A model generated the notes under the pieces. It searched no databases and was not told the origin of the DNA. It worked only from the letters and a program-made list of their open reading frames with translations. Positions 1 to 64,000 of a stretch of 64,000 nt of DNA are shown here, in pieces. Both the position numbers and the translations under genes were made by a program. The stretch comes from Bdellovibrionota bacterium (GTDB taxonomy: Bacteria; Bdellovibrionota_C; UBA2361; JBIKUX01). Each line of letters starts with the position of its first letter. Position 1 is the first letter of the stretch. The stretch is from NCBI GenBank assembly GCA_044347345.1, contig JBIKUX010000006.1, positions 1 through 64,000 of the forward strand, written 5' to 3'.

Positions 1-285
1 TGAAGTAAAACACCTAACATCGGTGTAAATGTGAGCTAGCGAACATTTACTCAACCCCACCCCAAGGGCAAATCATCAGTGACGGTTTTTGGCGGGCTGT
101 GGCGCAGACTGGTAGCGCGTTCCCTTGCGGGAGGTGTTTTTATTAACCGCGAAGCGGGTGAAGTAAAACACCTAACATCGGTGTAAATGTGAGCTAGCGA
201 ACATTTACTCAACCCCACCCCAAGGGCAAATCATCAGTGACGGTTTTTGGCGGGCTGTGGCGCAGACTGGTAGCGCGTTCCCTTG
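1..285 (+). repeat. 158-bp-period tandem duplication containing the tRNA-Pro leader and 5' half
   Basis: 1-127 is identical to 159-285. The copy carries the tRNA 5' half at 93-127 and diverges inside the anticodon loop. It may extend upstream of the window. Confidence 0.9.
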
Positions 286-324
286 GGGTGGGAGAGGTCG
301 GAAGTTCAAATCTTCTCAGCCCGA
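251..324 (+). tRNA. tRNA-Pro(GGG)
   Basis: Cloverleaf: acceptor CGGGCTG/CAGCCCG, D-arm GCGC..GCGC, anticodon loop TTGGGGT, T-arm GGAAG-TTCAAAT-CTTCT, discriminator A. CCA is not encoded. Confidence 0.95.
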
Positions 325-420
325 TTTATTAATATTTAGTTATTAATAGTCATGCTAATCTCGCACTGTCTAATGAAATAGGAAAAGAAACCAAGTGCAG
401 AGCCAAAAGATTATTTGCTC

Positions 421-651
421 TTAAGATATATGTCTAACTAGTAAAGCTGTGGTTCCTGATGGTGACAATCTATACTCAGCCATTCTTCTATTTTTAAATG
501 TAACAACAATCACATCTCCCTGTAGTACCGCAGATATTGCGCCATGCGCGAATATAAAAACTGCTCCTGAGCAGTTAGTGCGCCTGAGCTCAACATAGCC
601 ATTTCGTACAACAACATAAGGAGTGCCCTTGGTGCTACCACTGTTAGTCAT
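421..651 (-). CDS. small hypothetical protein
   Basis: 76-aa ORF with a GAGG RBS upstream; no recognised motif. Confidence 0.55.
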   Translation of the reverse strand: MTNSGSTKGTPYVVVRNGYVELRRTNCSGAVFIFAHGAISAVLQGDVIVVTFKNRRMAEYRLSPSGTTALLVRHIS

Positions 652-997
652 CGTGCCTCATCAGCAAATTGAGCATTTTTAACCACACCCTTTTAACATA
701 TATAGCTCGCATCTATAAAACCGCCTACAAAAAACCGAAAGGTTACTTCCAAGCAGAGACTTTAAGCAGAAACTGTTTTGTTTACGGTTCCCGGTAGTGT
801 GTCGGCGCTTAATTTAAACCTTAGCAAAACCATCTAGCTACACAGTGAATTAAATACACGGTGGATTAAATACGGTTAATTTGACAAAAAGGCCTTGGTG
901 AGTAGCACTATCCGAAAAAACTGATAAACCTAACGATTTTTATAAAATAGCGCTACTCAAAAACCAAGTTACAACCAATATTTTAAACATCCAATAT

Positions 998-1708
998 TCA
1001 TTGAATTCGACCATAACCACGAGCATTTACAAGCCTTTTAATTAATTCTTGATGGAGCTCACACCTTCCTTCTGGCGGATCTGTTTTTGGTAAAAATGCT
1101 GTATCTGCCACCCCCATGAATTCCCCCTTTATAGAAAAAGCAACGGGAGGTTCACCCCATGAGCGGAACAAAAGGTAATATCCAATAGCACCCATACAAT
1201 CAATTTCGCCATTGTTGTGCTTATAATTCTTACGAATTATTCTGCTAATTTTTTTATTTTGCTCTTTCTCAGGTAGCGAAGTGATACTACTTGCGATAAA
1301 GATAGAATAAGGATAAAAAAAACCATTTGTTTCATGAGACGAAACAATGGAGACTGCAGTAACCTCAGGAACATTAGGCACGGCATGCAAAAATGGCTTA
1401 AAGTCGGATTTATTGCAGCTAAGCGGCACACCGTATTTTACCCACGATTCATAGTCAATTTGGTCAGTAGTCTGAAAAAATACAAAAGCAAATGCATTTC
1501 TGCAAGGCGCGTAGCAGCTTTTCATTATAAGATGAATAAAAATACCAGGGCCAATTCCTTCGCGTAAAAATTCCTTTAAATGCCTCATCCCTCTAGTCGG
1601 ATTTGCATAGCCTATTGCTTGTAAAAAATCGGGTAGCTCTAAACCTGATGATTTAAATACTTCAATGAAAAATTGGCCAATAGGATAATTGGACTGAAGT
1701 TTTTTCAT
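998..1708 (-). CDS. hypothetical protein, paralog of 1772..2467
   Basis: GGAGGT RBS; shares SNYPxGQ, GYxN, FxPFxxAxP and MGxIxxYxLF blocks with its neighbour. Confidence 0.75.
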   Translation of the reverse strand: MKKLQSNYPIGQFFIEVFKSSGLELPDFLQAIGYANPTRGMRHLKEFLREGIGPGIFIHLIMKSCYAPCRNAFAFVFFQTTDQIDYESWVKYGVPLSCNKSDFKPFLHAVPNVPEVTAVSIVSSHETNGFFYPYSIFIASSITSLPEKEQNKKISRIIRKNYKHNNGEIDCMGAIGYYLLFRSWGEPPVAFSIKGEFMGVADTAFLPKTDPPEGRCELHQELIKRLVNARGYGRIQ

Positions 1709-1771
1709 GTAACCTCCATGACTATTTCACAATTTATGATTTTTTGAATTAGACGAGATATCGATATCGGC

Positions 1772-2467
1772 TCAACTAAGCTGTCGAACGTTTCTCAGTA
1801 AACGCGCAGCTTGTGCTGACGTTAAGGTCTTGCTCCCAATTTTAATAGTAGCATCTGCTACTGGTATAGCTTGATGCTCTTTTATTAGTTCACCATCAAC
1901 AGTTAGTCGCAAAGCCGATTCCCCATATTGAAGAAAAAGGTTGTAGCCAACGATCTTACCCATGAACAATGTACGACCCTCAGATTTAGCAAATGCCTCT
2001 TGTACTTGTTTTTTTAAGTACCACATCCGGTCAGGCAGCTCCCATTTATGAAAATCATCTGGAAGATAATGAGTGTATCGAGAGTGGCCACCAGTGAAAG
2101 CAAATAGAGATATCTGACTAGGAGCCTTTTCTTCGGGAATTGCCTGAAAAAAAGGTCGAAAGATTGCTTTATTTATCGCACTCTTAGCCTCTTCTGCTAT
2201 TTTTTCCTCCTCTTTAAGGATCGCTAAAGTCTGATTAATCGCTTCTTTAAGTCTGACAGCGTCAGGTGCTAGAGGGCTAGCACAGAGTCGGCCAATGAAA
2301 ACCTGATCTGGATAACCACCTTGAAGAATTCCATCAAAAGCCCGAACGCCATTGTTTAAGTTACGATAGCCTACAGCCAACACAAACCGCCCAATCGAAA
2401 GCTGCGATTTATACAAACACTCTAAGAGAAGCTGGCCTAAAGGATAATTAGATGTTCTATGAACCAT
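1772..2467 (-). CDS. hypothetical protein, paralog of 998..1708
   Basis: The ATG at 2467 is preceded by GGAGGT and aligns with the paralog's N-terminus. The ORF-track start at 2614 is probably too long. Confidence 0.75.
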   Translation of the reverse strand: MVHRTSNYPLGQLLLECLYKSQLSIGRFVLAVGYRNLNNGVRAFDGILQGGYPDQVFIGRLCASPLAPDAVRLKEAINQTLAILKEEEKIAEEAKSAINKAIFRPFFQAIPEEKAPSQISLFAFTGGHSRYTHYLPDDFHKWELPDRMWYLKKQVQEAFAKSEGRTLFMGKIVGYNLFLQYGESALRLTVDGELIKEHQAIPVADATIKIGSKTLTSAQAARLLRNVRQLS

Positions 2468-3023
2468 GATACCTCCACAAAAAGAAAAAAGGGGCATCAC
2501 GAAAGTCGGAATATCCTGTTTTTGAGAACTATCTGTTCCCCTCATCTCTTGCGTTTTCGCAAGAAACCACCGTGGCACAAAAACCCTGTGCTCGGTTGGC
2601 GTGGAAAAACCCACTTCCTGATGCTTTTTTAATTATACGAGGTTTAGGAGCAAAGTGTCTAGCAAAAAGATATACCACCTAAGTGATGAAAGATTACTAA
2701 AAATAAAAGTCCACCAAATTTTACCTTGAAATTTTAACTTATCCTGTCATTCCTCCCTGTCATTCCTCCAAGCTCCTTTTATTTAAGGATATATACCCAG
2801 ATATCCTTAAATATTATCCTTTGCTCGGTAAGCATTTTAAAGTTTTTACTCATAGATCACCTACAAATGTCTCAATATCATTCTTAATTTGAGCTTACAT
2901 TGCTACTAGGTCGATACCGGTCAATACTATTTGCATCTATCTATATTTAAGGGCTAAAAATATCAGCCCACACATCCAACTACTAAAATAATCTCTTCAA
3001 AAGCATTGTAATTTCGTTCTCAA

Positions 3024-3329
3024 ATGCTATTCCATAAGGCAAATCAATGTTCTGTCTTTGGAGACTTTTTAATTATGGCTAACTTAGCGCCCAATACCCA
3101 TAGCTATTCGTTTAAGGGGAAAGAGTACATATTACCGTTGGGTCACTTTGATACAAGAGAGGTAGGTACCGCATCCACCCAACATGCAGCACATGCGATT
3201 ATCATTAAAGGTGCTATTCAATATATGGAAAATCAAAATATCTCTGTAAATATGAATAAATTAAATACCTGGGGTGAATTTGTAACTCAAGCAATAGATA
3301 ATGGCTTTAGCTACATAAGCAATGAATAA
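3024..3329 (+). CDS. hypothetical protein
   Basis: 101-aa ORF. The start is probably internal (MANLAP, preceded by GGAG). Confidence 0.5.
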   Translation: MLFHKANQCSVFGDFLIMANLAPNTHSYSFKGKEYILPLGHFDTREVGTASTQHAAHAIIIKGAIQYMENQNISVNMNKLNTWGEFVTQAIDNGFSYISNE

Positions 3330-3348
3330 CTAATCCATCTAAAGAAAG

Positions 3349-3891
3349 CTAGCTTATTCGCAGTGGTAGTTTACTGAGTTTTCTTTGTAATGTTCTTCTA
3401 TGAAGGCCAAGTAATTTAGCCGCAGCACTAATATTTCCATTACAATCACCAATTACCCGATTGATATACTCCCACTCATTCTGTTCTAAAGAGGGTGTGG
3501 TTAGATAGTTCGTATTTGGTGCTTCAGTAAGATCGTCTCGTAAACATGCCACTATCACATCAATATCAACCGGCTTTGTAAGATAATGACATGCTCCATT
3601 TTTAATAGCCGAAACACTAGTTGCTATGGTACCGTAAGCGGTCAAGATAATTGCTCTACAGTGAGGAGACCGACTAAAAAGGTGAGGAAGGATATCTAAG
3701 CCTGATGCAGTACCAATCCTAAGGTCAATAACTGCAAATAATATTTCAGATTCTTCAGCAATAATCCGAAGAGCCTCAACAACGGAATCGGCTTCAACTA
3801 CAGTATACCCGCGTCGTATTAATGCTTTTGAGAGTCGCTTCCTAAAAATATCGTCGTCCTCTGCCACAAGAATATGATGACGTTTTGTCAT
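3349..3891 (-). CDS. regA: RegA/PrrA/ActR-family response regulator
   Basis: REC domain (EDD, IDL, LTAYG, KP) plus WEYI..GNISAAAKLLGLHRRTLQRKL Fis-type HTH. Confidence 0.92.
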   Translation of the reverse strand: MTKRHHILVAEDDDIFRKRLSKALIRRGYTVVEADSVVEALRIIAEESEILFAVIDLRIGTASGLDILPHLFSRSPHCRAIILTAYGTIATSVSAIKNGACHYLTKPVDIDVIVACLRDDLTEAPNTNYLTTPSLEQNEWEYINRVIGDCNGNISAAAKLLGLHRRTLQRKLSKLPLRIS

Positions 3892-3920
3892 TCTGTACCT
3901 CTAACTACATAAATCAGAGA

Positions 3921-5159
3921 CTATACCAAAGGTATTGATAAGACTGCTCGTGTACCGTGTCCCAGTGAGGAAGTATAATCTAATGAACCTCTCAACTGAC
4001 TTGCTACAAGGTCAGCGATATACGCACCAAGACCCATACCGTTTTGCTTGTTAGAATAAAACGGTTCTTTTATCCTAACTAAAGAAATCTCGTCCATCCC
4101 GACACCATAATCCTCTACAATAAAGCTGATACTTTCAGTAGTTAAGGCAACACTAAGCAAAACCTTCTTCAAAGGGTCAGTAGCCACTTCTTGAGCTTCA
4201 ATGGCATTTTTAAGTAGAGCTTTCAAAGCTATTACAATTGAATTAGATTGAACTGTGATTGTGGCTCTTTCATCAACAAAACTACAATCAACACGTTCCA
4301 TGATTCTATAATCACCACTTAAAACACTCGTTATAATTGACTTCACAGTTATCGCTTGAGGAGATTCACCCTGAATGGCTCCAGAGCCCTCACATAAATC
4401 GTGCAATATTCGCTTACATCGCATTACTTCATGTTGCAAGAGTGCTAAATCTTCCTTCATATCTACCGCTGATGCATATTCACCAGAGGTTAGGTCTGCT
4501 ACTACTAGAGCAATTGTGGCAAGAGGGGTGCCCAGACGATGTGCCGCATCGGTTGTGACTGTAGTAATAATTGCCAATTTTTGCTGAGCATTTACCAGTG
4601 CTTGAGCCCTCTCTTCTGAAGCTCGCTTCTCTCTTAGGATACGATCTAAAAAATACGCTACCAAAGCCGCAACCAAAAGATAAGCCCAAAACATTCCTGC
4701 AAGATGAGAAGATAAAATACTGCCCGCCTGAATATGGTGGCTATGTATAGCGTCAAGCGGTTTATGCCAAAAAAACAAACATCCGAACGAGAAAGTAGTA
4801 AAAACAGTTATACCCCAAGCCCACTGACTACCGAGGAGAACCGCTGAAAGCACCACTTGGACAAGATAAAAAATGCTGAATGGGTTGGTAGGACCTCCTG
4901 TTAAATAAAGCAGTGCAGTAATAACTACAACATCTAACACTAGTAGCGTACCAACTAAGTTTGAGCTTTTACTAGTCGAAATATTCGTGGTTATTAGTCT
5001 GAAGAGGATTTCACCTAACGGAAAAAACAATAGAACAATTATAAGCTCCTTAACTGGTAATCCTAATCCGCCTTCCCCCTGTGCAATAAAAATTAAAATA
5101 AGAGCCGTTATTCCTAAAAAAGCTAGACGCCTGAGTCTTAAAAACCATGATAAAGGCAT
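3921..5159 (-). CDS. regB: RegB/PrrB/ActS-family sensor histidine kinase
   Basis: TM domain with GGPTNPF (GGxxNPF quinone motif), H-box AAHRLGTPL, conserved RC, and N/G boxes. Confidence 0.9.
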   Translation of the reverse strand: MPLSWFLRLRRLAFLGITALILIFIAQGEGGLGLPVKELIIVLLFFPLGEILFRLITTNISTSKSSNLVGTLLVLDVVVITALLYLTGGPTNPFSIFYLVQVVLSAVLLGSQWAWGITVFTTFSFGCLFFWHKPLDAIHSHHIQAGSILSSHLAGMFWAYLLVAALVAYFLDRILREKRASEERAQALVNAQQKLAIITTVTTDAAHRLGTPLATIALVVADLTSGEYASAVDMKEDLALLQHEVMRCKRILHDLCEGSGAIQGESPQAITVKSIITSVLSGDYRIMERVDCSFVDERATITVQSNSIVIALKALLKNAIEAQEVATDPLKKVLLSVALTTESISFIVEDYGVGMDEISLVRIKEPFYSNKQNGMGLGAYIADLVASQLRGSLDYTSSLGHGTRAVLSIPLV

Positions 5160-5194
5160 ATAGTATCACTATTTGAATAAGCTCTTTAAGCGCC

Positions 5195-7735
5195 TTATTT
5201 ATCCGAGACAAGAATAAGTTTTTCCTTTCCGCGCTTCATCGCCTTTATACAAAGGTCAACATCTAATATGCTAAGACCTATTCTACTGACATCTTTACGA
5301 TTAATCTCATCCTGGATTTTCTCTGCTAGACGCGCTAAATCATTATATCCATACATTGATGCTACACCCGCGCACTCATGGGCTATTGCTTGAAGCCTCG
5401 GCCAATCATTTAAGCGGATAGCAGCTTTGAGCCGCTCAAGATAGACATCTAAACTATCCAAAAATTCAATAATTAACGGAACAAGTTCAGGAGACTCCTC
5501 AATTATAGTTGAGACTAAAATATCTTCAATATCGGATAAAATTAAAGTATCACTATCACTAAATAGCTTATTTTTATTGGTTGGTTCTTTAATATTGCTA
5601 ACATTGCTTGGAGATTTAGAATTCTCAAGATGATGCTGATGTTTAGAATAAACTCCGTGCTTGCCCTCCTTTTGTAAAGGCTCTCTAATCAAAGTTTGCA
5701 CTGCTAAATCCACTTTAGAGAGAGCAGCATTTATTCTCTTAGTTATTCCCTGAAGACATGCTGCTTCAAGTGCGAAAAAGTGCTCCTCAAGTTCCACTTC
5801 CTTATTTATAGAAGCTAAGTTAGCTAACTCCCGTGCCAAAGCACCAGTAGCTTTATAGTCACTATGACTTTCTGCATACAATTTCAGCAATTTGCATTGG
5901 TGCGCTAAAGAACCAAAAAAATTGTTATCGTTTAAATGCTTCTGCTCTGGTTGCTTATCATCATTACCAGGAGCAGCAAATATCTGTGACTGAAACGTAT
6001 TATATTCTTTAATTTTAGTAGCTTCTTCTACATCACCAATAGATTCTTTTAATGTTAAATCTAATGTAGTCGTAGGCACCTCACTCTGAGACTCAACACT
6101 ATAACTCCGTAAAACTCCTCCGACTGTATTCAGAGCTAAAACACGAGAAAGAGGCTTTAGTAAAATAGGTAGTGTTAAAAATGCATCGCAACCAAACTCT
6201 ATACATCGCTCAAGCTCAACTTGAGAGGGAGAACTAATGAGAGCTATGATGGGTGTTAACACCCCCATTTGTCGTAGTTGCTGAATAAATATTTTACCAC
6301 CCTCAAAAGACAGCTCTATATCTATGAATAAAAGGTCAAATTGCTTCTGATAAAGAGCTTGGCGCACTTCATCGCCTGTATGAGCCGAAGTAATATCGAG
6401 TTTGGTATGAGCAAGATATGAACGGAAGATCCTCTCATGAACTCGGTCTTTTATACCAATTAATACATTACCTGATAAACATCGATAAACCTCATCTAGA
6501 AGAGGATTCTTGTCAAAAATTGGGGGAATTTCCGGATTAACGAATTGTATCTCACCACTTCCAGGTATTTTTTTTGCTGGAATAGCTAACCTAGCTGTAG
6601 TACCTATATCTGGTATTGTTTCAATTAAGAACTCTCCACCGAGTGAACGAGCTACCCCAGAAATTACAGATAATCCTGTTCGTATAATACCATCATGTAG
6701 TAACACTTCCTCTATATGATCGCTTTTCTCAGGTATTACGCTAAACGATTTATTCGACTTTCTAAATATTGCTCCAGAACCAGTATCACAAGTACGAAGT
6801 ACTAAGATTTGTTGATTCTGGTCATAATCCACTCTAAGTTCTACTCGGCCATAAACGGTGCCAGACAGCGCATTGCATAAAATAGCTCGTAGTGCTTGGT
6901 GCAATTTAGCGCCATCAGAAACAATGCGTTTTGGAACAGGTCGGTCAAATCTAACAGCAAAATGTATTCCTTGTTGCTGAGCAATTTCAGCTATAGAACC
7001 TACAGATTCAAATATGATTCTTTCTAAATTTGTTATGCGTAATATAGCTGGTCGTCCTCCAGCTCCGTGCTCAACAGCCTCAGCAAGATCAGAAAACGTA
7101 TCCACGCAATAGTCGCTCTTAAACTGAATATGACGAAAAAATAACTGCCTATCACTCTCCGACAAAGCAAGATAATTTGATTCCTCTAATGTCGCCCTAA
7201 TAATTGTAGAGGCCCACCTAAGTTCTCTCTCAGCTCTTTTGACAATTGCTTTAAGAACAGGGTCAGAGCATGGCTGTAATAAACTACTACTTTTACTCTC
7301 TTTTGTTTCTAAAATAGATTTAAATGTCGGTTTATAAAAACGGCAAATTCCACTCAGAAAAGACACCAATTCAATAGGTTCAAAGGGTCTCACTAAAAAA
7401 AATATACCCGTTTCAGCTACAACAAAAGGATCTAGCTCACTAAGTTCCTCCTTACTAACTGTAACAAGAATCGGTAATGAGGTGCGCTCAACAATTGATC
7501 TGAGCTCATCAAGAGTTTGATTATCTAAGACATCATCAACGGGTCGAAACCAAAAAATACCTCTTAGATCAGAAGATTCAAGCTTGATAAAACTATCTGA
7601 TATCGAACTACAAAAAGAGAATTCAAATCCAAAACGTTCGCCAAACTCTAAAAAATATCTATCTAAATTAGGGTCATCTCTTACCACAAGAATGGTAAAA
7701 GAAAATGACTTAGCGGTAGTAATACTGGAATCCAT
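5195..7735 (-). CDS. degenerate hybrid histidine kinase (REC-like, HisKA/HATPase-like, REC, HPt)
   Basis: DGAKLHQAL..NA, DTGSG and GTTARL HATPase remnants, a REC with FID, and a C-terminal HPt AHECAG. The H-box reads RELRW. Confidence 0.75.
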   Translation of the reverse strand: MDSSITTAKSFSFTILVVRDDPNLDRYFLEFGERFGFEFSFCSSISDSFIKLESSDLRGIFWFRPVDDVLDNQTLDELRSIVERTSLPILVTVSKEELSELDPFVVAETGIFFLVRPFEPIELVSFLSGICRFYKPTFKSILETKESKSSSLLQPCSDPVLKAIVKRAERELRWASTIIRATLEESNYLALSESDRQLFFRHIQFKSDYCVDTFSDLAEAVEHGAGGRPAILRITNLERIIFESVGSIAEIAQQQGIHFAVRFDRPVPKRIVSDGAKLHQALRAILCNALSGTVYGRVELRVDYDQNQQILVLRTCDTGSGAIFRKSNKSFSVIPEKSDHIEEVLLHDGIIRTGLSVISGVARSLGGEFLIETIPDIGTTARLAIPAKKIPGSGEIQFVNPEIPPIFDKNPLLDEVYRCLSGNVLIGIKDRVHERIFRSYLAHTKLDITSAHTGDEVRQALYQKQFDLLFIDIELSFEGGKIFIQQLRQMGVLTPIIALISSPSQVELERCIEFGCDAFLTLPILLKPLSRVLALNTVGGVLRSYSVESQSEVPTTTLDLTLKESIGDVEEATKIKEYNTFQSQIFAAPGNDDKQPEQKHLNDNNFFGSLAHQCKLLKLYAESHSDYKATGALARELANLASINKEVELEEHFFALEAACLQGITKRINAALSKVDLAVQTLIREPLQKEGKHGVYSKHQHHLENSKSPSNVSNIKEPTNKNKLFSDSDTLILSDIEDILVSTIIEESPELVPLIIEFLDSLDVYLERLKAAIRLNDWPRLQAIAHECAGVASMYGYNDLARLAEKIQDEINRKDVSRIGLSILDVDLCIKAMKRGKEKLILVSDK

Positions 7736-7742
7736 TGTTGCC

Positions 7743-10109
7743 CTATAGCAGTTCTAGTACACCTTTGATACGACGAGCCAAAACTACTGGAGAAAGACGT
7801 TTTGAAAGAAGACTAGATGCCCCATTGTTCAGACAATCAAGCTCATTATCAATATCATCATCAATCGTTAACATTATAACTGGAATATCTCGGGTAACTT
7901 TGTGTTTTTTAATTCGTCCCAAAAATTCTTTACCTGTCATTTCAGGCATGGACATATCACACAAAATTAAATCAGGACCATATTCCACAGCTTTATTAAA
8001 ACCCTCTGCACCATTTTCTGCCTCAATTATTTCTATAAAGTCCTTTCCGAGAAGCGCAGATACCATTTTACGAACACTTTCACTATCATCCACAAGCAAT
8101 ACGGCCTTTTTTTTGCCCTTAGCTTCTTTTTTCATCTCTGGAATTACTACTGACTCTACCGTAAGCTTTTCTGCTACAACCGCAGATACTGTAAACCTTT
8201 CTGATTCCGTACGTTCAACCGAAATATCACTAAAATTTCCGTCTATTGGCGCCATAGATATACTCTTTGTAGGGATGACTATTTCTCTTCCATCCAAGGG
8301 TCGGCGTAGATTATACTTTTGACCTAAAGAACCCTCTCCACCTAAGACAACATTAACTCCGCTAAACACTCGACTAGAGGATGCTCCTTCTCCATCCTTA
8401 CCGCGCTGAAGTGAATCTAGTTCAAGATAGGGTAGTAATTCGTCAATTGTTGTTTTCCCCTCACATAAATGATCAATCCCTGCCTCCTCGATTGTTCTGT
8501 AGCCGTTATCTCTTGCTACAGCCAATAATTGCTCGTGAGACGCTCCAAGAGCTATCATCTCTGCTACATCATCGATAACATGTAGGTAGCTATACAAACC
8601 TAACCTTCCCTTGTATCCAGTAAATGAACATCTCTCGCAACCAGCTCCCTTTTGAAAATTTGGAGATTCAACTTTATGATCTTTTATAATATTGTGTAAC
8701 TTCTCAATATCTGCCGCTGGTAGTGGCTCAGAACAAAACTCGCAGATCCTTCGAACCAAACGTTGTGCAATAATTCCTATTAAAGCCTGGGAAAAAACAG
8801 TCGGATCACCACCAAGTTGAGATAATCTAGTTACAGCTGACAAAGCATCGTTTGTATGAACTGTAGATAAAACCAAGTGACCAGTTTGTGCTGCCTGAAG
8901 CGTAGTTTTTAGAGTATCCTCATCGCGTATCTCTCCCACCATAATCACATCGGGATCTTGTCTCAAGATGGATCTTAGGGCAGAGGCGAATGTTACTCCT
9001 GCTGTATTATTAACTTGAATCTGATTTATTCCCTTAAACCGATACTCAACGGGGTCTTCAATAGTTGTAATGTTATGCCTCCCGTCATTTAAATGATTGA
9101 GTGCTACATATAGGGTAGTAGTCTTTCCAGAACCAGTTGGGCCAGTAACCAGAAACATCTTACCCTTTTTTGTTAGACCCTCGCGAAATCTCTTCTCAAC
9201 TTGGCTAGGCAATCCTAACTTACTTAAGTCACTACTTAATATTGCACCTCCAAGTACTCGAAGAACCAATTTTTCACCGTAAGACGTCGGAACACTCGAT
9301 ACACGAAGGTCAATATCTTTCTTTGCAATAAGAACACGCATACGGCCATCTTGAGGTTTGCGCCGTTCTGATAAATTCATTCTTGCTAGAACTTTAATAC
9401 GAGAAACAACATGAGATTGTAGCTTTTGGGGAATAGCAATTATATCTTGTAAGATTCCATCAATTCGGAATCGTACAAGCATGCTCTTTTGACCAGGCTC
9501 CATATGAATATCACTGGCTCCAAGATTCACCGCATCTACAAGAATCTTATTAGCCAACCTTATAATAGGCGGTTCTACAGAGGATTGATCCTTAAAATTA
9601 TCACCCTCCGAATTGATAGATACCAGCTCAATAACTTCCTCAGTCTCGTCAACCTTTAATGGATCAAATTCCTGCTGAGATAGATACTTTGTTAAAAGTC
9701 TAAGAATCTTCGTTTCTTCCGCTATAACGACTTTTATTTGTCGACCCAAAATAAACTCAAGGCTCTTTATATTTTCTATTTCACATGGATTAGCAGTTGC
9801 TACTAGTACTGAAGCTCCGTCATGAAAAAGCGGTATCAGTCGATTATTCCAACAAATTGAGCGCATAGCTGGACTTACAAAGTCTTTACATTGCAATTTA
9901 CTTATTGTTTCACTTGAATCAAGATCAACATATGCAGTATTTGTAGTTTTTGCTACAGCATCAATTGCTGCTTTCTCCGAAACTAAGCCTGCCTTTACAA
10001 GCAACCTTATTGGGCCTTCATTGTTGCTTGAATCGGGAATACTCTCTGGCTCAGAAGCTAAAAGTCCGTTTTCAATTAAAATTTTTGTAACCAGTCTTAT
10101 CCCTTTCAT
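7743..10109 (-). CDS. pilB: PilB/GspE-family assembly ATPase with C-terminal receiver domain
   Basis: ASDIH, GPTGSGKTT, TIEDPVEY, RQDPDVIMVGEIRD, two CxxC zinc motifs, and a C-terminal REC (VDD..CD..MP..T..K). Confidence 0.9.
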   Translation of the reverse strand: MKGIRLVTKILIENGLLASEPESIPDSSNNEGPIRLLVKAGLVSEKAAIDAVAKTTNTAYVDLDSSETISKLQCKDFVSPAMRSICWNNRLIPLFHDGASVLVATANPCEIENIKSLEFILGRQIKVVIAEETKILRLLTKYLSQQEFDPLKVDETEEVIELVSINSEGDNFKDQSSVEPPIIRLANKILVDAVNLGASDIHMEPGQKSMLVRFRIDGILQDIIAIPQKLQSHVVSRIKVLARMNLSERRKPQDGRMRVLIAKKDIDLRVSSVPTSYGEKLVLRVLGGAILSSDLSKLGLPSQVEKRFREGLTKKGKMFLVTGPTGSGKTTTLYVALNHLNDGRHNITTIEDPVEYRFKGINQIQVNNTAGVTFASALRSILRQDPDVIMVGEIRDEDTLKTTLQAAQTGHLVLSTVHTNDALSAVTRLSQLGGDPTVFSQALIGIIAQRLVRRICEFCSEPLPAADIEKLHNIIKDHKVESPNFQKGAGCERCSFTGYKGRLGLYSYLHVIDDVAEMIALGASHEQLLAVARDNGYRTIEEAGIDHLCEGKTTIDELLPYLELDSLQRGKDGEGASSSRVFSGVNVVLGGEGSLGQKYNLRRPLDGREIVIPTKSISMAPIDGNFSDISVERTESERFTVSAVVAEKLTVESVVIPEMKKEAKGKKKAVLLVDDSESVRKMVSALLGKDFIEIIEAENGAEGFNKAVEYGPDLILCDMSMPEMTGKEFLGRIKKHKVTRDIPVIMLTIDDDIDNELDCLNNGASSLLSKRLSPVVLARRIKGVLELL

Positions 10110-10271
10110 CCCCGTTGTAGCTCCTATAGAACTGGGTCAAAAAATTTCACTATTAGCAAGAGCTTCGTCATACGCCCGAAATTGCTAAATAGGTTACTAT
10201 AGGATGAAAAGTGCCCCTTAACCTCTATACTAAAATAGCCGAATTCCTTATTAACAGTTTATAAAGGGAAA

Positions 10272-10715
10272 ATGGCAAAAAAAAAATCTTCTTCCGGACG
10301 GCAATCTACCAACCTTCTTGTTACTGCTGTATCTATTCTACTTGTGAATGCTATCTTAGCCGGTATTATGAAATCAGTTAATAAGATTTCTGCAGATGCG
10401 GATTGTCAGAAAACGCTATCAAATATTTTAGAAAACCTTCCAGCTGTTAATGACCAAACACAAGACAACTCAAACGTTGTAATCTTAAATGCTAAAGGTC
10501 CAGCTAATCTAGATCGTCCTTTTGACCAAATAGATATCCCAAAAGGAGTAAGAGTATCACTTTTCTATCATCGTCGCTCATCTTTGGCAGGATTGCCGGT
10601 ACAACTGTCTCGAATTGAAGTAAGTCATTCTAGTACAAAGAGAATCTTCAGATATCTATCAGTAAATTCGATTAGCCTTAATCAAATTATTGATGAGTCA
10701 TCACAGAATTCATAG
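10272..10715 (+). CDS. hypothetical membrane-anchored protein
   Basis: Basic N-terminus followed by one hydrophobic segment. Confidence 0.6.
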   Translation: MAKKKSSSGRQSTNLLVTAVSILLVNAILAGIMKSVNKISADADCQKTLSNILENLPAVNDQTQDNSNVVILNAKGPANLDRPFDQIDIPKGVRVSLFYHRRSSLAGLPVQLSRIEVSHSSTKRIFRYLSVNSISLNQIIDESSQNS

Positions 10716-10735
10716 GTTGTTTAAAAGGAAGCTAA

Positions 10736-11401
10736 GTGGAACAGCCTTCATCTTTGATGCATAGCACCCAAAACGAGAACAAGGAAGATTCCGAATTTTC
10801 TCTATCCGCAATCACCGTTGCTAATTCTCACTTTGATCCAAGTGCTTTAATAAACAAACACGAATACTATGAACTTATGCGAGCCGCATTAGCGGAGGCA
10901 GAGCTTGAACTACAAAAAGAACTTAATACAAATAAAACTACTTCAAAAAAATTTTCTAGTCAGTCAAACGTTTCGCCACAGAGTAAAAATAAAATAATTC
11001 TTTTAGCTACGCTCTCTATTCTTGCTATCATAACTAATGCTGCATCTCAGTTTCTTATAGAAGAAGGTCAAAACAGCGTCGCTGCCAGAAGACAGATTGA
11101 AGAGACTTTTACCCATGAATCATCGCTTATCTACGCTACCGACTTTCTTTTTTCTAAGACAATCGCTAATCCAAATTCAGAAATTTTTCATAAAAACTTA
11201 GAGGATTTAAACCAAATTTTTGATTATAGGGTTCAGCACATTAAAAAATTAGCACATTTTAATATACAGGGTTTTAAAAACCTGGGTGAAAAAATCGTTT
11301 ATGAAAAGCAACTCGTCAAAAATGTTAATCCTGACCTAAAAAATAATAGCTCTGCCAATGAATTAGAAAATAATGAGAGTCAATTAAGTGATCCATTATA
11401 A
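10736..11401 (+). CDS. hypothetical single-pass membrane protein
   Basis: 221-aa ORF with a central hydrophobic helix. Confidence 0.6.
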   Translation: MEQPSSLMHSTQNENKEDSEFSLSAITVANSHFDPSALINKHEYYELMRAALAEAELELQKELNTNKTTSKKFSSQSNVSPQSKNKIILLATLSILAIITNAASQFLIEEGQNSVAARRQIEETFTHESSLIYATDFLFSKTIANPNSEIFHKNLEDLNQIFDYRVQHIKKLAHFNIQGFKNLGEKIVYEKQLVKNVNPDLKNNSSANELENNESQLSDPL

Positions 11402-11486
11402 AATTGGTTTAATATCAATTATATTAAATACTTAATTTTATTTTTATTACAATGAATTTTTGTTTTTCTTTCCTTTTATTGTGCGT

Positions 11487-14414
11487 CTACTGTGTAGAAA
11501 TTTCATGATTACTGCGGATCCAAGGAATTTGCTCCGGCTTTTGGGCAGTAAAAGAGTTTAGAGGAAGTGCTGTAAAGCTTGCTACACCAGAATTACCAAA
11601 ACCATTACGGCTATTTCCAAAAATTGAAGGGGAGCTCAAAGCTGAATGAGAAAAAAGAAGACGTAAACGAGATCCACCTGCAGTTACAACAAACGGTGAA
11701 TAAGCGAGACCAACTGATCCAAGTCTTATCATCCCTACTTGAATAACGTGATTACCACCAATTCTAACATCATTTTCAGACAACTCTCCAAACGGAGCAT
11801 TAAGATCAAACAAAGGCGCAGCTATACCTTGCTGTACAGCAGTAGTTATATTTGTTGCACCATCTGGTAAGGCTCCATTCACGAAAATTCCTGCCTCTGG
11901 TTTACTTGAATCAATTAGTACACCAGCTCCAGAGCGAGCATCAAAAGGTAATAAAAAGGCTTCAAGCTCGGCACCAACACATCGGTTATCTGGAGGAGCA
12001 ATTACAGTGGGCATCAATATGGCTCCTCCAACGTTTAAAGCTTCATCAATAACAAATCCAGCAGGATTATAATAACCATTTAAGACTTGGGATGTTAGAG
12101 CCAATGGGATTATGAAGCCAGAAGCAGTTTGAGGAATTTGAAATACCTTTGCTCCTCTTGCTGATTTTCTAAGAGAACCAGAAATATTACCAAGCTGCTG
12201 ATTTACCAACTGACTTCTTTGAACACCACTTCGAGTAGATTGATAATTATCAATACCCGTATTAAGCGGATCGAGAATACCCACTATTTCTTGTGAAAAC
12301 TGTTGCATAGTGCGTACATCACCGGCACTACGCCAACGACCAGTACCCCAATATACTCCTATAGCTAGAGGTGGTATAGTTTGTGTGTCTTCAGGATTAT
12401 AATTTGGATTTTCAACTAACACCGCTACTGGCCGAGTTGAAATAGGATGGTTTGCATCACCAGCAAAGAGACGAGAGACTGTCCAAGCTGTTGGGTATCC
12501 AACAGTATGAATACGAAAAACATCTCCAGCTTCGTCAGCCAAGTAAAGTCTATCGGTGTCGGGATTGATATCACTTTGAACTGCACGAACCCCACTTGTA
12601 CGAGTTCCTACAGGAGCGGTTCGGCTTACTGGAATAATTATAGGAGATGAAGATAACGAATTTAGATTAAATACAGCCAAAGATGTCCCTGATGCTGAAC
12701 CAGATGCACCACTACCGACCACCATCCACCACTGATATCTTGATGGAGATTCGGATGGATTACCGGTTACTACTAATTCGGGATGAGTTGAACTATCTCC
12801 TAAACCAACTGGAATAATAACTTCACCCAAGAGAGTAGGTAGTACTCTATTAGTAATATCAAGAACAACGTATGCCCTCTCACTCTCACCTAAACCAAAA
12901 AAAGCAATAGTACGCCAACTGCCACCAATAAACGCATCTCTCACAGTTATTTGACCGTCAACAAAAGAACGACGAAAGTTTGTGTTGTAATCAACACGTG
13001 CAAGACGCTCAAGGTGAGGAACGACCGTACTTGGAATATAACCCCATACTTCATTGCCATTCTGAGCATCAAAAGCGTGAAGTATCCCGTCATTTCCGCC
13101 AATCAGTGCCAATAATCTCGTATTATTTTGGCTTTGCACAAACTCACGGTAACCAACAAGGTTATCAAATTGATTCATTCCACCAGTGGTGGCAATAACC
13201 GGCTTTGATGATACAAAGTCACCGAAATCATTATTGCCACCATTTCCGTCTCTATCTCTTATACGAAGCCCGCTTTGAGGCATACCATTAGTAAAATTTA
13301 TTAATAGTTGAGCAGCCGTAACATTTCTACTCTGAAGGGGTGCAGCAAGAGATGAGATAGGTTCTTGTGAGGGAAATCTCGAAAATAATCGTGTAGCAAA
13401 GAGAGACGCATTATATATAGAAAATGGCGCCGCTTGGGTTGTTATCCCATCTCCATCGGGATCATGGCCAGCAATAAGTGCTCTAGGTGACCTAGTAAGA
13501 TTACGCTTATAATAAACCTCTACTACATTAATAGTATGCTGTTGCAAACCATTACTACTAAATCGGTATAGGTCAAGGTTGCCTGTCCAAAAATCTGCAC
13601 GAAAACGGGGTCTAACAATAATATTTTGATTATCCAGTCTAACTGGAGCAGAAATTCCAGCACCAGCTAGTTCGCTAACAATAATTTGATTTCCATTTGA
13701 ACATGCACCCACTGGTTTAGTAATAAAAGGTATGCGAATCCCTAAAGTGGGTGTTGCAGTTGGAGTAGGACTCGGTGTTGGAGTTGCAGTCGGCCGGGGA
13801 GTTGGAGTCAACGTCGGTCTCGGCCTTAGAGTTGGAGTTGCAGTCGGCCGGGGAGTTGGAGTCAACGTCGGTCTCGGCCTTAGAGTTGCAGTTGCAGTCG
13901 GCCGAGGAGTTGGAGTCAACGTCGGTCTCGGCACTAGAGTTGCAGTTACAGTTGCAGTTGCAGTCGGCCGAGGAGTTGGAGTCAACGTCGGTCTCGGCAC
14001 TAGAGTTGCAGTTACAGTTGCAGTCGGTCGGGGAGTTGGAGTCAACGTCGGTCTCGGCACTAGAGTTGCAGTTGCAGTCGGTCGGAGAGTTGGAGTCAAC
14101 GTCGGTCTCGGCACTAGAGTTGCAGTTGCAGTTGCAGTTGCAGTCGGTCGGGGAGTTGGAGTTGAGCTTTGAACTGGCGTGGGCTGCCGAGTGGGGAAAG
14201 GGAAAAAAGTAGGAAAGACGGGCGTTCTTACTCTTGGAGGCCGAGTAGAGGTAGGTGGTCTTATGCCAGAACCGACAGAAGGATAAACTGGAATAGAAGT
14301 ACTATTAGGTGGTACTTGAGCAAAAGCAGACGCTATGAATACTAACTCAATCAGTACTAGTCCTAAAAAATAATAGTAACATATAGTTAAAACTTGATAA
14401 GTCCTAAAATTCAT
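11487..14414 (-). CDS. pilY1: PilY1/PilC-like pilus tip protein with Pro/Thr/Arg repeat stalk
   Basis: Signal peptide (AFA-Q), [23 protein letters not shown] and VDG PilC beta-propeller motifs; last gene of a minor-pilin cluster. Confidence 0.85.
13745..14165 (-). repeat. coding tandem repeat, about 6 x RPTAT(AT)[12 protein letters not shown]
   Basis: Six near-identical GAGTTGGAGTCAACGTCGGTCTCGGC cores with 54-66-bp spacing, varying by GTTGCA hexamers. Confidence 0.95.
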
Positions 14415-14446
14415 ACATTATCTATCCTTTTTTCCAATCAAGATTT

Positions 14447-15184
14447 TCAAGTTTCTGGAAGGTCAATTAAAACAACTCGAACGTGCCTCCCTACTTTACT
14501 ACCTAGCTTCCCTTGAGAATAAATGGTTACCCGAAAACTTATAATTTGCGAGCTGATAACATCTCCAAATGTTACTCCAAGAGTAGATAATCCAGGCGAA
14601 ACATTTTGAAGACGCTCCACTTGATACCAAACTAATACATTGTCAAAAGTAAAATCTGGTGGAGGTTGAATACCATCCCAAGGTAGTTGATCAACAATAC
14701 TTTTGCGTGTATCGACAAAAGTTGCTGGCGGAGGATTACCGGTAGTGATAGATCCTAAATTTTTAATAATACCTCCCCCAATTGGATAAAGATGTCGCTC
14801 ACATCCTGGTAGGCGCACACCCCTTGTCATAATACACGACGGTGTACCATTCGATGCAATCAAGGAAAGTGGTGAATAAGACGTATACCCAGAAGGCAAC
14901 GATGCTAGTCGCGGCAATGAGTGCCAATATAAAGGGTCACTTCTTACTATATTTATTACTTGCTGTAAGACAAAATCACTGTACGCCTGATGAGCGTAAT
15001 TTTTATTTAGTAAAGATGAATCCCTAAGAGTATTAATTGCTACCATTGAAATAGAGGCAGATAAAAAACCGACTGTCATTACCATAAGCAGTACTAGAGG
15101 TAAGACAAAACCACTCTGCTTAGATCTAAAGTCAGTTTCTGCTTTTATTTCACTAACTCCAGATACATCAATTTTAAAAACCAT
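14447..15184 (-). CDS. PilX-like minor pilin
   Basis: G|FVLPLVLL class III signal lacking Glu5. Confidence 0.75.
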   Translation of the reverse strand: MVFKIDVSGVSEIKAETDFRSKQSGFVLPLVLLMVMTVGFLSASISMVAINTLRDSSLLNKNYAHQAYSDFVLQQVINIVRSDPLYWHSLPRLASLPSGYTSYSPLSLIASNGTPSCIMTRGVRLPGCERHLYPIGGGIIKNLGSITTGNPPPATFVDTRKSIVDQLPWDGIQPPPDFTFDNVLVWYQVERLQNVSPGLSTLGVTFGDVISSQIISFRVTIYSQGKLGSKVGRHVRVVLIDLPET

Positions 15185-15186
15185 TG

Positions 15187-15822
15187 CTATCTACCTATAG
15201 TTAAAACAGCTTGAAACTGATCAAGTACCGGAAGAAGTTCAAGGCTGTTGCCCTGCTTTGATTGTAAAGAAACCAACACAGCTTTATCTTCTACTTTTTT
15301 AAATACAGGCTCTAAATTGCCAACTTGAGATTTAATCTGCTCTACAGATGATGCAATTGGAAACAATAGCGAAGTATGCAAAGGTGAAGTAGAGGGAAGG
15401 CGACACGAATTGCTTGGGAGCGTTACTTCACCACGATATAGCACTTTATTTAAAGGATTATACTGATATCCTACCCAAAGGTTAACCCGACCATTTGTTA
15501 CATGATTGTCATAACTTGCAATGAATGTAATTGAAAAAGGTGATACGTTAATCAGTTTTCTGCAATCAAGTAAACTTGCATTAAGCGGAACGATATAAGG
15601 AGAGAGACTATATGCTGAATGTAGTTCCTTACTAAGAGTATGAATAGCTCGACTTAATTCTGAGATATTTCTAGCTCTATATTCTTCTTTACTCACTAGT
15701 CTCGTAAGCTCTAATGTGGCTTTTGTTACCATTATTCCAACTAAAGAAATTAGAGAAACCGTCACCAAAAGTTCAAAAATTGAGTAACCGGCGTCGTAAA
15801 GCTTATAATCTTTTTGCCTCAT
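15187..15822 (-). CDS. PilW-like minor pilin
   Basis: G|YSIFELL prepilin motif. Confidence 0.75.
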   Translation of the reverse strand: MRQKDYKLYDAGYSIFELLVTVSLISLVGIMVTKATLELTRLVSKEEYRARNISELSRAIHTLSKELHSAYSLSPYIVPLNASLLDCRKLINVSPFSITFIASYDNHVTNGRVNLWVGYQYNPLNKVLYRGEVTLPSNSCRLPSTSPLHTSLLFPIASSVEQIKSQVGNLEPVFKKVEDKAVLVSLQSKQGNSLELLPVLDQFQAVLTIGR

Positions 15823-16277
15823 AATATTCCTACAGGCAAAATCAACGCTCTTACAACAGATAGTTTTTCAGGTAACACTCCTCTCTTCTGTTTAACTGTA
15901 ACTTCAACAGCAACAGCATCAGGAAAACGTGATGTTATTGCCCTTATAGCTGAGAGTTTAACGATGAATGTAGCTAAACTTTGCGCTTCGTAGCGCTCTT
16001 CAACTATCACTGACTCACCATCAGATATAGCTGATGGATATTTCTTAAACTCTTTTAAAACCTCAAGAAAAGGTTTTGACTTTTTACTTGCAATTATTGA
16101 TTTTGCCGTTAGGTCTGCAATAGTTGCTCGCCTGTAGCTTGAGTTTACATTGAAAGCAAATTGTATGATCGGACCCAGACTCATTATAACAACAGAAAAT
16201 ATAACAATTGAAACCAATAGCTCAATTAGCGAAGTTCCAATCTCATACATCCTAGACTTATGGTTGCTTCTAATCAT
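15819..16277 (-). CDS. PilV-like minor pilin
   Basis: G|TSLIELL prepilin motif. Confidence 0.75.
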   Translation of the reverse strand: MIRSNHKSRMYEIGTSLIELLVSIVIFSVVIMSLGPIIQFAFNVNSSYRRATIADLTAKSIIASKKSKPFLEVLKEFKKYPSAISDGESVIVEERYEAQSLATFIVKLSAIRAITSRFPDAVAVEVTVKQKRGVLPEKLSVVRALILPVGIL

Positions 16278-16750
16278 TGAGACTCGACCATGCCACTTGG
16301 GCTTATAAAAAAAGAATAGGCAAATTTACCACTAACTAATTTTATAGAGGTTCGTGCTACGAGCCCTCGAGTAAAACCAAAAGAATTGAATTTAAATCTC
16401 AGAACCTCTCCTGGTCCAGAGGTTTGACTACTAGGATTTGCTTGAATAAAAACCGATTTTGGCGTTGAGTAAGAGCCTATATTTTGGTTCGGATTTACTG
16501 AGCTTCTCCAGCTAACCATAAATTGAGTTACTACTACATCAATCTCCTCACTTCGAAACATTGCAAGCGCCCTAATGTGGCGAAATGTAGCTTCAACATT
16601 TTTTTTTGCCAAACTTACCCGATCTGCTCTACCTCTCTCCCCTAAACTTACGGCAGTTAAGCCAATTAAAATTGTGGCTAGGCATATAACCACTAACAAC
16701 TCAACGAGCGAAAAGCCAAGTAACGACCTTCGCGAATTCATAGCTGTCAT
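16274..16750 (-). CDS. FimT/FimU/GspH-like minor pilin
   Basis: G|FSLVELL motif; FxFNSFG and ISPSG C-terminal motifs. Confidence 0.8.
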   Translation of the reverse strand: MTAMNSRRSLLGFSLVELLVVICLATILIGLTAVSLGERGRADRVSLAKKNVEATFRHIRALAMFRSEEIDVVVTQFMVSWRSSVNPNQNIGSYSTPKSVFIQANPSSQTSGPGEVLRFKFNSFGFTRGLVARTSIKLVSGKFAYSFFISPSGMVESQ

Positions 16751-16994
16751 CTACCAAACTAACTGATTATTAGCATGAGGTAATTCTTAATTTATACTCA
16801 GTCAATTAGGTAGTCGCCAACTAAGAAAAATTTCTAAACAATCAAAATCACATTGGATTAAATTAGCAATTAATAATTACTCACAAGATAAGTGCTAATC
16901 GCTATATTTTTGGTTTATTTGAATTTTTAGGCCATAATAGCCAAATTAGCAGGCATATCTAAGGAAATTTGTTAGTTCATTTTTAGGTCTTATT

Positions 16995-17984
16995 GTGATT
17001 CAAGAAAAAAAAAATATTCCCCGTGTTCTTACGGGTATTAGAACTTCCGGTAACATACATTTGGGTAATTTTTTTGGAATGATTGAGCCAGCACTCCGGT
17101 GGCAAGAAAAAGCCGAATGCTTCTTTTTTTTGGCAGATCTCCATTCACTAACCACGCTTAAAGATCCTAAGCTTCTAAATATATATACCTTTGATACCGT
17201 AGCTACGTGGCTTGCTCTTGGTTTTGATGAATCAAAACATCTCTTATACAGACAATCGGATCTTCCAGAAGTTACAGAATTAGCCTGGTACCTAAGCTGC
17301 GTTACAGGAATGGGTTTACTTCAAAAAGCTCACGCCTACAAAGATGCGCAATCAAAACAAAATGAGCTTAATCACGGTGTTTTTGCCTATCCTGTCCTGA
17401 TGGCTGCTGACATCTTGCTTTACGATGCAACCATTGTTCCAGTAGGAAAAGACCAAAAACAACATGTCGAAATAGCAAAAGACATAGCAGGTTCATTTAA
17501 CGCTATTTTTGGGCCAGAAGTACTGGTTCTACCCGAACCAGTCATAGAGGAAAAGGTCATGACTATACCTGGGCTTGACGGCCGAAAAATGTCTAAATCA
17601 TACGGTAATGAAATTCCTTTTTTTTCTGATTCCGTTGCTTTAAAAAAACTTGTTATGAGTATCACAACCGATTCATCTGCTCTTGAGGAATCAAAAGAAT
17701 TAGATGGGACACTAGTTGGAGCTCTGTTCGAGCTAGTTACTTCTAGCAAAGAATATACCTCACTCCGAGAGCGACTTTGGGCAGGAGGATACGGATGGGG
17801 TCATGCTAAGCTTGAACTTTTTGAGAGACTTGAGGCAAAAATTAAACCTTTAAGAGAGGAATATTTAAAATTAAGAACTGATGAATCTCATCTCAAATCA
17901 GTTCTAACTAGATGCGCTGAACAAGCTAGGGTAATAGGAGATAAAACTTTACGGCGAGTGAGGTCAGCAGTAGGTATACGCTAA
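16995..17984 (+). CDS. trpS: tryptophanyl-tRNA synthetase
   Basis: HLGN, YPVLMAADILLY, VPVGKDQKQH, KMSKS. Confidence 0.97.
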   Translation: MIQEKKNIPRVLTGIRTSGNIHLGNFFGMIEPALRWQEKAECFFFLADLHSLTTLKDPKLLNIYTFDTVATWLALGFDESKHLLYRQSDLPEVTELAWYLSCVTGMGLLQKAHAYKDAQSKQNELNHGVFAYPVLMAADILLYDATIVPVGKDQKQHVEIAKDIAGSFNAIFGPEVLVLPEPVIEEKVMTIPGLDGRKMSKSYGNEIPFFSDSVALKKLVMSITTDSSALEESKELDGTLVGALFELVTSSKEYTSLRERLWAGGYGWGHAKLELFERLEAKIKPLREEYLKLRTDESHLKSVLTRCAEQARVIGDKTLRRVRSAVGIR

Positions 17985-18015
17985 TTAAACTGTAATTTTT
18001 CCAAAAATGAGAGGG

Positions 18016-18879
18016 TTAGCCCCCTAGAAGCTGAAGAGCTAGCTGAGGTTGCTGATTTGCCTGAGCAAGAATCGCTGTACCTGCCTGTTGCAAAATATTG
18101 AGGCGAGTAAGCTCTGCAGCTTCAGAAGCAACATCAACATCACGAATCCGGCTTTCAGCAGAGATAAAGTTTTCGCGAGCCACCTGCATATTTTGAATGG
18201 TAGTAACAAGGCGGCTTTCGGCAGCTCCTAAGGTACCTCTATTTCGTGTAACAGATACTACGGCTAAACGAATAGCATCTATTGCAAGTCTTGCGGCTGA
18301 TTGGGATTCTTCAGAGGTACTAGCAAGAATCGAATAAGTATGAACCGAGGTATTTGTGGTAGCCAGACCTAGGGCTGCTAAAGTTGCTTGAACACCTGAG
18401 TAGGTAATTTGAGATAATGACGTACCATCAAATCCTACCTGAAAGGTCACATTAGTTCCTCCGCTTAGGAGGCGTAGCCCATTAAACTCAGTTGTATAAG
18501 CAATTCGCTCTATCTCACTCGTAAGTGCCGTAAACTCTAGTTGTAGTGCTGATCTCTGTGCATTAGTGTAAACACCATTTGCAGATTGCGATGCTAGCTC
18601 ACCAAGTCTACTTAAAATATTAGTGATTTCCCCAATAGCACCATCAGTAATGGCTACAGTAGAAATGCCGTCACTAGCATTTCTCATAGCAACACTAGCT
18701 ACCCGAGAATCTACCTTTAGACTCTCTGCTATAGCTAACCCAGCAGCATCGTCACTAGCATTATTTATCCGCAAACCCGATGATAAGCGCTGAAATGAGC
18801 GCTGAAGTCCTCGTGTAGTGCGGCCAAGAGCCCCTTGGGCATTCACCGAGGGGAGATTAGTCCTAATATTTAGCGTCAT
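18016..18879 (-). CDS. fliC: flagellin, minimal (287 aa)
   Basis: RLSSGLRINNASDDAAGLAI N-terminus and ESRIRDVD..QANQQPQLALQLL C-terminus. Confidence 0.95.
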   Translation of the reverse strand: MTLNIRTNLPSVNAQGALGRTTRGLQRSFQRLSSGLRINNASDDAAGLAIAESLKVDSRVASVAMRNASDGISTVAITDGAIGEITNILSRLGELASQSANGVYTNAQRSALQLEFTALTSEIERIAYTTEFNGLRLLSGGTNVTFQVGFDGTSLSQITYSGVQATLAALGLATTNTSVHTYSILASTSEESQSAARLAIDAIRLAVVSVTRNRGTLGAAESRLVTTIQNMQVARENFISAESRIRDVDVASEAAELTRLNILQQAGTAILAQANQQPQLALQLLGG

Positions 18880-18964
18880 CCGAGCCTACTCCTCATCCGT
18901 GGCCTAGCTCTAAGTTTTGGTACTACTACGAATTTACACTTCTACAACTTAACTAACTAACTTC

Positions 18965-19828
18965 TTATCCCCCAAGCAGCTGCAGCGCTAACTGCGGCTG
19001 CTGATTAGCTTGTCCTAAGATAGCTACTCCTGCTTGTTGCAGAATATTAAGTCGCGTTAATTCAGCCGCTTCAGCAGCTACATCGGTATCACGAATCCGG
19101 CTTTCTGCAGCAAGAAAGTTTTCGCGCATAACTTGAAGATTATTGATTGTTACAGCCAAACGAGCCTCAGCGGCTCCAAGAGTTCCCCGATTTCGCGCGG
19201 CTGAAGCAATCGCCTCGTTAACAGCATTAAGAGCCAAACGGGCAGCAGACTGGGATTCAAGTTCAGTAGTAGCTATTATTGAATAAGAATGTACAGATGA
19301 ATGAGGTGCAGCTAAACCGAGAGATGCCAAAGTTCCTTGTACACCACTATAAGCTACCTGTGATAAAGAATTACCGTCAAATCCAACCTGAAAAACCGTC
19401 TGCTCAAAACTACTTAAAAGTAGTCTTCCATTAAAAGCAGTTGTATAAGCTATTCTCTCGATCTCGCTCGTAAGAGCTGTAAACTCATTTTGCAGAGCAG
19501 ATCTTTGAGTAACACTATAAACACCATTAGCTGATTGTTGCGCTAATTCAGAAAGTCGAGATAAAACGTTTGATATTTCTCCTAGTGCCTGATCAGAAAT
19601 ATTTATGATTGATATACCGTCACTTGCGTTTCTTACTCCAACTGAAGCTACTTTCCCTTGAGCCTTTAAGGCCTCGGCTATAGCAAGACCTGCTGCATCA
19701 TCTCTAGCTCTGTTTATTCTTGTACCAGATGAAAGACGCTCATATGCTGTAGTTAAGCCTGAAGTAGAACGTACAAGATTTCTTTGTGCGTTGAGCGACG
19801 CGACGTTTGTGCGTATGTTTATGCTCAT
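18965..19828 (-). CDS. fliC: flagellin, minimal (287 aa)
   Basis: Same flagellin N- and C-terminal motifs; tandem paralog. Confidence 0.95.
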   Translation of the reverse strand: MSINIRTNVASLNAQRNLVRSTSGLTTAYERLSSGTRINRARDDAAGLAIAEALKAQGKVASVGVRNASDGISIINISDQALGEISNVLSRLSELAQQSANGVYSVTQRSALQNEFTALTSEIERIAYTTAFNGRLLLSSFEQTVFQVGFDGNSLSQVAYSGVQGTLASLGLAAPHSSVHSYSIIATTELESQSAARLALNAVNEAIASAARNRGTLGAAEARLAVTINNLQVMRENFLAAESRIRDTDVAAEAAELTRLNILQQAGVAILGQANQQPQLALQLLGG

Positions 19829-19954
19829 CGATTATCTCCTTTTCCTACAACTTCTTCCTTGTTTTACTCCATTAATTTAACTACAAGAGATTTACTGTCA
19901 TTTATTACCGCTACATAACTCTTAGCAGATAACTCAGCAAACATCTTGCCAACT

Positions 19955-20995
19955 TCACTCAACAAAAGTTGAATTATAATTTTCTTTGTAGGCAAATACT
20001 TTATCCACATATGATCTTGTTGATTCAGGAAGTAACGGTGCAATACTACTATATTTACTAGCGTCTTTACCTTGCGCTATTGCTAACATTTGAGCTCTCG
20101 CTACTCTTCCTTCACCACAATTAAAGGCTGCTACCATAAGCCGCTCAAGCGAGTTCCCATCAGCAGCAGCGGTAGTTTTTGCCGATTTAGAAATTGGTGT
20201 ATCTACACTAAAAAGTGACTGTAGCCGCTTTAAATGGTTCATACCTAGTGCCACATTTAGGTCAGGGTCATAAGGAGAGTAGCTTCTATCAGTAGAAAGT
20301 TCGTTAAGTCTCTCTTTTCCAGTAGCATCTAAAAGTTGAAATAGACCTTTACTATAGTGACCATCACTACTAGTCGCCGTTGTATTAAAGCGTGATTCGG
20401 TGGCAATAACACTCAATCCCAGAGCAGGGTCTACAGTTCTCGCTGCTGGATGTCTCTCCACAAGAGATGAAACCTTGCTTATCCATTCCTCCTCAGACAC
20501 TAAATTAGGGGACGATACAACTTTCTTGGTTTGAATACGACGAGCTGACAGGATAATTGGGGTCGGTATTTCTGCTGCATCATTTTGATCAAGTGTAAAT
20601 AGGGACAAATCCTTTCCTATAGAAGGAGGGCTTGTTGTAGCAGAGGATACTAACTGCTGTTTACTCGATGATTCATCTTCTTTTTTTAATGGGAGCGCTA
20701 CACCTACTTTGGGAAACTGTAGCTTAGGTTCATCAGATTTAAATTCATTAATAAAAGTAAAGGTCTTTATATCGCTTAAATTATCGCTAAATATAGAGTC
20801 AACTACTTCTTGGTTAGTTTTTAAATTTGACTCATTTAGTACCTGAACATCGTTAGAGTTAATATTATCTTGAATTATTGGCAAAAATTCCGAAGTCTTC
20901 TGGTCAGTTTTTTCGGCTAACTGCTGCTGATGAGTCTTACTGCGCCAAATACTTTGGCCTACAGAATCATAAGTTCCAAGAAGAGATAAACGCAT
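19955..20995 (-). CDS. soluble lytic transglycosylase (SLT) domain protein
   Basis: ESRFN, KGLFQL, AAFNCG and ESTRSYV motifs after a low-complexity N-terminus. Confidence 0.88.
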   Translation of the reverse strand: MRLSLLGTYDSVGQSIWRSKTHQQQLAEKTDQKTSEFLPIIQDNINSNDVQVLNESNLKTNQEVVDSIFSDNLSDIKTFTFINEFKSDEPKLQFPKVGVALPLKKEDESSSKQQLVSSATTSPPSIGKDLSLFTLDQNDAAEIPTPIILSARRIQTKKVVSSPNLVSEEEWISKVSSLVERHPAARTVDPALGLSVIATESRFNTTATSSDGHYSKGLFQLLDATGKERLNELSTDRSYSPYDPDLNVALGMNHLKRLQSLFSVDTPISKSAKTTAAADGNSLERLMVAAFNCGEGRVARAQMLAIAQGKDASKYSSIAPLLPESTRSYVDKVFAYKENYNSTFVE

Positions 20996-21091
20996 ATAGA
21001 CTGTGAAAGCACTTACTTAGAATCTTTATTATGTGACATGCCTTACGTCATACCTTTGTCACTTTTGCTAACCCGATTTTAACAGCACGTG

Positions 21092-22633
21092 CTATGCCAA
21101 AGAGGAAGCAATCCATTCATCAAAAGAGGGTAATTGATATTTAGAGGCTAACTTTTCGTCGATTGCATGCTCAACGGCCTCTGAGAAGCGTGTTGGAGAT
21201 ATGAGAGGCTTTAATTTTATCAAAGCTCTTAACACCTCTTGAGTGATAGATTCAATTATTTCTCTTCCAACTTTTTCTCGTAATGTAGCAATCTGTTTCT
21301 TTCGTTCGATCAAATATAGCGCTTCGTTACTCATTGTATTAGCAGAGGCAACCTTTGGCCTCCTACTAGTACTAGAAGCTAATCTTGCTGGTTTTTTTTC
21401 AATAATACTAGATATTTTAGAAGTAGGGCGCTCTTTAATTATTCTATCAGATGGCAGTCGAAATGTCTGAGCTCTCTCTACAGCCCGATACAAAAATCCG
21501 ATAGGAGATCGGATAACTCCTGCATCTCCTTGGGCAAGTAATTGGTCAAAATGATCAATAATATGACTAATTCTCTCTAAACTTTTATCATCTTTATGTT
21601 CTATTAAACGTAATGCCTGCCCTTCACTTATTCCCCGTTGTGTAAGTTTAATGAGAATTTGTTGAAAAAACGTTTTTTCTGTTTTAACAGGTTCTAATAT
21701 ACTCCTAGGCTTGCCTTCTGATGCTAAGTCTAATTCTGTGCTTACTACGGCGCTTGAATTAATCTTAGGATGTTGTAATAAAGACTTTTTGCCATTTGCA
21801 GCATAAATAGTTACCACTGTTGTATGTCCTCTTCCTTCATAGTTTATTTTTTCAATAAACTTTTGGGATATTAGTTCATCAAATGCAGGATCAAGTTGTT
21901 GTTTTAAAGAGCTGGCATACTTATAGTTTCTGGAAACTCCAATTTTTTCATGTGCTAAGGTAAAGAGATTTATAGAAACGGTAGATTTGTACCAAAAATG
22001 TTTATCAAGATAACGATATAAGCGCTTACTTACGGCAGACTGAAGAGTTAAATAAAAATCTAAATCAAGTTTCTTAATAAACCCAACTTGGAATGAATTG
22101 AACATCACTTCACTCCATTCAAAAAAACTTGATTTTAAATCACCATCGCGACCAGCGCTTATTTCGTAAGAATCTATTAGTCCAAAGTTTTTAGTTGAAT
22201 GATTTTTTATTTCATTATCAAAAAATGCATTAGTAGCTTTGATACGAACACCACTTAAGCGGTCAAGGGCTTTTTGTAATCTTAAATAACTTCGACCTTC
22301 TGTGCTCCATCGCAAAATTTTTAACAATTCATATCGAGTAAAATAAACCTTTCTCCGACGCATACCGTCGTCAACACTTAACTTGAGTAATCCGAGTAGT
22401 ACCTCATCATCAGATGAAGTAGGTAATCCAAATTTATCTGCACCAGTAATTATCCATTGTCTTTCAACTAATTGGCCATTTTTGCCTTTAATCGAATCAT
22501 TAAATTCTAATGTTTTTATTGGACTGGATATTCGCGTCGACAAGACCGTCAAAGGAAATTCAGCAAGGTTCATCTCATCTCGTGAGACTAAAATAGCTGA
22601 ATTTTTTTCAATATTCTGTTTCCGACGGGGCAT
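21092..22633 (-). CDS. repA: plasmid-type replication initiator protein A (RPA-like family)
   Basis: DEMNLAEFP, GLPT..DEVL, FTRYELLKILRW..GRSY and RLYRYLDK are motifs I recognise from RPA-family initiators. The gene is divergent from parAB across a repeat-rich spacer. Confidence 0.8.
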   Translation of the reverse strand: MPRRKQNIEKNSAILVSRDEMNLAEFPLTVLSTRISSPIKTLEFNDSIKGKNGQLVERQWIITGADKFGLPTSSDDEVLLGLLKLSVDDGMRRRKVYFTRYELLKILRWSTEGRSYLRLQKALDRLSGVRIKATNAFFDNEIKNHSTKNFGLIDSYEISAGRDGDLKSSFFEWSEVMFNSFQVGFIKKLDLDFYLTLQSAVSKRLYRYLDKHFWYKSTVSINLFTLAHEKIGVSRNYKYASSLKQQLDPAFDELISQKFIEKINYEGRGHTTVVTIYAANGKKSLLQHPKINSSAVVSTELDLASEGKPRSILEPVKTEKTFFQQILIKLTQRGISEGQALRLIEHKDDKSLERISHIIDHFDQLLAQGDAGVIRSPIGFLYRAVERAQTFRLPSDRIIKERPTSKISSIIEKKPARLASSTSRRPKVASANTMSNEALYLIERKKQIATLREKVGREIIESITQEVLRALIKLKPLISPTRFSEAVEHAIDEKLASKYQLPSFDEWIASSLA

Positions 22634-22778
22634 AGTTTTTTAAATTTAACTTCATCATTAACTACATTATTAGTCATACGTTCTTTGTTGACGTTATACA
22701 ATGTATTAGTTTAATACTTAGTTTTAAGTGAGCGCACTTTTTAATGAATAAAATTAAGATGTTAAGCTCTAAAATTTC

Positions 22779-23122
22779 TTTCATTACACGAATAATTTAT
22801 CCTCAATTCACGATAAAACAGGTTTCATTACACGATAAAATTTTCGTCATTACACAATATTAGTTCCCCCAATGCACGGTGCTAATCACTTAGTAGTCGT
22901 GTCTTGAAATAAATAGCTCAGTTTTTAGCGTTTTTTGTATCGGGTAATCAAATAAAGAAATGTTTTTATAGCAGCAGACAAGTATATAAAGACCATATTG
23001 TTTGCGTTAAGTTAATACTCGTGAAATGAAGTAAAAAAATCTCACACTTTATGCCACCTATACGTTAACTTCTGTCGTAGATCTGCGTTGGATATGTTAT
23101 TACTTATTTCCGTACACGATAA
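22779..23122. promoter_or_regulatory. iteron-like array; putative replication origin
   Basis: TCATTACACGAT-like direct repeats at 22781, 22803, 22825, 22847 and 22869 (22-bp period). Inverted copies lie at 22894-22907, 22937-22950 and 23016-23029, with a further direct copy at 23109. Confidence 0.8.
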
Positions 23123-23152
23123 TGTGTTCGCGGAAGATAGAAAGGTTTGGTA

Positions 23153-23953
23153 ATGGCTAGAATCATCGGAGTTGTAAATCAAAAAGGCGGGGTCGGGAAA
23201 ACGACTACTACCAGTAATTTGGCAGCCGCTCTTGCTGATAGAGGTAAGCGTATTTTAGTGCTTGATATTGACCCTCAAGCTAATTGCACTACCCATTTGG
23301 GAGTTTCATCAGGAGAGGAACTAGGTGAGCTTGAGAGTAGTGTCGGAGCCCAAATAGAGGAGCAAAAGCGCACAATCTATAATGTGTTAAAGGGGCAATG
23401 TGATATAGCTTCAGCTCGGGTGCATAGGTCTCAAAATTTAGATATTGTTCCTTCTAGTTTACTTTTAAGCGCTGCAGACCTTGAGCTAGGTGGTGTAGTT
23501 GGTAGGGAATTATTGTTACGTCGAGCTCTTACTGCAGTGGCTGATGAGTACGACTTTATTTTAGTAGACTGTCCTCCAGCTCTCGGATTGTTATCTCTTA
23601 ACGCTCTAGCAGCTGTAAATGAGGTTATTGTTCCCGTTCAAAGTGAATATTTAGCTCTGCACGGTGTAAGGCAGCTTTTAGATACCATTGACCAAGTTAA
23701 AGCGATTTACAATCCTTCTTTAAAAGTTGGTGGAGTTCTTATTTGCTTACACGATAACAGAAGAAAGCTTGCTCGTGAGGTTGCTGATATTATCAGAGCC
23801 TACTTTGGTGATCTAGTTTTTACTACTGTTATAAGGTCAAATGTGTCACTCGCTGAAGCTCCATCAGAGGGAAAGAGTATATTTGAGTATTCTCCGAAGT
23901 CTTCAGGTGCCGATGATTACCGTTCTCTTGCACAGGAGGTAGATAATGGCTAA
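23153..23953 (+). CDS. parA: ParA/Soj ATPase
   Basis: NQKGGVGKTT, DIDPQAN, DCPPALG; the ATG at 23153 is the likely start. Confidence 0.95.
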   Translation: MARIIGVVNQKGGVGKTTTTSNLAAALADRGKRILVLDIDPQANCTTHLGVSSGEELGELESSVGAQIEEQKRTIYNVLKGQCDIASARVHRSQNLDIVPSSLLLSAADLELGGVVGRELLLRRALTAVADEYDFILVDCPPALGLLSLNALAAVNEVIVPVQSEYLALHGVRQLLDTIDQVKAIYNPSLKVGGVLICLHDNRRKLAREVADIIRAYFGDLVFTTVIRSNVSLAEAPSEGKSIFEYSPKSSGADDYRSLAQEVDNG

Positions 23954-24809
23954 GAAAAGACTTTCTCTAGTTGGAAATCCCCTCTTATCTGGACCTTCAT
24001 TACTTGATAGAGAGCATATTGGAGTGCCTTATCGTGAAATTCAGATTTCTCAGATACAACGAGATCCTAACCAACCTAGGCAATTATTTGACGAAGAGCG
24101 ATTGAAAGAGTTAGCTGCGTCAATTGCTACTTACGGTGTACTCAGCCCAATTTTAGTGCGAGCAACCGAGAGCCCGGGTATTTTTCGCTTAATTGCTGGA
24201 GAACGTCGTCTTCGAGCTGCTGGAATGGCAGGTCTTTCTGCTATACCTGCTTTGGTTGATCAAAGCGATGAAAGTAGTGGTGAACGTACTCTAGCAATGC
24301 AGCTTGTTGAGAATATTCAGCGAGCAGATCTTTCCCCACTTGAGCGTGCTCATGCAATAGGTGCGTTAAGAGACTCCTTCAATCTTTCAGTGAGAGAGGT
24401 TGCTGAAAAGCTCGGTATTTCAAAAAGTATGGTTCAACGGAGTTTAGATATCTTATCTCTACCTGATGACCTCTTAAATGCATTAAGAGACGGAGCCCCT
24501 GAATCTAAAATTTTACTACTTGCTAAAATTGAGGACGAGGAGATCAGGGCAAGCTATCTGAAGGATATTGATCTTTTAACCCGTAGCCAGCTACAAAAAG
24601 ACCTTGAAAAAGAAAAAGCTCAACTTGAAAGGCAGTCTTTTGTTTCACCTGAGGATAGAAGAATAGCAGATGAAATGCAGCGGAGTATCGGTTTAAAAGT
24701 GAGATTGCAAAGAACAAATCCGGAATCAGTTAGTGGTAGATTGGTAATAGATTTTTATTCTGACACTGATCTACAACTCTTATTTCGTCGGCTAGTAGGA
24801 GATGAATAA
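23946..24809 (+). CDS. parB: ParB/Spo0J-family partition protein
   Basis: PNQPR, LIAGERRLRA CTPase motif, ENIQR, HTH SVREVAEKLGISKSMVQRSL. Confidence 0.95.
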   Translation: MAKKRLSLVGNPLLSGPSLLDREHIGVPYREIQISQIQRDPNQPRQLFDEERLKELAASIATYGVLSPILVRATESPGIFRLIAGERRLRAAGMAGLSAIPALVDQSDESSGERTLAMQLVENIQRADLSPLERAHAIGALRDSFNLSVREVAEKLGISKSMVQRSLDILSLPDDLLNALRDGAPESKILLLAKIEDEEIRASYLKDIDLLTRSQLQKDLEKEKAQLERQSFVSPEDRRIADEMQRSIGLKVRLQRTNPESVSGRLVIDFYSDTDLQLLFRRLVGDE

Positions 24810-26244
24810 TTATAATAAGAAAAATGTCCCTCGGTGGGACGGCGATAGTAGCCGGTTAAGCATTCCTTTGGCTGTGTCCCACCGTGGGACAGAGTCGCAG
24901 GGTAGTAGTAGTTGTAGTGGTAGTGGATTGGAAAATGTTGGTAGCGGTAGAGCTTATCTCCAGACTCTTGCCCAATGGAGAGGAGATGCTAATTTTTCCC
25001 TAGAAAATATTAAGAAAGTCCTGCATAAGCTCGGAAATCCACAAGATGCCGTTCCAGTAATTCATGTCGCTGGAACTAACGGTAAAGGTTCTGTATCTGC
25101 TTTTTGTGCAGGGATTTTAGGAGCAGCCGGAAAAAAAGTTGGACTAACTATATCGCCCCATTTATCTGATTTAACTGAGCGGATAATTATCAATGGTTTG
25201 CCGATAAGCGAGTCAGTTCTGGATGAACTAACTCCTCATCTAAGAGTAGCAATTGAATCTGCTGATGTACGTTTAAGTTTCCATGAAGGGATAACGGCAC
25301 TAGCTTTTTTGGCCTTTCGAGAGTTAGGTCTAGATTATGGTGTAGTAGAGGTAGGATTAGGTGGTCGCTTAGATTCAACTAATGTCATTACACGACCAGA
25401 AGTTGCGATTATTACATCGATTGGATTCGATCATTGTCATATTCTTGGTAATACTTTAGCTGAGATAGCTAGGGAAAAAGCTGGAATAATAAAGGTAAAC
25501 TCGGTGACAGTTGTAGGAGAACTTTTAGATGAGGCTCTGAAACAGATAGTAAATATTGCCATGTCGAAACGTTCGCAACTCTTTATTTTTGATCGTGATT
25601 TTTATGCGAAAACACGTGATGATCAAGTTGAGATAGTATTATCAGATGAAGAAAGATTAACTACTAAATTGGCCTTACAGGGGGTACATCAACAGAAAAA
25701 TGCGGCTGTAGCGGCCTACGCTACACATACTATCGGTATTGATAAGCAATCAATTTCCTTAGGATTGTCTCGAGTATTTTGGCCAGGTCGATTTGAAGAG
25801 GTAGAGTTACCTAATGGCCGTATTATTCTGGACTGTGCTCATAATCCAAATGGGATTGATACCTTTATTGCGACTCTTAATTTAACTCAGCATGTTATTC
25901 CCAATGCTATTGGTTTTGGTTGTTTAGATACTAAAGACTGGAGAGGAATGATTGATAGATTGGTAGCGTATGCTCCGAGTGCTGAATGGCTTATTGGTGA
26001 GCCTGAATCTTCTCAATCAGTGAGTAGTGAAATAATTGAAGAATATTTATCGGGTTTTGGTATAAGAGCTACTTCTTTCAAAGCACGATATCAAGATTTA
26101 GCTTCTGCTCTTTGTGCAGCGGCTTCACGACAATCACAACGGGTGGGCAATAATAATAAGGGACTAGCGGTTCTCGCCGGATCGATCTATCTCCTAGGTA
26201 AGGTGCGTCCTTACTTCGTCTCGTATAATCGCTTGATTTGGTAA
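24802..26244 (+). CDS. folC: folylpolyglutamate synthase/dihydrofolate synthase
   Basis: IHVAGTNGKGS, EVGLGGRLDSTN, WPGRFE, LDCAHNP. The true start may be about 40 codons downstream of the ORF start. Confidence 0.93.
   Translation: MNNYNKKNVPRWDGDSSRLSIPLAVSHRGTESQGSSSCSGSGLENVGSGRAYLQTLAQWRGDANFSLENIKKVLHKLGNPQDAVPVIHVAGTNGKGSVSAFCAGILGAAGKKVGLTISPHLSDLTERIIINGLPISESVLDELTPHLRVAIESADVRLSFHEGITALAFLAFRELGLDYGVVEVGLGGRLDSTNVITRPEVAIITSIGFDHCHILGNTLAEIAREKAGIIKVNSVTVVGELLDEALKQIVNIAMSKRSQLFIFDRDFYAKTRDDQVEIVLSDEERLTTKLALQGVHQQKNAAVAAYATHTIGIDKQSISLGLSRVFWPGRFEEVELPNGRIILDCAHNPNGIDTFIATLNLTQHVIPNAIGFGCLDTKDWRGMIDRLVAYAPSAEWLIGEPESSQSVSSEIIEEYLSGFGIRATSFKARYQDLASALCAAASRQSQRVGNNNKGLAVLAGSIYLLGKVRPYFVSYNRLIW
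24825..24891. promoter_or_regulatory. two parS-like palindromes
   Basis: TGTCCCTCGGTGGGACG (24825-24841) and the perfect TGTCCCAC-C-GTGGGACA (24875-24891), directly after parB. Confidence 0.7.
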
Positions 26245-26337
26245 TTTTTATTAGCTAGTCGGTGTCGATATAAGAGCCTCGAGATAGGGACTTAAAGATA
26301 GTGGTGGAAATCCCTTTTAAAGTCTTAGGAACTACGT

Positions 26338-27261
26338 ATGTCTTCTCTTTTTACAGTGGTTGACGCAGTTATAGAGCGATGGATTCTTGAGGAAATTGGT
26401 GAAGATGACCTAAGATTACCCATTCGGTATATGACAACAGATAGTGGTGCGGCAGGTAAGAGAATTCGTTCTCAATTAGCATTCGCTGTTTATACTGATT
26501 GTGGTGGATTATCTATGCAGGCAATTGCACCCGCTCTTGCTGCCTTGGAAATGATGCATACTGCTACTCTTATTCATGATGATTTACCAGCTTTAGATAA
26601 TGATGACTACAGGCGCGGTAGATTGTCGTGTCATAAACAATTCTCAGAGTCGATAGCTATTTTGGTTGGTGATTGTTTAATGACAGGCGCTATCACAGTG
26701 CTTGGTACATTACCTTTTAATTCCAATGTTATAAGTGACACAATCAGATACCTTTCTGGGGCGGTAACGGCTGTTAATCGTGGTCAAGTTTGGGATCTTC
26801 GCCGTACTCCCAATGATAATTTACGAGGCTTATATAGATTAAAGACCGGCGCTTTATTTAGAGCTGCTTTAGTCATTGGTGCTCGACTAGCCTTAAATTC
26901 ATCTGGTACAGAGAGTAGTGACAATAGCGACGAAATATTCGCTGTTTTTGGAAGATTGGGAGATGAGATAGGGATTTTGTTTCAGCTTCTCGATGACCTT
27001 ATTGATAAAACTGAGGAGAAAGGGCGGCTTGGATTATCTAGTGACTTACGTCTAGAAAAAAAGACTATATCAGAATTAGACTCAGACATAGCCTCCGAAT
27101 ATGTTGTAACTACCGTTCGAGGTATTTTTGGAGCTTATGATGATTTGACCAGATTAGGGGTCGCAATCGAAAAAACTAGAGGTATTATTGATCCATTAAT
27201 CACGAAAATAAGTAATCTGATAGTTGGTTCTGATATCGAGCAAATTGATTCAAGTATTTAA
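26338..27261 (+). CDS. ispA: farnesyl/geranylgeranyl diphosphate synthase
   Basis: GKRIR, HDDLPALDNDDYRRG (FARM), KTGALF, FQLLDDLID (SARM). Confidence 0.9.
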   Translation: MSSLFTVVDAVIERWILEEIGEDDLRLPIRYMTTDSGAAGKRIRSQLAFAVYTDCGGLSMQAIAPALAALEMMHTATLIHDDLPALDNDDYRRGRLSCHKQFSESIAILVGDCLMTGAITVLGTLPFNSNVISDTIRYLSGAVTAVNRGQVWDLRRTPNDNLRGLYRLKTGALFRAALVIGARLALNSSGTESSDNSDEIFAVFGRLGDEIGILFQLLDDLIDKTEEKGRLGLSSDLRLEKKTISELDSDIASEYVVTTVRGIFGAYDDLTRLGVAIEKTRGIIDPLITKISNLIVGSDIEQIDSSI

Positions 27262-27313
27262 AATTTAGTAATTAGCCTCATAACTTTTTGATGTGGTGAG
27301 ATAAAATTTTCTA

Positions 27314-27392
27314 TTTTAAATTATGGGTGTCTTAAATTAGAGTGGGTGTCTTAAGTTAGAGAAGTTTTTTTAAATTATGGGTGTCTTAAATT
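27314..27392 (+). repeat. triplicated TGGGTGTCTTAA motif spanning the start of the next gene
   Basis: TTTTAAATTATGGGTGTCTTAAATT at 27314 and 27368, with a partial copy at 27343. Confidence 0.8.
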
Positions 27393-28177
27393 TGGAGTAT
27401 CAGGCCGTTGTAGCTGCGGTAAAGGAAGTTGGAGATTTGCTATGTTCTTTGTGGCCCGTTAACGGTGATGCTAGCCACTTGTGTCCCACAGAAAAGGGTG
27501 ATGGTAGTTTGGTTTCAAAGGCAGATTATTTAGCGAACGAATTACTGATTAAACGGATTCAGAATTGTTTTCCAAATGATCAGATTCACTCTGAAGAATC
27601 TCCTTTGATTAATTTCCGTTCTACAGATCAGTGGAGATGGATAATTGATCCCTTGGATGGAACTAAATCTTTTCTCGCTGGTCGTGATGATTTTTCGGTA
27701 CTTGTCTGTCGCACCAAAGACGGTGAGCCTGACTTTGCTGTTATGTATTTTCCGGTGCGTAATGTGCTTGCACTAGCAGTTTGTGGTGAGGGAGCTACAA
27801 TTAATGGTGTTTCTAGTATGGTAGCTAATCACAAGCTACCTCGTAAGGCTGGTATCTATGTAAGAAATACTACTATAAATATTCAATCTGATAGTATATA
27901 TCCAGATAGTATGGATTCAGGGCTAGCGCAGCTAAATGTAGCGCAGGGTACTTTTGATGGAGCAATTATTGGCTTAACTACACATAGGGAGTGGGATATT
28001 GCAGCTCCGTCACTTATAGTTAAGGAGTCTGGTGGTATCGTAACCGACGAAAGTGGTACACCTATTTTGTTTAATCACCCAGGTATCACAGCTAAAATAT
28101 ACATAGCTGCTAGCTCTGCTAGTTACAAAACACTCTTCTCTAGTATTACACCCTATTCTAAGCAAAGCTACCACTAG
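27377..28177 (+). CDS. inositol monophosphatase/CysQ family protein
   Basis: SEE, IDPLDGT, WDIAA. Confidence 0.9.
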   Translation: MGVLNLEYQAVVAAVKEVGDLLCSLWPVNGDASHLCPTEKGDGSLVSKADYLANELLIKRIQNCFPNDQIHSEESPLINFRSTDQWRWIIDPLDGTKSFLAGRDDFSVLVCRTKDGEPDFAVMYFPVRNVLALAVCGEGATINGVSSMVANHKLPRKAGIYVRNTTINIQSDSIYPDSMDSGLAQLNVAQGTFDGAIIGLTTHREWDIAAPSLIVKESGGIVTDESGTPILFNHPGITAKIYIAASSASYKTLFSSITPYSKQSYH

Positions 28178-29111
28178 GGTCAGCATTTCTCATAGGCGGT
28201 AAATTCATAGGCGGTAAAGTAGAAGAAGCGGGTGTTGTTGATGATGCTGTTCTAGCAGAATCAGGAGGAGAAGCGCTAGCAACACTTACACCCTTATCTG
28301 GTGTCGATTCGGCTATAGATATGGGTGTGACCGGCGGCGGCGGGGCTGGTGATGGATTTTTTAAACTATTTAAATAATTTATTCCTCCTGCTACGCCACC
28401 CTGTTGGAGTGCCGTGGCTAAATCTGCTGGCGTATGTTTAGTCTGCAGGGCTAAGTTTAAAAAATCAATTGCCTTTTCTGGGGTAATGGGAGCTAACCAA
28501 CCCTCATCATCTTTAGACTGAAGTTTTGCTTGTAAGTAACTCCTAATTGTGTAATTACTATCACCAGGTTGGTTGGGTATAGTAGTATTGAGTAGTTCTG
28601 TTAAGTTTGAGTCATTGAGCAGATTTTTAAGTTCTGTGGTTCGATCTGGATCCGTTGTGGTTAGATCTGGATCCGCAGTTACTTCTTGATTAGATGCTAC
28701 TTGTGACTGTTGTGGTGGAGGGTTTGATGAAAGGGGGGTCCACTTATCAAAAAGGTTGGGGGGGGAATTACCTACTTCCCGGCTCGCTGCGGCTCTGGCG
28801 TATGGCCTTAATTGAGACGAAGACGGATACGGATACGGATACGGATACGGAGGCGCTGTATTACTAAAAAGTCCTTGACCGGGATCAATAGATGCAACTA
28901 AAGTCCGGTTTCTCTGCGCAAGTTGTTGTTGTCGCATTAGCTGCCGTTCCTGTCTATCGTATGCAGCATCTTCTCTAATTTTTTGAATTGCTGTGTCTAT
29001 TGGGAGTGTTGCATATTCGGTCACCAATTGAGAAACTGCACCCGATAATCTATTAAGAATATTTTTAATAAATTGCTGACCGAGCCTATCAAAGATTACT
29101 CCAACATCCAT
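28158..29111 (-). CDS. hypothetical Pro/Ser/Gln-rich protein
   Basis: 317-aa ORF with PYPYPYP from (ACGGAT)x4 at 28823-28851. Confidence 0.65.
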   Translation of the reverse strand: MDVGVIFDRLGQQFIKNILNRLSGAVSQLVTEYATLPIDTAIQKIREDAAYDRQERQLMRQQQLAQRNRTLVASIDPGQGLFSNTAPPYPYPYPYPSSSQLRPYARAAASREVGNSPPNLFDKWTPLSSNPPPQQSQVASNQEVTADPDLTTTDPDRTTELKNLLNDSNLTELLNTTIPNQPGDSNYTIRSYLQAKLQSKDDEGWLAPITPEKAIDFLNLALQTKHTPADLATALQQGGVAGGINYLNSLKNPSPAPPPPVTPISIAESTPDKGVSVASASPPDSARTASSTTPASSTLPPMNLPPMRNADPSGSFA

Positions 29112-29131
29112 AATATTAATCTAGTCCAAAT

Positions 29132-30043
29132 CTAACACTTAGATTTTTTATTAAAGTTTGCGCCTAATTGTTGTGAGCGACACTTTTTTGAGCAAGTTTT
29201 ATATTGTTGTCCATATTCAATACACTGATCACACACTACAGTGTTTTTGCTACAGGAGCTGCATGAAATTCTTATAGCTCCAGGGTTACCACAGTGAGGA
29301 CACAGATTATAAATGCTTGATGGAGCAAGCTCTTGTGTTACGGCTACTCGTTTATCAAAAACAAAACATTCACCTCGGAAAAAACTATTTGGATAAGACT
29401 CTAAGTAATTTAATATCCCACCATCTAATTGATAGACTTCTTTAAAGCCTCGTTCCTTAAAGGAGAATATCGCCTTTTCGCACCTTACTCCACCCGTACA
29501 AAAAATTAGAGTTTTTTTGTCTTTAGGAAGGGAAGCGTTGTCCAGATAGTCTGGTAATTCTGAAAATTTTTGAATATTTGGAGTTATAGCTCCATCAAAA
29601 GTGCCAAGCTGCCACTCATAAGTATTTCTTGTGTCTACAATGAGAATATCTTCACCTGACGTTAATAGTGACTGCCATTCAGATGGAGAAATATGGTTAT
29701 TTCGAGTCGAAATATCATTGGTATGATTTACCTCGTGTGGCTTACGAATAAAGAGAGTAATTATCTCAGGTCGAATAACTACTTTGAGTATTTTAAAAGG
29801 CTTTTGCTTTACCCAACTTTTTTTTATCTGTAAGCCTTCGGTATTAAAGTGAGTTGCAAATCCATTTAAGAAGTGATGAAAATTTTGCTCCTCGCCAGAA
29901 ACAGTTGCATTATATCCTTCAGGACTAATGATAAAGTGTCCCACTATGTTAAAAGAGCGGCCTATTTCCTCAAGATATGTTTTATGCTGAGCTAGTTCTT
30001 CAGAGGATATTTGGGTAAAGAGATAAAAAGATGCAACGATCAT
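29132..30043 (-). CDS. trhO: TrhO/YceA rhodanese-domain tRNA hydroxylase
   Basis: EGYNAT, DTRNxYE, FCTGGVRCEK, CFVFDKR. Confidence 0.9.
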   Translation of the reverse strand: MIVASFYLFTQISSEELAQHKTYLEEIGRSFNIVGHFIISPEGYNATVSGEEQNFHHFLNGFATHFNTEGLQIKKSWVKQKPFKILKVVIRPEIITLFIRKPHEVNHTNDISTRNNHISPSEWQSLLTSGEDILIVDTRNTYEWQLGTFDGAITPNIQKFSELPDYLDNASLPKDKKTLIFCTGGVRCEKAIFSFKERGFKEVYQLDGGILNYLESYPNSFFRGECFVFDKRVAVTQELAPSSIYNLCPHCGNPGAIRISCSSCSKNTVVCDQCIEYGQQYKTCSKKCRSQQLGANFNKKSKC

Positions 30044-30127
30044 TAAATACTACTTCTGTATATATCTAAATAGAAACCACGCTAAAGAGGTTTTAAGGAG
30101 TAAGCAAATAACTTTAAGCTATCTGAG

Positions 30128-31741
30128 TTAATAAGCTCTGGCAAATATCGCCCTCACTCTGGCAGGACGACCTGTAAGAACGCATGAACCTAACTCGCCA
30201 TCTTTATAAAAAGTGTCTCCTTCAATAGGGATACACCGCACAGAGACTTTAAGTGGCGCAAGTAATTCTTCAGTCTCAGCCGCTTCACTCCACGGAGCTA
30301 CTATAAAGCCAGAGGAAGAAGAAGCATTTGCAGTGCCTGCTAATCCAATGTCATTTTCAGCCTCCTCCTTTCCTGCTTCAAAGTAATGCTGAAAATCTTT
30401 AAATGTTGCTACGGATGACTCTGTCCGAGATTTTAAAATATCAAACGCTTGAGATCTGTAAGTATCTTGAATTTCTTGTAAAATATCAGCAGCCTGAGAT
30501 AGGAATTGGGTTCTGTCAATGATTAGCTTATCTTTTGGTTCTTTATCTCTCCGATACAAAACTATATTGCCACTGGCTACATCTCGAGGGCCTACTTCCA
30601 CTCGAAGGGGTATCCCTTTTTTAATCCATTGCCAGTTTTTTTCACCACCGCGAATATCACGGTCATCTACAGTAACTCTCAAAGTCTCACCCCAACAAGT
30701 TACGTTTTCTAGCGAATTTTTAAGATCAGTACAAAATTTTATTACAGAGTTCGCGCTATCTGACTTTGGTATAACTGGAAGAATAACTATATGCTTAGGC
30801 GAAATTCGAGGAGGAAGGCGCACTCCGTTATCGTCTCCATGCACCATTAACATACCCCCAATTAAACGAGTAGAAACGCCCCATGAGGTGGTAAAAGCAT
30901 GCATACGCACGCCTGTTTCATTTAAAAACATTATATTGCAAGCTTTGGCAAAATTCTGACCGAGATAATGAGAAGTCCCAGCCTGAAGTGCCTTGCCATC
31001 TTGCATCATCGCTTCAATGGTAAAGGAATTCTCTGCCCCTGGAAAACGTTCGAATTTAGGTTTTTCACCTCTAATGCATGGGATAGCCATACAGTCGTTG
31101 ACAAAATCATAATAAATTTTGTGCATTAGCTTAGTCTCAGCTAATGCTTCCTCAGCAGTAGCATGTACAGTGTGGCCTTCTTGCCACAAAAATTCGGAAG
31201 TTCTGAGGAATAAACGAGTTCGCATTTCCCATCGGACTACATTTGCCCATTGGTTAATTAATAACGGAAGATCACGATAAGATTGAACCCATCTAGAGAA
31301 AGCGTCACCGATAATTGTCTCAGAAGTTGGTCTCACAACTAAAGGTTCTTCAAGTTGGCCTGCTGGTACTAATTTGCCATCTTTACTCTCAAGACGATGA
31401 TGGGTAACAACGGCACATTCCTTGGCAAATCCTTCGATGTGAGCAGCTTCCTTTTCAAGAAAACTAAGCGGAATAAAAAGCGGAAAATAAGCATTTTCAT
31501 GTCCAGTAGATTTGATTTTTTCATCAAGAAATCGCTGAACACGTTCCCAAATTCCGTAGCCCCACGGCTTTATAATCATGCATCCACGCACCGGAGAGTG
31601 CTCTGCTAGTGAACCAGCTTTTATAATAGCCTGATACCACTCAGGAAAGTTTTCCGCACGCGTGGGTGTTATTGCTGTTGATGATGATGATGATGTTGTT
31701 GTTGCTGTTGTCTCGTCACTCATAAGTGGATAAAAAGTCAA
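30128..31741 (-). CDS. proS: prolyl-tRNA synthetase (eukaryote/archaea-like type)
   Basis: VRPTSET, QWANVVRWEMRTRLFLRTSEFLWQEGHT, LQAGTSH, C-terminal FARAY. Confidence 0.97.
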   Translation of the reverse strand: MTFYPLMSDETTATTTSSSSSTAITPTRAENFPEWYQAIIKAGSLAEHSPVRGCMIIKPWGYGIWERVQRFLDEKIKSTGHENAYFPLFIPLSFLEKEAAHIEGFAKECAVVTHHRLESKDGKLVPAGQLEEPLVVRPTSETIIGDAFSRWVQSYRDLPLLINQWANVVRWEMRTRLFLRTSEFLWQEGHTVHATAEEALAETKLMHKIYYDFVNDCMAIPCIRGEKPKFERFPGAENSFTIEAMMQDGKALQAGTSHYLGQNFAKACNIMFLNETGVRMHAFTTSWGVSTRLIGGMLMVHGDDNGVRLPPRISPKHIVILPVIPKSDSANSVIKFCTDLKNSLENVTCWGETLRVTVDDRDIRGGEKNWQWIKKGIPLRVEVGPRDVASGNIVLYRRDKEPKDKLIIDRTQFLSQAADILQEIQDTYRSQAFDILKSRTESSVATFKDFQHYFEAGKEEAENDIGLAGTANASSSSGFIVAPWSEAAETEELLAPLKVSVRCIPIEGDTFYKDGELGSCVLTGRPARVRAIFARAY

Positions 31742-31771
31742 AGAACTAGATGTGAACTCAGCTCTTGCATG

Positions 31772-32551
31772 TTAGCCATCAATGGAACCGGCAATTTGAG
31801 CTTGAATCCCTTGCTCTTGAATTTCTGCTCCTATTTGAGGAGTACCGGAAACGTGAATAACGTTTGTTTCAGGAGCAATTGAGACCTTTAGGTCGTCGCT
31901 AAATCGAGAAAAGCCGTACCTGACTGCTCCGCCGTTATCTCTAAGAAGATCCCGACATGCTTTATCTTGACCGCTAAACCAAAGTTGCTGGTATCTCTCT
32001 AGTAGAGCGCTATCGTCTAAAAGCTCTCGGTCGATCATGGCTAGACATCTTGTGTCAATAAGCACTAAGCCCGTCTCTTTGCTTCCTGATAAATCTCCTT
32101 CGCAATCTTCACCCCTTACTCCTTCAGGATGGATAATAATAGAGGATTTATAAGGATTACGATGAATTCGATAGGTGCCGGAATCAAGTGCGATAACCTG
32201 TCCTCCGTACTGACTTACTACCTCATTTTTGACCTCTGGAGCTTCATCTATGATTTTCGATAAGCTTGCAATAAAGCGCGGATTGGCAAGCATGAACTGG
32301 TCAATTAAAACTAAGTTACCACTTTCAACTGCTATTCTCTCTCGTTTGTTACCGCTATCAAAGCTTTGTCGGTGGTGACGCGACCTTCTGTGACGTCCAC
32401 TGTGATGACGTCCACTACTATGCTGTCCACTATTATGCTGTCCACCGTGATGCTGATGCCCGCCGCGACCTTCTGAATGATTACCATTATTATTTCCGTG
32501 ATGTTGGCCTCTACGACCGCTGCCTCTTCGAGCAGAATGCTCCTTACGCAT
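31772..32551 (-). CDS. hypothetical protein with His/Arg/Gly-rich N-terminal tail
   Basis: GAGG RBS; about 65-aa low-complexity tail followed by a globular domain. Confidence 0.75.
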   Translation of the reverse strand: MRKEHSARRGSGRRGQHHGNNNGNHSEGRGGHQHHGGQHNSGQHSSGRHHSGRHRRSRHHRQSFDSGNKRERIAVESGNLVLIDQFMLANPRFIASLSKIIDEAPEVKNEVVSQYGGQVIALDSGTYRIHRNPYKSSIIIHPEGVRGEDCEGDLSGSKETGLVLIDTRCLAMIDRELLDDSALLERYQQLWFSGQDKACRDLLRDNGGAVRYGFSRFSDDLKVSIAPETNVIHVSGTPQIGAEIQEQGIQAQIAGSIDG

Positions 32552-33023
32552 GTACTGACCTCAAATAAAACTAGAACAATTAAAGCTGCTTGGCGTACAT
32601 ACTGCTTCAACAAGAATCGAAGCTTTTCAGTTTTTTAAACCAAGTTTTTTAAACCACTGAGAGTATGTGCAATTTTTTCTCTTCTATACTTGTATCACCC
32701 CTTAAGCACGTCATGCAAGGAATCTACAAAGTAAGTCTCTTGAGTCTAGGTCTGGACGGGGAGCCATCCTGAGGAAATGCCTAAGCATCCTAAGTATTAT
32801 AGCTAGATTTAAAAATCACTTTCGTGTCTCAACTATGAAGGGGCATGAGTAGTAAACGGATAGACTGTTCAAGCAGAACTGGTTTGTGACCGATACCCTA
32901 ATACAAACGTGAGTGCTTTGGGTTATTAGAGAATCGCTCAGGTTTGAAGAACAAGCAAGATTTAGCGATTTAATAACTGAAATAAGCACAGCGGTAAAGT
33001 AACGTGAATCAGTGTTGGTAAGC

Positions 33024-33497
33024 ATGCGAGATGAGACCGTTTTGACTAATGCCTATCTCGGACAGGAAGGTTTGAGCTTCGACCCAGAAGAGGTAATCCT
33101 TGAAGGTGTATACCGAGATGAACTTTCAGCATACAGAGCTCGCCGAGTATGGCGAGAAGCTTTGGAAAGCAACTTTTTGTTAGAATTAGACCGAGATTTT
33201 AAACTTAATGTTGCTTTTGAGGATGAAAAAGACGTGTTTAAATTACGGTGTGATTTTGGTTCTGCTTGTGGACGCTATGCTTTCTGGAGACTAACACACA
33301 ATCAGGCTCCGGAAACGCAGTATTTACTTGAAACTGGGCATATACCTGTATCAGAGCAAAAACATAAAGAGCTTTGTGATGCTGCTGACTTATCTGTTGA
33401 AAGATACCTACCAGCGATACTTAGAGGATCATACAAGCATGATTCTACTTGGTCATTACAACGACTTTCTCACTGGGTTCGATCTATATTTTCATGA
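33024..33497 (+). CDS. hypothetical protein
   Basis: Protein-like ORF; the ATG at 33024 is the likely start. Confidence 0.7.
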
Positions 33498-34549
33498 ATT
33501 AGGGAATGAGCTAATTCGTATGAAGCTGACCTTTGTTCATCTGAGTCTTGCCGCCAGTACATTCCTAATTTATTTAGAAGTTCTGTATCTTGATCTGAGT
33601 CAGGGTTTGGAGTAGTTAAGAGCTTCTCTCCGGCAAAAACGGAGTTTGCTCCAGCTAATAAACACAAAGCGTGCCCTTCGTCGGATAACTGCATCCTACC
33701 AGCTGATAATCTCACCATTGATTTTGGCATAGTGATGCGAGCTAGAGCGATAATTCTCACAAAATCAATTATTGAAATATCGTCTGAGTTGGCGAGGGGA
33801 GTGCCTTCAACTTTTACTAACATGTTGATAGGCACACTCTCTGGATGAGGATTTAGCGTAGCAAGCTGGGTAAGGAGGCCGATTCGGTCATCTAGAGATT
33901 CGCCCATCCCAACAATTCCACCACAACAAACAGTTATTCCAGCGTCACGCACAGCCTGGATAGTACGAAGCCGTTCATCGTAAGTCCTTGTAGTAATGAT
34001 ATTACCGTAATATTCAGGCGAAGTATCAAGATTATGATTGTAAGCAGTACAACCAGCCTGACGTAAACGCTCAGCTTGAGCTTTTGATAGCATTCCTAAA
34101 GTACAACAAACCTCCATATCAAGGGAACGAACCGTGCTTACAAGGTCAAGAAGCGCATCAAACTCTGGCCCATCCCGGACTTCACGCCAAGCGGCTCCCA
34201 TACAAAATCTGGTACTTCCTTGCGCTTTGGCTGCTGAAGCCTTTTCTTTAACGATATTTTTTGGCAGAAGTTTATGTTTTTCTACTCCTGTAGAATAGTG
34301 AGCACTTTGAGGACAATAAGAGCAATTTTCAGGACAACCACCTGTTTTAATCGACAACAGAGTTGAACGTTGTACCTCATAAGGGGAGAAGAATTTACGA
34401 TGAATTAGTTGAGCTGCCATCAATAGGTCAGGAAATGGCAAGGTAGCTAAGTCTTTTATTATTTCTCTAGTCCAATTGTGCTTTGGCTCGTATTCCTCGA
34501 GATTTGTAACTTCTAGAAAAATTTTTTCTTGGGATTTAGTCTTAGACAT
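33470..34549 (-). CDS. bioB: biotin synthase
   Basis: [15 protein letters not shown] radical SAM motif, [24 protein letters not shown]. Confidence 0.97.
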
Positions 34550-34655
34550 ATAAAACTTACACAGTACAATTTATTAAAGAATTTTTAGCTACCTAATTTC
34601 TTATAGTTAGCACCTAGCCTGATGGATACAATAGAAAGACAAAGGGGTATGCGCT

Positions 34656-35375
34656 TTACCATAGCAAAAACTGAGCTCCCGCACGGTAAACAGCACCTCT
34701 TAGCTCAGTGCAAATTCGGTCACCCTCAAGCCATCCTAGTCGGTCTGCTTCCTGAAATATTTTCTGCTCTTCAGGAGTACAGAGCACTCCAACAGGAAGT
34801 AAGCACGCAGGCCTAACTTGATTCACTGTTAAAGTGGATGAACTGGATAATGCATTGGTTGAAATGAGAACTTTTTTGAGTGAACACACTGCTCCCATAC
34901 CAAACAGCACAGAATTAATAATGACTAGGTCAACGCCTTTATTCACCAATTCATCCCAAAAATAACTGCTTGGTTCGGGGGAATGATGCGGTGATAGTAA
35001 AATAGCTAAAAGTATTGAATTTTTACCATCATCAACACAATCAAGAGTGAGTCGTACCTCGTGTAATGAATCAAGTATCTCTGGTAGCGCCTGAATATCA
35101 AGTTTAAGCGAGCTTTTAGAGTGGTCAATTACGATAGTATGACTACAGTCAGGTAGGTTATTTTGCTGAAACTGAGATACTAACGAAAGTACGGAGTTAA
35201 CCTCGGCGCTATTGCCAATTATATGGAATATAACCTTATTTTTTGCATTATCTGTCGAAGCAACTTCGTTGTTAAGATTGAACACTTCAATGCTTGATTC
35301 ACTGCTTAAAGCTCTAACAAGTTGGTTTTGGCGCAGTCTTCGGGGTCGACAAGATATAGAAAATTTATCACTCAT
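34656..35375 (-). CDS. degenerate HemB (porphobilinogen synthase)-like protein
   Basis: N-terminal RPRRLR and C-terminal GWL..RAGAxFLL match HemB termini; catalytic motifs are not found. Confidence 0.6.
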   Translation of the reverse strand: MSDKFSISCRPRRLRQNQLVRALSSESSIEVFNLNNEVASTDNAKNKVIFHIIGNSAEVNSVLSLVSQFQQNNLPDCSHTIVIDHSKSSLKLDIQALPEILDSLHEVRLTLDCVDDGKNSILLAILLSPHHSPEPSSYFWDELVNKGVDLVIINSVLFGMGAVCSLKKVLISTNALSSSSTLTVNQVRPACLLPVGVLCTPEEQKIFQEADRLGWLEGDRICTELRGAVYRAGAQFLLW

Positions 35376-35482
35376 AATCGCAATACCGTATAGATTGTAG
35401 CAAAAAAAGTACAACCTTTCTCATATTTGCTTCATATCAGCTATTTAATCAGATAAGCCTTGGAATCATATCATAGGTACTC

Positions 35483-36211
35483 ATGACTAGGAATGCCGCT
35501 CGCAGAGACCCAGTATCTTCACGTGAAGAGCGCGACCTTCTGGTGTCGGAGCACGAAAAATTTGCTCGTGTCATCGCTGGACAGGTTTTAAATTCACTAA
35601 GCCTATCGAAAGATTTTTTAGATGATGCAGTAAGCTGTGCATATGTTGGCTTAGTAGAGGCAGCCGAGCGATATGACCCCTCATCTGGAGTTCCTTTTCG
35701 TGGCTATGCATATATAAGAATAAGGGGGGCTGTTATTGATGGATTGCGCGGCGTTACTGGCTCGTCTCGAGCACATCGCCGCCGGTTACGGGTATCACAA
35801 CATGCACTGCTTGATATTGAGGAATCCGGTGCAGTTAGACATGTTAGTAGACAAAATGCTACCCGTGAGGAGAAGCTCGGCGTTTTACTTGATTTGGTTT
35901 CCCGAGTTTCAGTTTCTTTTTCTTACAGTGAGCGTGAGGCTGAAAATAATTTTGGGGTTGAGCTTGTAACTCCTCAGCATGAACTTCCTGAAGAGATAGC
36001 GATACGAAAACAAACTCAGAAAAATTTAAAAAAAGCTTTCGAAACATTGTCTGATGAAGATCGATTCATACTTGAAGGAATTCATCATCGCGAGTGCACG
36101 TTAGATGAACTGGGCGCTGAACTGGGGGGAGTGAGTAAATCATGGGTAAGCAGAAAACATACTCGGGCGCTCGACCGACTTCGAGAGGCTTTAGAAGCCT
36201 TAGAAAAATAG
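35483..36211 (+). CDS. FliA/WhiG-like sigma factor
   Basis: GLVEAAERYDP..F..YAYIRIRGAVIDGLR region 2; region 4 TLDELGAELGGVSKSWVSR. Confidence 0.88.
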   Translation: MTRNAARRDPVSSREERDLLVSEHEKFARVIAGQVLNSLSLSKDFLDDAVSCAYVGLVEAAERYDPSSGVPFRGYAYIRIRGAVIDGLRGVTGSSRAHRRRLRVSQHALLDIEESGAVRHVSRQNATREEKLGVLLDLVSRVSVSFSYSEREAENNFGVELVTPQHELPEEIAIRKQTQKNLKKAFETLSDEDRFILEGIHHRECTLDELGAELGGVSKSWVSRKHTRALDRLREALEALEK

Positions 36212-36213
36212 AT

Positions 36214-37074
36214 ATGCGTAAACATCACATTAAATTAAATAATGATCGTAACTCTCATTTGATCGCTAAAATAAGGATTTTTTTATATTCGCTGATTACT
36301 TTCTTTGGAGTCGCTTGTAAACAAGAGATTCTTCACGATCTAAGTGAACAGGAAGCAAATAGATTATTAGCCAAGCTACATAGTGAGTCACTTTCTCTAC
36401 ACAGTGAATCACTGTTCCCGATTAAAAAACAACAATCAAATGGACAGTGGAGTATCGCTGTAGAAGATGACCAGGTAGCTAAAGCAGTTACCATTCTCGA
36501 TAATTTAAAGTTATTTGCTCCCTCTCCTGATAGTAAAGTAGAGTCCACATCCTCTATTTTTGCCTCTAATGAGGATATTCGTTTAGCTTTTGAACAACGT
36601 AAGGGGAATGATATAGCCCATACGCTAAAAGGACTGGCCGATGTTTTGCAAGCAAAGGTGCATCTAAATATCCCCAATTCTGTAAAGCGCTTTGGGGGAG
36701 CAACAACCAATGAGGAATCATCAGCAAGTGTTATTTTGATAGTGGATCCAAATTTTAATATCACCGCTGAAGAGATTAAGGGATTAGTTGGCGGTGCGGT
36801 AGGAATACCTCAAGAGAGAGTGCAGGTTCTTCTGCACGTTACTCAGCGTCCTGAGTTACTGAATGGTAATTTTGAAAAATCCTCGTCTACCAAAGATGTC
36901 GTACCTAAAGATTCATTACTTTTTACAAAAAAAAGTTATCTGACAAACAAATGGCGAATGTTTGCGTTTATAACAATCGGTCTTATTACAGTGCTTGTAG
37001 GAGCGGTATTTTTGATGGTTCTAAAGCGGTCTGGCAATTCTTCCGTACCGTTTCTGTTAGGCGAAGAGTCCTAA
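36214..37074 (+). CDS. sctJ: SctJ (YscJ/EscJ)-like T3SS inner-membrane ring lipoprotein
   Basis: Lipobox GVAC, then ILHDLSEQEAN, AKVHLNIP, SASV, IKGLVGGAVG, and a C-terminal TM. The start is taken after the sigma stop codon. Confidence 0.82.
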   Translation: MRKHHIKLNNDRNSHLIAKIRIFLYSLITFFGVACKQEILHDLSEQEANRLLAKLHSESLSLHSESLFPIKKQQSNGQWSIAVEDDQVAKAVTILDNLKLFAPSPDSKVESTSSIFASNEDIRLAFEQRKGNDIAHTLKGLADVLQAKVHLNIPNSVKRFGGATTNEESSASVILIVDPNFNITAEEIKGLVGGAVGIPQERVQVLLHVTQRPELLNGNFEKSSSTKDVVPKDSLLFTKKSYLTNKWRMFAFITIGLITVLVGAVFLMVLKRSGNSSVPFLLGEES

Positions 37075-37098
37075 AAAATACCTTGAGGAACAAAAACT

Positions 37099-37716
37099 GT
37101 GGCGACAGAAAAAGCTCTGTGGGGCTCTTCATCAAATCTTGTGGGTTTATTATCAGGCATTTGTCTCTCTCCAGAAGAAACTTTCTCAGTAATAGAAACA
37201 GTTTTAGGATATCGTTATGCAAAATTAGGCGCTGAAGCTCAGAAAACAGTAGAGGTATTAAATAATTTTCCTCTCAGATGGAGAAAAGAGCTATGCCTAC
37301 TTTCTTTACAAGACTTAATATCTTCTTTTCATTGGTATTCAATTTATTTTTTTGGCATACTCAAGCCCAATATTTTTCAAGTTACATCGGTTAATGTAAA
37401 GAAGAATTGGTCAAACAATTATACAGCTACTTTCGTACATCCTATTTATATTCCGTGGTCTATTGATGAAACTATATCCCCTACTACAGTAGTAAGTAGC
37501 TCATCAAATGGCAGCAAGATTGATAGTTTAGAATCTAACGTTGAAGGTAGCTTTTACTTGGGATCAGTCCCATATATTCAAGCTAGTGATAGTAAAAATT
37601 TTTACTATAAAGTAACAGACCCTTTACATGTCACTTTACGGCTAAATGATGGAAGGTGTTTTTTTGGATCAACAAGTTTGTCACTAGACAAAATAGAAAT
37701 ATCAACAGAATTTTAG
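37099..37716 (+). CDS. hypothetical protein in T3SS-like cluster
   Basis: GAGG RBS; directly follows sctJ. Confidence 0.6.
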   Translation: MATEKALWGSSSNLVGLLSGICLSPEETFSVIETVLGYRYAKLGAEAQKTVEVLNNFPLRWRKELCLLSLQDLISSFHWYSIYFFGILKPNIFQVTSVNVKKNWSNNYTATFVHPIYIPWSIDETISPTTVVSSSSNGSKIDSLESNVEGSFYLGSVPYIQASDSKNFYYKVTDPLHVTLRLNDGRCFFGSTSLSLDKIEISTEF

Positions 37717-37830
37717 CTTTTCAGATAGCAACTAGCTTAATCTCAAAACGATTCTTTAATCGTGAATTAAAAACGTATTGATTAATCCTCGTCATAAGAA
37801 AACATCGACCCTTTCAACAAGGAAACACCA

Positions 37831-38190
37831 GTGTCTAATAATTTAATAAGCACGTTACCAAACTCTTTAATACAGACTAACCCAAATCAAATTAGCTCAG
37901 GCCAGATGAAGGGTAAAAATCTACATTTAAATAACGATGTAAGTCGGTTTTTTTTTGAGCGACTTAAAACTAGCGCAAATTTACGATTAAGGGAGACAAA
38001 GTCTAATTATGAAAATTTTTCTGATACCAAAAATTCACCGATATCAGTATCAGATATTCAAAGGTATTCTAGGCTACTTATGAGTCAAGAAAATAGTCAG
38101 CGTGATCTACAAAAGCTTCAACTACTATCTCAAATAAATCGAAGTGTCATTGATGCATCTCTTCAACCTCTACGTACTGTACGTTCGTGA
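37831..38190 (+). CDS. hypothetical helical protein in T3SS-like cluster (possible SctI-like)
   Basis: 119 aa with a Gln/Leu-rich C-terminal helix; the function call rests on size and context only. Confidence 0.5.
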   Translation: MSNNLISTLPNSLIQTNPNQISSGQMKGKNLHLNNDVSRFFFERLKTSANLRLRETKSNYENFSDTKNSPISVSDIQRYSRLLMSQENSQRDLQKLQLLSQINRSVIDASLQPLRTVRS

Positions 38191-38270
38191 AAAAAAATTA
38201 ATTTGCAATCGATCTTAGAATACAAAATGTAGGAAAAATAAAAGAACAAACTGTAAAAAAGGATGATTCG

Positions 38271-40169
38271 GTGCACAGGAGTCTAATTCCAATACTAGTT
38301 ATTGCAATGGTGGCAAGTATGCTTGTGCCGCTGCCATCCTTTGTGATTGATTTATTACTTACAGCCAATCTTGTCAGTACGATTATTCTTTTATTGGCAA
38401 CGTTCTTTATTACTGAGCCATTGAAGCTTTCAGCCTTTCCCTCATTATTACTTTTGATGGCATTAGCAAGATTGTCGCTGAATATAGCCACTACTCGAAT
38501 GATCTTAAGTAAGGGGGAGGCGGGGTCAGCAATTGAAGCCTTCGGTTCAATTGTAATTTCTGAAAATCTAATTGTTGGATTTGTAACGTTTTCAATTATT
38601 ACTCTAGTGCAGCTAATAGTCGTAGCAAAAGGTGCTGAACGAGTAGCTGAAGTTTCTGCAAGATTTGCTCTTGATGCTCTTCCAGGAAAGCAAATGTCGA
38701 TCGATGCTGATTTGCGCACAGGATTAATCTCAATTGATGATGCAAGGAAGCGAAGAGACGAACTTCAGGCAGAATCCCGTTTATATGGTGCACTTGATGG
38801 TGCAATGAAGTTTATTAAAGGTGATGCAGTAGCGGGACTTCTTATAACTCTGGTAAATATTATTGGTGGTATCATTACAGGTGTTTGTGTTAGAGGACTA
38901 TCTTTTTCTGACGCTATAGATGCTTATATTTTACTTAGTGTCGGTGATGGCCTCTTATCGCAAATTCCAGCCCTTCTTAATGCGCTTGCCGCCGGAATTA
39001 TTGTTACGAGAGTTGTAAATGGTACAGACTCATCATTGGCGTTAGACCTTCCAAAACAATTAGGCTCTCTCTCCTTTGCGGCACCAGTAGCAACATTTTT
39101 ATCTCTAATTTTGAGCTTACTCGTGGGTCCAATCAGTATTTTTGTAGCAGTAGCTGCATGTGTATTAGCCATTATTCAAGCTCGTAAACGTATTAAGGAT
39201 AAACATCGCTCAGCAAAAAATCACAGAAAAGATGATTTTCATAGGTTGGTAAGACGTTTACCACCAGTAATTTCTATTGAACTATTAAATCTAAATGATT
39301 TATCTCCTGAGATTATAAATGAAGCGATGGAAAGTGTGAGATCTGAGTTTTGGCATCAAACTGGATTATGTTTTGACCTTCCAATCGTAAAGTTTTCAGG
39401 AATCGTAGATAACTCCAGAAGTTGTATGCGTATTTTTATTCATGGAGAGCAAGTTTTTCAATCTGAGATTGATAATCGGATCAATCACGCAGATGGTCTT
39501 CTGAAATTAATAAGTGATTACGTCCGCACAACTATGGTGAATGTTCTCCCAGATCTAATAACTGATTCGGTTGTTCGTCGATATATTGAGACATGTGAGC
39601 GAGAGGGATGTGAGCTAGGTTCATCAATTATACCTAATGTAATATCAATAACTCAAGTTACTGAATTGATAAGGTCTCTTGTTTCCGAAAGAGTACCACT
39701 AAGAAGTGGTAGACTTTTTCTTCAAGCTTTGGCTGAATCAGTTCCAAGATGTGGTTCTGGACGCATGCTAGTTGAAGAAATACGGATTGCGCTTCGTCGC
39801 TCTGTATTAGCACCATTCGGTATTCCTGGTTCTATTATTTCGTGTCGTGCTCTTCCTCCCTTGGCTGATTATTTAATTAGTAAAGCAGAGCGAGCGCAGT
39901 CAGCAGAAGACGCTGAGCTTCATCTTGCTATCGCAGAAGCCTGTAGCAATTGGGATCTTGATTTACCAATAATTGTCGGCCGTGGCGCTAGAAAAAGAGT
40001 GCGTGAAACCTTGTTAATGAGGAAAATTGATGTCCCAGTGCTCGCTTACGAAGAAGTATGTGATTACGAACTCGATATAGTACAGCTTGTTGATATACCT
40101 GAGCATCTGTTTGGCCTTCCTCAGATAAGTAATTCAAGTAGTAAAAATATCCAGGATCAAACAGTTTAG
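38271..40169 (+). CDS. sctV: SctV/FlhA (FHIPEP family) export gate
   Basis: FPSLLL..RLSLNIATTR, KGAERVAEVSARFALDALPGKQMSIDADL, LYGALDGAMKFIKGDA, GDGL. Confidence 0.93.
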   Translation: MHRSLIPILVIAMVASMLVPLPSFVIDLLLTANLVSTIILLLATFFITEPLKLSAFPSLLLLMALARLSLNIATTRMILSKGEAGSAIEAFGSIVISENLIVGFVTFSIITLVQLIVVAKGAERVAEVSARFALDALPGKQMSIDADLRTGLISIDDARKRRDELQAESRLYGALDGAMKFIKGDAVAGLLITLVNIIGGIITGVCVRGLSFSDAIDAYILLSVGDGLLSQIPALLNALAAGIIVTRVVNGTDSSLALDLPKQLGSLSFAAPVATFLSLILSLLVGPISIFVAVAACVLAIIQARKRIKDKHRSAKNHRKDDFHRLVRRLPPVISIELLNLNDLSPEIINEAMESVRSEFWHQTGLCFDLPIVKFSGIVDNSRSCMRIFIHGEQVFQSEIDNRINHADGLLKLISDYVRTTMVNVLPDLITDSVVRRYIETCEREGCELGSSIIPNVISITQVTELIRSLVSERVPLRSGRLFLQALAESVPRCGSGRMLVEEIRIALRRSVLAPFGIPGSIISCRALPPLADYLISKAERAQSAEDAELHLAIAEACSNWDLDLPIIVGRGARKRVRETLLMRKIDVPVLAYEEVCDYELDIVQLVDIPEHLFGLPQISNSSSKNIQDQTV

Positions 40170-40178
40170 GAGTCTCCT

Positions 40179-40715
40179 TTGTTAAGAAGAGTAAATTTAA
40201 TATCGATAGGTGCGGTAGCGTTAGTCTTAGCAGGTTGTGCTTCAAATGTGTATCGAGGCAAATATAGGGAAGAATATCCGGTAAAAGCTGCAAATGCTGT
40301 GAAAGACGGTAATCGGGCTTTAGATGAATTACGATTAGTTGATGCACATAGATTATATTTAGAATCCCTTAAGTGGTCATTGACACCTCAAGCTTATGAT
40401 GGACTTGGGCGTGTATTTTTTCGAGGTGGAGATATAAAAAATGCTGAAATTTATCTTCAGAAAGCTATTTCTCTAAATTCTGACTATGCGCCGTCTTATC
40501 GTAATCTTGCGTTGTTATATGAATACCAAGGAGAGTATCATAAGGCTGAGAGTTTTTATCGAACAGCAGTATTAGTAGATCCAGCTAATGCAGTTTCGCA
40601 CAGTAACTTTGCCGATTTTTTAAAAAAATATGAGCGAGGCAGTTCAAATGAATCGAGTTATCATTCTTGGATGGCACGGCAATTAAGCAAATATCTAATT
40701 TCCTCAGAGGAATAA
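40179..40715 (+). CDS. TPR lipoprotein (PilF/pilotin-like)
   Basis: Lipobox LAGC followed by TPR repeats. Confidence 0.75.
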   Translation: MLRRVNLISIGAVALVLAGCASNVYRGKYREEYPVKAANAVKDGNRALDELRLVDAHRLYLESLKWSLTPQAYDGLGRVFFRGGDIKNAEIYLQKAISLNSDYAPSYRNLALLYEYQGEYHKAESFYRTAVLVDPANAVSHSNFADFLKKYERGSSNESSYHSWMARQLSKYLISSEE

Positions 40716-40716
40716 A

Positions 40717-41031
40717 ATGACAAAAGAGAATGCCAAAAAAAAGACTAATTTAAGGGAACAAAAAAAAACCACGAGACAAGTTGAAACAAGCCTAGCTACA
40801 AAAAGCGCGGTTGAGTCTATAAAGTCAGTATGGGCTGAGGAAATAGCTAATTTGGCCTCAGTGGAGTTCTCTTCTGTTGAGGAAATAATTAAAGCTTTAG
40901 CTGAACAAGTGAGTAAGAGAACAGGCTTAAATAATCAAACTGATGTTTTTGCTATTATCAAGGAGTTAAAGGATGAAGATGAAACTTTAGACAATCTTCT
41001 TAAGTCATTAATAACAAACTCACCTAAATAA
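40717..41031 (+). CDS. hypothetical protein
   Basis: GAGG RBS; last gene of the cluster. Confidence 0.65.
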   Translation: MTKENAKKKTNLREQKKTTRQVETSLATKSAVESIKSVWAEEIANLASVEFSSVEEIIKALAEQVSKRTGLNNQTDVFAIIKELKDEDETLDNLLKSLITNSPK

Positions 41032-41109
41032 ATTTGCCTAAGTGATAAATTGTATCATTAGTAAGGCTATCATTAGTAAAACAACAGAAGCCTTAAGATT
41101 GCGGACATT

Positions 41110-41913
41110 TTAAGATAGGGCACCGGTGCTAAATAACTGAATCGCTGAGTCAAGAGAAAGTAAGGAGATTCTGTTTGAATTTTGTAGTTTTTGTCTATCA
41201 GAATTTGTTATATAACCCCATTCAGCTAAAAGTAGCTTTACTGAATCTAGCTCATTTGAGCCCTCAACTCCGAGCAAAGTCTCTAATCGATCTTCAATAA
41301 ATATAACGCTGTGCGAAGAATTATTTAACAACATCTTAAGATATTCTTTCTTGTCACCATCTTCACCAGCATAAAGTAGATTATCGCTCCATGATAAGCC
41401 ATTGTAGCTGAGTAGGAGCTTAACGAATCTACGCGGTTTTTTTGTTACAATATGAAGAGTGTGATTATTATTAGCTTGTCCTTCCGCTAAAGCAGTTGTG
41501 ATACCAGGAAAAAATGGATTAGATTTTTGCCACTCTTTTGTACTCCTAGCTATTAATTCGTCTCTGGTTTCACCGATGATTAATAACGCATCTTCTCGTG
41601 AAAATGGCACCTTATTTTCATTTTCAAGATTTTCTCGAAACTTATGAAAATCTTCGTTTGATGGAATACAATTGATTAGTTCCTTATTCCGTAAAGATTC
41701 GTTAACAAAATAAGCTAGTAGGATTAGTTCATAGCAATCATGAATAACCGGACGCCATAGTCGATAGGTTTCATAAAAATCAGACGAAGGGGATTCTGAA
41801 AAAATATTGGGCCATATTTTTCTACTAGTTTCCCAAGCTGCTAAACTGGCCTCATTTGCGGAATCGCATATGACTCCGTCGAAATCTATGGCTATATGAC
41901 AATGTGTTCTCAT
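41110..41913 (-). CDS. HAD-superfamily hydrolase
   Basis: DFDGVICDS motif I, FIEDR, WGY. Confidence 0.85.
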   Translation of the reverse strand: MRTHCHIAIDFDGVICDSANEASLAAWETSRKIWPNIFSESPSSDFYETYRLWRPVIHDCYELILLAYFVNESLRNKELINCIPSNEDFHKFRENLENENKVPFSREDALLIIGETRDELIARSTKEWQKSNPFFPGITTALAEGQANNNHTLHIVTKKPRRFVKLLLSYNGLSWSDNLLYAGEDGDKKEYLKMLLNNSSHSVIFIEDRLETLLGVEGSNELDSVKLLLAEWGYITNSDRQKLQNSNRISLLSLDSAIQLFSTGALS

Positions 41914-41924
41914 TGAAAATTAGA

Positions 41925-42575
41925 CTATGCTTTTTTGATACCTTGAATCTCTAATTCGATTGTTATCTCATCACCTACCACCAATGCTCCAGTTTCAATG
42001 AGTTTACTCCACGTAAGACCATAATCCTTTCGGTTAATTTTTGTTGTACCTAAGAATGCTACTCGATCTTTACCGAATAAATCTTTTGCAGATCCTAAAT
42101 ATTCAACCGATAACGAAACAGGGCGAGTTACATCACGGATGGTAAGGTCACCGTTAACAATAAAATTTTTGTCATCTTTAACACTAACACTTTTGCTGAC
42201 AAACTTAATAAAGGGAAACTTGGCTTCGCTGAAGAAGTCATCACTTTTGAGATGGTTGTCTCTTTTTTCCTGAGAAGTATTGATACTTTTGACCTTAAGC
42301 GAAGCTGAAGTTGTTGATGCCGGAATATTTTTCGGATCAAAAGTAATTGAACCAGAGAAATCGCTGAACTGTCCGGCAACATTTGAAATACCGAGGTGCT
42401 TTACTTTGAATCCTACTCGACTATGAGTTCCGTCTATTTCAAATTCTTCACTAAAACTTGGCGACGTCACCATCACTACAGTTATAGCGAGAACACTTAT
42501 AGTGCTAATACGAAAAAAATTAACAACAGACCTAGCATATTTGAGGGAGTGGGTCATATTCATATGCGTTCTCAC
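41925..42575 (-). CDS. yceI: YceI-family lipid/polyisoprenoid-binding protein
   Basis: HSRVGFKVKH, RDNHLKSDDFF, GDLTIRDVTRP. Confidence 0.92.
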   Translation of the reverse strand: MRTHMNMTHSLKYARSVVNFFRISTISVLAITVVMVTSPSFSEEFEIDGTHSRVGFKVKHLGISNVAGQFSDFSGSITFDPKNIPASTTSASLKVKSINTSQEKRDNHLKSDDFFSEAKFPFIKFVSKSVSVKDDKNFIVNGDLTIRDVTRPVSLSVEYLGSAKDLFGKDRVAFLGTTKINRKDYGLTWSKLIETGALVVGDEITIELEIQGIKKA

Positions 42576-42666
42576 CGAGAATTAAAAGTATGATTGCGAT
42601 TTGTTAGATTAGTCACTTAGAAGCTGATATGGCAACAAGAAAGAATAATTTTTTTGTTCCTAAGCT

Positions 42667-43809
42667 CTATGAAGTTAATGCTTCTTTGTAAAGAGAATCA
42701 TAGTTAGCGGCACATTCAGAAATATAAGTTGGTTTTGGAACTTCAAAAGAGCGCCAAGAATCATTTTCTAAAAACCACCTTAGAGTCTCACTTATACATT
42801 GAATATCACCCGCCCGAAATTTTTTGCCATTTATGCCGTCATGTACTCTACTTCCAAGGGCGCCGATATCAGATACTGCTGCTATTTTTTGACCCGCCCA
42901 AATTTCTGATAGCACTATGCAAAAAGTTTCTGGGAAAATACTTGGAATTACCGCTACATCAAACATTGATAAAATTACTGAAAGATCTGCCTCATCAAAT
43001 GCGCCGTGATAAAAAATCCGTTCTGTTGACTTAGGCAACTCTTGTGCTCCTCCAAATAAATGAAGCTCAGTATTGGGGTAGTCTCGTTGTAATATGTTAA
43101 AGCCAGCAACAAGGCTTTGCCATCCTTTCTGGGGAATAAGAGCACCTAAATAGCCAAAGCGAAAATTAGTCCACTTGTTTTTTGGGACAACACATTTAAA
43201 AGGATTAATTCCGTAGGGGATAATCTGAAAGGTATTATTAAAAACGACCGACAGCTTTGAAGCTAAAAATTCTGATGGTACAACCGCGTAGTTTGTACTT
43301 TCAATTGATTCAGTCAAAACGGCGCGACGGTCTATTAAATATTTTGAAATATCATTATTAAACCAAGTTAAGGCGTATTCTGGCGATACAACCTTCAAAG
43401 GGTCATCTTCTCCTTGTAGCGTCCATAATGGAGTGAGTGCAAAGTAGTCGTGAAAACTAATCACAGTTTTAATACCACTTAAGCGAGCTTGTTCAATCAC
43501 ACCAAGATGCCAACCTAAAAAATGCATAATATGGATAAGGTCGGGTTTGACTATATCTAGTATTTTTTTGAGAGAAGCCGATATGTGAGGGGCATTATAT
43601 GGGGCTAAAATACTGAGAGATTCGGATGGGAAGCTTGTGTGATGACCTTGAGGACTTCTTAAGTATAGCTGACCTTGTGCCGGATAAGTAATCCAAAACT
43701 GATATTTGGTGCTTAAATACGCACTTAAAGTTCTAACATGCCCTTCTACCCCTGCCCGATTATATAGTGAGTGTGTAATTATCAGTATGCGCGGAGAAGT
43801 CTGACTCAT
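42667..43809 (-). CDS. glycosyltransferase family 4
   Basis: HDYF, KG, PSIFPETFCIVLSE. Confidence 0.88.
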   Translation of the reverse strand: MSQTSPRILIITHSLYNRAGVEGHVRTLSAYLSTKYQFWITYPAQGQLYLRSPQGHHTSFPSESLSILAPYNAPHISASLKKILDIVKPDLIHIMHFLGWHLGVIEQARLSGIKTVISFHDYFALTPLWTLQGEDDPLKVVSPEYALTWFNNDISKYLIDRRAVLTESIESTNYAVVPSEFLASKLSVVFNNTFQIIPYGINPFKCVVPKNKWTNFRFGYLGALIPQKGWQSLVAGFNILQRDYPNTELHLFGGAQELPKSTERIFYHGAFDEADLSVILSMFDVAVIPSIFPETFCIVLSEIWAGQKIAAVSDIGALGSRVHDGINGKKFRAGDIQCISETLRWFLENDSWRSFEVPKPTYISECAANYDSLYKEALTS

Positions 43810-43864
43810 AAGCTAAGTATTTTAATGTAATACTTACAAATAACTTTTTTCTTGAATTTACACT

Positions 43865-44926
43865 ATGAACATTTTTTTTCTTGCAGGGAAGTGTTTGCCT
43901 ATTCATGCTTATTCCTTAGATGAGCGTCCGCTTGGGGGCACCGAAACATCAATAATTAGAGTCGCTGATTTTTTGCAGAAAGCTGGACATGAAGTAACGG
44001 TTTTTTCATCTCATCGTTCTCCTCCTGAGTCATCTCCAAAGTATCGCTCTGTTGCTGATATCTCTACAGCTGAGCCAGCTGATATTTTGATAGCGGTGCA
44101 AGATTGGTGGCCATTATTTTGGCCGATAAAAGCTTCCAGACGGATGTTTTGGACCGGTGATGGAGCTGAACAATATTTGACTTACGGTTTAGGTGACAAG
44201 CGCGTGCAGAAACAGATTGATCTTCTGTTAGTAGCAAGCAATTGGCACGCTCAACATCTTTGTGAGGAAAGCGGATTTCCTATTAGTCGCACCGTAAGCG
44301 TTGGATGTGGAGTCAATTTAGATTGGTTTGGTGGTGGCGAACAGCGAAATAGAAAAAGACTAATTTACACTTCTACTCCTTATCGCGGTTTGGAACTTGT
44401 TCCAAGTTTATATCTGGAATTGAAGAAAAAACATCCAGACCTTGAACTAAGAGTATTTTCTGGATTAAGCGTTTACGATACTGATACGAAGTTTAGTGGT
44501 CTAAGAAAACAGCAATTTGATGACCTTCTTCCAATTATTAAATCTCTTCCCGATTGCCAATATTTTGGAAATATTCTGCAACAAGATTTAGCTCGTGAGT
44601 TAATGCGCTCAGGTTTATACTTTTACCCTAACACTTGGCGAGAGACCGCTTGTATTTGCTGTATTGAGGCCAAGGCAGCTGGATGTCCGATAGTAACAAC
44701 AAATTACGGAGCTCTTTCAGAAACTGTGGGTAAGGGAGGAATAGTTATTGATTCACAACCTGGAACATTAGATTACAGTAGAAAATTCCTAAATGCTTGT
44801 GATCGAATAATTTGTGATGATCAACTTTTTACTCAACTCTCGAAAAATGGACGCTTGGAAGTGTCTCAAAAATTTAGTTGGGAGCATGTGGGACAAAGAT
44901 TTTTAGATTTATTAAGTGATTTTTAA
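43865..44926 (+). CDS. glycosyltransferase family 4-like
   Basis: LGGTE, YTSTPYRGL, ETACICCIEAKAAGCP. Confidence 0.85.
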   Translation: MNIFFLAGKCLPIHAYSLDERPLGGTETSIIRVADFLQKAGHEVTVFSSHRSPPESSPKYRSVADISTAEPADILIAVQDWWPLFWPIKASRRMFWTGDGAEQYLTYGLGDKRVQKQIDLLLVASNWHAQHLCEESGFPISRTVSVGCGVNLDWFGGGEQRNRKRLIYTSTPYRGLELVPSLYLELKKKHPDLELRVFSGLSVYDTDTKFSGLRKQQFDDLLPIIKSLPDCQYFGNILQQDLARELMRSGLYFYPNTWRETACICCIEAKAAGCPIVTTNYGALSETVGKGGIVIDSQPGTLDYSRKFLNACDRIICDDQLFTQLSKNGRLEVSQKFSWEHVGQRFLDLLSDF

Positions 44927-45062
44927 TATTTTGAACCATTGATTGTGAATAAGATGTGGCATTATGAAACCGAGAAAGAAAGTAAAATAATGCTTGTATA
45001 CTTATTATTTAAAACATATGTAAAATGTAATCTGGTTAAAGCATGAGAACCCGAGATAAAAA

Positions 45063-46286
45063 GTGAAAACAAAGCTGTCTCTTCTTTTATTGGCCTTTAC
45101 ATTAATTATACATACAAATTTATTCGCTGAATCTGATCATTCGGTAGCCACTTCAGATACCTCAAATACTTCAGACACTTCTGATTCTATCAAGCAATCA
45201 ATGAAGACTCTTTATACTGAGTTTCGTAATCTTCATCCATTTATGGTGTCTCGAGAAAACTTTTTGATGACCAAGAATCAAAACGAAATATCAGGTATTC
45301 TTACACGTTTAAAAACAACAGTTGATTCATTGGAAAAAGTGCATCCACTTTTTAAAAGTCATCAAAATTTAGACGGAATTCTTTTGACTTTGTATGATAC
45401 TTTAGCGGACGCTGAAAGAGGTTTTAGTGAAGGTAGAAAAGGGTGGGCATTATGGCGTCTCAGGTCAGTAGCTAATGCCTGTATGACTTGTCATATTTCC
45501 TACAAAAAAGACCTCAAATTTTGTGATTCCTCAGAACCAGAATTAAATGAAAGCGATTACAGTAAAGGAGAATTTTATTTAGCTACTCGTCAGTTCGGCC
45601 GTGCAAAAGATGCTTTTATGAAAGCAGTACTTAAAGAGCCACTGCTACCTGCATCTGATTATCAACGCATTGATGCACTTCGCAAATGGTTAACTGTTTA
45701 TACTAGGGTGACAAATAGCCCAGATGAAGCTCTGAACCAGTTAAATGAAATTTCTAGAAAGGTTAAGTTTCTTGCTTTTGAATTGGAAGAGATTAGTGCA
45801 TGGGTAGAGTCATTAAAGAATTGGCAGCAAGAGAATAAGCCTAAAATTCTAGTTCCGTTAGTTCGTCAAGCTGAAAATCTGCTACGTCGAGGTCTGACTC
45901 ACGATGATCCAATATTTGCGACTCAAGTAGGTACTGTAGAGCTTCTAAGAGCGACCTCATTACTTCATGCTACTCTTGAAGAACAAAAAGCATTATCGTC
46001 AGCCGAAAGAGGACATATCTTATATTTGTTGGGCTTTGCCTATGCGCGTCTTCCACAGTTTTTTATTAATGAACTTCCTGAAATTTATCTGGAGCAAGCT
46101 ATACGAGAAAGTCCAAAATCAGATGCAGCATTGCGGGCAATTAGACTTTATACTCAATTAATTACTCAGGAGTATACGGGAAGTGGTGGGACTCATATAC
46201 CAGAAGAGATTCTTGGTAAACTCTCCGAGTTACACCGAATTGCCACTGAAGGTCGCGTTACTGAAGGAAGGCCTTCAAAAGAATAA
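45063..46286 (+). CDS. exported c-type heme (CxxCH) protein with helical/TPR-like repeats
   Basis: Signal peptide and a single CMTCH motif. Confidence 0.7.
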   Translation: MKTKLSLLLLAFTLIIHTNLFAESDHSVATSDTSNTSDTSDSIKQSMKTLYTEFRNLHPFMVSRENFLMTKNQNEISGILTRLKTTVDSLEKVHPLFKSHQNLDGILLTLYDTLADAERGFSEGRKGWALWRLRSVANACMTCHISYKKDLKFCDSSEPELNESDYSKGEFYLATRQFGRAKDAFMKAVLKEPLLPASDYQRIDALRKWLTVYTRVTNSPDEALNQLNEISRKVKFLAFELEEISAWVESLKNWQQENKPKILVPLVRQAENLLRRGLTHDDPIFATQVGTVELLRATSLLHATLEEQKALSSAERGHILYLLGFAYARLPQFFINELPEIYLEQAIRESPKSDAALRAIRLYTQLITQEYTGSGGTHIPEEILGKLSELHRIATEGRVTEGRPSKE

Positions 46287-46346
46287 AAGCTCTTATAGGT
46301 TAACTGTTAGGTTCAATATTTACTATAGTTAGAATATCTTGTTTTG

Positions 46347-48107
46347 TTATTCAGCTAATAAATCCAAAATTTCTAATTGTCTTGTTTCGTATTTCTCTCG
46401 GTCATCACTTAAATGTTGAAGTAGCTCAAAGTCTCCCTCTAGACCAGCTTTTTCAATGTCTTGAGTGTTATTTTTCAGGAGTTTGTCTAGGGAAGAAAAT
46501 TCAGCCTCCAATTGTTTTCGCTTTAGCGGATTAAGGCTCTTTTTTTCGTCATTTTTATCCTTTTTTTGCTTTATTGGACTATTAGATTTGGATGGGCTAA
46601 TACACTCTTGTTCGTCAGCTCCCCATCCTTTTTGCGAGAGAAATTCATCGTATGATCCTGGAAAAAATTCTGCACCGTTTGAAGTGAATACAATAAGCGA
46701 AGTGCACAGCGCACGCAGGACAGTTTCGCTGTGAGTTACTACGGCAATACCACCTGAAAAAGATTTAAGAGCATCAATTAGTGCTTCTATAGATTCCATG
46801 TCAAGATGGCTTGTCGGCTCATCTAATAGAAGCAGATTTACGGGAGTAGCTAAGATTCGACCGAGAAGAACGCGACTTTTTTCTCCACCTGAGAGTACTC
46901 CTATCTTTTTATCTCCACTGTCACCACCAAAAAGCATAGCGCCACAGATCGCTCGTATTTTGGTTCGAGAAAGCATAGGATTAGCATCCTGAATCTCCTC
47001 TTCAATACGTTTCAAGTCATTTAGACGAGAGATATTGGTTTGTCCAAAATATCCAATAGATGTAGCCTCATGAAGAGCCACTAGACCTTCTAATGGCTTT
47101 ATTTCTTGAGCTAGTAATTTAAGTAATGTTGATTTACCCCTACCATTTTTGCCAATTATTCCAATACGAGCATCTTTACTTATTGTGATGGAAAGTCCTT
47201 GTATCAGTAGAGGGCCATCAGGGTACCGGAAAGATAAATCTTTTGTACGACCGAGAGATGGTGCTGAAAAAGGCTTTTGTGAAAACATAAATGAAAGATT
47301 GTTGATAGTGCTGAGAGCCTCATGTTGCTCCATTTTCTGCAAAGCCTTAACTCTTGATTGCACAAGAGTCGCTTTTGATGCTTTTGCACGAAATCTATCA
47401 ATAAATTCTTGAATTTCTTCTCGTCTTTTTTCAGTATTAACGCGAGTTTTTTCGTATGTTTCTTCATCTTGGGCAATTAGTTTTTCCAGTTTTCTTGTTC
47501 CGCCAAGAGCCTTTCTGATTTTATACCGATGAATTCCTAAAGTATGGGTAGTAATGCTATCCATAAAGTCACGATCGTGGGAGATTAGCATAAGTTCACC
47601 CCGCCACTCATTAAGCTCTCTTTGAAGCCATCTTACAGAAATAATATCAAGGTAATTGGTTGGTTCATCTAGTAAGAGAAGATCCGGATCAGAGAGAAGA
47701 AGCTTGGCTAAATTGATGCGAATTTGCCATCCTCCAGAAAAGGTTGAGGGAGAGTTTAAAAGAGAATCTTGCTCAAACCCTAACCCCATAAGTATTCGCT
47801 CGGCACGCCAAGATGAATCACTCCTTTGAGATTCAGGTAATCCCAAACATGCTTCAGCAAGCACAGAATCTTCGGTAAATATAAGAGTTTGAGGAAGGTG
47901 ACCAATTCGGTAGCCACGGGGAATATTTATCTTTCCATCATCTGGCTCCTCTTGCCCAAGTAAAAGCCGAAAAAGGGTTGATTTGCCATGCCCGTTACGA
48001 CCGATAACACCTACCCGTTCTCGACGCTCTAGCGAAAAGCTTGCATCATTGAAGAGTAAATTTGTACCGTACGATTTTGAAATACTCGCTACTTGAATCA
48101 TATACAA
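46347..48107 (-). CDS. ABC-F family ATPase
   Basis: Two NBDs (GRNGHGKST, GKNGRGKST; LLLLDEPT twice) and no TM domain. Confidence 0.93.
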   Translation of the reverse strand: MYMIQVASISKSYGTNLLFNDASFSLERRERVGVIGRNGHGKSTLFRLLLGQEEPDDGKINIPRGYRIGHLPQTLIFTEDSVLAEACLGLPESQRSDSSWRAERILMGLGFEQDSLLNSPSTFSGGWQIRINLAKLLLSDPDLLLLDEPTNYLDIISVRWLQRELNEWRGELMLISHDRDFMDSITTHTLGIHRYKIRKALGGTRKLEKLIAQDEETYEKTRVNTEKRREEIQEFIDRFRAKASKATLVQSRVKALQKMEQHEALSTINNLSFMFSQKPFSAPSLGRTKDLSFRYPDGPLLIQGLSITISKDARIGIIGKNGRGKSTLLKLLAQEIKPLEGLVALHEATSIGYFGQTNISRLNDLKRIEEEIQDANPMLSRTKIRAICGAMLFGGDSGDKKIGVLSGGEKSRVLLGRILATPVNLLLLDEPTSHLDMESIEALIDALKSFSGGIAVVTHSETVLRALCTSLIVFTSNGAEFFPGSYDEFLSQKGWGADEQECISPSKSNSPIKQKKDKNDEKKSLNPLKRKQLEAEFSSLDKLLKNNTQDIEKAGLEGDFELLQHLSDDREKYETRQLEILDLLAE

Positions 48108-48139
48108 TCGCCTATCCGTTTCATATCAACAATGCCGTC

Positions 48140-48964
48140 ATGAGCTATATACTTTCAAGTCTATCTGCTGTTTTTATCGGAATGGCTATGGGTTTTATGG
48201 GTGGAGGTGGTGGAATATTAACAGTGCCTCTTCTTCGGTTTGGTTTTGACCATCATGAAAAAGTAGCTATTGCTGAATCATTAGTAATGGTTAGCCTTGT
48301 AGGAGTGGTAACAACCTTAAGTATCCTACGAGAGGGAATAATTTGGTGGCGTGGTGTTGCATTGCTTGCTATTACTGGCTCCATAGGCTCATTTGTCGGC
48401 AGTTACATATCTTTTTTCGTCACAGGATATACGCAGCTTTTTTGGTTATCCCTGATAATGCTAGTAGCTTCAGGATTAATGTTTAGACCGAATTATTCAG
48501 AGATTAATGATGCACAGTCAGTGGAAAAATCATTAAACGATAATTTGATGTCCGGTTTAACACTCAGGAGTAAGTTATGCGGACTGATAGCTGGATTTAT
48601 GTGTGGCATTCTGACTGGTTTTTTGGGGGTTGGAGGAGGATTTTTACTAGTCCCAGTTTTATACGCTATATTTATAGTGCCCATGCCGGTTGCAGTTGCT
48701 ACTAGCTTAGCTATTTTATCTTTTAACGCTTCAGTAGGACTTGTTTATCATCTTCCAAAGCTTGTAGAAGAAAAATTGCAAATTGATGTTTTCTTCATTT
48801 TATCTTTTGTAATTGCTGGTCAAGGAGGGGGATATATTGGCCGGATTTTGGCCAAAAGGGTGTCTCCCCGACTAACTAGACTAATTTTTGCTACCTTTCT
48901 TCTATTTTCCGCTATTGGGGTATTTACTGCGATAAACTTACCGCAGTTACCTCTTCCCGAATAA
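48140..48964 (+). CDS. TauE/SafE (TSUP) family exporter
   Basis: GGGGGIL..P and GVGGGFLLVP repeats; the ATG at 48140 is the likely start. Confidence 0.88.
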   Translation: MSYILSSLSAVFIGMAMGFMGGGGGILTVPLLRFGFDHHEKVAIAESLVMVSLVGVVTTLSILREGIIWWRGVALLAITGSIGSFVGSYISFFVTGYTQLFWLSLIMLVASGLMFRPNYSEINDAQSVEKSLNDNLMSGLTLRSKLCGLIAGFMCGILTGFLGVGGGFLLVPVLYAIFIVPMPVAVATSLAILSFNASVGLVYHLPKLVEEKLQIDVFFILSFVIAGQGGGYIGRILAKRVSPRLTRLIFATFLLFSAIGVFTAINLPQLPLPE

Positions 48965-49040
48965 AAAAAAAAGGCACAGTATAGAACTTTCTCTAAACAG
49001 AGAAATTTGTAAAAAATATGTTTGTTCTGCTGGAGTATAT

Positions 49041-49880
49041 ATGTCTAAAGACCGTGATCGTCGGTTCGGATGCTCAAAATTTTATCTATTTCCTGCATGG
49101 GCTACCCTAAGCTTGTTAGGCTTGTTTAGTAGTGCCTGCACTCAGGAAAAAGAGTCTACGTCATCATCAGCATTGCCGACTCAAAGTATTGAGAGTAAGC
49201 CCGCTGATAGTAAACCCTCTAATACTAAGGGGGATAACGAGGGTAGTGTCATGGATTCTAAAAAAATAAGTTATATAATTGGACATAATATCGGTAAAAG
49301 TCTCTTATCTGATGGTGTTAGTGTAGAGAGACAATCTTTGCTTGAAGGGTTGAGCCAGGCTCTTGAGGGTAAAAATTCGCAATTTTCAGAGCAAGAGGCC
49401 ACTCAAGCGCTACAACAACTGCAAAGAGAAGTTATGATGAAGCGTCAAGAAGCTTCAAAAGTACAAGGTAAAAAGAATGAAGAAGATGGCAAAGCGTTTT
49501 TAGCTCAGAACAAAAGTTTAGAGGGATGGATAGAGCTTCCAAGCGGCTTACAATACAAAATTGTAAAAGAAGGTTCGGGAATTAGTCCAAAATTAGAGGA
49601 TACAGTTGTGGCGCATTACACTGGAACTCTTATAAATGGCACTAAGTTTGATAGTTCTCGTGATCGTGGCCAACCAGCTGAATTTCAATTAAGTGGTTTG
49701 ATTAAAGGGTGGCAAGAGGCTTTGCAGATGATGAAGCCTGGTTCCAGATGGGAACTCGTAGTACCTTCTGACTTAGCTTATGGATCTCACGGTGCTGGCC
49801 CAGGTAGCCCCATTGGTCCTAATGAAACTCTTAAATTCGATATTGAATTAGTCCAAGTGAAGAGCTCATCTACTAAGTAG
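49041..49880 (+). CDS. FKBP-type peptidyl-prolyl isomerase (FkpA/Mip-like) lipoprotein
   Basis: Lipobox SSAC, SGLQY, HYTGTL..FDSS, IKGWQEAL. Confidence 0.93.
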   Translation: MSKDRDRRFGCSKFYLFPAWATLSLLGLFSSACTQEKESTSSSALPTQSIESKPADSKPSNTKGDNEGSVMDSKKISYIIGHNIGKSLLSDGVSVERQSLLEGLSQALEGKNSQFSEQEATQALQQLQREVMMKRQEASKVQGKKNEEDGKAFLAQNKSLEGWIELPSGLQYKIVKEGSGISPKLEDTVVAHYTGTLINGTKFDSSRDRGQPAEFQLSGLIKGWQEALQMMKPGSRWELVVPSDLAYGSHGAGPGSPIGPNETLKFDIELVQVKSSSTK

Positions 49881-50955
49881 TAAGTAAAGATTTGTTTAGC
49901 CCACCATCCAGAAGTGAAAGAAAGTGGTTTTCATCAGCGATTAAGGTAGTCTGTACAGTTACCACTATAAAACACTCTCTGAGATGGTGATTAAGAGGTA
50001 TTATTTCATTAATTTTTATAGCGTCCTTTGCAGTTGTAATAATTAGAGCATTATTTGGTAATTTATCTGCATACTGCGTTAGGTCTGATAGTGAATAACG
50101 TGCATGATCTTTGGCTAAAAATTGATGTGAAATTTTCAAGCCAGTTGATTTTACAGTTTGAATAAAACCATTGGGATTAGCTATCCCACACAAAATAGCT
50201 ACTTCGTTCTTTATTTCTTCTTTCTTTATTAAAGTACCATCAAGTCGTTTGAGTATGGGAGGTGTAAGAGCCGTTTCAAAAAACGGAATTTTTTTTGGCA
50301 GAATAGCTACTAGATCATCTGGAATTGATTGAATATTAGAAATAACCTTTCGATGAGACAATATAATGGCTGAGGCTCTTTGCAGACCCTTATCTCTATC
50401 TTCTCGAAAAAAGCCTGCTGGTAAAAGCTTACCCTTTAAAAAATTATCAATTGCCTCTGAAGTACTTACATCGACCGTGATAAAATTTAAATCTCGGTGT
50501 ATGTATCTGTGCTGTAATCCGTCATCTAACAGTATGACGTTAATTTCAGGGTGATACTGTAGCAAAAGCTTTACTCCGTCACTTCTCTTTGGTGATACAA
50601 CTATGGGAACGTGAAGTGTTTCTGATAGTAACTTTGGTTCATCGCCGACTACATTGCTTAATGTATCACTGTCAACAAATGTTGGCTTAGTAGCTGAACC
50701 ACCGTAACCACGTGAAATAATCCCAACCTTATAGCCTTGCTGAGTAAGAGTATTGCAGAGATAAATAATAAAAGGAGTTTTTCCAGTCCCTCCAACAGTA
50801 AGATTACCCACGCTTATCACACTAACCGGAGCGTGATATTGTTTAATTATATTTTGGTCGAAAAGAGTATTCCGAATGGAAGTTATTTGCCCATAAAAAT
50901 AACTTAATGGATTAATAATCAGATTAGGTACCGACATATTCATATTCATATTCAC
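49873..50955 (-). CDS. lpxK: tetraacyldisaccharide 4'-kinase
   Basis: VGNLTVGGTGKTP, SRGYG, GDEP, LDDGLQH. Confidence 0.95.
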   Translation of the reverse strand: MNMNMNMSVPNLIINPLSYFYGQITSIRNTLFDQNIIKQYHAPVSVISVGNLTVGGTGKTPFIIYLCNTLTQQGYKVGIISRGYGGSATKPTFVDSDTLSNVVGDEPKLLSETLHVPIVVSPKRSDGVKLLLQYHPEINVILLDDGLQHRYIHRDLNFITVDVSTSEAIDNFLKGKLLPAGFFREDRDKGLQRASAIILSHRKVISNIQSIPDDLVAILPKKIPFFETALTPPILKRLDGTLIKKEEIKNEVAILCGIANPNGFIQTVKSTGLKISHQFLAKDHARYSLSDLTQYADKLPNNALIITTAKDAIKINEIIPLNHHLRECFIVVTVQTTLIADENHFLSLLDGGLNKSLLTT

Positions 50956-51025
50956 GATTAAATATTCTATTTATCGGGATAGCACTTTAAAGAATATCAA
51001 TAATTATTGATCCCTAATGCATTTT

Positions 51026-52300
51026 TTATACTGTTTCTAAAAGCTCTGAGCAAAGAGCTTGAATAGTACGACCGGTAGCGCCAATATGATTTTGAAAAGT
51101 CTGGTATCCTTGTTCGCCGATATTTTTAAGTGCTTCTGGACATTCGACAAGTTTTCTTAGAACTTCAGTTGCTCCTAATTGATTGGTGATTTCAATTATT
51201 CCGTTGGTTTTTTTGAGATCTGATACAATCTCCCCAACAGTGAATGAATGAGGACCCATTACTACTGGCACTCGATAAGCCGCTGCCTCTAATGGATTGT
51301 GGCCACCAATCGGTACTAATGAAGCTCCTATAAATACGAGTGATGAGTAGGAATAAACTCGCTCAAGTTCACCAAATGTATCAAGTAATACAATACGCTC
51401 ATTGTCGTTAGCAGGGCGCTTTTCAGCTTTAAGAGTGGTAAATCTGACGGCAGAAAGACCAGCATTACTGAGAGCATTTTCAAAATACTCAAACTTTTCT
51501 TTATGACGCGGCGCTACAATAAGTTGAAGATCGTGATATTTAGACATAATTTCACGAATCGGATCAAACCAAATTTTCTCCTCCTGTGGTCTTATGCTAC
51601 CTAGGGTAATAATGCTTTTGGGAGTACTAAATATAGTATGAGCGTATACTGTAGCCTCCTCTTTAGATGTTATTGATGGTTTACGATCGTACTTTGTGTT
51701 TCCGGTGATGATTATGCGATTATTTGGAATGCCAAGGTTTGCATATCTATCCTTTGATGCTCTGTCGATCACACAAGCTAGAGATATAGCTTTAACTACA
51801 TCCCTTAAAAAAGGAGCTAGAACTCGATAACGGTTAACTGTTGTATCGGAAATTCGGCCATTAATAATAAGCACCTTACCTCCTTGATTTTTTACGAATC
51901 TTATCAGTTCAGGCCAAAGCTCTGTTTCACAAATAATAAGAAGTTTAATAGTAGAATTTTTTAATGCTTGTTTTAAAAATTTTTTGCTATCAAAAGGAAG
52001 AAACGCTGAACCATCGAATAATTCTTTTCCAATTTTTTCTGCATAGTTTGAAACACTTGTGTGAAGAAAAAAGCTGGATGGAAACTTTGACTTAAAGAAG
52101 GGTAAAAGCTCCGCCACTGATTGAGTTTCTCCGAGGGAGGCTCCATGAAACCAAACAATTGACTGATTAGTTGGTAAGCTGAATGGCCAGAAACCATACC
52201 TCTCCTTGAGTCGGTATCTTCCTCTTGAAGAAGCAAAAAAAAATGGATAGGAAAGATAACCGAGAGCTAGCATTAAGAAGCGGTAAGAAAGTGTTCCCAT
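51026..52300 (-). CDS. waaA: Kdo transferase
   Basis: WFHGASLGE, ETELWP, GNTKYD, APRH, GGHNPLEAA. Confidence 0.95.
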   Translation of the reverse strand: MGTLSYRFLMLALGYLSYPFFFASSRGRYRLKERYGFWPFSLPTNQSIVWFHGASLGETQSVAELLPFFKSKFPSSFFLHTSVSNYAEKIGKELFDGSAFLPFDSKKFLKQALKNSTIKLLIICETELWPELIRFVKNQGGKVLIINGRISDTTVNRYRVLAPFLRDVVKAISLACVIDRASKDRYANLGIPNNRIIITGNTKYDRKPSITSKEEATVYAHTIFSTPKSIITLGSIRPQEEKIWFDPIREIMSKYHDLQLIVAPRHKEKFEYFENALSNAGLSAVRFTTLKAEKRPANDNERIVLLDTFGELERVYSYSSLVFIGASLVPIGGHNPLEAAAYRVPVVMGPHSFTVGEIVSDLKKTNGIIEITNQLGATEVLRKLVECPEALKNIGEQGYQTFQNHIGATGRTIQALCSELLETV

Positions 52301-52327
52301 AAAATTTTCAATACTATCGATACTTTT

Positions 52328-55300
52328 CTAGCTGTACTTTTGATCTGGATTGTCGTTATGGTTTCCAGCATCCTCTGGGAATGTAATATCAATTTCATTT
52401 GTAATCTTTTTACAAGAATTGTCGACAGAGGAGCTACCATCGAGAGACGAACTAACGAGAGATGCGCTAAATTGTAGCTCGTAGAGACGTTTGTACTCGC
52501 CGTCTTTATCCATTAATTCGTCATGTGTTCCTATTTCAACTACTACTCCATCTTTTAAAACAAAAATTCTATTGGCTGAGCGGATTGTTGAGAGACGATG
52601 AGCTATCACAAGAGTTGTTCTGCCCTTTTCAAGAACCTCTAAGGCTTTTTGAACCTCACGTTCGGAACTATTATCAAGAGATGCTGTTGCTTCATCTAGT
52701 ATCAGAATCGGAGATTTACTAATTAAAGCTCGTGCTATAGCGATTCTTTGTCTCTCGCCGCCTGATAAGGTCATTCCACTTTCACCAATAATTGTAAAGA
52801 AACCTAGAGGAAGCTGCTTTATAAATTGATAAGCATAAGCAAGTCGGGCAGCATTCTCTACGTCCTCGAGGGTCGCATCTCTTCTGCCATATCTTATGTT
52901 TTCAAAGATAGAATCCTGAAACAAAAATGTGTGCTGGCTTACCATAGCTATTCTCGAGCGAAGCTCAGAGAGAGAAAGTTTTCTTATATCAATTCCTCCA
53001 AGAAGCAATCGACCCTGAGTTGGATCGATAAAGCGCGGGATTAGATCGACAAGTGTTGATTTCCCTGATCCAGATAGACCAACAAGTGCAATTTTTTCTC
53101 CCTCTTCGATGGACATTGTGACATTGGTAAGGGCTCCTCGGGAGGAAGAACGACTATATGAGAAAGAGATATTTTCAAAAGAAATGCAGTTTGTTTTCGG
53201 CATGGAAACTGGATTTTCTGGTGAAGCTATAGTTACTTGAGCATCGAGCACTTCGAAAATACGATGACTGCCCGCTATGCCTTGTTGTAGTGCACCTGTA
53301 ACTCGACTAAGCTTTTTAAAGGGATCGTACATTAAAAAGACTGCTAGTAAAAAAGCTATAAAGTCACCCTGCGTTCTGCTGCCGGAGATAACTGTAGTAC
53401 CTCCATAGAAGATAATTGTACCAATTGCTATACTAGCTAGCACTTCGTTAATTGGTCCTACAAGAGCTCTAACTTTTTCTGACCGAATTAAGGTTCGAGT
53501 AAGAGAGGAGTTAGCTTGCCGAAAACGTGATTGTTCGTAGTCTTCTGCTGTGAATAATTTTACTATTTTATTGCCGTGAATAGCTTCGCTAAAAAGAGAG
53601 GACAGAGATCCTATAGCTTCCTGACCTTTTCTTGACAGCCTTCTCATCTTCTTTCCAAATGAACTGACTGGAATAATGCCAAGAGGGAATACAATCACTG
53701 CAATAAAAGCGAGAAATGGATCGAGAAAGAAAGCAGCAAAAGTGAGAGCAATTATTCTAACAATATCTCGAAGAATTGCTGATGTAGAATCCGTTAGAAG
53801 CGTGCGCACTAATTGAACATCTGCAGTAGCTCTAGCCAATAAGTCGCCACTGGATTTATCAGAAAAAAAACTCGGACTTAGTAATAATAATTTTTGGTGT
53901 AGTTTGTTTCTAAGGTCTTCAACGACTCGGTGCCCTACTGAATTTTGTAGATATTGTTGGCCAAAATCAACGAAGGCTCGAAAAAAACTAATGCTTACCA
54001 AAATAATTGGAAAAATTAGTAAAACATCTCTTTGTCCATTTGTTAAAACCTTATCTAAAGCAAATTTAACAATAAACGGAACCGCTCCATCTGTTGCCCC
54101 GTAGCATACCATACATAATATAGCTAAAATAAATCTGCGCTTGTGTGGTCTTAACAGTTCTAATAAGCGACGGTTCTCAGTGATTAACGGTGGTTTCGTG
54201 GCGGCAAGTTTTAGCGCAGTTTTAGCTACTCGAAGGGCTGCATCCTCTTTTGACTCATTAGAGGTTTCATTAGCTGAGAGATATGAAAGAAGATTTTCGC
54301 TTTTATCCCTTTCATCGTAGCTAGATAATTGTTTGCGGATTAGAGCTAAATTATCTTCGATCTGCTTTCGGTAAGCATTATCTGTAAGTAATCTGTCTAC
54401 TTCATCTGCAACATTACTGACCGTAAAATCATCTTGTAGAAGTTCTCGAATAGTATTTGGTATAAGTATGTTTACTATGGAGAATTGCTTAAGTGGAGAG
54501 AGTTTTCTTATGATTGTTGCTGAAATTGGATGAACTGCATAGACCATCGCAAAAGGAAGGCCCGCATAGGCGGCTTCAAGGTTGCATGTACCTGACTTTA
54601 AAATACCGATATCGCTACCGAACAAAACCGTTTTTGTATCTCCTTGCCAAACTATACACCAGTCTAAATGAGGACGAATTAATTCGTAGGTACCGGCGAT
54701 TAAGTGGGAAGGAATGGGTATCACTGCTGTAATTGGTTTACCTCTTTTTCTGGCTTCTAAGAGGCCGTTAATTAATATTGGTAAATTCGCGGTAACTTCC
54801 TGAGAACGGCTACCAGGGAAAATTGATACAACATTGTCGGATGAGGGGATTGCTAAAGTGCGCCGAAGTTCTGAGCTAATTTTTGTTCGCGTAGATGCTA
54901 CGTCATTAGGAAACTTATCCTTAAAAGGGTGCCCTACATAAGAAGTTCGGTAAAACCCATGTTTTGCTAAAAATTCCTTTTCAAAAGGAAATATAGTAGC
55001 TACATGATGAACGTAGCGGTCGAGAGCACGGACTCGGCTTGGACGAGAAGCCCATAACTTTGGCGGTACATAATATAATACCGGTATTTTTAAATCTCGA
55101 GCTTTTTTTGCAACACGCAGATTAAAAGTTGGAAAATCAATCAAAATAATTACATCTGGTCGCCATGTTCGTAGAGTTTTTGTAATCGTAGAGAACGCCG
55201 TAAGAAGTTGTTTACCAGAGCGGATTACTTCAATAATCCCCATCACCGCACCAGCAGATTCTGAATCAACTACTATATTAATTCCTTGAGCCTTTGAATA

Positions 55301-55561
55301 GCGTCCTCCCATTCCTTTTATTTCGGCGTGCGGCACTAGGCTAAAAATAGCTTGGGCTAACTCTGCTGCTCTTTGGTCTCCTGAAACCTCTCCGGCAATA
55401 ATAAATATCTTAGGTCGGTCACACGCTGAATCTACTGTTTTAGCTAATACAGAATTTTCATCGACAGCTAATCCATCTTTAGCTAAAGGGATTGCGTTAT
55501 TTGTTACACCTGTCTTTGATGTTACTGAGTTTGTCATGCTGATATTTGGCATAAATTTCAA
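52328..55561 (-). CDS. LpxB (lipid-A-disaccharide synthase)-MsbA (lipid A flippase) fusion
   Basis: N-part AGEVSGD, IDFPTFN, VGHP, PGSRSQE, SGT; C-part ABC TM domain plus GLSGSGKST, LSGGERQR, DEATASLD. Confidence 0.9.
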   Translation of the reverse strand: MKFMPNISMTNSVTSKTGVTNNAIPLAKDGLAVDENSVLAKTVDSACDRPKIFIIAGEVSGDQRAAELAQAIFSLVPHAEIKGMGGRYSKAQGINIVVDSESAGAVMGIIEVIRSGKQLLTAFSTITKTLRTWRPDVIILIDFPTFNLRVAKKARDLKIPVLYYVPPKLWASRPSRVRALDRYVHHVATIFPFEKEFLAKHGFYRTSYVGHPFKDKFPNDVASTRTKISSELRRTLAIPSSDNVVSIFPGSRSQEVTANLPILINGLLEARKRGKPITAVIPIPSHLIAGTYELIRPHLDWCIVWQGDTKTVLFGSDIGILKSGTCNLEAAYAGLPFAMVYAVHPISATIIRKLSPLKQFSIVNILIPNTIRELLQDDFTVSNVADEVDRLLTDNAYRKQIEDNLALIRKQLSSYDERDKSENLLSYLSANETSNESKEDAALRVAKTALKLAATKPPLITENRRLLELLRPHKRRFILAILCMVCYGATDGAVPFIVKFALDKVLTNGQRDVLLIFPIILVSISFFRAFVDFGQQYLQNSVGHRVVEDLRNKLHQKLLLLSPSFFSDKSSGDLLARATADVQLVRTLLTDSTSAILRDIVRIIALTFAAFFLDPFLAFIAVIVFPLGIIPVSSFGKKMRRLSRKGQEAIGSLSSLFSEAIHGNKIVKLFTAEDYEQSRFRQANSSLTRTLIRSEKVRALVGPINEVLASIAIGTIIFYGGTTVISGSRTQGDFIAFLLAVFLMYDPFKKLSRVTGALQQGIAGSHRIFEVLDAQVTIASPENPVSMPKTNCISFENISFSYSRSSSRGALTNVTMSIEEGEKIALVGLSGSGKSTLVDLIPRFIDPTQGRLLLGGIDIRKLSLSELRSRIAMVSQHTFLFQDSIFENIRYGRRDATLEDVENAARLAYAYQFIKQLPLGFFTIIGESGMTLSGGERQRIAIARALISKSPILILDEATASLDNSSEREVQKALEVLEKGRTTLVIAHRLSTIRSANRIFVLKDGVVVEIGTHDELMDKDGEYKRLYELQFSASLVSSSLDGSSSVDNSCKKITNEIDITFPEDAGNHNDNPDQKYS

Positions 55562-55801
55562 ATTGAGTACTATTCCCGCAATAATAGCATTATTAAAACA
55601 ATTCTACGACCTGTGACGAGGATACTTTTTGCTTGTGAATGATCTTTCTTGAAAGAGTAAAAAACCTTATTTTTTTGCAGGTTTTATGCTATTTTAAGGA
55701 TGGTAATAGGAATGCTAAGAATGGGTTAAATAGTTTTTTAGCTCACTAAAAAGGGTGTTTAAGTCTGCTCTTAGTTTTTCCTATTTTATAGAGGAGGTAG
55801 T

Positions 55802-56080
55802 ATGAAAACTAATTTACTCGTTTCCAGTGGTATTGTTCGCGCTACGTTAATAACTAGCATAAGTGTAGCGATGATTGGATGTGCTTCAGTAGGTGAAGTT
55901 CGTTCCTTGCGAGATGAGGTTAGGGGTTTGCGTTCAGCACACTCAGAAATATCTCAGGAAGCTCGCAGAGCTGGTGACGCAGCTGAAAAGGCTGAGTTAC
56001 AAGCTAAAGAGGCTAACGAAAGGTCTGTCCGTACTGAAGAAATGCTCAATCGGAGCTTTCAAAGGAGGATGTATAAGTAA
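55802..56080 (+). CDS. Lpp/OprI-like alanine-zipper lipoprotein
   Basis: Strong GAGGAGG RBS, lipobox MIGC, coiled coil with KEANER, C-terminal Lys. Confidence 0.8.
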   Translation: MKTNLLVSSGIVRATLITSISVAMIGCASVGEVRSLRDEVRGLRSAHSEISQEARRAGDAAEKAELQAKEANERSVRTEEMLNRSFQRRMYK

Positions 56081-57182
56081 CACTAACTGATTCAGGAATG
56101 CCGTTAGCGTGGCTGATTAGTCTATCGATTTCTTTGCGAGAAGTTGGAGAAAAACCGCGAGATTGTAGAAGTTGATAAATTTTGTTTGTTTTAACCAATT
56201 TGTTAAAGGTTAAAGTTGAACTTTGTACCTGACTTGAACCTGACAGCGTTGAGTCTCGGGGCTGTTCACGTTGAAAATGATGTGATTGATTAACTGGTTG
56301 GTGAGTGATGTTGGGAAAGTTAGAATCGTCCTGTGATAAATCAGGATGAATTTCGACAAATACGGAGTTATGTCGCTCACCAACCTTGATTTGTTCGTCA
56401 ATAATTGTAACTTTTGTTCCTAGAGTTACCACAGCGAATAATTGGGCTATATCCTCAGGATACATTCGGATGCAGCCGTGAGTAACTAAAAGACCGATAC
56501 CCATGGCTTTCTCAAGATTAGTTCCGTGAATAAGATAAGTGCTGTTACTTAGTCGTAAAGCAAATTGTCCAAGGGGGTTGTTGGGTGAACCGCCCTTAAT
56601 GATAGTGGGGAGCGTATATCCGCCGGCAAGTGCTTCACGGTGAAGTGAGGGCGGAGGAATCCAATCTGGATGAACTATCTTTTCGGTTATTATTTTAACC
56701 CCCAGCGGTGTCTCCCAACCTTCTCTACCGAGGCTAACCGGAAAAGTCATTACATCTGTAGAATCATCACCTTTTGGAAAATAATACAAGCGCATTTCAG
56801 CTCTGTTAAGTATTATGCCGGTGCGTGGTCCAGGGGGTAGAACATACATTTGCGGGATTTTAACCTTAGTTCCGTCACCAGGAAGCCATACCGAAATATT
56901 TGGATTAGCCTGTACAATCTGTTTAAATCCAAGATCGTATCTGCGAGCTATGACTGGTAATGTATCTTCCTTGGATGCTGTAATAAAAAATTTATTACCA
57001 ATGACGGATTCCTTAGGTGAATTTAAGTTAAAAGTTTCAGCAAGGGCAAATTTTTTACTATTATCCGAAATCAAATTAATGCTGATTAATATTGCCAAAA
57101 CCACTAAACTGACTCGTAGTATGTGATTAATTAATAATATTACCGTTAGATTACTTAATAGATTCTTCATTAGTTTTTTCAT
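56046..57182 (-). CDS. L,D-transpeptidase (ErfK/YbiS-like, with LysM)
   Basis: DTL..IARRY LysM, PVSLGR..TP, NNPLG, IHGT..HGCIRM. Confidence 0.92.
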   Translation of the reverse strand: MKKLMKNLLSNLTVILLINHILRVSLVVLAILISINLISDNSKKFALAETFNLNSPKESVIGNKFFITASKEDTLPVIARRYDLGFKQIVQANPNISVWLPGDGTKVKIPQMYVLPPGPRTGIILNRAEMRLYYFPKGDDSTDVMTFPVSLGREGWETPLGVKIITEKIVHPDWIPPPSLHREALAGGYTLPTIIKGGSPNNPLGQFALRLSNSTYLIHGTNLEKAMGIGLLVTHGCIRMYPEDIAQLFAVVTLGTKVTIIDEQIKVGERHNSVFVEIHPDLSQDDSNFPNITHQPVNQSHHFQREQPRDSTLSGSSQVQSSTLTFNKLVKTNKIYQLLQSRGFSPTSRKEIDRLISHANGIPESVSVTYTSSFESSD

Positions 57183-58497
57183 CTAATGCGGAGGAATACT
57201 CGAGCTTTATGTTAAGTAGTGAGCTATACAAAGAGATAAGTGTCTCTCGAAAAGCTCTTTGAGAGTATTTATTGTCCGCCAAATTTTTTGCAGCTTCGCC
57301 AAGAGCTTTGCACCGCACTGGATTATTAAGGAGCGAGTTTATTCCCTCAGCAAGTGCATGTGAACTAACTTCGGTCAAAACTGCTGATTGATTGTCGATT
57401 ATTTGCAAGTGACTTTCAATAGCTGTGGCTATAATTGGTTTGCCGGCGGCTAGATAAGAATAAAGTTTCATAGGTGTGTTGGTACCGTAGCGTCTTGGAG
57501 ATACTAAAATATCGGCTTGAGCTAGGAGATATGGAAGTTCTGGTAAAGGCCGTGGTCCTAAGAGATGAATTTTATTTTGTGCATCTGATGGTAAGGATCT
57601 AATTAAATTCTTTGTTCGTTCTATGTCAGCCAAAGTTCCGCCGATAAGGACTAAATGGGCATTTTCGTTGATGTTTTGCCACGCTTGGACAAGTAAATCA
57701 GTGCCTTGGTATGGCTCAAAATTTCCTACATATAATACAATCATAGAATCGGCAGGAGCCTGAATTAAAGATTGAATATTAGGATGATTGTTATTTTGTG
57801 AGTTATTGGACGGAATAGCAAAATCACGAAGTATAACTACTTTTGGTGTATTAGCCGAATAGGCTACTTTTGCCAATGAATCACATACTGCAATAGTGGC
57901 TAGAGAGTCACACATTATCTGACTTTCTATTCGCTTGAGTATTTGCTCTCCCGGACCTACCCACCACCACTTAGCGCGCACAAGTTCAGATAAATGCGAG
58001 TCCATATCGTAAATGTAAGGTATTTTAAATAGACGCATGAGTATCCAGCCTATACCCGCTGCTTCCTCAACCCCGTGTACGAGGGTATAGGGAAAATTAC
58101 TTGCTTTGTTTTGCCGCATAAGTTGTACAGCAGCTTTAAGGAGATAGAGGTCAGCAACACATTTTTTTATTGAGACACCTGGTCTCATATTCTTGAGGAA
58201 ATTGCTCACAACTGAAGGAGGTTTTATTCGATGAATTATTAATCTTGGATGAAAAATAGGCTCACCCTCTGCTACTGTTAGTATGTCAATGTAAAGTGTT
58301 GGAAAGCAGGCTAGTAACTCCTCAACAAGTTGCTTTACTGCGATAGGAGTACCGCGCTCAGTATAAAAGGGCTGAGGCGCAATTAGAAGAATCCGTCTTC
58401 TGCTGAGGGTATCTTTAAGGCCATTTATCATCTGTTTAGTAAGCGACTCTATATACACTGGTTTGGGCAGTATCAGCGAGTATGTTACTGTTAGCAA
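57151..58497 (-). CDS. glycosyltransferase family 4
   Basis: GNFEPYQG, SPR..GTNTPMKLYSYLAAGKPI. Confidence 0.88.
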   Translation of the reverse strand: MLTVTYSLILPKPVYIESLTKQMINGLKDTLSRRRILLIAPQPFYTERGTPIAVKQLVEELLACFPTLYIDILTVAEGEPIFHPRLIIHRIKPPSVVSNFLKNMRPGVSIKKCVADLYLLKAAVQLMRQNKASNFPYTLVHGVEEAAGIGWILMRLFKIPYIYDMDSHLSELVRAKWWWVGPGEQILKRIESQIMCDSLATIAVCDSLAKVAYSANTPKVVILRDFAIPSNNSQNNNHPNIQSLIQAPADSMIVLYVGNFEPYQGTDLLVQAWQNINENAHLVLIGGTLADIERTKNLIRSLPSDAQNKIHLLGPRPLPELPYLLAQADILVSPRRYGTNTPMKLYSYLAAGKPIIATAIESHLQIIDNQSAVLTEVSSHALAEGINSLLNNPVRCKALGEAAKNLADNKYSQRAFRETLISLYSSLLNIKLEYSSALDEKTNEESIK

Positions 58498-58538
58498 AGT
58501 TTGTCATTGTTTAAGTTAATTCTTTATGAGGTGATACC

Positions 58539-59291
58539 TTGCTTGAGGCTCCTGATATTCATAGTGGAAGTATTGAGTATGCTTCTCGTTTTTCTGGCTT
58601 AGTTGGAGCTTGGATGCTTGACGTTCAGTGGCACGCTATTAACAAGCTTATTGCTCTAACGGTGCCCCCGCCTGGACCAGTTTTAGATATAGGAGGAGGT
58701 CACGGCCAGCTTGCTATGCGCTTAGCTAAAGCAGGATATGATGTCACAGTTTTAGTTTCTAACTTTTCAGCATGGGAGAACTTAAGACAAGAAATAAACG
58801 GCTTGGAATCAGAAGCTGATAAGCTGGCCTCTGAGCGGCTAACCATAGTTGAAGGATTAATTCATCGACCCAGCGAACTCTTTTCTCCTGACTCGTATCC
58901 TTTAGTTTTAGCCGTACGAATATTATCTCATTTAGAGCAATGGGAGACCTTTCTAAAAGAGATGTGTTTGGTGGCAAGAAAACAAGTAGTTTTTGATTAT
59001 CCGTCGAACATGAGCATAAATCTTCTCAAAGAAATGTTATTTACAATGAAAAAAAGAGTTGAGGGTAACACTCGAAGTTTTTTGGTATTTGACGATAATG
59101 AAATTGAAAAAGCCATTAAAAGTTCTAATTACACTATAGCCAAAAAGTATCGGCAGTTTTTTTTGCCTATGGCGCTTCATCGTTTCATTCAAGTGTCTGA
59201 AGTAAGTAAAACCCTAGAAAAAATTGCCCATTCGGTAGGTATTACGCCACTTTTCGGTTCTCCAGTGGTGCTTTCTGCTGTTGCAAGTTAG
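58539..59291 (+). CDS. class I SAM-dependent methyltransferase
   Basis: VLDIGGGHG motif I. Confidence 0.85.
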   Translation: MLEAPDIHSGSIEYASRFSGLVGAWMLDVQWHAINKLIALTVPPPGPVLDIGGGHGQLAMRLAKAGYDVTVLVSNFSAWENLRQEINGLESEADKLASERLTIVEGLIHRPSELFSPDSYPLVLAVRILSHLEQWETFLKEMCLVARKQVVFDYPSNMSINLLKEMLFTMKKRVEGNTRSFLVFDDNEIEKAIKSSNYTIAKKYRQFFLPMALHRFIQVSEVSKTLEKIAHSVGITPLFGSPVVLSAVAS

Positions 59292-59327
59292 ACTTATGGT
59301 TAAAAACTACGCTGGAGGTATCAATAT

Positions 59328-59780
59328 ATGAATAAAACTTATGTTTGTCGGCAGTTATTTACAGTCTTTGTTTTCAGTGTAGCCTTAAGTGCTTGTACCG
59401 CTAGTCAGAACCCATTTGTAGCATCTAGTCGCCCGAGTTTGTATCCTAATGAGCACCTTCAAAAAGTGGGAATGCAGCGAGCAAATGCTGATATTGACGA
59501 ATGTATGGCACTAGCTGACCAATATGCAGAGCAGCCTTCTCAGTGGCAAGAGGCATTAAAAAGTTCAGCCAAAGGAGCTGTTGCTGGAACTGCGGTTGGA
59601 GCTGTGGGTGGTTCAGTATTTAGTAAAGCGGGTAGAGGTGCTGGTGCTGGTGCTGCTGTAGGAGGTATGTTAGGACTCTTAAGTGAATTAAATAATATGG
59701 GCAATAGAACTCCTTCTTATGAAAGATTTACGGAATACTGCTTACAAAAGAAAGGTTATGAAATCACTGGTTGGAGGTAG
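59328..59780 (+). CDS. glycine-zipper lipoprotein
   Basis: Lipobox LSAC, GAVAG..GAGAGAAVGG, CLQKKGY. Confidence 0.85.
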   Translation: MNKTYVCRQLFTVFVFSVALSACTASQNPFVASSRPSLYPNEHLQKVGMQRANADIDECMALADQYAEQPSQWQEALKSSAKGAVAGTAVGAVGGSVFSKAGRGAGAGAAVGGMLGLLSELNNMGNRTPSYERFTEYCLQKKGYEITGWR

Positions 59781-59795
59781 TTTAATCAGGATAGG

Positions 59796-60884
59796 TTATT
59801 TTAAGACAGATAAATCTAGCAAAATTCCTTGATGGTCAGAACCTTCAATAGGTACCACTGAAAACTCATATTCAATGGTACCTTTCTTAAATCCATGTAT
59901 AAGTGCGTGATCAATAGGAAGCATAGATAAAATTGTTAAACCGCTTTTTGTTGTAAATGGCGACCAAGTTGGCTTAAGGCCGTAACCTATTCGAGTATCC
60001 TGAAATTGCGAATTATGAATAAAGCGTTTAAAGGATGGGGTCCAGATTGGAGTGTTAAAGTCACCAATTGCAATGGTGGGCCGGTTTTTAGATTTAACGT
60101 AGTTTGCTAAATAATCAAGATGAAGTTGTCGGTTTTTCCAGCCTGAGTAAGTGATGGGGTTTTTAGTATGAAGCCCTAGAAGATGAATGTTGACTCCGTT
60201 CATCGTAAGTAGTGCCTCTACCATAGGAGGCAAAGTTTTTTCTAAAGTGATTATTCTTGAATAATTTACAAAAATGTTTTCTTCTTTACAAAATAATCCA
60301 ATACCGTATCCATTTACAATGCTTCGACGAGTGACCAGCTTTTTATGCTGAGGTAGAAATTTTTTGATGGCATCAGTCCATTTTTTGTTTAACTCCATAG
60401 CAACAAAACAATCGGGATTTAATTCAGCTATTTGACCAGTCACCGTGCGATAGGCTGTATTTGGTCTGAGAAGATTAGTAGATAAGAGTCGCAGTGGCTT
60501 TGCAATTTTTACGGGCGTCGTTTCACTCTTTAAACTTGTAAATTTTATTCTACTTAAGGCGTTTGCAGATGTTGGTATGTAAGGGCTAATTTGAATTAAA
60601 CAAATAACAATTGTTAAGCAATATAGAAGAACAGATATAGGTGATATTTTTGTACGCCTTTGTGGTAGAACACAGAAAAACATTACGCATAATGACAGAG
60701 GAATGAAAAATGGATAAAAATTAGCTAACAGTTCGCTTAAAAAAGTAATAGGCGTAATTAACGGAAAGAGAGAACTTAAAAATAGGGTCCATGCTGATAT
60801 TGAGATTAAGTTGGATTTTCTAAACGAAGCATGAAATGCTAGCTGCTTTGTGAATGATAAAAGTCTTATAATTTTAGTGCTCAA
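59796..60884 (-). CDS. endonuclease/exonuclease/phosphatase-family membrane protein
   Basis: N-terminal TMs, GDFNTP, IDH, GSDH. Confidence 0.87.
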   Translation of the reverse strand: MSTKIIRLLSFTKQLAFHASFRKSNLISISAWTLFLSSLFPLITPITFLSELLANFYPFFIPLSLCVMFFCVLPQRRTKISPISVLLYCLTIVICLIQISPYIPTSANALSRIKFTSLKSETTPVKIAKPLRLLSTNLLRPNTAYRTVTGQIAELNPDCFVAMELNKKWTDAIKKFLPQHKKLVTRRSIVNGYGIGLFCKEENIFVNYSRIITLEKTLPPMVEALLTMNGVNIHLLGLHTKNPITYSGWKNRQLHLDYLANYVKSKNRPTIAIGDFNTPIWTPSFKRFIHNSQFQDTRIGYGLKPTWSPFTTKSGLTILSMLPIDHALIHGFKKGTIEYEFSVVPIEGSDHQGILLDLSVLK

Positions 60885-61035
60885 GTTATCTGTACATTAT
60901 AAACATTAGCCTTCTAAGTAACCTTTTACAATTACGACTACAATCAAGGCTACAGGTAAAAATGAAACAAAAATCAAAAATAGCTTCAAAAATATATTGT
61001 ATTGTAGGATTCTTAGTAAGGTAAATTAAATTGAT

Positions 61036-61743
61036 TTATGGTACTACAGCAATTGTTCCTACAATTGTAGCTGAACCTGGAATTTGGCTCCAAGTCCCAT
61101 TTGCACTACCCCTTGCAATCGCTGTTAGTCTGAATCTGACTGGTGTCGTCATTATGTTACCAGAATCAAGAGTTTGACCGGATTGATCTTCTCCTAAAGC
61201 TTCTTGTTCTAATCTCTCAACTTGAACCCACTGACTTAATCCTTGATTATTTGAAATCAGATAATCAGGAGGAGTATCTGGACGAGCTTGTAATTGTCGG
61301 TGTATTGGTTGAGCCAAAGAAACAGTTGTTGCATAGTCTCCAGCAAACGGTCCGATATTTTTAACTAAACCACCAGAATAGGGGTACATATTTCGATGAC
61401 AACCTGGACTGTTGATCTCACAGTGAGGAATGCCGTTTTGATCCTGCGCACTGAGGGGGCTGTAAGCCTGATAGTTTAATGGAGAATCAAGAGTTTGTAA
61501 CGCATCCCACTGTTTTGCATTCGAGGCAATTTGAGCTGCTTGGCTATAAAGAGCTCCCTCAGCAGCGGCAAATAATTGCGCAGACTGCTCGTAATTATTT
61601 GATGTTTGCAGCATATTTCTGCCCATGAGGCTGACTACGGCAGCAACCATCACCATAGTAACAAGAAAAAAAAGAGCTACTGGCAGGGCAAACCCGGATT
61701 GCTGTGATACTTTCAGGAGCTTATTATCAGCATCGGTGATCAT
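61036..61743 (-). CDS. PilX-like minor pilin (paralog of 14447..15184)
   Basis: G|FALPVAL; shares YSPLS, PGCxRxxYP, QVERL. Confidence 0.75.
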   Translation of the reverse strand: MITDADNKLLKVSQQSGFALPVALFFLVTMVMVAAVVSLMGRNMLQTSNNYEQSAQLFAAAEGALYSQAAQIASNAKQWDALQTLDSPLNYQAYSPLSAQDQNGIPHCEINSPGCHRNMYPYSGGLVKNIGPFAGDYATTVSLAQPIHRQLQARPDTPPDYLISNNQGLSQWVQVERLEQEALGEDQSGQTLDSGNIMTTPVRFRLTAIARGSANGTWSQIPGSATIVGTIAVVP

Positions 61744-62420
61744 ACCGTTTTTCTCCTCATGCCTACACTACTTTGGAAAGGAATCAGACGTGGATTATTT
61801 GTTTGATTTTTTACCTCGATCTGAAACGCTATACTAAGGGCGTTATTTTCTATAGTAAAAACTTTACCGTTGTTAATCTCTGGGGCACGAATTCTAGAGG
61901 TCATTAATAGAGCAGAATTGAGCGGATCTGTAGCGGGTGTATTGCAGGTTCCATCTGATTGTCTTGATGGTGGATTATTCATAAGAATCTGACCACGGAC
62001 AAGCTCATTTTTGGCTGGATTGAAACGGTAACCAACGTACCAAAGTTGTTGGCCTCTACCGGCGCTTTGGCTTACTGAATCGTGGCTGACAAAAAATCTA
62101 ATATCGTTCCCGTCAGTGCTGATTTCAACCTGATTAGGACACATTTCAAGAGCTGAATTAATCCCACCAAAGTATGGAGATAGTATCCCAGCCATTCTCA
62201 CTTCTGCGAGTAATGAGTGTAAAATGTAACGAGCTTGCATTGATGATTCAGCAGCTTGAGTCTCAAAAGATAGTGTGCTGTAAGCAGAGGATGTTGCACT
62301 AGCAATACTTAAGATGGTGACACCAAGTAAGACTACTGCTACAAGCATCTCCATGAGTGTATAGGCTTGACTATTTTTAACCTTAGAAGAGATACGATGA
62401 AGTGGTTTACCTGAAGTCAT
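61740..62420 (-). CDS. PilW-like minor pilin
   Basis: A|YTLMEML motif; shares LSPY and VGY..NP with 15187..15822. Confidence 0.75.
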   Translation of the reverse strand: MTSGKPLHRISSKVKNSQAYTLMEMLVAVVLLGVTILSIASATSSAYSTLSFETQAAESSMQARYILHSLLAEVRMAGILSPYFGGINSALEMCPNQVEISTDGNDIRFFVSHDSVSQSAGRGQQLWYVGYRFNPAKNELVRGQILMNNPPSRQSDGTCNTPATDPLNSALLMTSRIRAPEINNGKVFTIENNALSIAFQIEVKNQTNNPRLIPFQSSVGMRRKTV

Positions 62421-62431
62421 GCAAATTCCAT

Positions 62432-62905
62432 CTATCTAAAATCAGCTAAAACAGTTGAGAATTGGTAGCTGATGGGAGCATAACCTGCTCCCATCTTATT
62501 GCGTACAACCAGATTTATCTCTACCCAGTCAGGTAAAATAGCTGACGGAGCACTCATACGAGCTATATATTCAATATTTATTGAGTAGTTTGCTTTTTCA
62601 ATAGATGTAGCAGAAGTTGGAGAAAAAATTGTTTGAGTGACAACTTGGTTTTTGGTAATCGCATCACTGCCAAAGATGCTCACGATATTTTGAGCATAAG
62701 GTTTGCTTCGCATTGATTCAATTAAACCTTGAGCTGCAAACATAGCTTCTGTATTTCTTCGAGAATGAGACGTTGAGTGAATAGATCTTATTAAAAGTCC
62801 CCCAAAAGCAATAAGTGTCATGCTTATGAGCGAGAGCGCAATCATGTTCTCAATAATTGAGATACCTGAGTTTTTGCCTCGAAATTGTTTTTTAAATCTG
62901 AACAT
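62432..62905 (-). CDS. PilV-like minor pilin
   Basis: G|ISIIENM motif. Confidence 0.72.
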   Translation of the reverse strand: MFRFKKQFRGKNSGISIIENMIALSLISMTLIAFGGLLIRSIHSTSHSRRNTEAMFAAQGLIESMRSKPYAQNIVSIFGSDAITKNQVVTQTIFSPTSATSIEKANYSINIEYIARMSAPSAILPDWVEINLVVRNKMGAGYAPISYQFSTVLADFR

Positions 62906-62920
62906 ATCTTTTACACTTGC

Positions 62921-63442
62921 TCACTTAATCCCTTGCTCCATTGACACAGATCCAAATGGATTAACTATCACCGTCTGTTTTATTGTCCCTAGTTGTATTG
63001 TTAAAGTAATAGGATTTAAAATAAGTTCTCCGTTTTGATAGACATGACCCAATCCAGAAAACGTGAACTGTTGAGGCAGTTCTTCCCACTTAATCAGTTT
63101 TTTAGTTAATTCTTCCTTAAAGCTAAATTCGTCGTCGCGAAGCGTTCCTGTGCCAGCTACATCGTAAAAAAAACCGTTCTCTTCAAAAGATACCGTTACT
63201 GGTCTATGAGATCTTATTGCTTCAAAGCGAGAATGTTGTAACTTCAGTGCTATTGTCCGTCTTATCACGCCTAGACTTTGCCATTTGGTAGTTTCAGAAA
63301 TACTAGCGTATGCTACACCTAAAACTATATTTAAAATTCCTACTGAAATAATGAGCTCTAAAAGAGTAAAACCTCGACAATAGTTTAATTGAGATCTTTT
63401 TATCTCAGCCCATTCCTTCATACTCAAGGTCCACTGTATCAA
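62921..63442 (-). CDS. FimT/GspH-like minor pilin
   Basis: G|FTLLELI motif. Confidence 0.78.
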   Translation of the reverse strand: MIQWTLSMKEWAEIKRSQLNYCRGFTLLELIISVGILNIVLGVAYASISETTKWQSLGVIRRTIALKLQHSRFEAIRSHRPVTVSFEENGFFYDVAGTGTLRDDEFSFKEELTKKLIKWEELPQQFTFSGLGHVYQNGELILNPITLTIQLGTIKQTVIVNPFGSVSMEQGIK

Positions 63443-63709
63443 CTTACATTCTTAGCTCATTTAGTCGGCTTTTTGTAAATAAAACATAAGTGATAATTAG
63501 TTTACTGAGAATTATTCTTATTACGATCATCAGATTTCTAAGATTTTAGTGAGAGCTAATGAAGGCTTAAAAATTTACTAATGAAAAACTAACAAAGTTG
63601 GAACTAAATTTTAATATTGTGAACTTTTGATAAAAGGCATTGTTTTGGTTTTTTTTTCAGATATACCTTCGCACTAAGATATTCTTTTATTTAATTTTTT
63701 ATTAATCTG

Positions 63710-64000
63710 ATGAATAACTCCGCTGAGTCGTATTTTGGATATGAGTCTACGTTTGTCTCTGGGAAGGGTGGCAGATTCCCTAGGCATTTTAACAATATAG
63801 ATTCTGTAAATGAACCGATAATTGGTGAACAATTCAAGCCAGAGCCAGCGTATTACGAAACAAATAGAGAAAATAATTTTATTGAAGTAGATGATGAAGG
63901 CAACTATACGGTTAAAAATAGCTCAGTTGTTGATATAAAAGAGATTTTTCCGCTTTCACCATTACTTGTACTTGAAAAGACATGGCATTATCTTTTTTTT
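63710..64000 (+). CDS. hypothetical protein, truncated by window end
   Basis: The frame from ATG 63710 (MNNSAESYFGYES...) stays open to the end of the window. Confidence 0.5.
   Translation, partial: MNNSAESYFGYESTFVSGKGGRFPRHFNNIDSVNEPIIGEQFKPEPAYYETNRENNFIEVDDEGNYTVKNSSVVDIKEIFPLSPLLVLEKTWHYLFF

Follow-up and report, generated by a model that had tools for sequence, protein, structure and literature searches.

A plasmid-type replication and partition module occupies 21.09-24.89 kb of the 64,000-nucleotide window that we analysed, which belongs to contig C7 of the 2.53-Mb source genome (G000). A preliminary description of the window had noted an RPA-family initiator divergent from parAB, phased repeats between the two, palindromes after parB, and neighbours that include trpS, proS, ispA, tRNA-Pro and lipid A genes, and all of these observations were borne out. 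The ORF positions place repA (21092..22633, minus strand) divergent from parAB, and its 513-residue product, for which a profile search had been proposed as a check, is a Rep: Pfam scans covering 30 ORFs of the window matched it to RPA (PF10134; 70.6 bits against a gathering cut-off of 27, 1.9e-19, residues 18-239) and to Rep3_N (6.4e-5). No NCBIfam model matched RepA, nor did any solved structure at the level of sequence. Two winged-helix domains are predicted (residues ~40-135 and 175-278), followed at the C-terminus by two conserved helical domains (322-398 and 436-512), and the AF2 model has a mean pLDDT of 74, with values of mostly 70-96 across residues 40-280. The best Foldseek matches of this model were domains 2-3 of RctB (5ubf, 8e-7), pi with iteron DNA (2nra, 5.8e-4) and RepE54 entries, and, as modelled, RepA is an iteron-type initiator with a predicted double winged-helix fold. 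Membership of the RctB family itself was rejected, because the Pfam scan gives RPA and Rep3_N only and the likeness to RctB is purely structural. RepA identity across genomes of the lineage is only 43-59%, and invariant columns in an alignment of 28 orthologues are numerous and lie mostly in the N-terminal half.

The iterons are separated from the start of repA by an AT-rich stretch (22634..22774; 30-bp windows of 67-83% A+T), which we regard as a candidate DNA-unwinding element; its position beside the iterons is that seen in iteron plasmids. A repeat search placed the iteron array at 22775..22885 on the plus strand, where five direct repeats with the core TCAWTnCACGAT begin at 22775, 22797, 22819, 22841 and 22863, in a 22-bp register. 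Nowhere else in the genome do three or more loose sites cluster within 150 bp. The search also found a weak, inverted iteron-like site (22934..22956, minus strand; two mismatches to the 11-mer), and a single iteron just upstream of parA (23103..23125, plus strand) may serve as a RepA operator or a parAB coupling site; in 23 of 75 orthologous regions the inferred parA start is preceded, at a distance of 10-15 nt, by the last CACGA. Together, these 75 repA-parA intergenic regions contain 464 copies of CACGA, where shuffles give 32 +/- 5, with spacing peaks at 22, 44-45, 66-67, 88-89 and 110-111, and 57 of the regions hold at least three phased iteron sites. Of the features of a DnaA-dependent oriC, we found no DnaA-box cluster in the repA-parA gap and no dnaA or dnaN nearby. 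There is one DnaA-box-like site in the gap, TTATCCTCA at 22797, with one mismatch, so a helper role for DnaA at the iteron region is possible.

The partition genes follow on the plus strand, with parA2 (23147..23953) predicted to encode a Walker-type partition ATPase (AAA_31, 197.7 bits, 1.9e-58) and parB2 (23946..24809) a centromere-binding protein with ParB_N and HTH_ParB domains (TIGR00180, 149.6 bits, 7.8e-44). After parB2 come two putative parS2 sites, copy a (GTCCCTCGGTGGGAC, 24826..24840), which has one mismatch to the palindrome, and copy b (GTCCCACCGTGGGAC, 24876..24890), a perfect 7+1+7 palindrome; at up to one mismatch they are the only two such sites in the genome. With its Walker ParA, a ParB carrying N-terminal and HTH domains, and palindromic sites nearby, the module classifies by sequence as a type I ParABS system. 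Of 67 orthologous regions downstream of parB, 50 have a perfect parS2 copy, and 1.29 Mb of related loci contain 96, every one beside parB. The same confinement is seen in the two long-read assemblies, G013 (5 contigs) and G051 (3 contigs): the whole 709-kb contig C3 of G013 has two parS2 sites, at 689.6 and 690.7 kb beside parB2, and those of G051:C2 are restricted to the neighbourhood of parB2. The partition genes accompany repA as well: parA lies upstream of it in 71/71 related loci that have enough flank, and parB is present in 66/66 of those with enough flank for it. A lake metagenome contig from another sample, and thus an independent assembly, covers 22005-24442 with zero differences.

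Flanking the module are trpS, proS, an ispA-like gene, tRNA-Pro and lipid A genes, and trpS, proS, folC, waaA and lpxB are each single-copy in the source genome, all on C7. The earlier statement that parB runs into folC holds for the longest folC ORF, which starts at 24802. The true start is probably later, however, because the alignment to the folC family model begins only at residue 67 and the palindromes fall within the ORF's first 90 nt; an in-frame TTG is available at 24928, and in relatives the palindrome copies lie within 330 nt downstream of parB. The GC content of the repA contig matches the rest of the genome, both in G000 (0.393 for C7, 0.389 for the dnaA contig C57, and 0.39-0.41 for most contigs) and in samples from G051 (0.54-0.58 for C2, 0.56-0.58 for C1). 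G013:C3 carries 10 tRNAs, including those for Gln, Glu and His.

GC skew and a DnaA-type origin

Cumulative GC skew was inspected at the module in G000, G013, G051 and G006, and in all four of these genomes, which include distant relatives of 31-57% GC, the module sits at a skew minimum. The minimum of C7 falls in the repA-parA gap at 22-23 kb, that of G013:C3 lies at 690 kb after a 650-kb fall with two short rises only, and those of G051:C2 and G006:C17 lie at ~590 and 350 kb. Skew records past replication and alone is no proof of present origin activity, since the minimum in G006 has outlasted a repA, parA and parB that are all broken.

The preliminary description had also reported the lack of a dnaA/dnaN context, and this is correct within the window but not for the genome: C57 carries dnaA, DnaA boxes (66251-66885) and dnaN (67012), with a skew minimum at 66 kb, together with a second parAB and a canonical parS. 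The ParA and ParB encoded there are 41% and 33% identical to those of the module, and the canonical site, TGTTCCACGTGGAACA, stands beside ParB1 on dnaA contigs, at C57:5478 and in five copies at 619.7-620.1 kb of G013:C2. These sites read as belonging to two orthogonal ParABS sets, parS2 with parB2 and canonical parS with ParB1, and parS2, which resembles the canonical site plus one extra central base, looks like a derived centromere.

A skew minimum at a dnaA locus elsewhere had been named as grounds for dismissing an origin in the module; such a minimum exists, but so does the one at repA. The suggestion of a main chromosome with a DnaA-independent origin fared worse. For the module to be the sole or main chromosome origin, DnaA would no longer initiate, yet an intact dnaA was detected in 41 of the 41 relatives searched, and dnaA, a DnaA-box cluster and dnaN with canonical parABS coincide with a separate skew minimum in each of G000, G013 and G051. 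Even with core genes beside the candidate second origin (ori2), and with RepA-linked contigs of G013 that may sum to 1.39 Mb against a dnaA contig of 1.25 Mb, we find this reading scarcely credible.

Conservation across the lineage

The host belongs to an uncultured, class-level lineage labelled Bdellovibrionota, and the module is kept throughout it. RepA was detected in 117 of 124 lineage genomes surveyed, including all 73 of high quality, and its conservation extends to parA, parB, the iteron core and the palindrome. The recent plasmid insertion for which a synteny check had been suggested is therefore rejected, the module being present in relatives and lineage-wide.

An older integration is a separate matter, as the module could be the relic of an ancient plasmid whose origin is silent and whose genes have been kept for, say, transcription control or nucleoid organisation. 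The persistence of the skew minimum in G006 after inactivation of repA and parAB fits such a history. RepA, ParA, ParB, the iteron core and its phasing, and parS2 are nevertheless strongly conserved at 43-59% RepA identity, the skew minimum lies exactly at the module in distant relatives of widely differing GC content, and a silent integrated origin would not shape replichores of 650 and 960 kb. Contigs from RNA libraries of one study, which overlap parts of repA and parAB, hint weakly in the same direction. We thus consider a silent relic very unlikely.

Arrangement of the two origins

In G051, for which skew was sampled, each Mb-size contig has one origin type: C1 (3,256,849 bp) has dnaA and its skew minimum at 2067 kb and a maximum at ~480 kb, giving arms of 1585/1672 kb, and C2 (1,866,914 bp) has repA at 587 kb at its minimum and a maximum at ~1555 kb, giving arms of 965/902 kb. 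Both ends of each contig have the same skew sign. In G013, dnaA lies mid-way on C2, repA is on C3, and the remaining three contigs have one skew sign each (1/18 samples dips negative). Overlaps between contig ends were looked for and none were found. Across contig lists of 38 genomes with both genes, dnaA and repA never share a contig, a count that is informative for the long-read G013 and G051 only.

These data must be weighed against a single circular chromosome with two active, unrelated origins, DnaA/oriC and RepA/iterons, each with its own ParABS and kept stably across the lineage. Skew fits one circle with two origins as well as it fits two circles: G000 has two minima and at least one clear maximum, and when G051:C1 is joined to the reverse complement of C2 the skew sign is continuous, with arms of 1504/1585 and 965/1070 kb. 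Gene content also crosses between the two sides. The terminus-like skew maximum at 65 kb of G000:C32 is flanked on one side by a match to the RepA-side G013:C3 (570-584 kb) and on the other by one to the DnaA-side G013:C2 (300-304 kb), and 6/17 neighbouring synteny-block pairs in G000 mix the two G013 sets, a proportion that sampling of only 32% of G013:C2 may have inflated. Synteny chains run from G013:C2 (~1066 kb) to C4, and the left end of C3 is linked in this way to both C4 and C5. Membership of the repA or the dnaA replicon is not conserved between genomes, as waaA shares a contig with repA in G000 and G008 but with dnaA in G013 and G051, and bioB lies 11 kb from ori2 in G000 yet on C1 in G051. 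If there were one circle, the side switching of core genes and the mixed C32 would be ordinary rearrangements inside one chromosome. Against it, besides the separation of dnaA and repA, stands the requirement for exactly two assembly breaks in G051 to yield its two Mb-size contigs, and to our knowledge stable natural two-origin bacterial chromosomes occur only as rare fused Vibrio strains.

The single 2.28-Mb contig of G040 (82% completeness) bears on the same question. It has dnaA, parAB1 and four copies of canonical parS, with unequal skew arms of ~910 and 1374 kb in noisy 8-kb samples, and a search of this assembly found no RepA, ParB2, trpS, waaA, bioB or trhO. RepA was found in 3/4 of its family mates searched, whose assemblies span 3.3-3.9 Mb, and the absences are easier to explain by a separate circle that was left out. 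We accordingly view the single two-origin circle as unlikely.

Discussion

We favour as the probable explanation that 21.09-24.89 kb is the ori2 and partition locus of a second chromosome or chromid that is passed on vertically and exists beside a DnaA/oriC chromosome. The earlier proposal of a domesticated plasmid-type origin on a core-gene replicon is upheld by the intact module, the skew minimum in four of four genomes, the lineage-wide distribution and the single-copy core genes, and its chromid version fits the separate DnaA-type origin with a second parAB and canonical parS on C57. The chromid criteria of Harrison et al. 2010 reportedly comprise plasmid-type replication and partition, chromosome-like composition, core genes and physical separation from a main chromosome; here we find plasmid-type Rep and ParABS, chromosome-like GC content and core genes. 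As to separation, G051 and G013 have dnaA and repA on different Mb-size contigs, but the skew suits a single two-origin circle just as well and the synteny is mixed. In analogy to iteron initiators, monomers of RepA may bind the five phased iterons through their two winged-helix domains, melt the neighbouring AT-rich stretch and bring in the host helicase for bidirectional replication. ParB2 would then load onto the two replicon-specific palindromes just downstream of its gene, and ParA2 would drive a segregation that depends neither on ParAB1 nor on the canonical parS of the DnaA replicon.

Chromosome 2 of V. cholerae (ori2 iterons, RctB, parAB2/parS2) is similar in that the initiator faces parAB across an iteron origin, the parS is replicon-specific and unlike the chromosomal one, core genes are carried and inheritance is lineage-wide; the RepA model also comes closest in structure to RctB domains 2-3. 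RepA differs in belonging to the RPA family, and the matched folds share only 12-14% identity. Passages in PMC5397143 and PMC4846446 describe the roles of RctB and crtS in chromosome 2, and we identified no crtS-like site or 39-mer regulators here. Moreover, conservation is family- or order-wide in that case but class-wide in this one, and the RepA replicon of G013 may equal the DnaA replicon in size.

RPA-family (PF10134) plasmids and megaplasmids of Isosphaeraceae/Planctomycetes and secondary replicons of Deinococcus and Thermus share the Pfam family, but they are 25-670-kb elements of other phyla. The closest plasmid-borne relatives, annotated "replication initiator protein A", are 30-34% identical over residues 6-396; no PLSDB record reaches 60% identity to RepA, a query coverage of 80% is attained by only 1 of 287, and 23 of the 25 plasmid matches listed end before the last helical domain (436-512). 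With RepE (F), pi (R6K) and TrfA (RK2) the module shares a predicted double winged-helix and direct repeats phased at ~22 bp beside an AT-rich stretch, whereas RepA is about twice as long, has two extra helical domains and resembles them in sequence only through Rep3_N, and its replicon is Mb-size with core genes.

Our literature search found no report of this module or of a multipartite genome in the Bdellovibrionota-labelled lineage, and confirmation of two replicons would establish such a genome there. The RepA replicon accounts for 36% of the G051 genome and perhaps 53% of that of G013, and metagenomics pipelines that equate one circular contig with a genome would lose about one-third of it; G040 is a possible example of such loss. 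With an origin module that is class-wide and nearly universal, the split would be unusually old and balanced, and the lineage would offer a natural system for studying how a plasmid origin becomes the permanent partner of oriC.

Results

The module and its sequence elements

The open reading frames of the module lie where the preliminary description had placed them. The repA gene (21092-22633, minus strand) encodes a 513-aa protein whose proposed membership in the RPA/Rep_3 initiator families was borne out, with 70.6 bits against Pfam RPA (cut-off 27) and a weak match to Rep3_N; no NCBIfam model fits it. Family models identify the products of parA (23147-23953) and parB (23946-24809) as typical ParA and ParB proteins. 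The 513-bp gap between repA and parA is 70% A+T and contains the phased repeats reported there, namely five direct iterons in an exact 22-bp register (22775, 22797, 22819, 22841 and 22863; core TCAWTnCACGAT), a sixth copy at 23103 immediately before parA, and a weak inverted copy near 22934. In a scan of the whole 2.53-Mb genome, clusters of at least three loose iteron sites within 150 bp occurred in this gap only. The gap has a single DnaA-box-like site, with one mismatch, and a promoter scan of it returned 1 site where 3.1 were expected by chance.

Two palindromes, GTCCCTCGGTGGGAC at 24826 and GTCCCACCGTGGGAC at 24876, indeed follow the parB stop codon directly and are the sole matches in the genome with at most one mismatch; we call this element parS2, and the module contains no canonical parS. 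The earlier statement that parB runs directly into folC holds for the longest folC reading frame, which starts at 24802 and would overlap the palindromes. Alignment with the family model begins only at residue 67, however, so the true start is probably downstream of 24802, leaving the palindromes between the two genes. As had been anticipated for an origin, the cumulative GC skew reaches its minimum at 22-23 kb, both in the window and in the whole 109-kb contig that contains it (C7).

Several core genes share this contig: trpS, proS, folC, waaA and an lpxB-msbA fusion are single-copy in the genome and all lie on C7, and GC content matches that of the rest of the genome. Of the four criteria for a chromid, three apply. 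The fusion is one 1077-aa reading frame (52328-55561, minus strand) joining LpxB (TIGR00215, residues 50-414) to MsbA (TIGR02203, residues 464-1032). The sole ProRS of the genome (30128-31741, minus strand) is of the proS_fam_I type (TIGR00408), as is that of a relative, G008, at 61% identity; three other relatives (G013, G018 and G006) have weak matches only, so the ProRS type seems to vary within the order. Elsewhere in the window, a 788-aa reading frame (7743-10109, minus strand) has a PilB/GspE-type ATPase at residues 33-558 and, towards its C-terminus, a response-regulator receiver domain at about 668-785, and a 975-aa reading frame without an NCBIfam match (11487-14414, minus strand) coincides with a higher local GC content (0.43-0.44) and a local reversal of skew. 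An SctV/FlhA-family export-gate protein (38271-40169, plus strand), with paralogues on contigs C45 and C63, scores slightly higher with the type III secretion model than with FlhA.

Conservation of the module

Searches of 124 genomes of the lineage detected RepA in 117, including all 73 of high quality; within the same order it was detected in 39 of 41 genomes, and both misses are 82-85% complete. Synteny was scored over 80 related loci, each gene being counted only where the flank sufficed. By this measure parA lies beside repA in 71/71 loci and is accompanied by parB in 66/66, folC in 50/62, an ispA-like gene in 55/59 and suhB in 30/56; on the other side of repA, an SLT gene is retained in 21/53, flagellin in 20/49 and trpS in 6/44. 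A recent plasmid integration, under which the module should be missing from this locus in close relatives, is thus ruled out by its synteny and its conservation across the lineage.

The sequence elements are conserved along with the genes. On the iteron strand, 75 orthologous repA-parA gaps contain 464 copies of CACGA versus 32 ± 5 in shuffles, with spacing peaks at 22, 44-45, 66-67, 88-89 and 110-111 bp; at least three phased sites occur in 57 of these gaps and a single site in 4. Of 67 regions downstream of parB, 50 have an exact parS2 palindrome and 61 have one with no more than two mismatches. Across 1.29 Mb of related loci, each of the 96 exact copies stands beside parB; in a control segment within parB the count is 0 of 66.

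The stretch recurs in lake-water metagenomes from many studies, and a contig from a separate sample spans 22005-24442 with zero differences. In two RNA libraries of a single study, assembled contigs give good coverage of the flagellin genes and thin, partial coverage of parA, parB and repA, which faintly hints at transcription of the module genes; such contigs give neither strand nor level, and their uncovered parts prove nothing.

Structure and relatives of RepA

An AlphaFold model of RepA (28 orthologues, mean pLDDT 74) predicts two winged-helix domains connected by a disordered linker to a pair of helical domains (322-398 and 436-512). In a Foldseek search with this model, domains 2-3 of RctB came first (8e-7), followed by pi on iteron DNA and many RepE54 entries. 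A RepA profile run against the sequences of solved structures gave no relative, the one match being at chance level (E = 0.057). The closest plasmid-borne proteins are annotated 'replication initiator protein A' on Isosphaeraceae/Planctomycetes plasmids (30-34% identity), and the next are on Deinococcus, Thermus and Rubrobacter replicons. Several related genomes have additional RepA paralogues on other contigs (G030:C429, G039:C78, G083:C21, G060:C245, G104:C33, G055:C15 and G053:C44), with 38-46% identity across the N-terminal half; these may mark circulating plasmids of the same Rep family within the lineage.

A DnaA origin in the same genome

The preliminary description had proposed a RepA-driven origin either of a chromid or of a main chromosome independent of DnaA. 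The skew minimum at the module agrees with a RepA-driven origin; the second alternative is not supported, as the genome has dnaA on another contig (C57), with DnaA boxes at 66251-66885, one of them perfect, a dnaN start at 67012, and a cumulative skew minimum of its own at 66 kb. C57 also encodes a second ParA and ParB (ParAB1; 41% and 33% identity with ParA2 and ParB2, the pair in the window) and has a canonical parS, TGTTCCACGTGGAACA, at 5478. All 41 relatives searched have dnaA, and a comparison of contig lists placed it on the repA contig in 0 of 38, a count that carries weight for the few contiguous assemblies alone.

Two circles or one circle with two origins

A near-complete view comes from G051, a 57% GC member of the same class assembled in three contigs. 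One of these (C1; 3,256,849 bp) carries dnaA at 2067 kb, and another (C2; 1,866,914 bp) carries repA at 587 kb. In 20-kb stretches sampled along both, skew on the dnaA contig turns from positive to negative at about 445 kb and back to positive at about 2060 kb, and on the repA contig it turns from negative to positive at about 590 kb and back to negative at about 1540 kb, the last sign holding to the contig end in both. Each contig therefore shows a single minimum, located at its initiator gene, one maximum roughly opposite (arms of 1585/1672 and 965/902 kb, respectively) and the same sign at both ends. These data fit a single circle with two origins equally well, since C1 joined to C2 in reverse-complement orientation is just as continuous in sign, with arms of 1504/1585 and 965/1070 kb. 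The exact count of two megabase-size contigs in G051 favours two molecules, and wherever Rep-iteron-ParABS replicons that carry core genes have been well studied, they are known as separate molecules.

In G013 (five contigs), cumulative skew on the 709-kb repA contig (C3) peaks at 40 kb and then declines, apart from two short rises, to its minimum at 690 kb, the position of repA; on the 1.25-Mb dnaA contig (C2) the skew sign switches at about 10 kb and about 600-620 kb. The other three contigs have one sign each, one sample excepted, and their synteny with C26, C68, C45 and C50 of the source genome suggests that they go with repA, in which case the RepA replicon would measure 1.39 Mb versus 1.25 Mb for the DnaA replicon. 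The reverse exercise, assigning contigs of the source genome through G013, was too noisy to use: 32% of G013:C2 was covered, and many best matches may be paralogues. The 709-kb contig has two parS2 sites only, both beside parB2, and five canonical parS copies stand beside ParB1. The repA contig C3 carries 10 tRNA genes, those for Gln, Glu and His among them. A search for a dif-like motif common to both G013 terminus regions found only an identical 1830-bp repeat, inverted, at about 66.7-68.5 kb of C3 and 37.8-39.6 kb of C2, roughly 30 kb from each skew maximum. This repeat probably represents a mobile element and possibly a fusion site for the two replicons. Overlaps of contig ends, sought as a sign of circularity, were absent, which is uninformative as to circularity.

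Gene membership is fluid, as a single circle would allow: waaA shares a contig with repA in the source genome and G008 and with dnaA in G013 and G051; in G051, bioB is on C1 and trhO on C2. Outside the window, skew on the 91.5-kb contig C32 of the source genome peaks at 65 kb in a terminus-like maximum, flanked by blocks matching G013:C3 (570-584 kb) on one side and G013:C2 (300-304 kb) on the other, a mixture that could be explained by a translocation, by chimeric assembly of the contig or by a genuine junction within a single chromosome. The single-contig genome G040 (2.28 Mb, 82% complete) lends weak support to two molecules: it has dnaA, parAB1 and four canonical parS, and searches for RepA, ParB2, trpS, waaA, bioB, trhO and the ProRS type of the source genome found none of them. 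RepA is present in 3 of 4 family mates searched (assemblies of 3.3-3.9 Mb). We do not treat G040 as a clean case of a missing replicon, given that folC is present there in surroundings like those of chromosome 1 and that the skew arms, as sampled, differ in length (about 910 and 1374 kb).

Discussion

The reduced genome of G006 (1.9 Mb, 31% GC) shows that the module can be lost. At about 347.8-351.6 kb of its contig C17, repA, parA and parB are all broken by stops and frameshifts, folC is gone, parS2 is degenerate and the flagellin genes nearby are intact; a congener, G074, has an intact repA. The skew minimum still lies exactly at the dead module, so that skew records past activity, and the loss presumably came after a fusion with the DnaA replicon.

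Our full-text literature searches returned no paper linking Bdellovibrionota with chromids, second chromosomes, megaplasmids or multipartite genomes, and Bdellovibrio is absent, by term search, from the main text of a 2026 survey of large extrachromosomal replicons (PMC13342612).

The conserved RepA-iteron-ParABS origin of these bacteria is real. We consider it likely that the module is the origin of a second chromosome beside the DnaA chromosome, in a lineage for which our searches found no earlier description of one.
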